This document shows, piece by piece, positions 1 through 64,000 of a DNA stretch of 64,000 nt. The DNA comes from Marsupella aquatica (taxonomy: Eukaryota > Plantae > Marchantiophyta): assembly GCA_973895155.1 (NCBI GenBank), contig OZ316895.1, positions 11,244,858-11,308,857 of the forward strand, read 5' to 3'. The notes under the pieces were generated by a model. The model was not told the origin of the DNA. It ran no database searches and was given only the letters and a program-made list of their open reading frames with translations. The position numbers and the translations under genes were made by a program. Numbering within the stretch: the first letter of the stretch is position 1; every line of letters begins with the position of its first letter.

Positions 1-165
1 TGCATGCTGATGTGTGTGTTAAAATGTCTGTTGCAAATTTGATTCAGTAGATATATGGAGTTGTCAGGTTCATGTTCTGTTTTCATATTCCAGATTGGTC
101 TCGTACTAGTATGGAACCTGTACATAAGTACCATTATTACTGTGTTGTAGATTCTGCTTGCATGT

Positions 166-1331
166 ATGTTTGATCTGCATTGGTGTATGTTGATGATTGC
201 TTTGTTCCTTAGAGGCCCAACCACACATGTACAACGACAGAGAGAAAAGCCTGCATTGGTGAAAGGTACTTCAACTGGAACATTGCCAAAGAGGAGGAGC
301 TCTAGACTATCACAAGTTACCAAGGTGAACATGGCAGAGTCTGGTGATGATGGCTATGCCAGTGCTGGGTATGACACTGAGGATTCTGACATTGGAGGGT
401 CAGAACCTGAGAGTGAACAGCAGGTAATGCTTGAACTTCATCATCCTAAACCCTAAATCCTTGTCTTTGTTTCAAAGTATTTGTTAATATGCCTACGTTG
501 TCCATGATGTAGGTACAGAAACAAAATCGTGGTCCTAAGAAGACTGGGCCTGGTGGAGGTGGGCTGGTGAGATGTTGGAAAGACCCAGACACTGGACTGT
601 TATATGAAAGTGAGTGGATTGTACTGATATACCTTTTCAGTGTGTTTGGAAATTGATATTCTACATTTTCCTAAAATTCATTGAAGTGCTTGGTGGTGTG
701 TGTTTGTTTAGTGGTTCCATCAGCATCTGAAGGCAGATCAGGTCAATCTGACGTACTACATTCCAGAGGATCTTCAGGTAATACAAATCTGCTCGTCATG
801 CATATGCAAGTGCATTTGCTCAACTTTTCAATGTACATATTTTCTGAGTGAAAGCATGTGTGTGCATTGCAGGCGGGGCCTCTGAGATGCGTAGGGAACG
901 AAGGCATGCTAAGAAGATGTTTGATAATGCTGCCAAAGTACGAAGGAATCAGGGAGATTTGCCCAAACACATTAAAGTGAGTATTGTACTTTTTTTGAAT
1001 GTAGATTTAGACATAGATCCTCTCTGTTATTGTGTGTATAAAACCTGGACTATGCATAAATTCCAGAGTTATGAATTGACATTGCATGTGAAATGCAGAT
1101 TTATGACAATGATATTGATGATTATGATCCCAACAAACAGTACTGGTTGGAGGAACTTCGTGGCAATGTACTCAGAATCTTTGATATATCAAAGCCAAAA
1201 TGGACTGATCATCCACGAGTTCATATAACCAGTGTGTGGAAGAACATGGCAGCTGAGTGGGAGTATGTGGGTGGGGAATTTATTTACAACAAATTCCAGA
1301 GTCATTGTCGTGGCATATTGAAGAGAGAGCG
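166..1331 (+). pseudogene. 5' exons of TnpA-like (Ptta/En/Spm, Transposase_24-type) gene of the outer CACTA element, split by later insertions
   Basis: Several GT-AG bounded exons. The frame ...HCRGILKRER resumes after the solo LTR (6021: HKMHVYWKKVCNEDPTKPGPSGVDPKKWAALVS) and again after the inner CACTA (35814: HFTSPALISLSKQMTDKRARVQDTSHFGRGG). This parallels the TnpA at 32147-33049 (ILKQERHRL...W..L...S.....R....GRG). Confidence 0.75.
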
Positions 1332-1446
1332 TGTGATGCCTAGACAGGAATCACTCGACCGGTTAAGTGGGTAAAGCAGGAAGGCACCCTAGGAACACCT
1401 TAGTATAGTGACAAAACAAGGAAAATATAAACAATTAGGGGCAACC

Positions 1447-4400
1447 ATGGAACCCGGGCAGAGGCCGGAGGTAAGGCTGAGGGTGAAAACCCGATTAGGG
1501 TTAGGGCGCGTTAAGCGTCGGCGGCTAGGAAGGATCAACGGGAAGAAGGACCGGCAGAGGAGAGGGGTAAGGAGCGCTTGCAGGAGATGGTGGCTCATTT
1601 GCGAGCACGAACTAGGCAGACGACTACGGGAGGCCAACTACTGTCAGCTGCTTAGGCAAGCACTCGGGGAGAGAGTAGATACCGACGATCAACCTAAGGA
1701 GGGTATGAGCAACGTCAATCAAGCGGCACATTTCTGGGGATGCCTGTTCGAACGGGCAACTGAGTACATCAAGACTTACGAGGACGAGGAGTCAGAAAGG
1801 GCAGCTCGAGAACGGCAGGAGCTCGCTTGATTGTGGGAGCTGCAGAAGACGGCTTTCTTAGGAGGCGAACTCATCAAGGACGAGTTCCTGTGGACGCCTA
1901 CTTCCAATCAACTCGACGATCTTCTGTTTTGCAAAGACAGCGTCGTCGGCATCCGAGAGGCCATCAAGAACTGCAACGACATACACTGGGAATTAAAGGG
2001 TAGCACGGAAAGGTGGACCCGGGCAACGGTGCTAGGAGAGACCTCCACGGCAGCAGAGATGAAGAGGAAGGGAGCCGTCAACGATGAAGCCACCCCGGCA
2101 AAAAGAACGAGGTCGGCGGCACCAAAGAAGCCAGCCAAGCAGCAGAGCAGGAGGCAGGGAGAAGCCGAAGAGGAGGAGGTCGATCCCATCAAGGCCATTC
2201 CAACCAGGGATGACACCTGGAAGGGCTGGGCGGCAACCCTACCGGTGGAGGTGCAACTACATTTTGCACGGGAGGAGGATGCATGCTTTACGGCCATGCA
2301 GACCAAGAAGTACCAAGGCTTCATGGCCGGATCCGGCTTGGAGGCCTTTGTAAGATTACCATGGCTGAAGCCGGAGGTACCGGAGTCAGACCTATTAGAA
2401 TTCGTGGGGTCATGGGAACCCGAGACCAATTGCACGAGGATACATGGGAAGGATTTCTATCTTACTCCCAAGGTGATTGCCGAAGTGTTTGGCTTGCCGA
2501 TGGGCAATAAGACCAAAGTTGATACCAGGAAGACCTTGCCTGACAAGGAGTTCCGGTCGTTCCCCGGGCCATCAACGAAGAATGGCTTCTTCCGGAACAC
2601 CTGCACCAACCCGCACATAGGAGAGATGATCGACTTCTTGCGGGTGACCATGCATTGTAACTTGCCGAGGGCAGAGATCGGCAAGGCACAGGTCTATCTG
2701 GCAGAAAGGCCAGACCCAAGCCGGGACTACAACGGGTACCTCCTCAACCAATTGAAGAAGATCTTAAAGGAGGAGCAGCAGGTAATCGGCATGGGGAGCG
2801 TGTCGCGGCTTGGCTATCACATGCCGCTGTTGTGCCGGTATGCCAGAGGTCAGACTTTTGCCCCGGTACTTCCCCTGCAGGTAAGGGCACCCGAGGAAGC
2901 TCCAACGCCGAGGCCGTTGGCTGAGAAGCCTCAACCACCTGTTAGTCCTACGATCGAGCAGGTGTTTAGGCCCAGGAAGGAAGACTTGCCGATGCAGCAA
3001 CCAGGCATGCAGAGTCTGCTGAAACTACTGGAGAAAGAAAAGAAATCGGCATCGGCAAAAACAACGGCAACGGCAACAATGCAGGACACTACTACAGAGG
3101 TAGGCCTACACCGGCTCACAAGAGAAAACCCCTTTGCTGGAGACAAGGAGAGAATCAGGCCGGAATCCAAGCCAGGTGTTCGAATGTACGTGGGAACCTC
3201 AAGCTCCGAATCTGAGGCAGAATTGCCTGAAGCTCCTACCAACAAAGAGGAGAGGGAGAAGCCGGACGTCCAAGAGGTAGAGGAGGCAGTGGAGGACTGC
3301 AGCCATGATAATTCCGGCTATGGGTCGGACCATCACGTTCCAGGAGTAAGGACCTGTGGCCGGTTTGTCCCCACACTGCCAAGGGTAGTGCGAGGGGACC
3401 CCAACCAGCAGAGTAGCCCTGAGTCTCCCCCACCAGATGTTGCTCCCCCGAGCTTCGACGGCATAAAACAGACGGTGCAGGAATTTCAGGAGCGAATCAA
3501 GCAGGAGGAAGAGGCCGCCCTGGCTAAGGAAAAGGATTTACCAGGAGGAGATTGGCCGGAGGACATCAGGCGGCTAGCCGAAAAAGGAAGCAAACCTCTA
3601 GCCACGATTGAAGAGATCCGCAGGACGGCTTGGGAGCAGAGGCCACAATGGGCGATGCCGATCACTTCTACTTACTCCACCTACGCTAAGAATAGAGCCA
3701 TGGAGTATGGTGAGATGTGTGGGGAACTTGCGCTCGACATCTTTGGAGAGGAGTTGGAGGTAGGACCCTTTTTCCATAGGGAGCAGTTGGAGAAGCACCA
3801 ATTAGAAGAAGCGGTGGCTTTAGAGAGAAGCAAGAAGGACGAGGTCATTCGGCGGCTTAGGAGGATGGAAGCCGAGATTGAAGATCTAAGGGCGGCCAAG
3901 AAAGCCCAAGATGAACTGCGGATTAAACGACATGAGCTGAACATCATGCAGGGGCAGTTGGACGCCGCGCAGGCTGATAATCAGAATATCAAGGATAAAC
4001 TGACTCAGACGCAGGAAGAGTTGGCCGACACGATCAAAGAAAGGGAAAAGTGGAAGCAAGAGCTGAAGAATACAGAGGAGGCCCACATAACAGCCAACAG
4101 CCGGGCCATGGCGGAGACCCAAAGAAAGGAATGGGCGTTGAAAGGGGAGCTCGAGAAAATCCGCGGAGCCCTTGAGCAGAAGGAGGTCGAGTTAGGGAAA
4201 TCCTATCAAGGGATTATGGCGCTGCAGCAGGAGCTTGCGTCCCTGACGGCCAGCTTCAAGGCCGACCTAAGGGAGAAGGACGAGATGCTCGAACAGACTT
4301 ACGCCAAGATGAACCAGATGGAGTCTGTCATCATTGCAGAGCTCGACAAGGAGCTAAGAGCAACCCAGGAGGAGAAGGCTACCTTGAAGAAGGAATTGGA

Positions 4401-5094
4401 GGAAGCCCACAGGGAGCAGGAGGAGGCCAAAAACGAGCTGGAGGGGGCACGTAAGGACCTGGATGAAACCCAAGAGGAGTTGGAGGAAATCACGAGGAAG
4501 ATGGAGAACCTACAGCGGCGGGCCGACAACCAAACAGAGCGGCTGAAGAAACAAGCCGCAGTATTTAAATGCTTAGCTGCAGCAGGTCCATCTCCTGTTG
4601 GGACAAACCAGTTACCAGGGGTGGTAATTGCCGAAGGACAAGCCGCGCCACCTGCACCAGTGCCGGAGGTAAGTGGGAAGGGGAAGGGACCAGCTGCCAA
4701 GCCACCAACGAAGAAGAAGCGGAAACCTTCAGGGTCAAGGAGTAATACGACTTCACAGGCCGTGGTGATCAAGGAGGTAGACCCAGCACCGACCCCAGAC
4801 AGGGTCACGGCTAAGGATCCAACTACCCTAGGGGAAGGGGAAGCCGAAGCCGTGGGAGTGGCTGAAGCCGAAGCCGTGGGAGTGGCTGAAGCCGAAGCCG
4901 TGGGAGTGGCTGAGGCCGAAGCCGTGGGTATTGCCGAGGCCGGTGTCGAGGCTGAAGCCGAAGGTGGACCCAGTCAGGCCGATGGAGAGTTGACTCGGTC
5001 AAGGGCAGGTAATCTGTCAGTAGGCGGGCCAACGGCAGTGGCTGAGGAGGAAGTGTTGGGGGCGTCCATTGAGGATCCACCACCGGTGTCGTGA
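1447..5094 (+). pseudogene. LTR-encoded ~1215-aa coiled-coil protein with one premature stop
   Basis: Colinear with the intact 43307-46942 ORF. TGA at 1828-1830 corresponds to CGA in the intact copy. Confidence 0.85.
4833..4945 (+). repeat. 24-bp coding tandem repeat (EAEAVGVA) x4-5
   Basis: gaagccgaagccgtgggagtggct is repeated here and absent from the other LTR copies. Confidence 0.9.
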
Positions 5095-6327
5095 CGGTGC
5101 AAGGGCGCCGTTCCTTTTAGGGAGGGCGGACGTGGAGGGAGGAGGCGTGAGTGGGCAGGGCGGGCACGGATCTCCACGTTTAGGATTAGGATCAGAACCA
5201 GGAGCGGCCCTGACACTTAGCTTAGTGGGATTGCGGTCCCACTGGTAGGAGCAACACTTGTGCTCCTGCCTTGCTGTACATAGGTAGATTCGGGCAAGTA
5301 GATTACTGTTAAGTAGATTAGGCTTACGATGCAAAGAATGGCGGATCCACTACCAGGATAAGTACCTGGGCAGCGGGGAGCTCAGGGCCTCTTCTTTAGC
5401 AAGTTTTTAGTTTGCACCAGCCGGGCTGGGATCAAGTAGTACGAGAAGCTCTCGGTTAGTCATACAGTGACCCTTGTGTATATTCATGTTTCCTCATGCC
5501 TAAGAGCTGAATAGAGTTGGCCTCACGGCTTAGTTCGCAGAACTTGTGTATGAGATGTACTGTTTGTATGGCAAGTGCATGGTATCACTCAGTCAGAATG
5601 AGTCATTTTGCTATTTGTGTGTCGCATTAACTTGTGTGAAGAGTGCCCACATCAACAGAAGGAAGGAAAGTAAGCAGGGGAGTGAGAGTTGGATGTGTCG
5701 AGCTGAGAGAGGTCTTAGCGGCTTAACCAAGCCTATTGGGGATCATTCGGGCGGCGGAATCCAAACATACCTAACAAGACGGAGGGGAAGACAGGGGAAG
5801 ACAGGGGAAGGCCTATAGTAGGCCGGCTACGTATCTCATGACCCGATGAAGGATCTGTCCAGTATATGTGTGTAAAATGTTAATAGTAGTAGTAGAATGT
5901 TAGCAGCGTCCCATGCCGCTAAGCCACGGAAACGGCCTCGCCAAGCACGAAACCTGCGGGAATCGGCTTGAGCTGGGGGGTTTCTTGGGTTTAGGGAGCC
6001 ATGGGACGCACCACAGAGCGCCATAAAATGCATGTTTACTGGAAGAAAGTTTGCAATGAGGATCCAACCAAACCTGGGCCATCTGGTGTTGATCCAAAGA
6101 AATGGGCAGCTTTGGTATCTCCACTAGTAGAAACCGGGGCAATTTAGACCATACCTTATAGGACTAAGCCCACTAAGTCCTTTTTCCATACTTGAAACGA
6201 CTCGCACCCATTGCACCGGTTTTGTTGAAGACTACAAAAGACTATTAGTGTTTTATGGTTCACTAAAAGACTATGAGAAGTAACCTTGCTACTTTGTGAA
6301 CGGTGAATAGTCTAGCACATCATGGGT

Positions 6328-7050
6328 AATGTTCACTTATGTTGAGGAGGGGTAATTCTGTAAAGAGGGTGATAGCAAGGGGCATAACTCAATAAATGGC
6401 CTTATTTGCGACCAAAAAGGTTTTGGAGTGAGGTTCATGGAGGGTGGACTACGGAGGGATCAATTACTAACTCCATCAATAAAAGGCCGAGATGCACAAA
6501 GGTAGATTTGTACCGGTCTCAAGGGGGTGTGGGTTTAGGGTTAGGGGGTTGTCCAGGCGAAGAACACTCGATTGAAATAGTGACGCAATGGTTTAGGGTA
6601 AAGGAACATGTTTAGGGACCCTAACTTGTTTGCTGCCTTGGGAGGATCTTGAGAGCCTGAGCTTGCAAGCGGCATGCACTCTAAAAATGGCCCCTGGCAT
6701 TGCAAAGATAGTCTGGCCACAATCGAGTTGTGAAGACATTTAGGGGGTTTATATGTCAAGGCTAGGGGGTGGCTGGGTTTTCACTAAAGGGGGTTTAGGG
6801 GGGGTTTGATGTCAAGGGTCGGGGGTTGCATGTTAAGGGGATGGGGGTTTAGGAACCATTGGATCGTTGGCATCATGTCCATTGACATCATATATGTTGG
6901 GAAAGATAATTGACAAATTATTCATGAGGGTAGGCAATTTGGACAATGTTCACTTATGTTCAGGAGGGGTAATTGCATAAATTAAGAGGGTGATGACAAG
7001 GGGCATCACTCATTAAATGGCCTTATTTGTGACCAAAAGAGGTTTGGTTT
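6328..7050 (+). repeat. ~100-bp imperfect direct repeat pair (about 6328-6425 and 6945-7045)
   Basis: aatgttcacttatgtt.aggaggggtaatt...gagggtgat..caaggggcat.actca.taaatggccttatttg.gaccaaaa occurs twice. Confidence 0.8.
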
Positions 7051-7364
7051 AATGAAGTTCAATCACCACAGATATTTGCTAAGGCCAAAGTATTTGTTTA
7101 GCGACACTACACTAAGTTGTCACTCACAACACTTGAGTGAATGGAGGGGGTTTATGGAGGGTCAGGATAATCTTGCCGTTACCATGTCGGCAACACCAGT
7201 GACTTTGGTAAGGGTATCCCAAGCTAGGGGCCCGTACCGCTTGCAGTACCGTTTGGACACCCGAGTCGCGCGACCGTTGGAAGGGAACAAGCCGGTTATG
7301 CAACTTTGCTTACACTTAGCAGGTTGTTGATGTGTTTAGGGATCCCGCCACATTCCCAACGTGC

Positions 7365-7495
7365 GGAGCAAGGTTTATTGTGTTCTCTTGGTGGGATTGG
7401 GAGTTTAGGGATTGGAGCAAGGTTTTATCGTGTTCTCTCGATGGGATCGGGAGCTTAGGGATCGGAGCAAGGTTTTCCGTGTAATCTTGGTGGGA
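7365..7495 (+). repeat. ~50-bp tandem repeat, about 3 copies
   Basis: Unit ggagcaaggttttatcgtgttctct.g.tgggat.gggag.ttagggat. Confidence 0.75.
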
Positions 7496-8599
7496 ACGTC
7501 TCTACAGTGAGGTTTAGTGTTCCCATTTTCTTGTGGTCGGCTCTGTGGAATCCGAGAAGAGGGATCGGGAGTTTAGGGATGCTGCAATGACCGGCTCTCG
7601 AAGGGTGAGGTGAGACAACCTATTCAACACCCTTTTGCTGCACCCTTAAGCTGTCGAGCTGCCATTGAGCTGGTGAAGCTGCATGCGGGTTGCATCTGTT
7701 CTACGGGCGCGCTATCTGCCTGGTTTATGGATTGTGGACTTTGTGGGGAGCGACAATCGGTAACAACGTGAAGGCCATCAGAGGCTGGGCAAAGCAGTTT
7801 AGGGTGCTGTGGTCGAGGAGGAGCTCACCACAAATTGGGGAGAAGACACGGGTGACAAGCTGGGGGTGGGGAGGAGCTGCGGTCAGGGAGGATACAGACC
7901 GTCTATAGAACAACTGGCAGTCGGAGCGGCGCAGGAGCTTAGAGTGGGCCAACGCCAGCTGAATACAAGCCAGGAGTTGCATAAGGTGAGAGTCCAAGTT
8001 TTGTGTTGCTTTAGTGTTCGAGCAGCGTGCTGCCATTTCAGCCACAGTGCACCGCCTTTGAAGCTCCCGTTGTCAGGGCTGGTAAGACATCACGGCTACA
8101 TTGCTTTTCTTTGTTGTCCTCTGTCTTTTTGTGGGGACAACCTACTTGATTTGAGCTGCGCAAATCATCATAAGTTAAGGCATGCGCCATGCCATCTGGA
8201 TAGTGTGCCACCAAACTGTGGGAGGATGAGCAATGCGTGGCTGTAAGCAGGTATTCTGTCAGCACAGGCGAGATTTCATTGTTAAAATCCTATTGCCTGC
8301 AATGTGTCTTGTAATGTGTTTTTCCTCATTCAATCAAGAGCTGAGAAGGGTATTGTTAGGCTTCAATTACTCTGTGTTTTTCTCCAGCTCCATGGTACAG
8401 TTTGTGCTTTGTCTGGCGCCCATGCTCCGTCGATCGTAGAGCTAGGTCAACCGAGCTTTGAAGAGGGAGGTTGTGGGAGCTCCTTACTGTGCTGCAGCTG
8501 CTCTTCAATCAACAGTGTAGAGATTGTAGCTACGATCAGTGTTTGCGGAGCTGCCAGCCGGGTGCTTCGATAGTAGAGAAGAGCAGCCAAACTGATTCA

Positions 8600-8689
8600 G
8601 TCCTTCTCCTACTTGCAACCAAGGACCCCCTGTGCATCGTAAAGTGTGACCTCGGAGCTGAGCTGCGCACTATCTCTATTACATGCCTT
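8600..8689 (+). pseudogene. Probable N-terminal fragment of CACTA TnpD (transposase-associated Cys/His domain), separated by the MULE insertion
   Basis: CIVKCDLGAELRTISITCL joins in frame through a shared CTT codon (CCTT at 8686-8689 and 18053-18056) to HLLRHERHPWWRVW, rebuilding a C..C...HL...W motif. Confidence 0.55.
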
Positions 8690-9114
8690 GTTGTGGGCCC
8701 GACCTCCATGACAGGAAACAGGAAACAGTGATGATCATAACAGGAAAAATAGTTGAACAAAACAGGAGAATTGATATTATCATTGAGAAAAAACGACTTA
8801 ATTTTGGACCAAACCAAAGAAGTCAAATTCAACATCAACTCAAAAAGATGGGGAAAACGACAATTATCGGAAGATGTTTTTACTAGCGCTTAGTCCTAAC
8901 CAAGCGTTTGATACCGTTACAAAATATCATTAACAAAATACCCGCTCACAATCTACCAGAATGATCAGAGGATAACGGTTTCTAAGGCAAGAAAAGGTCA
9001 CATGCCTTTTCTTGAGAATGGTCACATGCCTTTTTCACCTCGAGAATGCATGCGAAAGAAATCCACACGTTCAGACCTAGACTACAAACTGAAACCAAGT
9101 AAGGAAATGAAGTC

Positions 9115-12100
9115 TAGCGCCGGGCGCTAACAAAATTGAAGTCCAAGTGACGATTGAATACAAAGAAATCTCGGTTACCCGTACAATGAAATTTACACAT
9201 CCGTAAAATTGTAAAAACAAATTAAGTGTTTTGTGCAACCCACAAAAGATTGAGCCGTGTTGAAAAGCAACCAAAGGTTGTTTACTAGCGCCGGGCGCTA
9301 ACCAAAACAAAGTTACCGTTACGAAACGACAAGTCCTACATTCCCGTTGAACGTAAACTAGAATACTAAACCTTCCTATAAACCATCAGAATTCTGCCTC
9401 CCTAGAATATAACGCAGTTCCAAAATGGTAAGAATCGGTTGGCTTGGGAGTATATTGTCCACAGGATCAAGCTTGCAGATAACTTTGTAAACCCAGTACA
9501 AGTGTTTACATGGCATGAAAGGTTTCCCTCGAGAATGTCGACGAAAGAAATCTTCACAAGAGCAACAAGGGAAAATGCAAATCTGCACCCAGTAAGTATT
9601 TGCAGTTCGTAAATGTGCATGTGTGCGTATCTGGAATCGTTTCCCGTATGAATTTCCCAATGAAACTTCCATAGTTTTGATCAAAGTCATTGTTTCTTTC
9701 GTTGCTGATTCAATCCTTTTACGATATTCCTGAGTGAGATTTGATCTGGAGCTCATCGCACGCCCGTTTCTCGTTCGAAAACGGATGTTGACTTGTGCAA
9801 GATCGATCTTTTCAGGGAAAGCGTCAATGTTGATTCTCAGTTCAAATGGAGAAGGACAACATGAAATAGCACCTCCTCTCGAGACTTCAATGCCCTGCTC
9901 GTTAAGGAAATTCAACTCCAGACTTGAAAGATGAGTGCCTTTCTGTACTGGCAAAAAGTCTGGGCAAGTAGGGAGGTTCACAATACATCGACGAGGCGGC
10001 TCTTCCAGCAATCACGAGTGGGGCAGAACCAGACAAGCTCTGGATGGTGTTCACCTCTGAATAAGCGGTAACCTTTGACGACTATTCCGACAACCCCTGC
10101 ATTTGAAGGATATCCGACCTTCTTAATTCGATTACGACACTCATCTCGATCACAACTTCCAAACAACGTCCCATTACACTGTGGTCCAGCACCGTGTCTG
10201 GAAACTCTCCGCAAATGCCATGACCCGGGTACAGCGTCCACTTCAAAAAGCGAAGTGTCTACAGGAATGAATGGAGTGGTGTTCGGAACACTTTCTGGAA
10301 CTTCAGAAGATTGAGTGACATGATGGGAAACTGGAGAGCCACTTTCAGACAAATCGATAACTGGATTCGAAGGAGGAGTTCTAAGTATCGGAATGTGCTC
10401 AAACTCGGCTGAGGTCAAATTTCTCCTCTTGCAACCTCGGGTGTTTGGCGTAGTTATGAGGACCGTGTCATGTCGATGGGAGTCTTGTGGAGAGACATTC
10501 CCGATCGCCGGACCTTTTCTTTTCACAGACTTTGTCACAAAATCCCCATTCAACGAAGAATCCCTCTCCAAATCAAATTCTGCTGCATTTGCGAGTAACA
10601 TATTAGAGGCTTCTTCGAAGAGTTTCGGGGACCCTGCCTGGTCAGCCGAACGAAAAGCCAATTCAAACACTGTAGGACCGGTACCCCGATGGAGCCCTTC
10701 ACGATATGCTGTATAGGCTGCTATTTGTGAGATTGCTCTGTTGTGATCGGTCTTACATCCTTCGAACAAACCAACTGTTTTCTTTCCCTGCCATGCTTTC
10801 ATGATTCCGTGAACAGCTTCAGAACCAGTGCAATTGGGAATCATCCCCCCTTCGAGTGCACTTTTGCTCTGAAAAAGAGTTTTGTCAAATTCAGTAAAAT
10901 ATATCGAATAAAAAAGCGGAACTTCAAAATGCGCGGATGAAAGGTATGAATGTTTTCATAATCATTGTGAACATTGAAGAAGCTATCAAGCTATTCGTTA
11001 GCGCCCGGTGCTGGCAAAAACATCAGTAAATATCACAATTACTACTATTAATTGTGGGGAATATTAATACTAGCGCCAGGCGCTAGTATACATTGACTCA
11101 CCAAACGTATGAAATTTCCCCACTGTCGCCACCTCACAACCCACCATGCGATCCATCCTTGCAACATTCTAAGTTTCCCAGGAATACAATTTCCAGATCT
11201 CCACCATGAATCAATCTCTCGTGAAACCCTGTAGGCTTCCACAAATGAAGCGGCATTCCGCAACTTGTCCCAAAGGATTCTATGTTCAACACGTTTTTCT
11301 TCAAGTACTCCTTCGATAGAGTGCCGATGCAAAGACTGATAAAAGTGGAATGCATCCGATCGCTCTCTCTCCGGGTTTGGATGGCCGTCAAAGAAGACAT
11401 TCCTAACCGCTATCCATCCCGCCTGAGCGTTATCCGCCATGAAACCATGGATTTCCACACTGTTTAAACCGTTCTCCAAAGCGACTTCGATCATCAACCT
11501 CCAAGCTTTCTCAAGCGATGCAGTGTCCTCTACTTTGAGTTCACAAGTAAATATTGTGCACAAAGCTCGATAGTTATGGTCATACACATGTGCACTAAAA
11601 GTACTCCATTCTTTGGACATCCTTTTCATCACGTCAAAGCTCACCCATGCTCCTTCTAGAGGCCCCCCTTTTTTCATCTGACGCAGTAAATCTACTCCCG
11701 ATCCATGACCTTTGATAGTCATTTTGAAAATATGCGCTCTATCACCTTTACAGCCCTGCCCAGGAAGAAGATATCTTTGGAGAAATGGAAACGTAACATT
11801 CTTCTGCATGCGAACCAGATATTCCAAATCACCTCGACCAACCTGATCTTTGCGAACGCTCTTAAATAACGCAGAAAACTTCTGAGGCGTTGAAACGAGC
11901 ATAAGTGATTTCCAGATTTCTGATTCTTCTAGCTTTGAGATGTCATCCACAGACTCACCTACGGCATCCATTAAAGATCCAGTGATCTCATTTTTCAAAA
12001 CGCACGGTGTAGAAGAAGGAGACTTCTCATGCTGTCTCCGTATTTCTTCTATTGCTATTTTCTCAGCACTTCTAGACCAGACCTTCCGACATGGATGGTT

Positions 12101-15100
12101 GTGCACTCCTATATGGATTGCAAGTCGTGACATGTGTTTTGCAGTGTCATTTTCGATCAAAACTTGCGGGTACATATAAAACATTTTTGCTGGACAAGAC
12201 TCAACACAAAATGGAACTTGAAGGCAATAGCGACAAACAATTCCTCCAGCATCGATAAACCTCCCAGGACAATGCTGACCAGAGAGCTTGGGGGTCCCAT
12301 CCCATCCATTACAGTTTCTGACTTGAGTCCTGGTGTAAAACTCACATGCTCTATTTCGGCATTCGAGAGAACCACTACAGCTTACTTTCCCAAACTCCCA
12401 CATCTTCTTCAGAATGACATTAGCAGAAGTAGGAAGGATTCTAGTCCAAAGGTAGCAGTCCTTGCATCGATCCATGTTTCGCAGACGATCCCCTTTCGAG
12501 CCAACACCTTGAACAGGTGGAAGCTCAAATATGGCATTCCCATTGTACTCTACAGGTAAGCATTCAACCTGTTTGTGAATGAATGCCTCGGACCTAACAA
12601 AGCGCGCTAACTCACTTTGTCCAGTTGACTTCAACAAGGCATCAAGTGCGCTTCTTCTATACACAACCAGAACAGGACGAGTTAGAGTGTCTCCATCATC
12701 AGACTCCTCCGACGGAAACAATACGGGGGGTACCTGGGGCGTCAACAAACTGGTACTTCCGCCCTCCTTATTGACCTCACTGCCCCTTGAGATTGGTGGA
12801 GAACCCTCAGAGCATAGGTCAATCACATCGTGAGCGACCTGGTTCCTCTCCACTTTGACATGAACAATGTCCCTTAGTTGAATGAAAATCAAGTACTCCA
12901 CACCATATTCGAGATTCCAAACAACGTCCTCCGCTTCAGTATCAAAATGAGCGGGCCCATCGTTCAAAGTTCTGATACTCAAAATATGTTTTCTCGTCAC
13001 CCCAAATCTTCCACACAGGTAATTATCACTAACACGTTTCTTGGTTTCGGAAATCGACACAGGGATCGTCACAACGTCACCTGTATTCGGACACGTTATT
13101 CCAATAATGCGAGACATTCTAACTCCCCAAAGATAACCGACTACATAAAATAATGATACATGGTAAGATCAATCTAGATTGTATGGTTGAGGGTTTCTTC
13201 TAAATCCAAGTCTCAAAAGGAAAGAGCCGTCTAGCGGTTATAGGATCCGTTGGGTACGGATTTTCTTACCGTTCACGAAACGACAAAACCATCAATTATG
13301 CGGAAAGTTACTGTTAAATTAATGGTTTTGACGTTGTAACCAACGGGGTAATATAGTAGCGCCAGGCGCTAGCATTGTCCACATCTGAAATATCCCCAAA
13401 AATGAACAACAAAAGAAAAGATCATCGACCATTTTGGTCACTGACACAGGTTAAAATCCTACGACAGGTTTCGGGTTTGCTTGGAAATATATTGGGTTTC
13501 CTTGGAAATACCCCTTATTTATGTCAGACGACAATATTACCCTTTGCTAATATTAAAATCGATCCATTTGAACACGATTACAAGCTATCATAATAATAGC
13601 GCCAGGCGCTATCATAAAAGTCATAAAATTGTCAAGATGTACTCGCAGATTATTTATAGAAACTTACACATTTTGGGTCCAAACATATACCATTTTCATG
13701 TGTCTCGTTACTAGCGCTGGGCGCTATTATTGAAATCTATACATTTGAGCCATATTTGACACTAAAAGAAAATAGCGCCTGGGACTCTCGTAAACTTTAT
13801 CAAAACAGAATCCGTTTATTACAAAATCTTTCACGCTTTAGTCCATTCATTCGCTTGATTTTTTAGTACAATGTTACTAGCGCCAGGCGCTATTATTAAA
13901 ATTCATCATTTTAAGATATATTTTAGTCTAGCATAATAATAGCGCCAGGCGCTAATATTAGATCGAAGTAGAATACTCAGATAAACGGTCTTTTTAAACG
14001 GTAACTTTGACCGTTTATCGTTACAATTTAGAATGAATTCTTGGATAAATATATTCACGAGTACCTATAACTAGTTAAAATGTGACAAGTGTCAACCTTT
14101 AGTAGGTCTGCTTTTGGATGCTCGTGCTTTTCGATGAGTACTTGTGATACATGTCCGTCTGCCACAGGGTATATCAGATAAGATCTTTTCGCAATAGTGT
14201 CTTCCTTGATCGTTAGAACGACCTCTGTGCATGTTTAGGATCGTTGTCAATCATTCGTCCATATCGGTACAGCACCACAAGAAACGTTGCATCACGCAAG
14301 AAGCACGTTGCGGTGCGGGTTCCCCGTGTGTATGCATCTTAAACAAACATGGAGAATCATTCTCCTGGCCATTCTGAAACATCTGAGTCCTCATTCTCCG
14401 GATCAGTTTATACTCGGAGAGTCACTCGTTCGTCTGCGTCGAACTCTTTGCGAAACATTAGTCAGGCGATTCCAAAGCCAAAACGAGGCATCATGGAGTC
14501 TTACGGAGATTTTGCGATGGAGGACGGGGGCGAGGGAGTCCTCTCCATGGATGCTGTGATCGAGAAATACGCAATGTCGTTTGGAGTCGATTTCAGAGGG
14601 GAGAAGAAAGAGCCGCCGCGTATCCCTCTTTGTCGGCTTGTTCACATGGAAATCGTTCGGACTTTGCAGAAAAATAGTGCATCTATCGATAAGCTCAAGG
14701 ATTCGTTTCGGAGCTCTGGGTACAACTCTTCAATTGGGATGCGGTTTTACGTCCAGCCCATGGATTCAGAAGGAGTCGTTCAATTCTGCACGCCTGAAAT
14801 TTGGGAGACCTGGGATGTTGTTTGGGTTGCCCAGAACAACTTGTTTGAAGCATAATGTGCTACTGATCCAGATTTCCACATTCTGAAGGATAAGATGTTC
14901 TATGTTTTTGATGGGAATCATCGACTCTACACGTGGACCCAAGTAACAAATGAGAATCCAGACAATATCAAGTACCATCCGCGTGTTCAATGCACTGTTT
15001 TTAAGGGAGATCGAGGTTCTCTAGTTGAGCTTGAAGCGGCTATGCACATGGTGAACCAGTAAGTATTCCTCAAGTTGCATAAACGCTATTGAATTTGGTC

Positions 15101-17613
15101 GATTGCGCTTGATTTTTGCAAGGTTAGTTAGCGCCAGGTGCTAATATTTTCCATTATATCTTACAGGTTAGGGCAAGCTGTGGTGGAACCATCATGGATT
15201 CTCGATGCCGATAGAATCAATAGGATTTTAACTCATGACTTGGAGGCCTACAAGCCGATCATCGACCCCGGAAGCTTCAAGCGATTTCAAACTGTTCGTG
15301 CCAAAACAAGGAAGGGGTCTTGGTATACCAAGCAGATGCCATTGGAAGCATTGGTTTACATCTTGTGTGAAAACAAGATTAAGTCATATTCACTTCAATT
15401 TAAGCTTGACTTGGCTGCTGTGGCAAGTCAAGGTCGCTCGTGGTCATCTAAAGAGACTGGTAAGCGGTATGCTGCCATGATGAAGGAGGCAACGAAGGAG
15501 TGGAGCATAAAGACATCCAAGATTACCCCCCTGATAAGCCCAGAGTTTGGTGATTTTCTGTCAACTTGTGCAGAAATGTACATTCTTACGGAGAGGAACA
15601 AACGAGAAAAGAAGCCGGACTCTGTAGTATGTACAATGGACCGCGCGCGTCTATTCACTGCTGTCTCCTACTTGGATCCACAACTGCGCTGTACTCTTCT
15701 TATCGCTCACTGTACACCAGAGCTCAGAAAACAATTTTACCATCCCCCGAGTGTGAATGATGACCCTGTTAAACAGTGGTGTCATACATGGCACATGTGG
15801 AGTTTGGTGGAAGGAATTGCAATTGCAATGTTACAGACATCTCTTTCGCAAGTCCAGTCGATCCTACCTGCTGATCGTCTAACGCTAGGAGGAGTGGAGA
15901 CGTTTGAAGCATTGGTCTTGAACATCACCAATGATTTCAAGACATACGGTGAAACAGTGAAGGCGAAGTTTTTTAGCACAATTTGGCAGTCCAAGTACGG
16001 AGACAAGGAAGACTATACCATTCGCAACCAGAAGCGAGCCAAGAGATATCTGTATCGCTTCTACATGGCCATGGAGACCAGTTCTCCAGAGTATTTTTGG
16101 GCTTACCCTCCTGCATTCCAGAAATGGTCCGTTCTAGAGGGGGATGCTTCTAGCGAAGTTTACTCAATGTACACTGCCGAAGGGGACGTTCCACCACGTG
16201 AAATTTCATTGTGGGAGATAACCCACTGTCCATGGTATCTTGACACAGATAAGTGGGACACCCGTTTCGATGAAGCTGAAAAGGATGCATTTCTGAAATT
16301 ATCAAAGTCTTTAGTGCCTCGGAAAGTTCTCTCTGAAATGAAACAAGGTTTATCGGAAGATGTAGATGCCTCGGCGAGCGAGCTGCAGAAACATTGCGAA
16401 ACAGAAGTTTTGCATGTAGACAGGAGTCGAAAACCCAGGGCAAAAGCAAAAGTAGACACTGGAGTAACCAGCCCATCAACGAGATCTGGGAAGAAACGTG
16501 AGATTCTTCTATTTTTCATTGGCATTCAGTATTTTCTCTTCACTAGTTTGGATATTTAGGTGACTTTTTGTTAAGCGCCACATATGTTGGTGTGCCTTTA
16601 TTGCTTGATTTTTGTGCATTTTGGTTAGCGCCCGGCGCTTGTGTTATTTTCCAGTGGCATTCTGTATTTTTTTGACGAGCGCTGCAGATCAAGTTGTCTA
16701 TTTGGTTAGCACCCGGGAGTGAAATTCGGTTAGCGCCCGGCGCTGGTGTTATGTGGACCGTAATCTTGGAAACTTTTGTATCTTTTTCTAGGTGGACGGA
16801 AATCGGATGGAGAAGAAACACAAGATGCAAAGACGACTGTCACTCCTGGAGTCTCTGAAGCTGATACGGGGGAACAAGATGTCCCTGATGAACAGACTCC
16901 TCCCAACACGGAGAAGATGGTGCGACCTGCAAATGCCACCAGCACAAAGAAGAAGAAAAAGAAATCTTCAGATCATGGATTTTCCTCTCGGGATTCGGTC
17001 GCTTCTACTGGTGTTCAACGAGATGTTGGACAGTTCAAGTCTAAGACTTCTAGGCATGTTTTTGTTGAGTCCAGTGTAATGGACTTCTTTGAGAGTGTGT
17101 TCACGAAAGAGCAGAAACCAGCTTGGGTGTCAAATGTGGAGAAGTGGGTGAAAGACCTAGTCTTGCTTGGTTTAAGGGAGAAAGGAGTCATAAGAGGAGG
17201 AAAGATAAGATCATTTGGAGTTGATGCTGGATTCGTTTACCTCCCAACTGGACTGCGTCCATCCCTTTTAGAGAAGAAGTCTCCAAAATGGAATTCCCCA
17301 GATCACAGAATTGTTGGTTCATTCTTTCGCGCAATGGACCCCTTTCTAGCAGATGATGGTATATTGGCCATTTTGCATACTGGCGAGTATGATCAGATCT
17401 CGCAGGTCATTGCCGCGAGCCAGGAGTCTCAAAAGTTTCAGTGTGTGAAAACCCTGAACGTGGTTATGGGAGTTCCAATGTACATGGCCCGAAGTGATTG
17501 CCAGGTAAATTCTCTCACTCTTCGTGCTGTCCTTTGTTAGCGCCGAGCGCTAGCTAAAAATGTTTTCATTACCCTTCAGTTAAGGGGATATTCTTTGTTA
17601 GCGCCTGGCGCTA
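9115..17613. repeat. Dispersed 15-bp palindrome TAGCGCCNGGCGCTA (about 15 copies)
   Basis: Copies at 9115, 9286, 10999, 11071, 13357, 13597, 13712, 13878, 13940, 15129, 16626, 16731, 17538 and 17599, plus degenerate ones. All are in introns or intergenic DNA. Confidence 0.92.
9376..13117 (-). pseudogene. MULE-type DDE transposase with N-terminal GCM/WRKY-like zinc finger and C-terminal SWIM finger
   Basis: C.GSL.C.N..C...C..C...C.A...RL..H.G.H.HP, then VSFD...E....W...GFMADNA.A.W.AVR.VF...FH..QS (MULE core) and CCSCEDF...PCKHLYW (SWIM). Intron about 10869-11101. One frameshift near 10000. Confidence 0.75.
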
Positions 17614-18052
17614 TCCAAAATTCATTGTTATGCCGTGATTTGAATGATTTTCTGGTTGGATCGTCGGCATCTTAACAATGGACTTTGTTGGGATTTCACA
17701 GGTTTTCACATTGAGATTGGATCTGTTCAGTCGTGTTTTGTCAAAGGTTAAGGTTCCAAAGGACCCCAAGTTTCGACCCCTCTCTGCGACTGAAGATCCT
17801 TCTATCACTAACCTTATTGGTCTCCCGAGTGTGAAGAAGAATCCAACTCCTTCAGCAGCGTTTGCTGGCAATGGACGCTTGTCCGTTGGGTTCATGCAAT
17901 CTGTGTTAGAGTTAATCACTCGTCCGAGTGACATTGTCATGGACTGGACTGTGGGTTCGGGAAGTACATTTGTTGCTGGTGACTATTGTGGACGTTTTAT
18001 TCTTGGTATAGAAAACCGAAAAGAGTTTGTTGAGATTGCGGAAAAGATGGAT
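14349..18052 (+). pseudogene. Multi-exon gene: ParB/Sulfiredoxin-like N-terminal domain, helical region, C-terminal beta-class N4C/N6A DNA methyltransferase-like domain
   Basis: RIPLCRL..VR.LQ..I..LK..F...GY and VFDGNHRL (ParB). VDAGFVYLPTG, FLADDGILAILH and ELITRPSDIVMDWTVGSGSTFVAGDYCGRFILGIE (MTase motif IV-like ... motif I order). Introns 15059-15166, 16498-16791, 17505-17701. TAA at 14853. Confidence 0.72.
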
Positions 18053-21000
18053 CCTTCACCTGCTGCGGCATGAAAGGCACCCTTGGTGGAGGGTTTGGAA
18101 TGTACCAGCAGAAGAAGACTCCTCTGATGAAGAGTGGAGAGCTGACTTTGTGGATTCTAATACAGCTAGGCATAGAGACTACGTAGAGCAGGACATAGAC
18201 TGTGCAGAGGATGGTCCTAGGGTCCAACATGAGAACGTGGATGACCAAGATGGAGATGCAGAGGCAGTCACTGAGGACGGTGGGATGGATGTCCCAAGAA
18301 TGGTTCAAGAGATTTTTGAAGACCTTGATGCTTTTTACGACACAGTGGAATCAGAAGAGGACAATGAACCGCAGCCACACATTGGAGACGGCCAAGCTGA
18401 ACCTGATTTTGACATTGGGGAAGGTGCAGCAGAGAGGGAATGGGTGTTTGGGGGCCCAAAACACATCAAAGAAGCTTGCATTCCTATTTACGAGGGGTCA
18501 AACTGCTCCAAACTGGGTTTTGTCGTGTTGTTGTTGAACATCTGTGGCAATCACAATGTTCCCAATATATTTGTGACAGAGTTGTTGACCTTCCTGCGCC
18601 GAAATGTGTTACCAGATGGTAATTCAATTCCAAAAAATATGTACGAGGCTAGGAAATTGATGTCTAACCTTGGGCTGAACTATGTGTCTATTGATGCATG
18701 CCCTGATGGGTGTGTTCTCTTTCGCAAAGAGCATGCAGATAAATTGACATGCCCTCATTGTGGTAAGCACAAGTACAAGAATGTAGGGAAATGTACACAC
18801 CCTGCCAAGGTTCTTCGTCATTTTCCTCTCATTCCTAGACTACAACGTCTGTTTAGATGCCCTGCCATTTCCAAGCTGATGACATGGACTCCTGATAACA
18901 AGAGTAGTGATGGCCTGCAGCGTCATATTGGAGATTCCAACCATTGGAAATTTGTTGATGAGAGGTGGCCACAGTTTGCTGCAGAGAAGCGGAACTTTTG
19001 ATTTGGTCTATCACTGGATGGAGTAAACCCATTTGGAGACAAAAACAACTGTTATTCATGTTGGCTGGTTATGCTGCTAAATTACAACCTTTCCCCATGG
19101 ATGACTACAAAGTGGTTTTTTGTCACTATGGTGCTGTTAATCCCTGGACCAGCTTCTGTGACCGAGCAATTCATAGATATCATGTTGGCTCCAGCAGTGG
19201 AAGAGTGGAAGACTTTGTGGATAGAAGGGGTGTTAACCCATGATGTTCTGAAGGGGCTTCTTCGACCCAGCCCCTTTAGACTGCATGCAATTTGTTTGCT
19301 GGATATAGCAGATTACCCATGCCATGGCATCATATCTGGACGAGTGACAAAGGGCTATGTGGGGTGCACACCATGTGGGAAAAATGTGACAAGTGAGTGG
19401 TCGCATGCCCTGCACAGTATGAAATTTCAGGGGCATAGAAGGTATCTGCCTGTTGATCATCCTTACAGGCACACACGGTCTCAAATTGCACACTTCAACA
19501 ACAATTGTGGCCCACCACAGAGGGTCACCAGAGAGCAAATCCTGAGGTGGGCAACCAGGAAGGCTGATTGGGACAAGAGAAGTGCCACTGATCGAGAACT
19601 TGAGGATCCAGTGGTGAAACACGGTGTGAAAAGACAGACCTTGATGGACTTGGAGTTGGAGTACTGGAGGGTAATGTACTTAGCCTCCAGCCCCTGTACG
19701 ATTGCAATTTTAGATTGGAGCAATGGTGGATTGATGTTGGTTACAATCCTCCTCTGTGGTTAATTAGTGTTTATGTTGTTGAATTCTTTGCTTTGTGGAG
19801 TGCAGGAATTCGAGCCCAGCAAACACAATGTGGACGTCATGCACATTGAGAAAAATATTTGTGAGAGCTTGCTGAAGTTCTTGTCGGGTGAGAAAGATAC
19901 AGGAGCAGTTCGAGCTGATATGCAACAGAAGGGGATTCCCCCTCACCTTTGGTTGAAGCCCCATGCAAGCAATCCCAATGTACTTCTCAAGTTCCAAGCT
20001 CCCTATGTGTGCACACAGGATGAATGGAAGACATTCTTGTATAGATTGAGCTGTCTGAAAGTGCCCTCTGGCTATGCTGGTGCCTTCAAGAAGCATATTA
20101 CAAAGAATAAACTTGGCAGTATGAAAACACATGACTACCATGTGTTGATGCAGCACATTCTGCCCCTATGCCTCAGAGGTCTCATACAAAAACCAGTCCG
20201 TAATGTCATTCTTCGACTGTGCAATGTATTTTGCCGTATATGTGTGAAAGTGTGGGATCCCCAAGGATTGGAGCAGTTGAAGCAGGATGCTGCTTATGTC
20301 CTCTGTGACTTGGAGATATACTTCCCCCCTGCTTTCTTTGATGTTATGACTCATCTCCTAATCCATGTGGTAGAAGAGCTAGGGCAGTATGGGCCAGTCA
20401 GTACCAGATGGATGTACCCTATGGAGCGATACATGAAGTTGTTGAAAGGTCATGTGAGAACATACTACAGGCCAGAGGCTTCCATGGCATTGGGGTACAT
20501 TAAGGATGAGACGTTGGGATTCCTAACAGAGTACATGGCTGGGTCTGGTGAAGCTATGACAAGAGTTTGGAAATCTGGTGAAGATGATGGAGTGAGTGGC
20601 GAGGTTGTTGAAGGTGTGGGACGTGCTGTTCAGCTGCCTGTTGCGATTCGAGACAAGGCTCATTCATATGTGCTGGCAAACACAGAGCCTATGCAACCAT
20701 GGTGGAGGTGAGTGATTGAATTGACTTGCCTTTGTTGTGATGCTTCTTGTCTGTTCCAAGGGTGATCTTAGGTTGTCATGTGTTGTTTAGACCTAACTAT
20801 GCCTGTACCTCATATTGCAGGGAATATGATATGCAAAAAGCTGCACACTCTGGGCAGCAGGATCCCTTCCCACAGTTTGAGCAGTGGATTCAAGTGACAA
20901 TTCGAGAGCATAGTAGACATCACCCAGATATGGAGAAGGATTTGTATCTTCTATCTGTGCCACCACGATTGTCTATTCTGACCTACAAACGGATGAGAGC

Positions 21001-21444
21001 TTATGGAAATCATTATCGAGTGAGGGATGAGCAGGGTGACCATTGTGTATCATATGATTGTGGTTTGATTTCTGTGTTTGAGCAGAGAACCTCTGAAGAA
21101 GAGAGGGGGTGGATGAAGATGGGTTACGTGGGGGAGTTGACCGACATTTGGGTGTTGAATTATGGTAACACAAGTGTCCCAGTGATATTGATGAAGGGAT
21201 CATGGGTGAAATCAGAGTGGCAGAGACCAAGGGCCACCATGAAGCGTGATCATGATGGGTTCTTGTTGGCCAATTTTAGGTCCAGAGTACCAGAATGGTC
21301 TGAGCCTTTTGTTTCCCTAGCCAAGTTGAACAGGCTTTCTTTGCAGATGTGGAGGAGTCCCATGGCTGGAGGGTGGTATGCCATAGCCAAGCACGGAACA
21401 GGCGGATGGATGGAAGTAAAGTAGAGTTCAGTTTGGATGACCAT
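18053..21444 (+). pseudogene. CACTA TnpD transposase (Transposase_21, DUF4218, DUF4216), disrupted; 3' tail at 31381-31520
   Basis: IDACPDGCVLFR, LRHFPLIPRLQRLF, HNVDVMHIEKNICESLL, MKTHDYHVLMQ, FPPAFFDVMTHL..H, RWMYPMERYM, YKRMRAYGNHYRV. Stop at 18999-19001 plus frameshifts. Introns about 19671-19805 and 20708-20820. Confidence 0.92.
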
Positions 21445-23300
21445 TGTGATGCCTAGACAGGAATCACTCGGCCGGTTAAGTGGGTAAAGCAGGAAGGCAC
21501 CCTAGGAACACCTTAGTATAGGGACAAAACAAGGAAAATATAAACAATTAGGGGCAACCATGGAACCCGGGCCGAGGCCGGAGGTAAGGCTGAGGGTGAA
21601 AACCCGATTAGGGTTAGGGCGCGTTAAGCGTCGGCGGCTAGGAAGGATCAACGGGAAGAAGGACCCAGGAGGAGAGGACTACCTTGAAACAAGAACGGGA
21701 GGAAGCCCAGAAGGAACTAGAGGAGGCACGCAAGGACCTGGATGAGACCCAGGAGGAGTTGGAGGAAATCACGAGAAAGATGGAGAACCTCCAGTGGCGG
21801 GCCGACAACCAAACGGAGCGGCTGAAGAAACAAGCCGCAGTATTTAGGTGCTTGTCTTCATCAGGCCCAACTCCAATTGGGGCAACCAAGTTACCAGGAG
21901 TGGTACTGGCCGAAGAAAAAGCCGCGCCAACTGCACCAGTGCCGGAGGTAAGTGGGAAGGGGAAGGGACCAGCTGCCGAACCAGAAAAGAAGAAAAAGCG
22001 GAAACCTTCAGGGTCAAGGAGTAATCCGACTCCACAAGCCGTGGTGACCAAAGAGGTAGAACCAGCACCATCCTCCGACATGAATACGGCAATAGATCCC
22101 GCTATGATCACAGGTAGGGATGGTGCGGCCCAAGCCGAACTACTCAGTAAGGAGGCCAGTATTCCAGATCCGCCTCTTGAGCAGGCCGGGGAGACCGTAG
22201 CCGAGGCTGAGGCCGTAACCGATTCTCGAGCCGATGCCGACGCCGATGGTGGACCCAGTCAGGCCGATGGAGAGTTGACTCAGTCAAGGGCAGGTAATCT
22301 GTCAGGGAATGAGCCTACGGCAGTGGCTGAGGAGGAAGCATTGGGGGCGTCCATTAAGGATCCACCACCGGTGTCGTGACGGTGCAAGGGCGCCATTCCT
22401 TTTAGGGAGGGCGGACGTGGAGGGAGGAGGCGTGAGTGGGCAGGGCGGGCGCGGATCTCCACGTTTAGGATTAGGATCAGAACCAGGAGCGGCCCTGACA
22501 CTTAGCTTAGTGGGATTGCGGTCCCACTGGTAGGAGCAACACTTGTGCTCCTGCCTTGCTGTACATAGGTAGATTCGGGCAAGTAGATTACTGTTAAGTA
22601 GATTAGGCTTACGATGCAAAGAACGGCGGATCCACTACCAGGATAAGTACCTGGGCAGCGGGGAGCTCAGGGCCTCTTCTTTAGCAAGTTTTTAGTTTGC
22701 ACCAGCCGGGCTGGGATCAAGTAGTACGAGAAGCTCTCGGTTAGTCATACAGTGACCCTTGTGTATATTCATGTTTCCTCATGCCTAAGAGCTGAATAGA
22801 GTTGGCCTCACGGCTTAGTTCGCAGAACTTGTGTATGAGATGTACTATTTGTATGGCAAGTGCATGGTATGACTCAGTCAGAATGAGTCATTTTGCTATT
22901 TGTGTGTCGCATTAACTTGTGTGAAGAGTGCCCACATCAACAGAAGGAAGGAAAGTAAGCAGGGGAGTGAGAGTTGGATGTGTCGAGCTAAGAGAGGTCT
23001 TAGCGGCTTAACCAAGCCTATTGGGGATCATTCCGGCGGCGGAATCCAAACATACCTAACAAGACGGAGGGGAAGACAGGGGAAGACAGGGGAAGGCCTA
23101 TATTAGGCCGGCTACGTATCTCATGACCCGATGAAGGATCTGTCCAGTATATGTGTGTAAAATGTTAATAGTAGTAGTAGAAGGTTAGCAGCGTCCCATG
23201 CCGCTAAGCCGCGGAAATGGCCTCGCCAAGCACGAAACCTGCGGGAATCGGCTTGAGCTGGGGGGTTTCTTGGGTTTAGGGAGCCATGGGACGCACCACA
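21445..23300 (+). repeat. 5' LTR (internally deleted)
   Basis: Near-identical to 29525-31380 (about 6 substitutions seen by eye). Confidence 0.95.
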
Positions 23301-23304
23301 TTTT

Positions 23305-23323
23305 TGGCGCTAGATGGAGGGGG
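23305..23323 (+). promoter_or_regulatory. Primer binding site TGGCGCTAGATGGAGGGGG
   Basis: TGG-starting motif 4 nt after the 5' LTR. Not the Met-i type. Cognate tRNA not determined. Confidence 0.75.
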
Positions 23324-23369
23324 CATTTCTTAAGCCGTGAGATATGAAGTTAGAACGGAAGCGTAGGTA

Positions 23370-26363
23370 ATGACTGACCTTACGCCGAGGGAAGAAAGAG
23401 TGATTCAACGGGAGAGAGCTCGACTACAGCAGCTCGCCGGGTGGCATGATACACAGCGACTGAGAGGGGCAGAAAGAGCTGGTAGCTCCGAAACTGGAAG
23501 TGGCGTCGAAGAAGACATACCAGAAGAAGAGTCGGTAAGGAGAAGTGAGTCTCCAACCGACATGGGGGAACCAGAGGCACGGCCAGACGAGAGGCCAGGG
23601 ACCAGATTGAGCCAGCGGTCGCGCATACATTACAAGGCATTTCATGGGAGAGGAGATGAGGATCCGGACGAATGGTTGGATGATTTCGAGGGAACCGCTG
23701 CAGCAAATGGAGAATCGGCCATCAAGATGCAGATTCTTCCCGGCCTGTTCAAGGGTGAGGCTAGGCCTTGGTACAGAGCATTAGATGTGGAAGATCAAGC
23801 CATCTGGGATATCTTCAAAACACTCTTTGTTAAGGAGTTTCGACCCATTGGAACTTCAGAACTAGCAGTGCTGAAGTTGGGACAACTTCGGTTCAAGGAG
23901 AACAAATCCTTCAGGAAGTTCTTGCAACGCTTTCAGAAACTGGTAAGACGTACAAAGACCAATGCATCTGAAGGTATGCAACTTCAATGGTTGGTGAATG
24001 CTTTGCCACAGAAGATGAGTTTTGCAATTAGGAAGGAGAACCCGGAGACTTTAGCCGAAGCAATTAAGGATATTCAATTATACATTAATGCAGATATCAC
24101 AAGCCGGAAGAAACAGCTTAAGTCTGAGAGTTCCTCATCAGAGGAGGGATCACCCCATAAGAAAAAAGATAAGAAGAAGAAACATCCCAAGAAGTCTAGA
24201 AGTGATAAGTCAAGCTCGGATAGTGGGAGTAGCAAGAGTGAGTCATCTTCTAGTTCTGAAGAAGAAAAAACTAGGAAAAGGAAGGGCAGAAGGAGAGGGA
24301 AGACGAAAGTCAAGATGGAGGCTAAGCCACCAGATAACATCGTAGCCCTTACCGAGCAACTTAAGGCTATCATTGCAGAGGTAAAACCAAAGAAGAAGGT
24401 AGTACAGGAGGATAGCTTTGTATGGTGTGCCTTATGTTATAAAACCGGACACCATAAAGATGCGTGTCCTAAGCTTAATACTAATCATGTTCGGCATGTG
24501 GCCGAGATCAGACCATGTCAGGGAGAAGTAGAGTACTTTTTAGGAGATGCCGCTGATAGTGTTTTCGGCATCAGTGAGACTGGAGCACGAGACCTATCCA
24601 ACAGACCTGCATCTCTGTGGTCAGGGTTAAGGAACAATCCAGGAGAGATGTATCCTCGGATTATTCAGAACCCGTCAGTACCTCCTAGGCCGAATGTGCA
24701 AAGATTTGCAGCGTGCTATAATTGTGGTCAACCTGGCCATTTTGCTAGAGAATGCCCGAATGCACGCAAACAGGGTGATGGACAACCAGCTCAGCTATGT
24801 ATGGGATGCCGACAGGAAGGTCATATGCTAGGGCAATGTCCTACTTGGTTGGCAGGCCTGGCCGCAAATCATAAGCTTTTGCCGATCAAGATCTTACCGC
24901 CAGGTACTACCCCCGGAGGAGTTCAAATCAACCACATCGAACTAGGATGGCAAGAGGATGCCGAGGCAGAGTTCGTACCATCTGCTGATGAGGCCGAAGC
25001 CCTATCAACCTTCTTAGAGGAGGATTTAGATCATGATTGCTACCGGGTCTCTACTCGATCTACCAGAAGGAAGGAAAGGTGGGATGGGCTGGCCAAAAAT
25101 AAAGGGAAGGTTATGGAGGAAAGGATCGACTCTTCGTCAACATCAACAGAAGGAGAAGGGAGGGCTCCGGCAATACAGGTAAGCCATGAGCCCACCAGTG
25201 AAACCAATCCTTCACAAGATAGCGACTTCAATCGAGATCATCCTAAGTTGTTCTACCCCTCTGTTACGGCTAGTGTTAAGGAACAACTAAGAGAATTAGA
25301 AACCCTGGAGAATACCGAAGCCATTGCCAAGGATGTAAAACGAGCAAAAGCATTGTTTGCTTCGGAAAACCCAACAGCTGTGGAGACTAGCGTGGCAAAA
25401 CTGGCCGAATCCAAGACGGAAACACCACCAGAAGAGAAGCCGATTGTTCCCTATGACCTGGCTAAAGATGTACTAGAATCTAGAGTCTCGGCAACAGTAG
25501 GTCAACTATTGAAAAATAGCCCGTATTTCCGGAAGCAATTAAGGAAGGCTATTCTCGGCAAGCCGAGATTACCCAAGGTAGCAACCAGATCCGACGTACT
25601 AATGATAGAAGAAGATCAAGGAGCCCCAGCATTACCATTAATGATTCAAGGAGAATTATTACTACGGGTACCCATCGATGGAGGATCAGGGGTATGTATT
25701 ATGATTGATTCAACAGCAAAAGGGTGGGGTCTAACACCGGAGATGACTGGAAGAGTGTTGAACATGGCCAATGGATATCAGGTCATTCCTACGGGAGTGT
25801 TAACCGGCATCAAGACAGAGATAGGAGGTATCTTCTTTAGCATTAACTATGTAGTAATGAAGCCGGTAAATCCTACGTCATTCCGGCTATTGATTGGTAG
25901 GCCATGGCTGTACCTAGCCGAGGTAATAGAAGATTGGGGTAAAAAGCAGTTCACTTTCGGGACCCCCTCTATCACGGTATCCTGGGACACTAAGGATGAC
26001 CGTAGGAAAAGCATAAGGGAAGTAGATGGGTACGACAGTGGACTGGAGTCAGCCAATGAAGTACGTTGGTTAGAATGCCTCACTAACCTAACCGAAGAAG
26101 GTGTCTTTGGACCAGAGGTACCCCCCAGCGGATTATGGCAAGAACCAATGGAAGGTGACTTGGAAGAAGAAGACGAAGAGGTCGAGGACTGCTTTACAAT
26201 AGAATCCACCTTTTTAGCTGCAATTCCGGAGGAAGTAAAGGATGTAGACCAATTGGATGAAACGGCTAAGTGGGGAGCAGTAGCAGGGACAGTGGATTTT
26301 CTGCAGGCGTTGTGGCAGAGCCGGCAGGGTTCACAACGCCATCGATCATCGGCAAGGAATTAA
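23370..26363 (+). CDS. gag: Gag-protease (retrotransposon gag, three CCHC knuckles, aspartic protease)
   Basis: F.G...EDPDEWL, CALCYKTGHHKDAC, CYNCGQPGHFAREC, CMGCRQEGHMLGQC, IDGGSG, LLIGRPWL. Confidence 0.92.
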   Translation: MTDLTPREERVIQRERARLQQLAGWHDTQRLRGAERAGSSETGSGVEEDIPEEESVRRSESPTDMGEPEARPDERPGTRLSQRSRIHYKAFHGRGDEDPDEWLDDFEGTAAANGESAIKMQILPGLFKGEARPWYRALDVEDQAIWDIFKTLFVKEFRPIGTSELAVLKLGQLRFKENKSFRKFLQRFQKLVRRTKTNASEGMQLQWLVNALPQKMSFAIRKENPETLAEAIKDIQLYINADITSRKKQLKSESSSSEEGSPHKKKDKKKKHPKKSRSDKSSSDSGSSKSESSSSSEEEKTRKRKGRRRGKTKVKMEAKPPDNIVALTEQLKAIIAEVKPKKKVVQEDSFVWCALCYKTGHHKDACPKLNTNHVRHVAEIRPCQGEVEYFLGDAADSVFGISETGARDLSNRPASLWSGLRNNPGEMYPRIIQNPSVPPRPNVQRFAACYNCGQPGHFARECPNARKQGDGQPAQLCMGCRQEGHMLGQCPTWLAGLAANHKLLPIKILPPGTTPGGVQINHIELGWQEDAEAEFVPSADEAEALSTFLEEDLDHDCYRVSTRSTRRKERWDGLAKNKGKVMEERIDSSSTSTEGEGRAPAIQVSHEPTSETNPSQDSDFNRDHPKLFYPSVTASVKEQLRELETLENTEAIAKDVKRAKALFASENPTAVETSVAKLAESKTETPPEEKPIVPYDLAKDVLESRVSATVGQLLKNSPYFRKQLRKAILGKPRLPKVATRSDVLMIEEDQGAPALPLMIQGELLLRVPIDGGSGVCIMIDSTAKGWGLTPEMTGRVLNMANGYQVIPTGVLTGIKTEIGGIFFSINYVVMKPVNPTSFRLLIGRPWLYLAEVIEDWGKKQFTFGTPSITVSWDTKDDRRKSIREVDGYDSGLESANEVRWLECLTNLTEEGVFGPEVPPSGLWQEPMEGDLEEEDEEVEDCFTIESTFLAAIPEEVKDVDQLDETAKWGAVAGTVDFLQALWQSRQGSQRHRSSARN
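26294..26340 (+). promoter_or_regulatory. Candidate -1 ribosomal frameshift signal (G GAT TTT plus stem-loop)
   Basis: Heptamer GGATTTT is in the gag frame within the ORF overlap, followed by a 5-nt spacer and a 9-bp perfect stem GGCGTTGTG/CACAACGCC. Confidence 0.7.
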
Positions 26364-29300
26364 ATACCAAGGGATCGGCATACAAGCCGATTACAAGGGC
26401 AGAACAAATTGAGGCCCTATTAGAAGCCGAGAGAGCACAATGGCCTAACTCGCAGGAGCAAGAGGTGGATGAGATGGACAGACACGATCCAGAGCCAAGG
26501 CAGGAAGGGGAGCCGGCCACTAATTCAAGACTGAATAGACCGGTAAGGGGACAATCTATGGACACCAAGGAAGGGACCGACTCGGCTAGTCCAGCCGAGA
26601 TCCCAGTTTATGGAGGTATGAGATTAGAGAGACTGGAAGCCGAACTGGACCCGAATTTGAAGAAGCAGATTAATATGATCCAAGCACGGCAATATCGGAA
26701 GCTCGACTTAGGAGAGGGAAGAGAACTGAACTTAGGGAGAAACCTAGCACCTGAGCTCGAGAAAGAGATCAGTGACTTATTGATTGAATTTCAGGATGTG
26801 TTTGCATGGAGTCACCAAGATCTAAAGGGAGTAGATCCAACACTAGGGGAACATCGAATTGATCTCATGTTAGGAGCCAAATCATTTCGACAACCAATTC
26901 GAAGGATGAACCCGAAGTATTCCCTGCTGGTCAAAACAAAAATCGACAAACTAGTGGAAGCTGGATTCATCACTCCAGTCCTGCATTCAGACTGGGTGTC
27001 TCCAATTGTGATAGTTCCCAAGAAAGCTGGACCCGATGGTAAACCCAAGATCCGGGTTTGTCAGGATTACAGGAAGCTGAATGAAGCAACATTAAAAGAC
27101 CATTTTCCTTTACCGTTTACTGATATGGTACTAGACATGGTAGCCAGTCATGAACTATATTCATTCATGGATGGATACTCTGGTTATAACCAAATCAGGA
27201 TTCGGTAGGAAGACCAAATCAAGACGGCCTTCATCACGGAATGGGGGATCTATGTCTTCAATCGTATGCCGTTTGGACTCTGCAACGCACCAGCTATGTT
27301 CCAACGATTAATGGTGAACATTTTTCATGATTACTTGAGAAAGTTCATGGAAATCTTCATTGATGACTTTGCAGTATTCGGGAAGGCATCGAAACATGCT
27401 AAATACCTCAGGAAAACCTTCATGAGATGTAGAGAGGTGGGTCTCAAGTTACACCCAGATAAATGTTTTTTTGCAGTAACCGAGGGGGTGCTACTAGGTC
27501 ACAAGGTATCAAGGAAGGGCATTGAGATTGACAAAGGTAAGCTAGCAGTATGGCTAGATATCATGCAACCTAAGAACATAAAGGATGTAAGATCCTTCTT
27601 GGGATGCATTGGTTACTATCGCCGGTTCATCAAGGATTTTGCCAAGCTAGCTTTACCATTAACCAATATGCTCAAGGCAGGAGCAGACTTCGAACCCACA
27701 CCCGAACGAGTCACAGCGGTGGTAGAATTGAAGCAGATGTTAGTAGAGGCCCCAGTCATGATAGCACCGGACTGGAACAAAGATTTTCATGTTTTTGTAG
27801 ATGTCTCGGGCTTCTGTATTGGCTCAGTACTAAGTCAGTTGGATGAGAAAGGAAGGGACCATCCCATATACTTCGCAAGCCGTCAGCTTGCCGATGCCGA
27901 ACGGAACTACTCTACCACGGAAAGAGAAGCATTAGGAGTCATTTATTCTTGTAAAAAGTTTAGGCATTATTTACTAGGGTACAAGGTAATCTTTCATACT
28001 GATCATGAAAGTTTGAAGTACCTAGTCAATAAGCCGGACCTTACAGGCAGAGTAGCAAGATGGATTTTGCTATTACAGGAGTTTGACTATGAGCTGAGGA
28101 TCAAGCCGGGAAAGTTACATGCCAATGCCGACTTCTTTTCAAGGATCACAGGTAAACCTGCCACGGATTGCATCGATGATCGATTCCCCGACGAGGAGCT
28201 ATTCGTTGTGGAAATAGCTGGTACATGGTACCCTGAGATTTTACAATTTCTCAGCACTTCCAGATTACAGCCAGGATTAAGCCGAGAGCAAGCCGCAGTC
28301 TTTGTGCGGAAGGTCAGACAGTATCAGTGCATTAAAGGCATACTGCACAAGCATGGAATCAACGGCACGATTCAAAGATGTTTGGAAAAGAGAGAGGTAA
28401 AACGAGTCCTACGGGCCATGCATGGAGAGGAGGCCGGAGGACATTTTGCCCCAGTAACCACGTCTAAAAAGATATTAAATGCCGGTTACTGGTGGCCCAC
28501 CTTGCACAAAGATGTCTATCAGTTTATCAAACAATGCGATCCTTGTCAACGAGCGGGAGGACCAAGGGCGTCCACCAGGCATCCACTGCACCCTATTCTA
28601 CCTCTGGCACCATTCGAGAAGTGGGGTATTGATTACATTGGACCTCTGAAACCACTGACCCACCCTCGACGGAACAAGTACATAATCCTGGCTACGGATT
28701 ATGCAACTAAATGGGTAGAGGCCAGACCAACAACGAAGGATGATGCAATTACTACGGCTAGATTCATGTATGAGCAGATCTTCACCAGGTATGGAGCACC
28801 CCTAGAATTAGTTAGTGATAGAGGAACCCATTTTTTGAATGATATAATTAGTCGTTTAAATGAGCAGTATTTAGTTAAACATAGGCCTACTACTCCCTAC
28901 CATCCAAAGGCAAACGGGTTGACAGAACGAGCAAACGGAATTATAGGAAAGATATTGAACAAGACAGTAGCTCAGAACAAACTCGATTGGGATGATAAAT
29001 TGTTTGCTGCTGTTTTTGCTTACAATCTTGCCTATAAATCCACTACCGGTCATACACCCTTCTTCTTAACCTTTGGACAAGAAGCCCTGGTACCCATGCA
29101 ACTTGAGATACCGACATTTCAAGTTACAATTGAGGAAAGAGCCTCAGCGGAGGAGAGCCTAAAGGAGCAAGAATATAGGTTAGAAGCTTTAGAGGAAGCG
29201 AGAATGATTTCAGCCGAGAGAGTAGAATATAGACAGAATATCATGAAGCAGCAGTATGATAAAAGGTTAAAAGTAGTTAGTATTCATACCGGTGATCTTG

Positions 29301-29510
29301 TGCTACTTTATGACAGTAGGTATAGTAGGTTTCCAAGAAAGCTTTACACTCGCTGGTTAGGACCCTTTAGAGTAACCATGATGTTCCCCAATGGCTCCGT
29401 ACAATTGGCCAACATTACGGGAGAGGTATATCCAGTTCGCATCCATTATGACCGCCTCAAGAAATACTATATGGACGAAGATGAAGTTGTTCGCGAGGAC
29501 GCTTCACAAT

Positions 29511-29524
29511 TAAGTGGGGAGCTA
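29511..29524 (+). promoter_or_regulatory. Polypurine tract
   Basis: TAAGTGGGGAGCTA immediately before the 3' LTR. Confidence 0.7.
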
Positions 29525-31380
29525 TGTGATGCCTAGACAGGAATCACTCGGCCGGTTAAGTGGGTAAAGCAGGAAGGCACCCTAGGAACACCTTAGTATA
29601 GGGACAAAACAAGGAAAATATAAACAATTAGGGGCAACCATGGAACCCGGGCCGAGGCCGGAGGTAAGGCTGAGGGTGAAAACCCGATTAGGGTTAGGGC
29701 GCGTTAAGCGTCGGCGGCTAGGAAGGATCAACGGGAAGAAGGACCCAGGAGGAGAGGACTACCTTGAAACAAGAACGGGAGGAAGCCCAGAAGGAACTAG
29801 AGGAGGCACGCAAGGACCTGGATGAGACCCAGGAGGAGTTGGAGGAAATCACGAGAACGATGGAGAACCTCTAGCGGCGGGCCGACAACCAAACGGAGCG
29901 GCTGAAGAAACAAGCCGCAGTATTTAGGTGCTTGTCTTCATCAGGCCCAACTCCAATTGGGGCAACCAAGTTACCAGGAGTGGTACTGGCCGAAGAAAAA
30001 GCCGCGCCAACTGCACCAGTGCCGGAGGTAAGTGGGAAGGGGAAGGGACCAGCTGCCGAACCAGAAAAGAAGAAAAAGCGGAAACCTTCAGGGTCAAGGA
30101 GTAATCCGACTCCACAAGCCGTGGTGACCAAAGAGGTAGAACCAGCACCATCCTCCGACATGAATACGGCAATAGATCCCGCTATGATCACAGGTAGGGA
30201 TGGTGCGGCCCAAGCCGAACTACTCAGTAAGGAGGCCAGTATTCCAGATCCGCCTCTTGAGCAGGCCGGGGAGACCGTAGCCGAGGCTGAGGCCGTAACC
30301 GATTCTCGAGCCGATGCCGACGCCGATGGTGGACCCAGTCAGGCCGATGGAGAGTTGACTCAGTCAAGGGCAGGTAATCTGTCAGGGAATGAGCCTACGG
30401 CAGTGGCTGAGGAGGAAGCATTGGGGGCGTCCATTAAGGATCCACCACCGGTGTCGTGACGGTGCAAGGGCGCCGTTCCTTTTAGGGAGGGCGGACGTGG
30501 AGGGAGGAGGCGTGAGTGGGCAGGGCGGGCGCGGATCTCCACGTTTAGGATTAGGATCAGAACCAGGAGCGGCCCTGACACTTAGCTTAGTGGGATTGCG
30601 GTCCCACTGGTAGGAGCAACACTTGTGCTCCTGCCTTGCTGTACATAGGTAGATTCGGGCAAGTAGATTACTGTTAAGTAGATTAGGCTTACGATGCAAA
30701 GAACGGCGGATCCACTACCAGGATAAGTACCTGGGCAGCGGGGAGCTCAGGGCCTCTTCTTTAGCAAGTTTTTAGTTTGCACCAGCCGGGCTGGGATCAA
30801 GTAGTACGAGAAGCTCTCGGTTAGTCATACAGTGACCCTTGTGTATATTCATGTTTCCTCATGCCTAAGAGCTGAATAGAGTTGGCCTCACGGCTTAGTT
30901 CGCAGAACTTGTGTATGAGATGTACTATTTGTATGGCAAGTGCATGGTATGACTCAGTCAGAATGAGTCATTTTGCTATTTGTGTGTCGCATTAACTTGT
31001 GTGAAGAGTGCCCACATCAACAGAAGGAAGGAAAGTAAGCAGGGGAGTGAGAGTTGGATGTGTCGAGCTAAGAGAGGTCTTAGCGGCTTAACCAAGCCTA
31101 TTGGGGATCATTCCGGCGGCGGAATCCAAACATACCTAACAAGACGGAGGGGAAGACAGGGGAAGACAGGGGAAGGCCTATATTAGGCCGGCTACGTATC
31201 TCATGACCCGATGAAGGATCTGTCCAGTATATGTGTGTAAAATGTTAATAGTAGTAGTAGAAGGTTAGCAGCGTCCCATGCCGCTAAGCCGCGGAAACGG
31301 CCTCGCCAAGCACAAAACCTGCGGGAATCGGCTTGAGCTGGGGGGTTTCTTGGGTTTAGGGAGCCATGGGACGCACCACA
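29525..31380 (+). repeat. 3' LTR (internally deleted)
   Basis: Matches the 5' LTR and is followed by TSD ACCAT. Confidence 0.95.
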
Positions 31381-32447
31381 ACCATGCTGCATTCGAGCAT
31401 CCTAGTCATGAGACTGTACTTCCAACTCGGGCAGGGACTGACTACATCCCCTTAACATTGAGAGAGCCATATGATGAACCTGGGCAAATGGAATATGATG
31501 AGGTTGATGATTTGCAATAGGCAACAGCTGGCGATTGGCAAGTATGAGGTTGAGGATGACTACCTGCATAGAGTCACAGAACGGGAATTGATGCCTGGAA
31601 TGATGTTTAGGATAGTTGGATATGCATGAAATTGATTGATACTTTGAATTTAGTGTGCTGATTCTCCCTGTTTGGTTGTGGGTGTTGTGCAGAAGCTATG
31701 GGGGAAGAGGGTGATGACATGGAGACAGACATGGGGCTTGGAGAGTGGGGTGAAGAGGAAAGATTGGATATGGATGGAGACCCAGATGCAGGGGGCTCAC
31801 AGAAAAATGCACCTGTGCAGGATGCACAGGGCCCTCATCAAGTCCCAGGTAGGTGGGCAGCTAGAGAGAAATCACATAATCCATACCCTAGAAGGAGCCA
31901 GAGTTATTGGCAAGGGACGCTTGATAATTATGATGATGACTATGATGGAGCAGAAGATGGATGGGATGAATATGAACACCCAGAGCGTGGTAGAGACGAG
32001 TACAGAGGGCAATGGAAAGGTGAGGAGGATGATTAGACAAGTAAGTGCCTTGTGCTAGTGATTTTGTGATGGTAGTAGAGATTTAGCTCAATATGGACTT
32101 ATCTGATGTGTAGCTAGGGCAAAGAGTTTATCTTACAGGTCCATGAGTGTGGCATGTACCTGTTGGTATGCAGACTCTGATTGGGACAATCATGAAAACA
32201 ACAAAGGCCATCCACGTTCAGATTGGAGGCAATCATTCACAGGCGGGAGAAACGGCCCTAATTCATCAAGACAAAGCAATAGGACAGGTGGTCCAGAACC
32301 ATCTATGCGCCAAGGGAGAGGTAACTTGGTCATTGCAGAATTGCTCTGAAGTCCAGTGTATATTTGGCAGCAGGATTTATGATTCATACTTACCTAATGG
32401 ATCCTGTAGATGTGCAGGGACTCCAGGGAGGTTTGGACAATGCAATC

Positions 32448-32521
32448 CAGGCCGTGGGGGGAGATCAAGCCGTGGAGGGACCCCAGGCCGTGGGGGGACA
32501 CCAGGCCGTGGAGGGACACCT
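32448..32521 (+). repeat. 18-bp coding repeat (PGRGGT) x4
   Basis: ccaggccgtggagggaca units. Confidence 0.85.
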
Positions 32522-33747
32522 AGTAGCGCTTCAGGGAGTACCAAGGCAGGAGATAGTAACAAATTTGGTAAAGTAGAAGTGAATTCCGATGGTTCGATAA
32601 CTCCCACATGTGATGGTAAGAACCGTTGGCATTCTGACCTAAGAGGAGAAGTATTGCGTTGGTTAGATTTGAGCATTACAGAGTTTAGGAGTCAGAACAA
32701 AGCTGATTGGGCTGCTATCTGCAAGGACATTCTTGAACGGTGGGACTATGTTGGTAATGATGGTAAGGGCCCAGTTGAAGATTGCATATCAGATTATGCA
32801 ATGAGGATTTTGAAACAAGAGAGGCATAGGTTGAAAAGGATGTGGATAGACAATGGTTCTAACAGGAGAATGCCACCACCCCCATCATTGGAATTGGATC
32901 AATGGACACGGTTAATCAAAGGGTTCATGTCAGAGGCTGGACAGAGCAAAAGTGAACTGATGTCAAATGCTCGAGGCAAAGTGAAACACCTGTCACAGGC
33001 TGGGAGAGGAAGTTATGCTCCAGTGAAAGAACAATTGGTAAGGCAGTGACATGCCTGATAGTAAGCCTCAAACTTATCATCTTGCTACCATTATTACATT
33101 TTCATTGACAATCAACACTTGGTTTCATTCATATGTATCTTGATGTGGACTGCAGAAGAAATTGACAGGTTGTATTGGATTAAAGGAACATTTACTAATA
33201 CAAACTAATAAATTAGAAGAACCATCAGCACAAGAAGTGAGAGAGGAGTTCATGAAACAAAGGAGTGAGGTGACAAGTGTGACTTCCAAACAGGTGATTA
33301 TGTTGTAATTCTGACTGTTCTGTGACTATTTGCCCTTGAGCATCAGAAAGAATTGTAGTAGGAAGTAAGCAACCAGTTCTTGGGGACAATTATCTGAGAT
33401 ATGTAAGCTGTGTTATGACAGGGAACTGTTACAACTCTCACAGAGATGTGTGAACGGTTGAAGTCATTAGAGTGTGGACTCCCTCGAGTGGAAAGTAAAT
33501 TGGCTGATCGTTTGGATATTGTGGAGGCATTTGTAGCGAACCTTCTTGCATCAGTGGAATCTAATTTCAAGCTTGTGATTGAAAAATTGGGTGGTTCCCA
33601 ACCAAACAATGAGGGCAACATTGTACAAAGTGTGCCCTTGTTAACAAAAAAGGGAATTGGCAAATCTGACACAGGTATGGAAATGACACCGGCCCATTGT
33701 TCATTGTGTCCTATGTTCAAATGTTAGAAGTAAGTTTTCATGAATTG

Positions 33748-33861
33748 AGTGAATGGTTTGAATGCAGGAAGAGTGGAGGCAGAGAAGGACCCTGTAATCA
33801 GTAAGTGAATGGTTTGAATGCAGGAAGAGTGGAGGCAGAGAAGGACCATGTAATCAGTAAG
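33748..33861 (+). repeat. 56-bp tandem duplication spanning a splice acceptor
   Basis: agtgaatggtttgaatgcaggaagagtggaggcagagaaggacc.tgtaatcagta twice. Confidence 0.9.
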
Positions 33862-35810
33862 CAGAATGGCAAAAAGGTTGCTGAGACAGGTAACCTGCTA
33901 TGATCCAGTACATTACATTTGAAAAGTGCATGGAGTTTTGTGAAGCTTAAGCCGGTTGGAGGTAATCTTTTCTGTAAGAACTGGTTGGATCAACTGGGAT
34001 CTGAAGTGACATCATGATTGATGTATCAGGTGATTCAAAGAGCAATGAAAAAGATGTGCCCAGTGCCTTAGTGACCATAGCCAAGGAGGTATCAGGTAAG
34101 CTGATGCTTTAAATTCCTCTCCTACCATTGTTGAGAAACAATTCAGTGGTTAATAGATTGAACCTGAATATTGTGGTGTGTTTATTGATCAGCAGAAGCA
34201 GACATGGAGGATATGGCAATGGTAAAGAAGGGGAAGAAGGCTGTTCATAATGGTAAGGAGATAGTGACAACTTTGTGGTTGGTGACATGTACATGGCGCA
34301 CATGTGATGAGTGATTCACTTATGTTGGACAATGCACTGAATTGTAGTTGATGCAGAGTTGACAGACTCTCAACCAAGTGGGAGCAGGGTGAAGCGACGT
34401 CAAAACTTGGGAGCAACATTGGATGCAAGTAAGATTGTAGATGCTTCAATTGAAGCAAGTACAATGTTGGCAGATACTGAGATGATGTCGCAGGGAAATC
34501 CTGCTATACAATTGGAAGTGTCAAATATGGATGCAGATTCTTTGAAGAAGAGTGTAGCCAATTCTCGATCACCAGCACAAAACACTCGTGCCAAAGTCAT
34601 GACTCGCAACCAAGGTATGAATAATGTCATGTATAAGCCACCCAGGAAAGCCAAGAAAAGCAGCCAGGGTAAGGTGGAGGTGATAGCCACAGCAGAGCCA
34701 GTCCATAATCTTCTATCATGGGAGGATGACTCGCAGGTATGTGTGGGTACAGGCATTTTGTGATCGGATCATGCTAAATTCCATGGCAAAGTGGTCCCGG
34801 ATGACCATGTAGTAGTGTTGTTGACTACAGTGATTGTATCTGATTGTAATTTGCCATTTCCGAATAGAGACGATGATCCACCTCAGGAAATAATTGCAGA
34901 TGCAGTAGGATCTCTTGTGCTCTGGCCATCAGAGTGTGTGAGTCTGCAGTGACTGAATGCAAGTGTAGATAGAATCATGTGACATGTGTTACATTTTGAC
35001 ATTGCCTTGGAAAGATCCAAGAAATATCTGTACCAATTTTTCCATTTGGTAAAGAGGATGAAGGAGCCGTTGTGTGTGACATTGATATTTCTGAATTTTG
35101 TATATATGAAACAAGTGATTGATGTCAAACTATGGCTCTATGGTGATTGTCTATCATACTTGAATCTGTTTTGTATCATTTCAGTATTAGTGTGTATGGT
35201 ATAGACAAATGCTTTGTGACCTTCTTTGTAGTCTATGATGTTTGAATCTGTGAATTCATATTAGTGTACATGGTATAGAAGATGACTTTCTAAAAATTTG
35301 TGTGAGGTTCTAATGTTAACATGGTGAATGGTGACCTTATAGAGTGAGTTCATTCCAAGTACACAATAAAACATGAATGGAATGTGTTATTTGTGCACAA
35401 GAGTGAGTTCATTCCAAGTAGTATAGTGGGGTCTTCATCACTCATTTCCAGTTGACATAAAAGACTTGTACATACCCCACAAAGTGTCTACTTTAGTCGT
35501 TTTATAAACCCACAAAGTATACTTAAAGACTAGCCTCCATAACCTTTTGGGAACGACTCACCATCGCAGTCCATAAAAGACTGAAAAAGACTCACCAAAC
35601 CTACCCACACAAAGACTACAATAGACTGAAAATCCAGTCTATAAAACGACTTATAAACCAGTTCTATAAAGGACTCAGTTGATTATAGTAACAAAACATA
35701 CGACTCATAGTCCTATAAAGGACTGGAGTCCTTCCCAGTCGTTTCCAAGTCCTATACGGTACTGAATAGTTGTTTTATGGGGTCTAAATACCCCCCGGTT
35801 TCTACTAGTG

Positions 35811-37418
35811 CTCATTTCACCAGTCCAGCATTGATATCTTTGAGTAAACAGATGACTGATAAAAGAGCACGAGTGCAAGATACCAGTCACTTTGGTAGAG
35901 GAGGGCATGCTGCAGTAGCAAAGAGAATGGTAAACTGTCTATATCATTTTCACTATCAATTCTGTCTTGTTTGTGAATCTTGATGAAAACAGACTCTGAG
36001 TTTCTCATTCATTGTGTGTTTGAACAGAAGCAGAAGAGAGGATCAAACCCAGGTATATCTGACCTGAAAGAAAACCTTGGTAGTCAGGGCTCATTGCCAA
36101 AGGTGACAATGAGCCCATCATTGGCAAGTGCAGAAGGTCAGACTGGTAGTTTTTTGGGAGCGCAGGTGAGCCCGTCATTGGCAAGTGGGGAGGGTAAAAG
36201 CGCTAGCTTACTGGGGCAAGGATACAGACATGGATCAGCTGTGAGTATTGCCATTCCAATCTGATTTGTACATCATTTTCCATTTGATAGAGTGTTGTGT
36301 CGTTTGTTAGTTTGACAATGAGAATGTTGTGTTGGTTTGTGGTTCATTTACAGACCCCACATTCAAAAGAAGAGATCACGGCCATTGGGGCTGTCAAATT
36401 GGATGTCGATGAGTTGAAAGGCACTGTGAAGGAGTTGACAAACATGATGACTATATGGATGGCACATCACTCCAGTAATGCACAAGTTCCAACATTTGTT
36501 CCTAGTCACAGTAAGTTGACTACAGCTACCAAAGAAGGTAGTAGAAAACGATCTCTTACTTTTTCAGGTGATAATGGAGGTAAAATTCTCTATCATCTAT
36601 TCACTGTCAATTCAATGTAATTATTGTGGTGTATATATGTCATTGTATGTTTATAATGTTCTTGCATGTTCTAGTGTGATTATATGTTGCTGGTGTATAC
36701 ATGTTTGTTTATGCATTTCTCTTGTATGTGTTTTATGACAGCATCTTTAGGGGAGCCTCCTATGTCGCAGGGAAGACCAACTGACACAGCTAACAGTACT
36801 CTGAAGCAAACTGAATTGGATGTGAACCTTTTGCCATCTAAGTTGCCCAAAGAAGCCATTTCAGATGCCTTTCAGTTACCAGAGGATAAGTCAACTCAGT
36901 TGACACCAGATGTAACCCCAGAATCATCTGAGTTGCCAAAAGAAACTCCTGTTCCAAGTGAGCATGATGACACTCCATCAACTAGAAAGGGAAAGAAGAA
37001 AAGGAAGAAAGGATCTTCAGCAAATGCATCACCTGCACAGAAGAAACCAATGCAGTCTCCTAACCCCATTGCAAAGGTAAATGTGTGTTTGATTTGAGTG
37101 TTCTTCTATCTTTCAATTTCTGTTTATTGCATTTTTAACAAAATGTGTTGTTCACAGTTTGCAAGAGGAGATTTGGTGAAGATGAAGAGCATTGTGGACA
37201 ATTCCATGATAGTGGCAGAAGGTGAGGTGACAGGGCTGCCAGGAGAAGATAAGTTTCATTGTGCAGATTTTGAAAGCCCTTTCTTGCGAGTGCGTGTGAT
37301 TGAAGTGTTTGTAGATGTGGCATTGCCATTTGCCAATGCAGGGGAGAAACAGTCTAAATTATCTGATGTGAAAGGGATGAATGCCCTATGGAACTCTAGA
37401 TTGCTTAAGAAGCAATAG
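35811..37418 (+). pseudogene. 3' exons of the outer CACTA TnpA-like gene
   Basis: Continuation HFTSPALIS...FGRGG. Final exon VAEGEV...KFH....FLRVRVIEV..DVALPF...LWN (Tnp1/En/Spm-type C-terminal domain). Confidence 0.75.
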
Positions 37419-37769
37419 AAATAGCACTCTGTCAAGAAACACTAGACATGATAGAATCAGCTCTATTTTTCTATAAAACATGCAGAGTGATTGGTATGTC
37501 AGGTTGTAACAATTGACAATCTAATATTATTGATGCCAATGTAATTTTGTTTCATAAATTTGCATTGAGTTCAATAGTTACTGTGAGACTTATGAAGGTA
37601 TCTTGTATGAATGTCAATTGGATTTGTGATATATATGGAATGTTTCTTTAAGTTTTCATTCAGCAAATCCATTGAATGGCTTTATAATGTATGATTTTTG
37701 AATGACATGAAGTTTTATTTATCATGATCACTTAAATTTGAATTTCTCCAAATCATTGAATATTTCACC

Positions 37770-38480
37770 TAAATGACTGGCTAGAATGACTGATGTAATG
37801 GTCATTATCCACTAGTATCTTTGTGACCAATATGACTCAACTCTGGTCATTAAAGACATAGACTAAATGATTCAAAGAATGACATATACAATGACCGCTC
37901 TCATGGTCATTATAAACAAGTCCACTATGACTCATTTTATGTCATTCAAGATATGTCATTAATGACTAATGTGTATCTTTATGTGTCTCCTCCTAATTGA
38001 ACCACGTGTCTTAATATGACTTGTTTATATCGTAGTCATTTTGGACACGTCCAAAATGACCCAAATATATTGCCAAATGGTGAATCCTCTTTGAACCATG
38101 TGTCATTATTTGATTTGTTATATAATGTACGTCATTTTGGACAAGTCCAAAATGACCAATGTTATTTGCTTTTTTATGGCCACGTGTCATTGTGTGATTG
38201 GGTACGACGACCGTCAACGGTCAACGGCAATTGACCGTCGATGGTGATTTGTGTTGTCATTTTGGACCGTTCAGCATTTATGACCATATCATAAAAACCG
38301 TCATTTAGGATAGTATGAAATGACCACATGTTTTTAGCGTCATTTGTCCAAAAGGACCGTGACCAAAATGTCCGTTGTGACGCGTCTGGAAAGACAAGAA
38401 CGATTGCGTCATTGTTTTGTTAAAAAGACCTGATTAATAGTCATTGTTTCCGTCATAAAATACATTGTTTTCTACTAGTG
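37770..38480 (+). mobile_element. Right arm of the outer CACTA: AATGAC/GTCATT subterminal repeats and TIR
   Basis: Ends TTTTCTACTAGTG at 38480, with dense direct and inverted AATGAC repeats. The left end lies outside the window. Confidence 0.88.
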
Positions 38481-40638
38481 TGAGAGGTCTCTTTTGACAC
38501 CTCCTTCACAACGTCCTTCTTCAATTTTCTGGAACGGCTTCTATCAACAATTGGTGCAACACCAAGGCAAGCCTGCTCCATCGCCTCACACCCGGCCTGC
38601 ACTGCTTCGAGGCTGGGCATTTTTGATTCAGAAATATAAAACTCTGGGACTAACCCACGATTTATCTTCTGCAAAGCAAGCTTCTCTGTCCCATCAAATG
38701 TCAGTGACCAATTCTCTGAATCTAAGTACCATGGACAGTGTAAAACCTCCCATTCACTCATCTTCCGGAGTGGCTCAACGTCCTCACAAGGGTACATTGA
38801 GTAGTCGCCACATTTTTGATTTCCTAAATTGTCAGTCACGTATTCGGCCCACTGGGAGAAACACGCAGGGTAACACCACCAGAATGCTCGATTGGCCACC
38901 TCCCGGTCAACAAAAAATTGGTATACATATCTTTTTGCCCTTCTCCAAAATGCAACAATATCTATCTTTTCCCCTACTTTTGGGGCTCAAATGCTCTTGA
39001 AAAACCTGGATTTAACTCGTTGCAAAAAGTCCTCAAACTCATCACTAATATCAAGAACAAGTGATGCCTTGTTCTTCTCTGAGGCTGAAAGAACTCGAGA
39101 TTCAGGGACACTTAGAATGATTTCTGAAACAGCTTCGGACAAAAGAGATCTAGCAATCGACTCTACTTGTTCCCACGTAGCCCACCTGTGCAACCAGAGT
39201 TTAGTCTCACTATCTGAGAATTGCCCAAGATGAAAATATTGCTTCCGTAGCTCGGGCTTGCACTGCGCTTCAAGTAGATTGCAACAAAGCAGTGGGCTGA
39301 GAGATGTTACCCCGGTAAAAAGCCTCGCTCAATCAAGACCACATGAGACATTGCCTCTCCCTTTATCATCAGTCCTTTGTGCTTCCTTCCGTTCTTTCTC
39401 ACAATAGTTGTGCATCTCCACACATTTCTGAAAGAAATCCCCGAATTCGGGATTGAGAAGAGGAGCAATTTTTGGAACTTTAACATTCCAATCAGATAGT
39501 TGCTCCTTCATCATTTCTTGTAGAGCAGTGTCCTTCGCAGCTTTTGACAAAGGTTCTCCAAGATCCTCCTTGAGAGAAAACTTCTTCTGCAAATCTGCAG
39601 TCTGGGAAGCTATATTTGCAGCTGATAGAATGTAAATACAAGCATCTAGGGTCATATTTTTTGAATACCATGAGGGTTTCTTCACATTTTGCATCTTTTG
39701 TTGGAACAACTAGAAATTGTCTGCATCAATCAAATCCTTGTAGACCGACAAGTCCGGGTTCAGTATCTTCTGGACACGATCTGCTTCTAGGACCCATGAA
39801 TTCTCAACGTGGCATTGAGTGAGCCTGCCAATGAACAAAAGTATCAAAGATGTTTTGAGTACAAATCAGAGATAAGAAAACCCGAACTGTGAAGTGACAG
39901 ACAGCATTGAATCAATCAGAACAGATCCGGTGCTCACCGGTTCAGGGCATGCATTGCAGATTCAATCTACACAAACATGTCTTTCTCCCCTTTGAAAATC
40001 TTGGTGACAACACGAGGATGATATTTGATATCATGTGGGTTCTCGATGGCCAGCAGATTCCACGAGTACAGACGATGATTACCATCAAAAACATGAAACA
40101 TTTTGTCCTTCAATACAGCAAAGTCTGGATGAGAATCGCACTCTCTCTCGAAATCTTCGTTCTGCAACGCCCATATCGGATCCCAACCCATTCGAATGGT
40201 GTCATTGATGAACTGAACCTCACCATTCTCGTTCGTCATCTGAACGTAAAACCTGGGCGCGTCCTCAATGTAACCCTGATCTCGAAACTCATTCTTGAGC
40301 GTTTTGATTGCATTGGAATTAGTCTGTAGCGACCTGACAAGCTGCATGTTTTGCATCCTACATAGTGGAATTCGAGGGGGAACAAGGGGATACCCAAATT
40401 CATTTGGCCCAAAGTGGTAGAGGTGATGGTTGATCACCACAGAGAACGGTTCTGACTTAGAAGACTCCATCGGTGGTGGCAAAATATCCATTGGATCAAC
40501 AAGTTTCCTTCGACGAGGTGTCTTCAAACCCGAAGCTAGTGCCTTGTTGGTAGTCAAAGACCTTGTCTCTCGACGTTGAGAAGCTGCAGGCTGTGAAGCT
40601 TGAGAAGAGATAGACTCTGGTGATGCAAAATTTGCCAT
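38481..40638 (-). pseudogene. ParB-like gene copy 2, 5' two-thirds (cut by CACTA insertion before the MTase exons)
   Basis: PPRIPLCRM..VRSLQ, KDKMFHVFDGNHRLYSW, SWYSKNMTL, PLLNPEFGDF and SEWEVLHCPWYLD all align with 14349-16497. Frameshifted. Confidence 0.8.
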
Positions 40639-40661
40639 CGGCTGATAAAGAAAATGGAAGG

Positions 40662-42664
40662 TGTAATGCTGTACATTAGTTAGAAATGATGGAAATTTTA
40701 TAAATTTTAAACTTTTTCTAACTCAAGGTACAATCTAGTTACCTTTTGTAGCAATTTAGATCAACCGAACACTTTACCTAATGTTATGCTTCATCGGAGG
40801 CTATTGCCTATATTGGACAAGGATCGTCAATATAAATCCTTGCTCTTTACATGCTACCAAGAAAGAAGACTGGACATCATTGGAGAAGCAATGCAGACTA
40901 GAAGATTCAAGAACCGGACTCCAAAACATTTTTTCAACAAGAATGAGCTCTATATACAATTATCACAATCAGCCGATCTCTGCTATTTTAGTTAAATAAC
41001 TATCATGGTCAGAAAAGTCTCATACTTTTTCAGGAGGTAGTAGTTGCGTAGTAGAATCATCCTTGCAAGTTTCATCTCAAACCGACATGTGGTTTGAAAG
41101 TTAGAATTAATTTAGTTTTGCTGTTTTTCGCATAGCCGCGACTTCGCCGACGCTTTGTGAAGCGTCCCTTGTATTTTTGGACGCTTTGGAAAGCGTCCAC
41201 CCAAGATCACGACGCTTTTTGAAGCGTCCACCACCCAACCAGTTGTACTCCGACGCTTTGCAATCCACATGAGGAGCGACGCCCACAGAAGTATCTGCTA
41301 CCCCGGCAGCGACATCGACACTGCGACGCCCACTGAAGCGTCGCACCCGAAGACCAGAAGACGGACGCTGCGACCAAAACCTCAAAATTCAGCCGACGCT
41401 TTCTGAAGCGTCCACAAAAGTCCTTTGTAGTTTTGGACGCTTTCTGAAGCGTCCACTATGCTCCCGACACTTAGAAAAGTTTTCGCACTTTTATAACACC
41501 GTGCCACTTTCACCGATTTATTTGAGGCACTTAGAGACCTCAGAGAAGTCTGAAACTTTGTCAGCATAGAGACTATATGTAGTAGAGTACCCTAGAAAAG
41601 TTTCAACTCATTCCGACTTTTAGTTTAGAAGTTAAAATTAGATTAAAATCACTGTTTATTAGTTTTACCGCAAACACCGACGCTTTGCAAAGCGTCCGCT
41701 CAAACCTCGACGCTTTGAGAAGCGTCCCCTGCATTTTTGACACTTTCAGCAGTGTCCATTCACTTTTCAAGGATGACCGTCATTAAGTTTATTCAAGACC
41801 CTTTAGATATGAAAGGGCATATCCTTTCAGTATCTCAGTCTCCTTGGGTTCCTGCTAGCCTATATGAAGTAGAATTTGTGTCATTTTCAAGTGTGAAGAA
41901 ATAAAGTAGTGCCTGTGGCATGTGCTGCAGACTGGAATCACCTTTGCTTGCAAATGCAAAAGGAATTCTTCTCCCTTCCTTGGTCTGAATGATTGAGAGT
42001 TTAGATCATTGAAGTAAAATTACTTGTATGAAGTTGAATCTCAGAAGTATGAGGGAATAGATTCCTTAAGTGGTGACAACCCATCTTCTTGAGTTCTTGA
42101 TGCATAGTTTTTGGCATGACATTGCTTGTGCACGGATGCAAAGATTGTTACTCACCAATTACCTGTGACTTCAATTTGATCATGATGGTGTTTATTATTT
42201 GTGACTCAGAGTACCGACTGGATATCGAAGTGATTGATTACTAGTTTCTTCTGAGTACCTTTGGAAGGAAAAGTTGAGACGTGTTGACGGCATTTTAGTA
42301 ATCATCCTAGTATAGTAAACCATTCCAGAAATGTTCTTACGGATATACCACCAGAATCACATCAAATGAAGTATTGATGAGAAGTTACCTTGGTGTTTTC
42401 CAGACTCCCTCATCATACCTCAAGATTTCATTGTGTTTTGTTATTTGTTTCCATTTTATTAATTGCATTTACAATGTTAAGCAAACATTCAAATCTATGC
42501 CTTGCTGAGCAACCATAGTAAAAGGCTCAAACCTGTGTTTTTGTTACCTTAGTCATTCATAAGTGTTAAACGATAGAAAATCATTCCTTTCTTGTTCTTC
42601 CATGGGATCGAATACCGAGTTTTGGATATTAAATGTTGATTTATGTCCTTAGTACAATACTACA
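40662..42664. mobile_element. Solo LTR (2003 bp) of a second family (B)
   Basis: Imperfect terminal inverted repeat TGTAATGCTGTAC...GTACAATACTACA. 5-bp TSD GAAGG at 40657-40661 and 42665-42669. Confidence 0.85.
41149..41756. repeat. Array of ~10 palindromes GACGCTT-N4-AAGCGTC inside LTR B
   Basis: For example gacgctttgtgaagcgtc, gacgctttggaaagcgtc, gacgctttctgaagcgtc (x2), gacgctttgcaaagcgtc, gacgctttgagaagcgtc. Confidence 0.9.
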
Positions 42665-42718
42665 GAAGGGAGTAACACACGAACGAAGCGTTGCAGCGAG
42701 TACGGTGACTTCTAATTG

Positions 42719-42856
42719 GTATCCAAAGTCAAATTAGAGGGAGTATCCAAAGTCTCATTCGAGAGAGTATCCAAAGTAAAGTGGAGGACGACGACCGAGA
42801 TTAGCGAAGGACCAAGCTGGGAATCCAAAGTTGGATTAGAGGGAGAATCCTAAGTA
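42719..42856 (+). repeat. Short repeats (G)AGTATCCAAAGT x5 in the divergent promoter of MULE copy 2
   Basis: gtatccaaagt x3 at about 24-bp spacing, then gaatccaaagt and gaatcctaagt. Confidence 0.7.
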
Positions 42857-43191
42857 ATCCACATACTATGAACTGGGTATCTGACATTGACAGGGAATAA
42901 TCCAACGTCCCTCACAGATGGCAATAAAAAAACGCAAGTCTCTTTTAAACATCATCGGTTGAAGTTGGAACGTCATGAATACTGAGCAACTAGAATATTA
43001 ACCGTAATATTCAGCATTAACCCCCATGCGACGTTCCCTTTAGAGGTTGTTAACGGGAAACTATCAATTTTAACGTTGACCAACCTTCTATTTTACCGTT
43101 GGGTTTCCGTTGGGAAAGACTTATGAGTAAACCATACCCATATATTTCCGGGTCATTATAGTTTGAGATGTTAGCCAGCGAGATCGCTATC

Positions 43192-46100
43192 TGTCATGCC
43201 TAGACAGGAATCACTCGGCTAGTTAAGTAGGTAAAGCAGGAAGGCACCCTAGGAACACCTTAGTATAGGGACAAAACAAGGAAAATATAAACCATTAGGG
43301 GCAACCATGGAACCCGGGCCGAGGCCGGAGGTAAGGACGCTGAGGGTGAAAACTCGATTAGGGTTAGGGCGCGTTAAGCGTCGGCGGCTAGGAAGGATCA
43401 ACGGGAAGAAGGACCGGCAGAGGAGAGGGGTAAGGAGCGCTTGCAGGAGATGGTGGCTCATTTGCGAGCACGAACCAAGCAGACGACTACGGGAGGCCAA
43501 CTACTGTCAGCTGCTTAGGCAAGCACTCGGGGAGAGAGTAGATACCGACGATCGACCTAAGGAGGGTATGAGCAACGTCAATCAAGCGACACATTTCTGG
43601 GGATGCCTGTTCGAACGGGCAACTGAGTACATCAAGACTTACGAGGACGAGGAATCAGAAAGGGCAGCTCGAGAACGGCAGGAGCTCGCTCGATTGTGGG
43701 AGCTGCAGAAGATGGCTTTTCTAGGAGGCGAACTCATCAAGGACGAGTTCCTGTGGATGCCTACTTCCAATCAACTCGACGATCTTCTGTTTTGCAAAGA
43801 CAGCATCGTCGGCATCCGAGAGGCCATCAAGAACTGCAACGACATACACTGGGAATTAAAGGGTAGCACGGAAAGGTGGACCCAGGCAACGGTACTAGGA
43901 GAAACCTCCACGGCAGCAGAGATGAAGAGGAAGGGAGCCGTCAACGATGAAGCCACCCCGGCAAAAAGAACGAGGTCGGCGGCACCAAAGAAGCCAGCCG
44001 AGCAGCAGAGCAGGAGGCAGGGAGAAGCCGAAGAGGAGGAGGTCGATCCCATCAAGGCCATTCCAACCAGGGATGACACCTGGAAGGGCTGGGCGGCAAC
44101 CCTACCGGTGGAGGTGCAACTACATTTTGCACGGGAGGAGGATGCATGCTTTACGGCCATGCAGACCAAGAAGTACCAAGGCTTCATGGCCGGATCCGAC
44201 TTGGAGGCCTTTGTAAGATTACCATGGCTGAAGCCGGAGGTACCGGAGTCAGACCTATTAGAATTCGTGGGGTCATGGGAACCCGAGACCAATTGCACGA
44301 GGATATATGGGAAGGATTTCTATCTTACTCCCAAGGTGATTGCCGAAGTGTTTGGCTTGCCGATGGGCAATAAGACCAAAGTTGATACCAGGAAGACCTT
44401 GCCTGACAAGGAGTTCCGGTCGTTCCCCGGGCCATCAACGAAGAATGGCTTCTTCCGGAACACCTGCACCAACCCGCACATAGGAGAGATGATCGACTTC
44501 TTGCGGGTGACCATGCATTGTAACTTGCCGAGGGCAGAGATCGGCAAGGCACAGGTCTATCTGGCAGAAAGGCCAGACCCAAGCCGGGACTACAACGGGT
44601 ACCTCCTCAACCAATTGAAGAAGATCTTAAAGGAGGAGCAGCAGGTAATCGGCATGGGGAGCGTGTCGCGGCTTGGCTATCACATGCCGCTGTTGTGCCG
44701 GTATGCCAGAGGTCAGACTTTTGCCCCGGTACTTCCCCTGCAGGTAAGGGCACCCGAGGAAGCTCCAACGCCAAGGCCGTTGGCTGAGAAGCCTCAACCA
44801 CCTGTTAGCCCTACGATCGATCAGGTGTTTAGGCCCAGGAAGGAGGACTTGCCGATGCAGCAACCAGGCATGCAGAGTCTGCTGAAACTACTGGAGAAAG
44901 AAAAGAAATCGGCATCGGCAACAACAACGGCAACGGCAACAATGCAGGACACTACTACAGAGGTAGGCCTACACCGGCTCACAAGAGAAAACCCCTTTGC
45001 TGGAGACAAGGAGAGAATCAGGCCTGAATCCAAGCCAGGTGTTCGAATGTATGTGGGAATCTCAAGCTCCAAATCTGAGGCAGAATTGCCTGAAGCTCCT
45101 ACCGACGAAGAGGAGAGGGAGAAGCCGGACGGCCACGAAGTAGAGGAGGCAGTGGAGGACTGCAGCCATGATAATTCCGGCTATGGGTCGGACCATCACG
45201 TCCCAGGAGTAAGGACCTGTGGCCGGTTTGTCCCCACACTTCCAAGGGTAGTGCGAGGGGACCCCAACCAGCAGAGTAGCCCTGAGTCTCCCCCACCAGA
45301 TGTTGCTCCCCCGAGCTTCGACGGCATAAAACAGACGGTGCAGGAATTTCAGGAGCGAATCAAGCAGGAAGAGGAGGCAGCCTTGGCTAGGGAAAAGGAT
45401 TTACCAGGAGGAGATTGGCCGGAGGACATCAGGCGGCTAGCCAAAAAAGGAAGCAAACCTCTAGCCACGATTGAAGAGATCCGCAAGACGGCTTGGGAGC
45501 AGAGGCCGCGATGGGCGATGCCGATCACTTCTACTTACTCCACCTACGCTAAGAATAGAGCCATGGAGTATGGTGAGATGTGTGGGGAACTTGCGCTCGG
45601 GATCTTTGGAGAGGAGTTGGAGGTAGGACCCTTTTTCCATAGGGAGCAATTGGAGAAGCACCAATTAGAAGAAGCGGTGGCTTTAGAGAGAAGCAAGAAG
45701 GACGAGGTCATTCGGCGGCTTAGGAGGATGGAAGCCAAGATTGAAGATCTAAGGGCGGCCAAGAAAGCCCAAGATGAACTGCGGATTAAACGACATGAGC
45801 TGAACATCATGCAGGGGCAGTTGGACACCGCGCAGGCTGATAATCAGAATATCAAGGATAAACTAACTCAGACGCAGGGAGAGTTGGCCGACACGATCAA
45901 AGAGAGGGAGAAGTGGAAGCAAGAGCTGAAGAATACAGAGGAGGCCCACATAACAGCCAACAGCCGGGCCATGGCGGAGACCCAAAGAAAGGAATGGGCG
46001 TTGAAGGGGGAGCTCGAGAAAATCCGCGGAGCCCTTGAGCAGAAGGAGGCCGAGTTAGGGAAATCCTATCAAGGGATTATGGCGCTGCAGCAGGAGCTTG

Positions 46101-47854
46101 CGTCCCTGACGGCCAGCTTCAAGGCCGACCTAAGGGAGAAGGATGAAATGCTCGAACAGACTTACGCCAAGATGAACCAGATGGAGTCTGTCATCATTGC
46201 AGAGCTCGACAAGGAGCTAAGAGCAACCCAGGAGGAGAGGACTACCTTGAAACAAGAACGGGAGGAAGCCCAGAAGGAACTAGAGGAGGCACGCAAGGAC
46301 CTGGATGAGACCCAGGAGGAGTTGGAGGAAATCATGAGGAAGATGGAGAACCTCCAACGGCGGGCTGACAACCAAACGGAGCGGCTGAAGAAACAAGCCG
46401 CAGTATTTAAGTGCTTGTCTTCATCAGGCCCAACTCCAATTGGGGCAACCAAGTTACCAGGAGTGGTACTGGCCGAAGAAAAAGCCGCGCCACCTGCATC
46501 AGTGCCGGAAGTAAGTGGGAAAGGGAAGGGACCAGCTGCCGAACCAAAAAAGAAGAAGAAGCGGAAACCTTCAGGGTCAAGGAGTAATCCGACTCCACAA
46601 GCCGTGGTGACCAAGGAGGTAGAACCAGCACCATCCTCCGGCATGAATACGGCAATAGATCCCGCTATCATCACAGGTGGGGGTGGTGCGGCCCAAGCCG
46701 AACTACTCAGTAATGAGGCCGGTATCCCAGATCCGCCTCTTGAGCAGGCCGGGGAGACCGTAGCCGAGGCTGAGGCCGTAACCGGTTCCCGAGCCGATGC
46801 CGACGCCGATGGTGGACCCAGTCAGGCCGATGGAGAGTTGACTCAGTCAAGGGCAGGTAATCTGTCAGAGAATGAACCTACGGCAGTGGCTGAGGAGGAA
46901 GCGTTGGGGGCGTCCATTAAGGATCCACCACCGGTGTCGTGACGGTGCAAGGGCGCCGTTCCTTTTAGGGAGGGCGGACGTGGAGGGAGGAGGCGTGAGT
47001 GGGCAGGGCGGGCGCTGATCTCCAAGTTTAGGATTAGGATCAGGACCAGGAGCGGCCCTGACACTTAGCTTAGTGGGATTGCGGTTCCACTGGTAGGAGC
47101 AACACTTGTGCTCCTACCTTGCTGTACATAGGTAGATTCGGGCAAGTAGATTATTGTTAGGTAGATTAGGCTTACGATGCAAAGAATGGCGGATCCACTA
47201 CCAGGATAAGTACCTGGGCAGCGGGGAGCTCAGGGCCTCTTCTTTAGCAAGTTTTTAGTTTGCACCAGCCGGGCTGGGATCAAGTAGTACGAGAAGCTCT
47301 CGGTTAGTCATACAGTGACCCTTGTGTATATTCATGTTTCCTCATGCCTAAGAGCTGAATAGAGTTGGCCTCACGGCTTAGTTCGCAGAACTTGTGTATG
47401 AGATGTACTGTTTGTATGGCAAGTGCATGGTATGACTCAGTCAGAATGAGTCATTTTGCTATTTGTGTGTCGCATTAACTTGTGTGAAGAGTGCCCACAT
47501 CAACCAGAAGGAAGGGAAGTAAGCAGGGGAGTGAGAGTTGGATGTGTCGAGCTGAGAGAGGTCTTAGCGGCTTAACCAAGCCTATTGGGGATCATTCCGG
47601 CGGCGGAATCCAAACATACCTAACAAGACGGAGGGGAAGACAGGGGAAGGCCTAGATTAGGCCGGCTACGTATCTCATGACCCGATGAAGGATCTGTCCA
47701 GTATATGTGTGTAAAATGTTAATAGTAGTAGTAGAAGGTTAGCAGCGTCCCATGCCGCTAAGCCGCGGAAACAGCCTCGCCAAGCGCGAAACCTGCGGGA
47801 ATCGGCTTGAGCTGGGGGGTTTCTTGGGTTTAGGGAGCCATGGGACGCACCACA
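43192..47854 (+). mobile_element. Solo LTR (4663 bp) of Gypsy family A, ORF-bearing
   Basis: TGTCATGCCTAGAC...GGGACGCACCACA. TSD CTATC at 43187-43191 and 47855-47859. Confidence 0.95.
43307..46942 (+). CDS. Intact 1211-aa LTR-encoded protein (basic N-terminus, plant-transposon-type globular domain, long coiled coil, KKKKRK NLS-like motif, acidic tail)
   Basis: Uninterrupted ORF wholly inside the LTR. Motif I.GKDFYLTPKVIAEVFGLP. Heptad-rich region of about 270 aa. Confidence 0.85.
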   Translation: MEPGPRPEVRTLRVKTRLGLGRVKRRRLGRINGKKDRQRRGVRSACRRWWLICEHEPSRRLREANYCQLLRQALGERVDTDDRPKEGMSNVNQATHFWGCLFERATEYIKTYEDEESERAARERQELARLWELQKMAFLGGELIKDEFLWMPTSNQLDDLLFCKDSIVGIREAIKNCNDIHWELKGSTERWTQATVLGETSTAAEMKRKGAVNDEATPAKRTRSAAPKKPAEQQSRRQGEAEEEEVDPIKAIPTRDDTWKGWAATLPVEVQLHFAREEDACFTAMQTKKYQGFMAGSDLEAFVRLPWLKPEVPESDLLEFVGSWEPETNCTRIYGKDFYLTPKVIAEVFGLPMGNKTKVDTRKTLPDKEFRSFPGPSTKNGFFRNTCTNPHIGEMIDFLRVTMHCNLPRAEIGKAQVYLAERPDPSRDYNGYLLNQLKKILKEEQQVIGMGSVSRLGYHMPLLCRYARGQTFAPVLPLQVRAPEEAPTPRPLAEKPQPPVSPTIDQVFRPRKEDLPMQQPGMQSLLKLLEKEKKSASATTTATATMQDTTTEVGLHRLTRENPFAGDKERIRPESKPGVRMYVGISSSKSEAELPEAPTDEEEREKPDGHEVEEAVEDCSHDNSGYGSDHHVPGVRTCGRFVPTLPRVVRGDPNQQSSPESPPPDVAPPSFDGIKQTVQEFQERIKQEEEAALAREKDLPGGDWPEDIRRLAKKGSKPLATIEEIRKTAWEQRPRWAMPITSTYSTYAKNRAMEYGEMCGELALGIFGEELEVGPFFHREQLEKHQLEEAVALERSKKDEVIRRLRRMEAKIEDLRAAKKAQDELRIKRHELNIMQGQLDTAQADNQNIKDKLTQTQGELADTIKEREKWKQELKNTEEAHITANSRAMAETQRKEWALKGELEKIRGALEQKEAELGKSYQGIMALQQELASLTASFKADLREKDEMLEQTYAKMNQMESVIIAELDKELRATQEERTTLKQEREEAQKELEEARKDLDETQEELEEIMRKMENLQRRADNQTERLKKQAAVFKCLSSSGPTPIGATKLPGVVLAEEKAAPPASVPEVSGKGKGPAAEPKKKKKRKPSGSRSNPTPQAVVTKEVEPAPSSGMNTAIDPAIITGGGGAAQAELLSNEAGIPDPPLEQAGETVAEAEAVTGSRADADADGGPSQADGELTQSRAGNLSENEPTAVAEEEALGASIKDPPPVS

Positions 47855-48688
47855 CTATCCAAATGGACATAAGATTTTCAACGGTAATATATTAATACAA
47901 AAGAATGTAAACCCTAAATTTTAAGAGTTTCTTATTCTTGTTTAATTTTAAGGGACTCTAAATGCCTTTCCCCAAACCAACATTTGTCTAAAGAAAGTAT
48001 AAACATTAAAGATGTTAGATGGAAAATATATTTTCAGTCGTTGTTTCCTGGTCATCCATTATGGGTAGCGAGATCGCTAGCTTAACTAGGGTATTGAATA
48101 AGACAACAAAATATTAGGGATCTTGACCTTTACTACCTCAAAGAGATAAGATGAATATTGGTGATTTTGCTAGCGACATCGCTGACCTGATAACTAGGGT
48201 TTATTTGACAACTTTATGTAGTAGTCATTGACTCAATGGATCCTCTAGAACCGTCTGGATTTTTGCAGGCGAGATCGCTGGCAATACATTCTTTCTGAGT
48301 TGAAGGTTTTGGTTTGTGAAGTTTGACAAAAAGTAGTCTTTAAAACTAATCTTCTATATTTCCTTTGTCTTTTACCCAAAATGAAGGGCTTGACAGAATA
48401 TTCCTTTATATCATACCCTACATGTGCCTAAATGGTCTCTAAATAGTCTCTAAATGATCTCTCTATATAGAATATGACATGTATAGTGGTTAATCAAAAT
48501 TGAGAGGTTTTAGCTAGCGACATCGCTAGCTATATTACATCTCCTTGATTTAATGTATCCGTTGGACATTTTGTCGTTTATTCAACGTTCCCTCAACATT
48601 CACATTTAATCCCGTTAGATGTAGTTTTGGACATTCTTACATATCTTCTATACCACTACCTTTGGTAATGTATCTTCATCTCAATTCG

Positions 48689-51600
48689 ATGGCTTTGGTG
48701 GTCATATTCTGGCGAAGGAGCAATGGTGATGTTGTTAACTTGGAGGTGTCTTCCATGAGGAAGATCACCCCGGTGACTGAGTCATTCCTCTTGACGAGAT
48801 TTGGTATCACAAATGGTGACTACATCTCAAAGCTATTTTTCCTTGTTTCTGTTGATGGTGCTCGAAAGATGAATTCATTCCAAGAAGTCTTGATGGAGGA
48901 AGAGTTTGGGAGGTCGAGTCTGGAGATATTGTTGAGCTTGTTTCCGGAAAGGATGAAGATCTTGAGTCATTTGTAGATGTTCCAGGGATCCCTTTCCTTG
49001 GACGGAATTCTAAGATGATTCATGAACGGGTTTTTGTGGACCTGGACCCTCTAGAGTCTATAGGAATTAATGATGAGGTGTCGGTGATGGGGTCAACAAT
49101 TGTGGTGGACAATTTGAAGGAGGAGGTGGTTGAACCCAAGGCTGTGGGTTCTGATAGATTGACCAAAGTCTATAGAATTGGTGCATTTGAAGCATTCTTG
49201 AAGATTACTGGGGCCAGTGAGCTTGCTAGATTCAGAAGAGATGTTGCATGGGTTGATTTCCAAGTTGACCGGCTTCCCACAAGTTTCAAGGTCCGCTGCA
49301 CAGGTGTTATTCAATGTCAAAATTTAATTGTTCAAAATTCAAAGAGACTGGGGCCAAGAATGAAGCTGCATTCCCAGGAAGGTCTCTTCTTACAGATGTC
49401 TTCCAGCCGGGTTCCCTTGTTCCTGAAGGAGGTTTGGTTTGCGGGTTTTGTGACAAAAGACCTTTTTGTGTAAGGCCCTGTCCTGCTAAGATGTTTTATG
49501 TGTACGCAAAACCGGCCTTGGATTCACATATATCAAAGCATATGTCTCGACTTGCTGTGCATATGGGATTTCATGATCATCCAGTTCGAACTGGGAAGTG
49601 TCGAGTTGCCAAGAAGAAAGTGGAAGAAGTTATTCAAGGCGTCCAAATAGCTCATCCACTACCAACACCCTCCAGGGTGAAGAACATTTCTATAGGGACA
49701 TTGATATCGCTTTTGCATCCCGAGTCATGCCAAGATCTTTCAAAAGAAGAGGAGGTCGAATTGTGGAATTCAATGAAAGTTGTGTCATCGCCGGCAAAGT
49801 TCCATGCAATTTTTCGAAGTGTTAAGATAGGAAATCCCAAGAAAGGTGAGTTGGATTCACTTCGTGAGATGCAAACGCGTGTGAAATTTCCATTCCTTCA
49901 GAGGTTCATGTTCCCAGGACGGGCTGGGAAGTCCATCCGAGCTCATGTGTTCAAGGTGAGTACCAAGGGTCCAGGTTCAGGTGTTGACATTCTCCGTCGC
50001 ATGCAAAGAGGAGGAACTTTAGAGGGGGCATGGGTGAGTTTTGACGTGATGCATAGGATAACAATAGGTTGGCTCACTTTCAGTGCTCATGTTTATGATC
50101 ACACTTACCGTGCCCTTTGTACAATATTCACTTGTGAATTGAAAGCTGAGGATGCTGACTCTATGGAAACTGCATGGCGTTTAATGTTGGAGGTTGCTAT
50201 CGAGAATGGTATTAGTGAGGTAGAGATAGCAGGTTTTATGGCGAACAATGCTGAAGCTGGATGGATTGTTGTGAGAAATGTTTTCTTTGATGGTGTCCGG
50301 TTCCCAGAAAGAGAACATAGTGATGCATTCCATTTATCTCAGTCTCTGAGACGTCATACATTGGAGGGAATTCGTGACGGGAAACATTCAGAGCATTACA
50401 AGATGTGGGAGAAATTTCGGAACGCTCCAACATATGTTGAGGCATACAGAGTGGCAGATGAGATTCAAGAGTGGTGGAAATCTGGGAATTGTCATCATGG
50501 TAAATTGAGGGCTTTGCAAGGCTGGATTGCCTGGTGGGTTGTTCGTTGGCAACAATGGGGAAACTACTTCAGACTGGTAAGTGAAGTAAACCACTTGAGT
50601 TGGCTAGCGAGGTCGCTAGCTAGCATTCTGGTTAAGTGGGAGTTTATGTTTGGGGCCTTTCATCATGATACACAATCTTATGTTGTTTTTGTATTGGATT
50701 TCAAACTCAAACAACAAAGGAGTCAGCATTGATGCCAAATTGTACTGGAGCGGAATCTGTACATGCATCAATGAGAGTCTGTCAAATGAAGAGGAAGATC
50801 GGATTGTTGGAAGCTTGTGAATTGGATCAAAATCGAGCTGATGGACAGATTGTTGCCTTTGCTGCGTACATTGAGGGATGTCACAAGGGACATGGACCAA
50901 CCATTTTTGAACTTGCATATCGGAATGCAGATACTCTTGGATCTCTTGATGCTTTTGAGAAAGCATCAAATCTTTTGCTTGAGTCGTCTCCAAAGTATGA
51001 TTTCCATTGTACCCAACCACTTCACGGGGATCTTTGCACAAAGTCTGGAAAGCGAAAAGGTCCTGCTTCGGCAAGAGTTGGTGCTGAAGGCTCTCATCGA
51101 CATGATAGGGTAATGCGAACCGAGGCAGTGACCAGGGGGTACATCCTAGAAATCTATATTCGGATTTTGGAAGTGTGAAAGTGGTGGAAGATAAGCAAGA
51201 TGTTTTGGAAACTTCCGGAATACTCCATCACTCAATGTCATCTAGAGGTCCAGAAGTTGTTTTGGACCCATCCGTTGTGATCCTTCTTTCTGATAATGAA
51301 GAAAATGGCACTGATATGTTGATTGATGACACTCAAGAAATTCCAAGGCCGTTGCATGAAGAAGCTGTATCTCCTCTTGGTACAGGGGAACCAATTCATA
51401 TTCCACCTTGGCGAATACCAGCTGTACATGAAGTAGACATACCATTTGGGACTTGGCACTTCCGGAGGTGTGGAAATGGAAATGGTCCAGTCTGCAACGG
51501 GTCTATGGATCGAACCATTTCTGGAAGAGACGAGTGTAGGAACTTCATCAAGGAAGTCGGGTATCACAAAAGATCATGCGGTGTTGTTGGGGTTGCCATC

Positions 51601-52315
51601 CATGGTTTGAGGATCACTTCGCCGCACACTCAACTTCTGTACTTCTGTCCAAACAATATTTGTCACAAAACAAGGGGTTGCAAGTCGATTTCCCAACTTC
51701 CTTTAGTTCCTGAATCTCTGAAAGTTCATCGAGGGACAGGGTTAACACCTCCTGAAATCAATTTCTTGATTCAGATGGGTTTTCAAATTGAGGGTCTCTA
51801 CTACATGGACTGCCAACCAGATGGCATTGTTTCTCCTCCAAACCGGGTGGAACTTCGCATTGACGTGAACTCTTTTCCAGAGAAGGTTGATGTAACCTAC
51901 CCAAATAGACGAATGAAGACACAGAATGGAAAAGGTACTCGACAACGTTTCAACTTCACAGGAGAACTCTTGAAAAGGATTCAGGCTGCAAATGACAAAC
52001 AAATGAGGGTCGTAGCTTCTGAGAAAGTCGTCCAAGGAAACGGATGGGGATCACAGTTTTTGATTGCTACTCATGAAAACAATCCAAGTAAGTCGAGTAA
52101 ATATTGGATTCAGTTGTGCTCTTTTCCTTGTTGTTCCTGTCCAGATTTCTTCAAGCGGCATTCGCATGGAAAACCTTATATGTCTTGCAAACATATCCTT
52201 TGGGTTTTTAAGAATGTTTACTAGTTTGAACTTGGATAGTGATGATATTGTTAAGCAGCCTATTTTAACCATAGCTGAAATTTCTGATCTTACTGAATGG
52301 GCAATTGAGGTTTGA
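48689..52315 (+). pseudogene. MULE-type transposase copy 2 (GCM-like finger, DDE, SWIM), frameshifted
   Basis: GAWVSFDVM, FSAHVYDH.YRALCTIFTCELK.ED, WIAWWVVRW.QWGN and FPCCSCPDFF...CKH are shared with 9376-13117, with an intron at the same position (about 50577). Confidence 0.8.
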
Positions 52316-53024
52316 GATGGACAGGTCCTCTTTGGAAAGAGGTTTTTTTTAAGTGAGAAGTAAGTTGGATTTTGTTTTAATTAATTTAGATTTCTCGGAG
52401 GGTGAGATATTTTGACCATGATATCATGACCATAAGGAGTATAATATTTTGTTTCTAAGTTGTGAGCATAGATATTTCCATTAATAAAGGAATGTTCTTT
52501 TCAAGCATATACAAAAATACCATATGTTGGTTGTTTTTTTGCTAGCGAGGTCGCTAGCCTTCACTTTAAAACAGTTAATTTATGGTGTATTATTTGAACA
52601 AATGGTGGTTATTCAGAGAAACACCCTTGTTGTTTTTCCTTGTGCATACAAAATAGGATGCCTGTATCATATTACATTATTGAATGAGGTGTGATTGTAT
52701 CAGACTATGAATGGCGAGGTTATTCTCCCCTCATAAGGTGGAATATCATGTTTGTAGTGGGGTGGTCTTTGTATGATTGCCCAAACCCTAAACCCTAGTT
52801 GGAAATGAAAAGTAGAACTCGAGACCGTTAGTAATTTTTGCCAACCAAACTGCTTGGCCATTTTTGGCTAGCGAGGCAAGTTATTACTAGCGAAGGGCCC
52901 ATTTTGCCAAAAAAAAACCTTCTTCCAGCAAATAAAATCCTGTTACGAGCATTTTTTTCCTGTTTCCTCGCATGGTAGTCATACCCGGATTTCTGGATTA
53001 TACAGCTTTGCGGACCCACCAAGG

Positions 53025-56000
53025 ATGAAATGGACTTTGCTTAGCAAACAGAGAGTTGTGCAAAGGGCTAAACAGACTGATCATGTGATGGAGGCAGAGC
53101 ACGAAGGGTTCAATGGTACGAGTGTAAACTTTGGGAACACATGTATACCGGAATCTATACAGGCCAATGTTGAGACAGTTGGAGAGAAGTCCTCTGAGGA
53201 ATTCATGGACCTGTTTGAGAATGAATTCACATCTCCTGCCCAATGTAATAAAAAAATTGATGTTACTTTTCAACTTGTCTTCTTTATGAGACAATGCCAC
53301 AACAGAGGAGGATTATCTCACAAAGATATGAATAGATTATTTTGGCTGCTGCACCACCCTCAATTCGATACCAAAAAAGTTCAGGTTTATACTGCTGCTG
53401 AGGTTTGTAAATATGAGGAAAGTTTAACAAGTGAGAGGGGTGACCAAAATTGGGAAAAGGTTGAAGTCCGCAAGGAGACTGAAAGTGCTCCAGTTCATTT
53501 GTTGCATCGTGATCCATTATGTGTTTTGGAAGATCAATTTTCTTCTCCTAAAAATAAAGAAGAGTTTGCACTTCACTCTTCAGTTGCTATAGAGGGCAGT
53601 GAGAGATTGTACAATACTTTGCAATCCGCTGAGTGGTGGAGGGAAATGGAGCAAGACGTTGAATCTACTTGCAAAGGAGGAGTGATTGCACCCATCATTT
53701 TGTATTCTGATCAGACTGCCTTGTCACAACAAGAGAACTCAGGGTTGGCCATTAGTCATGACAATTGGCAATATTAATTGCACTCTTAGAAGTTTGCCAG
53801 AAGGTCACACTTTGCTGGCTATTCTTCCTGTTATTGGTCCGAATGATCCAGGTGAGATTTAAACTGCAATTATTCCCCTCCAGTTGAATTTGACTGCTCA
53901 TTGTCTGTGTAGATATTCCCAGGATGTTAAAAAGTCCAACACTTACAACCTTTATATTCATTTCAAAATACTTACACTAATTTCGTTTGCTGTAGGTATA
54001 TTGGAGACAGAGGTTCCTAGTACAGCCAAATTGGAACTGTTTCACAAATGTGAGGAGATTGTTTTGGCACCATTGAAGGTGGCAAGTCATACAGGAGTTC
54101 ACATGAAAGACCCATTTGGTCAATCCCAGTGGGTCTTTCCAAGACTATGTCTGTATATATCTGTGACCAGATAGAGGGGAGTAGAATCACATGCACATTT
54201 GATACAAACAAGTCAAATTATCCATGCAGTTGTTGTTTCTGTCCAAAAGAATCGCTTAGCAATGTTGCAAGAACATTTTCTTACAGGGATGAGAAGGGAA
54301 TGGAAGCAATCTTAGAAGAGATGCAATAGTCTTCTGTGCAAGATCAGAAACACATGTCTAAGGAGCAGTTGATTTATCCAATACAGGTAAGCACTTCTTA
54401 CTGAGATGAGCATTGATTGTGCAAAGGGAGTTTTGAATGTGTTCAGTTATTCTATTGTTTCTGTCAACTGTGAGTGATTTTTTTTCTTGCGATGTCTTGC
54501 AGTGTGCTCTATGGGGATTTTGTGGAGGTGATTTGTTATATGGAAATCCCTATTGATGCATACAATTAGACGGTCTTCATCAGTCCATACTAGGTGTATT
54601 CAAGACTCTAGTGGGCATTGTGAGATCGGCTGCTACTTCCCAAAGCCTTGTGAAAAAACCTATGCAAGAACTTGATAGAAGACTCTAGAAAATACACAAG
54701 GAATGCCATTATGCTTCCTTTAGATTGCCTGGGAGTAATTAACCAAAGTGGTTACTTTCAAACCAATGCTAACTTTCATGGATTCGAGCATAAATTTGTT
54801 ATGCAGGTTGTGGTAATTTGTTTGCTTGGCATCATTCCAAATCCACTCATTGAGGTTTTTGTGGACTTCATAGATTGGTATTTGCTACCATTCTAGAGTA
54901 AACAACATTCTGAGAGGTCCTTGAATCAAATGGATCAGTTAATGAAAAAAGCAGTAGGATCGATGATAAAACATGCTAAAACTTGGCATAAGTCAAGTTT
55001 CAACATTGTAAAAGTCCATGCCATGAGTCACCTGAAAGATTGTATCAAACGATGTGGGTTGCCTTTAGAATATGACATAGGTATATTCGAACATCTTCAC
55101 ATTGCCCTCATGAAGGTTCCATACAGACATAGCAACAAGAGGAATTTCAAGGGGCAAATAGCAAGGCATAGCCAGAGGACTAGAATTTTACTAGACAAAG
55201 TGAGCTGTCAAGAAGACTTAAGAGTGCACGCAGAAGATGTTATTGCACTGGACCGGGTACTATTCGCCTTACCTCCCTCCCACTTTTGCTACACTTTCAG
55301 TTTGTACTTTCAATGTAGCAACAGGGTATAACCACCGTGACAACAAACATCAAACAGCAAATAGTTACTCATAACAGCAAACGGGTGGTAAAATTTTAGG
55401 AACTTTTTTAGGAACTTTTTTTTGAATTTGTTTAAAAAATAATAATTTGGGGATATTTTTTGGCTAGCGCCCAGAGCTAGTAATATATAGTATCGCCTTA
55501 CACTAGAAAAAAATTGTCATGTTTTAAATTATTTTGAAAATTGTGACTTTTAATGACACATTTTTAGATTGTCTAGTTTGCTCATAACAGTAAATTTGTT
55601 TGCTATTTGCTGTCACGGTGAAAACCCTCGTAGCAACACATGTCACTTTACAAAGGATGTCTTGTAGGCACTTATGCATGTGCTTTATGATTTGATATGT
55701 GCAGGCTGTATTGATAGGACAAATCACCCTATCTGGAAAGGATATAAGGTTGACATTGAGTTGGCTTGATGCAAGTAACAATGACTTTGTGCCTGTAGAA
55801 GTGAGTGAACTATTTCAGTGTCAACCAGAAATACAACTGCGCCCTCAACTGCGCCTTAGAGAAGCCTTTGTTATGCACTTGAATGATGAGAATTGTGCAG
55901 TTCCTGAGATAATACAACTTTGGAAAAGCTTAGCAGTGCCTGCTGGGGAAGGCGTTTGATTTGGAGATTGGCCAATGTACACCCGTGCCTATAGAAGTTT

Positions 56001-56400
56001 CCATGGTAAAGAATGGTTTGGATTCGTCTCTCTTCAGATGGAAGAAGCTGGCGTTGATCCTGTAACATCTTATGGTCAACTGAGGTTGCTGATTTCTTGT
56101 GAAGTCATTGATGAGGGTGGCAAGAAGATCATGAAGCATCTAGCATTTGTTAGAATGATGGAAAAGCTGCCAAGGGATGGAGATTGGAAGTTATTGCACT
56201 GCACAAAACTCCAATGGATTGATGAAGGCACGATAGCCTCTACAAGCAGAAAAGCACTTTACAGAAGATCCAAAGTGCCTTATATTGTTGTGGAGGTAGC
56301 AACCATTGCTAAAGTGATTCATGTGTCCCTAATTTTGCTCAAGTTGGCACATATTTTGAAAACAGATTCAAACTTTAATGGTGGACCATGCAATGCAGGT
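53025..56400 (+). pseudogene. Plavaka-like transposase, degenerate
   Basis: PIILYSDQT, LFHKC...VLAPLK, DGLHQ..LGVFK, and KVHAMSHL..CIKRCG.P..Y...IFEHLHI..MKVPYRHSNKRN. C-terminal YGQLRLLI...LAFVR. Multiple stops and frameshifts. Confidence 0.7.
55323..55628. mobile_element. 306-bp MITE (Mutator-type) in a Plavaka intron
   Basis: TIRs AGGGT..CACCGTGACAACAAA / TTTGCTGTCACGGTG..ACCCT. 9-bp TSD TGTAGCAAC/CGTAGCAAC. Internal TAGCGCCCAGAGCTA. Confidence 0.7.
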
Positions 56401-57144
56401 CAGTTCTTTGTTCCCAAATGTCTACATTTCTTGAGGGTCTGCTGTTGACTAGTAGTCCGGAAAATACATATATTTCCATGAATCTCTTATGGCCAATCAT
56501 GGTTCCATCTAGCACTCCTTTGTCTACAGTGAGTAACAATCTTGCTCTGTTCTTACCAATGCATGATTTGTAGGTGTCTCACAATTTGTAGGTGTCTCCT
56601 GTATGATCGCTGATTTAATTTTGTTTGAGACAGTATAGGATGTGCGGCATATGCATTGGCAATGGTTTCAATGTTGGCCCCAGGAGATCCCTTTAGTGTT
56701 GCTACTGCAGTGGTAAGTTTTCTGAAATCTCATACCTTTGGACAGTCTCTGAAGGCATTGTCTAGCACTATTCATGTCTCCACCTACTTCATGTTTATTG
56801 TATCCTAGATATCTTGCTGTCCAGATTGCCTGAGGGTTGCCCAATTGATCCCTTCATACTTGCATCAAAAGATACTTTGCATCTAGCATATCTATGAGTG
56901 GGGCTAGCTTTTTTATCTAACAAATGAAGCTTGATGGGATTGTATTACCATTTGGGAACGAATGAACTCACTCACTTGTTATTATCTACCTTGTCTTTCT
57001 TTGCAGCCAAGCTCTCTCTTGCGGGAGGTACTTCTTCTTTCTCCCTCTTTGCTTTCAACCTGGGTATTCTCTATTAGGCTTTGTTGACTGGTTTGTTCTA
57101 TGTTCCTGTCTCTATATTAGAGCTTCATGGAGATTGGTAGTTTC

Positions 57145-60100
57145 CGTTGGGTATTTACTCTTACGTCTAGGTTAGGTATGACGTGGTTGATACAACAACG
57201 TGGGTTGGTACAACTACGTGGGTTGGTACAACTACGTGGTTAGGTACAACTATGTGATTAGGTACAACTATGTGGTTAGGTACAACTAAGTTGCACACTA
57301 TATCATAAGAGGCATGTGTGCTTGGAGAGATAGAACCAAGGCTCATTGTTATGGAGCCACTTGAGAGATAGGGAGAGCTTACACTGTGGAGACTCGGTAT
57401 AGCCGACGGGCTTAGAGTTCAGTAAAGCTCTCTTGTGTGTTTCCGTGGACGTAGCCTCAAGGAGGTGAACCACGTATCTCTTGTGTCGACTATTATGCGT
57501 TGGATGGTTCATGGGCTTGCCGTTGCGATTATCGTCTATGCTCAACAATTGGTATCAGAGCATGCTTGGGAGGTGACGTGTGTTCGTGACGGGATTTCAT
57601 GACGGTTTTTCCAACGTTAAGTGTCGGTGGATTTCCCAGAGTTCCGTCTCATGGAACTTGGAGTTTATGGGCTCAACGGATAGATCGGGGCAAAAGCTTT
57701 CTAACGGTGTGAAGAAATTGTTGAACGGAGCTCGTGGTGCAGAGAGATCTAAGTTTTCGTCGTTCTGGATTTTGTGAAGAAAGTTGACAATTGACTCGGA
57801 GGGAGAAGCGTCAAGTGTTTTGACTCAACGGAGAGATTGAGGCAAGACGATTGTTTTGAGTCCGGGATTGGCTCTTTGATACAAACAGGAAGGCTAAGCA
57901 AAATCAATTACCTTGTTGGACTTGGTGACGGCACCAAGTGCAATTGATCAACATTCGTTGTTGACAAGGTACCATTTGTTCTCTTTGAAAAACTGATTCG
58001 AAATTGGCTATGGCAATTGAGAGAAATCTGTCATCTTTACCAATTTTTTCCTCCCTTGTTCTTTCCTTGTTTTGGGTGCTTCTTATATCGATCTTCACCG
58101 CCTCGGAGTCTAGTTTCCAAATCTGAAATCAGATCTTGATTTCGTCAAAACCCGAGTGAGATATCTTGCGTTTGGTGTCGAGGGGTACATTCTACCGTGT
58201 GTATTTTCAGCGCGCGCGACCAGATTTCGACGACGAAGGGTGGTAGGGGGTTTTGGGGGTTTGAGGACACGTGTTAGCCCCTCGATTGTTCTTCCAAAAT
58301 TCCCATAGGGCCTGTACAAGGGTCATAGAATATTCCAAAAAATCAGAGAGCTATTTTTGGACCGTCCGACAAAGATTTCGTCCGCCGAACGGTAACTTTT
58401 TTGGTTTTTTTTTGGCAAGGTCGTAGCCATTGAAGTTGGCAACGCGGCGCACAAATCACATCGCAATTCCGACAACGGGTTGTACTTGGTATTTCGGTTA
58501 TTCCCTGAGGTGGTAAAAACGGGGGAGTTTCCCAAGGTTTTACCCACCTCGACCAAAATTTGAATAACTTTTCCGTCAAATTTCGATTTTGATTTCGGTT
58601 TTCAGTATTGGACTCCTAGCTTTGTGGGCTACACGGCGGTGTTGAGTTTTCAAGTTTTTTGAGAAGTTGTGAAAAACATTATTTTTTGTGATTTTCTCAT
58701 ATGAGTGATTCAGAGGAGTTTTTCGAAGACGTGGAACTTGAAGCACGAGGATCACCGCGGCGGTTTCAGGGGCAGAGAGAGGAGCAGGAGGAAGAGCACG
58801 TGACACCGATACCATCACCGGTGCGGCGTGTGGTGGAGGAAGCAGTACTACTACCGGAGCTCACGGTAGTGCCAAAGAAGAAGATGAGGACTTTCAAGCT
58901 TGGGGGACCTAAGTATGAAGTGACAAAGTATGATGGGTGCTCTGACTACTTGCTATGGGAGAAGCAGGTGAAGGGAGTGCTCTATGCGTCAGGGATGGGC
59001 CAACTGTTGAGCCCTCGTGAAGACGATGTTGATGAGAAACAATGGGACCGCATGCAGGAGCAGGGAGTGTGGTGTGTTACACTCTATCTCATGCCTCCCA
59101 TCATCAAGCAGTTGGGTGCACATAAGGATTGCATGTCCTTGTTTGCGGAATTGCAGAGCAAGTATCACCGCAAGGAGTTGTCGAACCGGCTCTACACTTC
59201 CTACAAACTGATGAGTTTCAGGATGAAGGAATCCGGTACGAAGTTGCAAGATCATGTGGATGCTTTCAACGACATGGTCGTTGACTTGGAAAACCTTGGA
59301 GAGACTTTGAATGATGAGACGAAGGCTCTGCAGCTTCTTAGTTCATTGCCTCCATCTTACCAGTCTCTATCACGAGTGTTGTTGCATCGTGATAGGGATA
59401 CTATTTCATACAATGACGTGATAAGTTCTCTGCTTAGTGATGATCTTCAGCAGAAGATGCACATCACGTCACAGCCTTCATCATCTGGTGCTGCCCTCAA
59501 TGTTAACCGTGGGAGTATGCAGCGACCAACTGGGGACCGTAGAACCCAGTTTAGATCTAAATCCAAATCTAAGTCCAAGGGTAAATCCCCTCAGAGGAGG
59601 CAGGTGACATGTTGGAAGTGCAACCAAGTTGGACACTTCAAGCGAGACTGTAAGGGAAAGGCAGCGGAAACTTCATCGGCAAATGTGGCTAGGGCTGATG
59701 GAGAAGCTGATTTACTCAATGATGAGTATGTTTTATGAAGCCGGGGGTATGCCCTGTGCACGCCATCTAGGAGAGCAGATGATGTGTGGATTCTTGATTG
59801 TGCTTGCTCTTTTCATATTTGTTACATTCGTGAGTTTTTCAGTTCTTACTCTGTTTCAAACGGTTCAGTTCTGATGGGAAATGATCACTCCTGTCAAATT
59901 GAGGGAATTGGGTCTGTGAAGATTCAAATGTTTGATGGCGCTGTGCGCATAGTGTCCAGAGTCAAGTATGTACCTGGCATGCGTAAGAATCTGATTTCAC
60001 TTGGTATGTTGGATTCAAATGGTCATCAATGGAGCGTTATTGATGGTGAACTTCAAGTCAGGTCGGGAGAGACAGTGATTTTGAAGGGGAGTAGACAAAA

Positions 60101-63100
60101 GAATTTGTATGTGTTACAGGGCAATACTATATGTGGAGAGGCCAATGTAACCAAGTCTCACGAGGAGATGACTCAACTGTGGCATTCACGGCTAGGCCAC
60201 ATGAGTGAGAAGGGTTTGGCTATCTTACGGAAGAATGGACTCATTTATGATTTGCAATCTTGTAAATTAGAGTTCTGTGAGCATTGCATTCTTGGAAAGC
60301 AGCATCGTCGTGCTTTTGGTGTTGGAACTCATCGTTCCAAAGCGGTTCTTGAGTACATACATAGTGACGTGTGGGGTCCATCCCCGACTCTCTCACACTC
60401 TGGAAAGTTGTACTATGTATCATTTATTGATGATTACTCAAGATTTGTGTGGATTTATTTCATGACGCATAAGTCTGATGTCTTGTCCATTTTTAAGAAG
60501 TGGAAGGCCCAGGTGGAGAATTAGACTGGAAACACGATCAAGTGTTTGGATACAAGGGTGAAGAGTCTGAGGTCAGACAACGGCGAGGAGTACACTTCAA
60601 TGGAATTTGAAGAGTACTGTTCAGAACAGGGGATAACTTGCCATCTCACCACAGTTTATACTCCGCAGTAGAATGGTGTCGCTGAGAGGCTCAATCGGAC
60701 ATTGTTGGAGCAGTCACGGAGTATGTTGAGCCAATCAGGTTTACCACAAGAATTTTGGGCAGAAGCTGTCAATACCGCAGCTTATTTGGTAAATCTTTCT
60801 CCTTCTAGTGCTATCAATTTCAAAACGCCATTTGAGATGCGCTATAAGCGACAAGCAGACTATCATGGCTTGGTAGTTTTTGGAAGTGATGCATATGCTT
60901 TCACACCGAAGCAAAATAGGACCAAGTTGGATCCTACCTCCAAGAAATGTGTTTTTCTTGGGTACCAGAGTGGTGTGAAAGCCTATAGGCTATGGGATCC
61001 TATTGCCTGTAAGCTCGTTGTCAGTAGGGATGTTTCCTTCAATGAATCCAGATTATTAAAGGAGGAGGAGAATACTCAAGTCTCCCGTACTGACAAAGGA
61101 AAATCTCCTATCCCGGATCTCGTTGAGGGGGAGATTGGTTATGAGGTGCATGACCGGAGAGAAGGAGTTGCTCCAATTATGGAGCTGGTTCTTGTGTCAG
61201 AGGAACCAGAGGAGTTTGTTGATGCTGGTGAGCAGCAAGTGGATGCTGTTGAGCTTCAAATTATACCAGCACACGCAGATCAACCGGAGTCATCGGCTAG
61301 AAGAGCATCTGGTCGCATTGTACGCGCTCCACCAAGGTATGGACAATGGGTTGATTCATCTCAACTGCAAGAGGATGATTTTGCAGCTGATGATGAGGGT
61401 GATGCGTTAATTTTGGAAGAAGGGGAACCTTCTTCATTTCATGAGGCAAGTGCTTCAAAGGAGAAGCAGAAGTGGACTGCAGCAATGCAAACGGAGATGC
61501 AATCACTAAAGGACAACAAAACATGGGAGCTTGTTAAGCTGCCTAAGGGTCAGCAAGTGGATTTACAAGCTGAAGGATAATTCCATAAGAGGTGGATCGA
61601 AGGTCTACAAGGCTAGGTTGGTAGCAAAGGGATTCACACAAGAGAAAGGTGTGGATTACAATGAGGTCTTCTCACCAATTGCTAAGTACTCTACAATACG
61701 ACTATTGTGTGTACTTGTTGTAATGTTTGGTCTGCTGCTAGATCAGATGGATGTTGTCACAGCTTTCCTCTATGGCACATTGGAAGAGGTGATCTTCATG
61801 AGACAACCGCTAGGTTTTGTGAAGAGAGGACAGGAGGAATTGGTTTGCAGATTGCTGAAATCCTTGTATGGGTTGAAGCAGTCACCAAGACAGTGGAACA
61901 AGCGGTTTGACGATTGGATTCGGTCACAAGGTTTTCACAGAAGTGTATTTGACCCTTGTGTGTATTTGAAATCGGTGAAGAATGTTGTCTTTGGGTTCAT
62001 TGTTTTAGTACTTTATGTGGATGATATGCTAATTGCAGCCAAGGATAGGTCTGAGATTGTTAAGCTCAAGGCACTGCTTAGTGCAGAGTTTAAGATGAAG
62101 GACTTAGGGCCAGCTAAGAGGATTTTGGGTATGGAGATCACTAGGGACTTGGAGGCTGGCAAGCTATGGTTGACGTAGAGCAGTTATGCGAGGAAGGTAA
62201 TTGCAAGGTTCAACATGGGGAATAGCAAGCCAGTAAGTACCCCGTTGGCTCCACACTTCAAGTTATCATCAGCGTTCTGTCCTACGAATACACAGAGAAG
62301 GGGTTGATGTCAAAGGTTCCGTATGACAAGGCAGTGGGGAGTCTCATGTATTTGATGACTTGCACTAGACCTGATCTTGCCATGGCTATGGGCAAGGTGA
62401 GCAGGTACATGTCGAATCCAGGGAAGGTACACTGGGAAGCAGTGAAGTGGATTATCAGGTACTTGAAGGGTACCGTGGATCATGGTCTTTTATTTGATGC
62501 GAATGCAAAGAATGCTAGATCATTGATTGGCTATGTAGATTCTGACTATGGACAAGATTTGGACCGAAGGAGATCAACAACAGGATACGTGTTCACACTT
62601 GGCGGTGGATGCATAAGTTGGAGGTCTACTTTGCAGAAGTGTATTGCTCAGTCTACTACAAAAGCGGAGTATGTTGCAGCTGCGGAAGCAGCAAAGGAAG
62701 TGATTTGGTTGGATAGACTTATCACTGAAATGGGATTGCCACAGGGGAATATGAAGCTCCATTGTGATAGTCAAAGTGCACTCCACCTTGCTGTGAACCA
62801 GGTGATGGACAGCAGAGTGAAGCACATTGACGTCAGGTACCATTTTATCAGGCAGGCTGTGTTTGATAATTTGTTTGAGCTAGTCAAGATTGATGGTAAA
62901 CTCAACCCGGCTGACGCATTTACCAAAGTGATTCCTTTGGAGAGTTTCTCTAGACACCGTGACGTATTGCAGGTTTTGCAATTGCATCACAAGTAGAGTT
63001 TTCTTAACATTCATTGTAATTACTGATATATGCTCTTGCTCATTCCTATGTATTAGGCTACGGCTTAGTTCTGATTTGCTCTAGTTAGAGAGGGAAACCG

Positions 63101-63589
63101 GTTTGGTTTTTGTCCAGAACTTCCCGCTGAGGGATCATATACATTGGCAGTATTACTCTCCCCTAGACCAGAGTCAAGGGGAAGATTGTTGGGTATTTAC
63201 TCTTACATCTAGGTTAGGTATGACGTGGTTGGTACAACAACGTGGGTTGGTACAACTACGTGGGTTGGTACAACTACGTGGTTAGATACAACTACGTGAT
63301 TAGGTACAACTATGTGGTTAGGTACAACTAAGTTGCACACTATATCATAAGAGGCATGTGTGCTTGGAGAGGTAGAACCAAGGCTCATTGTTATGGAGCC
63401 ACTTGAGAGATAGGGAGAGCTTACACTGTGGAGACTCGGTATAGCCGACGGGCTTAGAGTTCAATAAAGCTCTCTTGTGTGTTCCCGTGGACGTAGCCTC
63501 AAGGAGGTGAACCACGTATCTCTTGTGTCGACTATTATGCGTTAGATGGTTCATGGGCTTGCCGTTGCAATCGTCGTCTATGCTCAACA
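57145..63589 (+). mobile_element. Ty1/Copia LTR retrotransposon, decayed
   Basis: 403-bp LTRs at 57145-57547 and 63187-63589. TSD GTTTC. PBS TGGTATCAGAGC (tRNA-Met-i) at 57550. PPT AAGGGGAAGA. LTRs contain ~19-bp GGTACAACTACGTGGTT tandem repeats. Confidence 0.96.
58701..62996 (+). pseudogene. Copia gag-PR-INT-RT-RNaseH with several stops and frameshifts
   Basis: CWKCNQVGHFKRDC, WILDCACSFH, WHSRLGH..C..C, HSDVWGP, YKARLVAKGFTQ, LYGLKQSPRQW, LYVDDML, KHIDVRYHF. Stops at 59736, 60522, 60668 and 62176. Confidence 0.93.
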
Positions 63590-64000
63590 GTTTCGCGAGT
63601 TTTTATTTTACATGTCTTAGGCGAGATACACTGAGCATCGGACTAAGTCCCATGTTCAAGTTTGCAGGACCGTTACAGGATGTTTTGCAAATAAATGATG
63701 TTTTGGTGCAAGTTTATCTTGCACGTCTCTATTATACATTATGCAGTGCTCCTGCCCTTGATGGTAAGCCACAGTCAGCAATCACCAAACCGTGTGTCAA
63801 TTCATCGTGTAAATTCATCATTCAGAACTGTCATTTTACTCTAGGCAAACTTGTGAATGAACTTCAGTAAAAAGAACTTGTACTTAAGTTCCTTACTTGT
63901 TTGTGTAGAGAGCCGGACTTAAAATCTCACTTCAGTACTATTCTTTATCAAGCTTTTTTTGGATCCAAGCGAAAGGGTATGCTTTGAAGCCATAATGTGC

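Follow-up and report, generated by a model that had tools for sequence, protein, structure and literature searches.

A truncated Mutator-like transposon in the liverwort Marsupella aquatica with a ParB-like, methylase-like passenger gene and family-specific palindromes

What would a plant DNA transposon do with a passenger gene that resembles a ParB protein fused to a DNA methyltransferase (MTase)? We addressed this question in a 64-kb stretch of Marsupella aquatica contig OZ316895.1 (hereafter the window, 64,000 nucleotides), where a Mutator-like (MULE-like) element occurs in two strongly diverged copies. Copy 1 is a truncated pseudogene nested inside a CACTA element, and it is about an even call that its passenger protein, made up of a ParB/Srx domain, helices, and a pseudo-methylase, binds the element's own palindromes and shields the element from silencing. 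The features of copy 1 are the following:

8695..8765, plus strand: left terminus, starting with GGG and holding the AACAGG repeat three times (8717, 8739, 8761)
9115..17613, no strand: 14 palindromes TAGCGCC-N-GGCGCTA with at most two mismatches, at 9115, 9286, 10999, 11071, 13357, 13597, 13712, 13878, 13940, 15129, 16626, 16731, 17538, and 17599
9376..13117, minus strand: MULE-like transposase (exon 1 13117-11102, intron 11101-10869, exon 2 10868-9376)
13118..14348, no strand: AT-rich divergent spacer, holding five palindromes (13357, 13597, 13712, 13878, 13940)
14349..15058, plus strand: accessory exon 1, predicted ParB/Srx-fold domain with VR, DGNHR, and M-x-x-x-N conserved
15167..16497, plus strand: accessory exon 2, all-helical region with 26% identity over 434 amino acids to the Riccia protein P0153 (E 3e-32)
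16792..17504, plus strand: accessory exon 3, a low-complexity basic linker followed by the N-terminal half of the MTase-like domain with a degenerate motif IV (FVYLPTG, Y at 17238-17240)
17702..18047, plus strand: accessory exon 4, carrying the SAM-binding motif I (DIVMDWTVGSGST) and truncated at 18047
18053..21424, plus strand: Transposase_21 region of the CACTA host element, outside the MULE-like element (terminal inverted repeats at 6122 and 35810, target-site duplication CTC)

As originally predicted, the transposase lies head-to-head with the accessory gene on the opposite strand, and its core (studied in homolog P0156) resembles the MULE and ZSWIM1-3 RNaseH-like clusters of the Atlas with a similarity of 0.92, the MULE match covering 12-26% of members and the best family matches agreeing in 10 of 10 cases. 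The N-terminal part is Cys/His-rich and is followed by conserved WVSFD, FMADN, and DAFH and then GSEAVH; the conserved residues are presumably those of a DDE transposase. A SWIM-like finger of the form CxC-x15-CxH is visible at the C terminus in both copies, and the Pfam SWIM profile matches copy 2 weakly (E 0.14) and copy 1 not at all. Sequence searches of Pfam (including the MULE domain), NCBIfam, and PDB returned nothing for the transposase, which thus represents a divergent MULE lineage, and the single-sequence fold (pLDDT 32.5) was too poor for structure search. Alignment against metagenome and viral contigs gave no loci, the plasmid search gave no relative, and none came up in Riccia or Adiantum; a locus recovered with another query (L001, from P0001) was dropped as an unrelated prokaryote-type gene. 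Judged by the Atlas match of its homolog, the protein is an RNaseH-like transposase of MULE type, with a frameshift near 9995 in exon 2 of copy 1.

The second copy consists of the following parts:

38481..40638, minus strand: accessory gene, exons 1 and 2 only (40638-39938, 39824-38481), with four stops
43176..52556, no strand: six palindromes TAGCGA-NN-TCGCTA with at most two mismatches, at 43176, 48066, 48171, 48515, 50605, and 52543
48679..52224, plus strand: transposase (start approximate), with the intron position of copy 1 and with frameshifts
52930..52986, minus strand: terminus homologous to 8695-8760

Both copies are pseudogenes, and they differ by 1.17 substitutions per site, with 42-56% identity in the transposase and 37-42% in accessory exons 1 and 2. 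The first accessory intron nevertheless occupies the same codon and phase in the two. The expectation that the same gene pair recurs at 38481-52986 thus holds for the transposase and the first two accessory exons but not for the methylase exon, which tblastn did not find for copy 2 within the 64-kb window; a CACTA end at position 38480 truncates the copy-2 gene. Homologous termini were likewise recovered in part, as one end is shared (8695-8760 and 52986-52930) but the second is missing from both copies, each of which retains a single end of what, in a typical MULE, would be a pair of inverted repeats or degenerate ends with an 8-11-bp target-site duplication. At no more than one mismatch, the 13-mer core of the shared terminus occurs in the window only at the copy-1 and copy-2 ends, and the whole-terminus alignment scores 62.5, compared with a best background score of 60.0 among 1734 tiles. 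A loose read end at 8694, considered as an empty site, was dropped, as it represents a 22-nt tandem variant of the flanking sequence. Past 18047 the element diverges from the window sequence in all four read runs, and copy 1 has lost its right end; a deletion fused CACTA sequence to the truncated accessory gene. The read depth of the left flank is similar to that of the element, which may therefore have been carried along as its host element spread, though read depth here is not a copy number. The contigs of high read depth carry a 1-nt deletion at 15526 in the accessory gene, and a stop at 17774 makes up 35-100% of the depth, so that the accessory gene is broken in this abundant subfamily.

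The four accessory exons have GT-AG ends at the predicted coordinates, and joining them gives one reading frame interrupted by a single stop (codon 171), which falls in exon 1 of copy 1 at 14853-14855. Together they encode a protein of about 1,100 amino acids, a predicted fusion of ParB and N4/N6-MTase-type domains. The VFDGNHR stretch read as a ParB/Srx signature is present, and a structure search with a model of the Riccia homolog P0155 (residues 10-179, pLDDT mostly >85) indicates that the domain folds as ParB/Srx. The top VIA match among 48,161 chains was KorB (Z 7.6, rmsd 2.5 Å, 93 aligned), with PadC (Z 7.0, rmsd 3.1 Å, 97 aligned), pNOB8 ParB-N (Z 6.1), Srx (Z 5.9), and SerK also among the matches, Z values below 8 being common by chance. 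Comparison with the N-terminal plus DNA-binding domains of ParB/Noc proteins aligned 157-199 residues at Z 8.1-8.8 and rmsd 6-7, and the best nine Foldseek rows were all ParB, Noc, or Srx, but at E 0.8 or worse. By sequence, PDB and Pfam searches returned no ParB family, and 0 of 98 family members matched Pfam ParB. G126, N127, H128, and R129 are conserved in 95, 100, 94, and 87%, respectively, of 103-104 aligned homologs, and relatives of the domain number 242 at 50%-identity clustering. The clamps formed by ParB CTPases carry a GERR-type motif, and the accessory domain has GNHR instead. On the strength of the model, the accessory N terminus is a ParB/Srx fold. Neither the VANC domains DUF1985 and DUF287 (Pfam, any exon or full-length homolog) nor a SET or 2OG domain (accessory gene) was matched.

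Downstream of this domain, the first part of exon 2 gave a weak HTH-like match (DeoR HTH, Z 4.7, rmsd 2.0, 49 residues), again within the range common by chance. The helical region 335-520 gave no clear fold match. A search of the viral fold library returned nothing with E at or below 0.001. A word-index search found no long relatives of exon 2, but HMMER later recovered relatives. Full-length relatives of the protein are found in Riccia, where R1sor_027256 has the full architecture, and partial ones in Adiantum; R. sorocarpa has dozens of ParB-MTase-type genes, and the 26 MTase-domain models are spread across 8 different large contigs. The relatives identified by name included none from algae. 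Presence of the same gene in both window copies and the full architecture in Riccia uphold the view that the accessory gene is conserved and not a chance capture.

The last exons had been read as a beta-class amino-MTase, and this fold is supported. Exon 4 matches PF01555 with 35 bits (cut-off 26.7, E 1.8e-8) as well as M1.HpyAVI/DpnA-type and CcrM chains, a profile alignment to three phage MTases has a probability of 96.8 over 221 columns, and motif IV precedes the SAM-binding motif I in the beta-class order. Motif IV, in catalytic enzymes a DPPY of the general form (D/N/S)-P-P-(Y/F/W), reads YLPT in the window when the register is set by a phage MTase (DLPY), and the codon at 17238-17240 shows no variant at 30% or more across four read runs. 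In Riccia, 18 of the 18 motifs found read D[LM]P[ST], the aromatic residue being gone and the D and second P kept; one Adiantum model retains the aromatic (DVPF). The HPTQKP-type motif is likewise degenerate, and the SPPY motif of eukaryotic N4C-MTases is absent from the window copy. In the rotifer N4CMT, the S and Y of SPPY are reported as essential, their joint replacement abolishing activity (PMC8885841), and both are replaced here. Given the degenerate motif IV in the window and in Riccia, an active 4mC or 6mA writer, as first proposed for this element, is unlikely, and the domain is likely a pseudo-methylase without the catalytic motif. Among the listed coding substitutions in the MTase region, 23 of 36 are synonymous, compared with an expected fraction of 0.23-0.28 (p ~1e-5). 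As a separate observation, identity to bacterial or Marchantia/rotifer MTases is near 20%.

The palindromes differ between the copies and avoid coding sequence. In copy 1, of which 71% is coding, all 14 are non-coding (introns, spacer, and 3' region), and in copy 2 all 6 are non-coding, with none within the first accessory intron. The copy-1 palindrome was not seen in any of 200 Markov simulations and outside the element the window holds a single degenerate site of this type; the 6 copy-2 sites compare with a simulation mean of 0.045, statistics that are optimistic because the motifs were picked post hoc. Published VANC motifs are also non-coding and family-specific (PMC5735166), and the placement seen here is family-specific and non-coding as in VANC. 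A third palindrome array lies at 41149-41722, inside the span of copy 2.

Since the catalytic motif is absent, it is likely that the accessory protein recognises the element that encodes it and shields that element without methylating it, and the palindromes lend circumstantial support to the earlier suggestion of a reader that evades silencing. By analogy with ParB-parS, the protein would form a dimer that reads the palindrome through the HTH-like helices following its ParB domain, while the GNHR/N site would bind nucleotide and might allow clamping and spreading and the methylase-like domain would serve as a non-catalytic reader of DNA or bases. Occupied CG/CHG-rich sites in the promoter and introns would sustain transposase expression, in the way of VANC for VANDAL, and the protein could also act in trans on broken copies. 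A more far-reaching version is possible but rather doubtful: a phage-derived ParB-methylase, co-opted by land-plant Mutator-like transposons, would act as a nucleotide-gated clamp that spreads from palindromes and blocks or reverses cytosine methylation via its dead methylase domain, with protein and palindrome co-evolving in each family, and would constitute a second, independent VANC-type system in liverworts and ferns. If the shielding hypothesis is true, transposons would have a general way of escaping silencing without harm to the host, and the protein would offer a compact epigenome-targeting module with sequence specificity. As the window holds two related families whose candidate sites differ, the hypothesis is directly testable by a reciprocal binding assay.

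The palindromes could instead be sites of the transposase or of a host factor, with the ParB/pseudo-methylase helping in some other way (target-site choice, chromatin tethering, or transpososome assembly). A preprint describes sequence-specific self-activation by the AtMu1 transposase (10.64898/2026.08.24.746577), and as the transposase and the accessory gene diverge in parallel between the copies, the change of palindrome fits either protein. We nevertheless consider this unlikely: the AACAGG terminal repeat, conserved in both copies, is where the transposase would be expected to bind, in contrast to the palindromes, which vary between copies and occur in introns, and ParB-family proteins are known palindrome binders (10.1101/2025.02.11.637652).

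An active amino-methyltransferase, guided by its ParB domain and marking the element with 4mC or 6mA, appears more improbable. It would accord with the beta-class motif order, the recognisable SAM motif, the synonymous excess, the residues kept in Riccia and the one Adiantum model, and with the algal relatives being predicted writers (PMC12477816), but it conflicts with the replacement of both N4CMT-essential residues in the window subfamily, the missing aromatic in all 18 Riccia motifs found, and the degenerate HPTQKP-type motif. The few 6mA calls in R. sorocarpa despite its dozens of genes (strict filtering left 4,071 6mA vs 404,506 5mC calls, in an assay without 4mC; PMC11735767) argue weakly in the same direction. 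That the gene is neutral captured cargo, Pack-MULE-like and decaying, with the palindromes as by-products of local duplication, is very improbable; the pseudogene state of both copies, the frameshift and stop in the high-depth subfamily, and the similar depth of flank and element suit such a history, whereas the same gene, first intron, and orientation in copies so far diverged, the synonymous excess, the full architecture in Riccia, and the 242 ParB-domain relatives do not.

The preferred reading, a passenger protein that binds and shields its own element, has its closest published parallels in the algae, as transposon-borne ParB and methylase genes have been reported for brown, red, and green algae. 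Compared by description, the Ectocarpus element Sola1-1_Ec32 has a similar 1104-aa ParB-like and N4/N6-MTase fusion gene opposite its transposase (PMC12477816). It differs in being a Sola-1 transposon of a brown alga with a 4-bp target-site duplication, in having an MTase predicted as a writer where motif IV is degenerate in Marsupella, and in that the portion of its description available to us mentions no palindromes, compared with 14 in copy 1. The red-algal Plavaka/Mutator genes PAG2 and PAG3, including those of Chondrus Mutator elements, likewise combine a PF01555 methylase with ParB-like domains on DNA transposons, and the ParB-like PAG3 genes adjoin inverted-repeat arrays (10.1101/2025.02.11.637652). 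They are, however, two genes (MTase with SET; ParB with 2OG oxygenase) with tandem arrays, whereas Marsupella has one fused gene and palindromes dispersed through introns and spacer. For both the brown- and the red-algal proteins, binding and modification of their own elements has been put forward as a proposal only.

VANDAL, called the sole proven anti-silencing case (10.1101/2025.02.11.637652), resembles our element in pairing a MULE with an accessory gene and short family-specific motifs in intronic, intergenic, and terminal non-coding DNA. VANC proteins differ in having DUF1985/DUF287 domains and in using tandemly repeated motifs of 8-9 nt that are not palindromic; the Marsupella element has a ParB/MTase fusion and 14-15-nt palindromes, and its anti-silencing role is putative. 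Phage ParB-N and N6_N4_Mtase fusions and ParB-Tls loci have the same domain order (PMC4738411), and in features they come nearest among the non-plant Atlas clusters (0.83), which serves as a lead only. The phage proteins are 400-530 aa long with an intact PF01555, unlike the plant protein with its approximately 450 aa of additional helices and linker, its introns, and its lost motif IV. The rotifer N4CMT and Marchantia MpDN4MT1 share the eukaryotic beta-class amino-MTase fold (PMC8885841, PMC10406627, 10.1101/2021.02.12.428880) but are described as domesticated, active SPPY enzymes without ParB, whereas the Marsupella protein is transposon-borne and without SPPY/DPPY. The fused ParB-methylase architecture is thus not unprecedented, and the Marsupella case extends the algal arrangement to land plants, where the catalytic motif has been lost.

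The accessory gene of copy 1, the Mutator-like (MULE) element starting at 8695, lies where it had been predicted: its exon borders are GT–AG, and splicing of the window sequence gave a single frame of about 1035 codons with one stop (codon 171). It stands head-to-head with the transposase gene across a 1.2-kb spacer.

Features of the window
1332–6015 and 43192–47854: 4.7-kb unit, twice alone, 94% alike
6122–35810: host CACTA element, target duplication CTC, one full pair of ends; encloses copy 1 and the Ty3-type element
13117–11102 and 10868–9376, strand opposite the accessory gene: copy 1 transposase, two exons, one frameshift
14349–15058, 15167–16497, 16792–17504 and 17702 onward: copy 1 accessory exons, GT–AG ends
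23367–29536: Ty3-type retrotransposon, 1.86-kb LTRs at 21445–23300 and 29525–31380
Within 38481–52986, reverse orientation relative to copy 1: copy 2 transposase, 42–56% identical to copy 1
Within 38481–52986, reverse orientation relative to copy 1: copy 2 accessory exons 1–2, 37–42% identical to copy 1
52872–56448: Plavaka-type transposase fragments (PF18759, E 5.5e-13), immediately beyond the copy 2 terminus
57146–63592: Ty1/copia-type element, 405-bp LTRs 97% identical, several stops

Copy 1 is incomplete. Beyond 18047 its sequence was replaced by a different continuation in all four sequencing runs (two studies); at 18053 CACTA sequence starts, which in those runs has an upstream of its own. 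The 22 nt immediately left of its terminus (8673–8694) are tandemly doubled in other flank copies. The claim that the same gene pair recurs with homologous termini held for the transposase, accessory exons 1–2, whose first intron has identical codon and phase in both copies, and one terminus, the only one that the copies share. The 13-mer core of that terminus occurs just twice in 64 kb, but the whole-terminus alignment scored 62.5, a slight margin over the background best of 60.0 (1734 tiles). The claim was not borne out for the second terminus or for the methylase exons, which are absent from the 64-kb window, copy 2 being truncated at 38480 by a second CACTA end (38469–38480) whose nested element has its partner end outside the window. 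Elsewhere, the Ty3 LTRs are internally shortened versions of the 4.7-kb unit, and because that unit contains a coiled-coil ORF of 1087–1229 codons, its lone copies look like solo LTRs with a long gene inside.

The element is real and conserved. Searching 1.84 billion representatives with copy 2 exon 1 gave 242 proteins at E ≤ 0.001; the 20 that were looked up (19 of these matches and one transposase homolog) included named gene models from Riccia sorocarpa (7) and Adiantum (3). R1sor_027256 of R. sorocarpa (P0153, 1207 aa) has the full accessory architecture, and the Riccia methylase part as query retrieved 26 models, all from this species, across 8 large contigs; R. sorocarpa has eight chromosomes (PMC11735767). 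A tree was built from 53 ParB domains (motif-bearing, long-enough matches among the first 75, plus the named ones); in it, one supported group united both window copies, separated by 1.17 changes per site, with 7 of the 8 Riccia rows. These relatives imply a plant source for the window, probably a non-seed plant. Two fern ParB-domain models, P0089 (Adiantum) and P0072, have a short C-terminal stretch resembling methylase motif I; P0089 also carries a fused NIF/FCP1 phosphatase domain (PF03031, E 2.4e-12), which may reflect either a distinct accessory architecture or two genes merged in the model.

Although Pfam gave no MULE domain in the transposase, a homolog 50% identical to it has a catalytic core that clustered with MULE and ZSWIM1-3 RNaseH-like domains (0.92), bearing out the assignment of the transposase as MULE-like. 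The candidate DDE and DxxH residues, which we take to be catalytic, are kept in the homologs. A search for relatives of the transposase, as a link between the Riccia and fern genes and MULEs, returned five, none of them named as Riccia or Adiantum. The MULE features used as criteria follow PMC6446971.

The predicted ParB domain was uncalled by sequence-profile searches and emerged from structure. An AlphaFold model of the Riccia homolog P0155 (105 sequences), confident across most of residues 10–310, best matched KorB (Z 7.6, rmsd 2.5, 93 residues) and PadC (7.0) among 48,161 chains, with pNOB8 ParB (6.1), sulfiredoxin (5.9) and SerK (5.3) lower, amid helical-bundle rows. These individual Z values are middling, but several superfamily members converge on one region, and in a second comparison entire ParB/Noc N-terminal and DNA-binding domains aligned (Z 8.1–8.8, rmsd 6–7). 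Residues 181–306 gave a weak HTH match (DeoR, Z 4.7, rmsd 2.0, 49 residues). Partition CTPases carry the motif GERR; since the motif here is DGNHR, its N invariant in 104 sequences, a nucleotide clamp is a guess.

Exon 4 passed the PF01555 cut-off and also matched beta-class structures and phage DNA methylases, in agreement with the predicted amino-methyltransferase fold. When the domain was aligned by profile with those of three phage enzymes (221 columns, probability 96.8), the register was fixed, with CVDMVFCDLPYG of the phage enzymes against GVDAGFVYLPTG of the window at the catalytic motif IV. A pattern search located motif IV in 19 homologs: the 18 from Riccia each have D[LM]P[ST], and a single Adiantum protein has DVPF. 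A further two Riccia models carry DLSS/DMSS and one from Adiantum DFPI, while the remaining homolog models are fragments that lack this part. At the Y codon of motif IV, four sequencing runs listed no variant at ≥30%, so the loss is common to the copy 1 subfamily. Replacing the first and last SPPY residues abolishes N4CMT activity (PMC8885841), and CcrM holds the target amine with the D and first P (PMC10406627). A domain that is conserved, with an excess of synonymous change, yet lacks its catalytic residues points to a pseudo-enzyme. The active 4mC/6mA writer of the original prediction has the fold in its favor, but with motif IV degenerate in both window and Riccia the writer is probably dead, and we consider this explanation improbable.

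TAGCGC-N3-GCGCTA ranked top in an unbiased palindrome scan of the window. All 14 sites in copy 1 lie in introns, the spacer or the 3' region, in an element that is 71% coding; 200 simulations yielded no site at all, for a motif picked post hoc. The only one outside copy 1 is degenerate (55465), within the Plavaka-type fragments. In copy 2 the palindrome is related yet different, TAGCGA-NN-TCGCTA, with six sites, all noncoding and none in the first accessory intron of that copy. Every site is composed of CG and CHG contexts. A third array, eight GACGCTT-N4-AAGCGTC at 41149–41722 in the copy 2 spacer, is possibly a nested nonautonomous element with its own motif. The palindromes have the shape of ParB targets and the layout of the targets of VANC, the anti-silencing protein of VANDAL MULEs (PMC5735166). 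On the likeliest reading, which we judge evenly poised, a dimer of the accessory protein would bind the palindromes of its own family with the helices that follow the ParB domain, perhaps spread in a nucleotide-dependent manner and, with its dead methylase domain, protect the introns and the divergent promoter against methylation by the host. The third array and the empty first accessory intron of copy 2 count against this reading. So does the possibility that the palindromes are bound by the transposase (10.64898/2026.08.24.746577), which is unlikely, if the strongest of the alternatives.

That the accessory gene is neutral cargo seems very improbable; in its methylase region (17100–18047) synonymous changes made up 23 of the 36 coding substitutions listed, against 23–28% expected (5 noncoding or CACTA rows excluded; rows are not independent lineages). 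Results against the shielding reading came from the high-depth contigs of the runs, which have a 1-nt deletion at 15526 in the three runs covering it and a stop at 17774 at 35–100% of depth. Near 9995, by contrast, the point at which the window transposase changes frame, these contigs have one base more. Given the deletion and the stop, the accessory gene of this abundant subfamily is broken. Copies of the subfamily may receive help in trans; alternatively, the host element may have spread them with it as a fixed passenger, the left flank being at similar depth (depth is not copy number).

The general kind of element is already in print: in red algae, Plavaka elements and the Mutator elements of Chondrus have two accessory genes, PF01555+SET and ParB+2OG, with inverted-repeat arrays alongside (10.1101/2025.02.11.637652). 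Phage ParB–methylase fusions are the nearest non-plant clusters (0.83, a lead), and phage ParB-Tls loci contain such fusions (PMC4738411). The amino-methyltransferases described from Marchantia are TSPPY enzymes (10.1101/2021.02.12.428880). A literature search, with most subscription journals outside its coverage, found no report of such an element in land plants. New here are the land-plant hosts, the MULE vehicle, the catalytically degenerate methylase and the family-specific palindromes, and the element turns an open proposal in print into a directly testable one.
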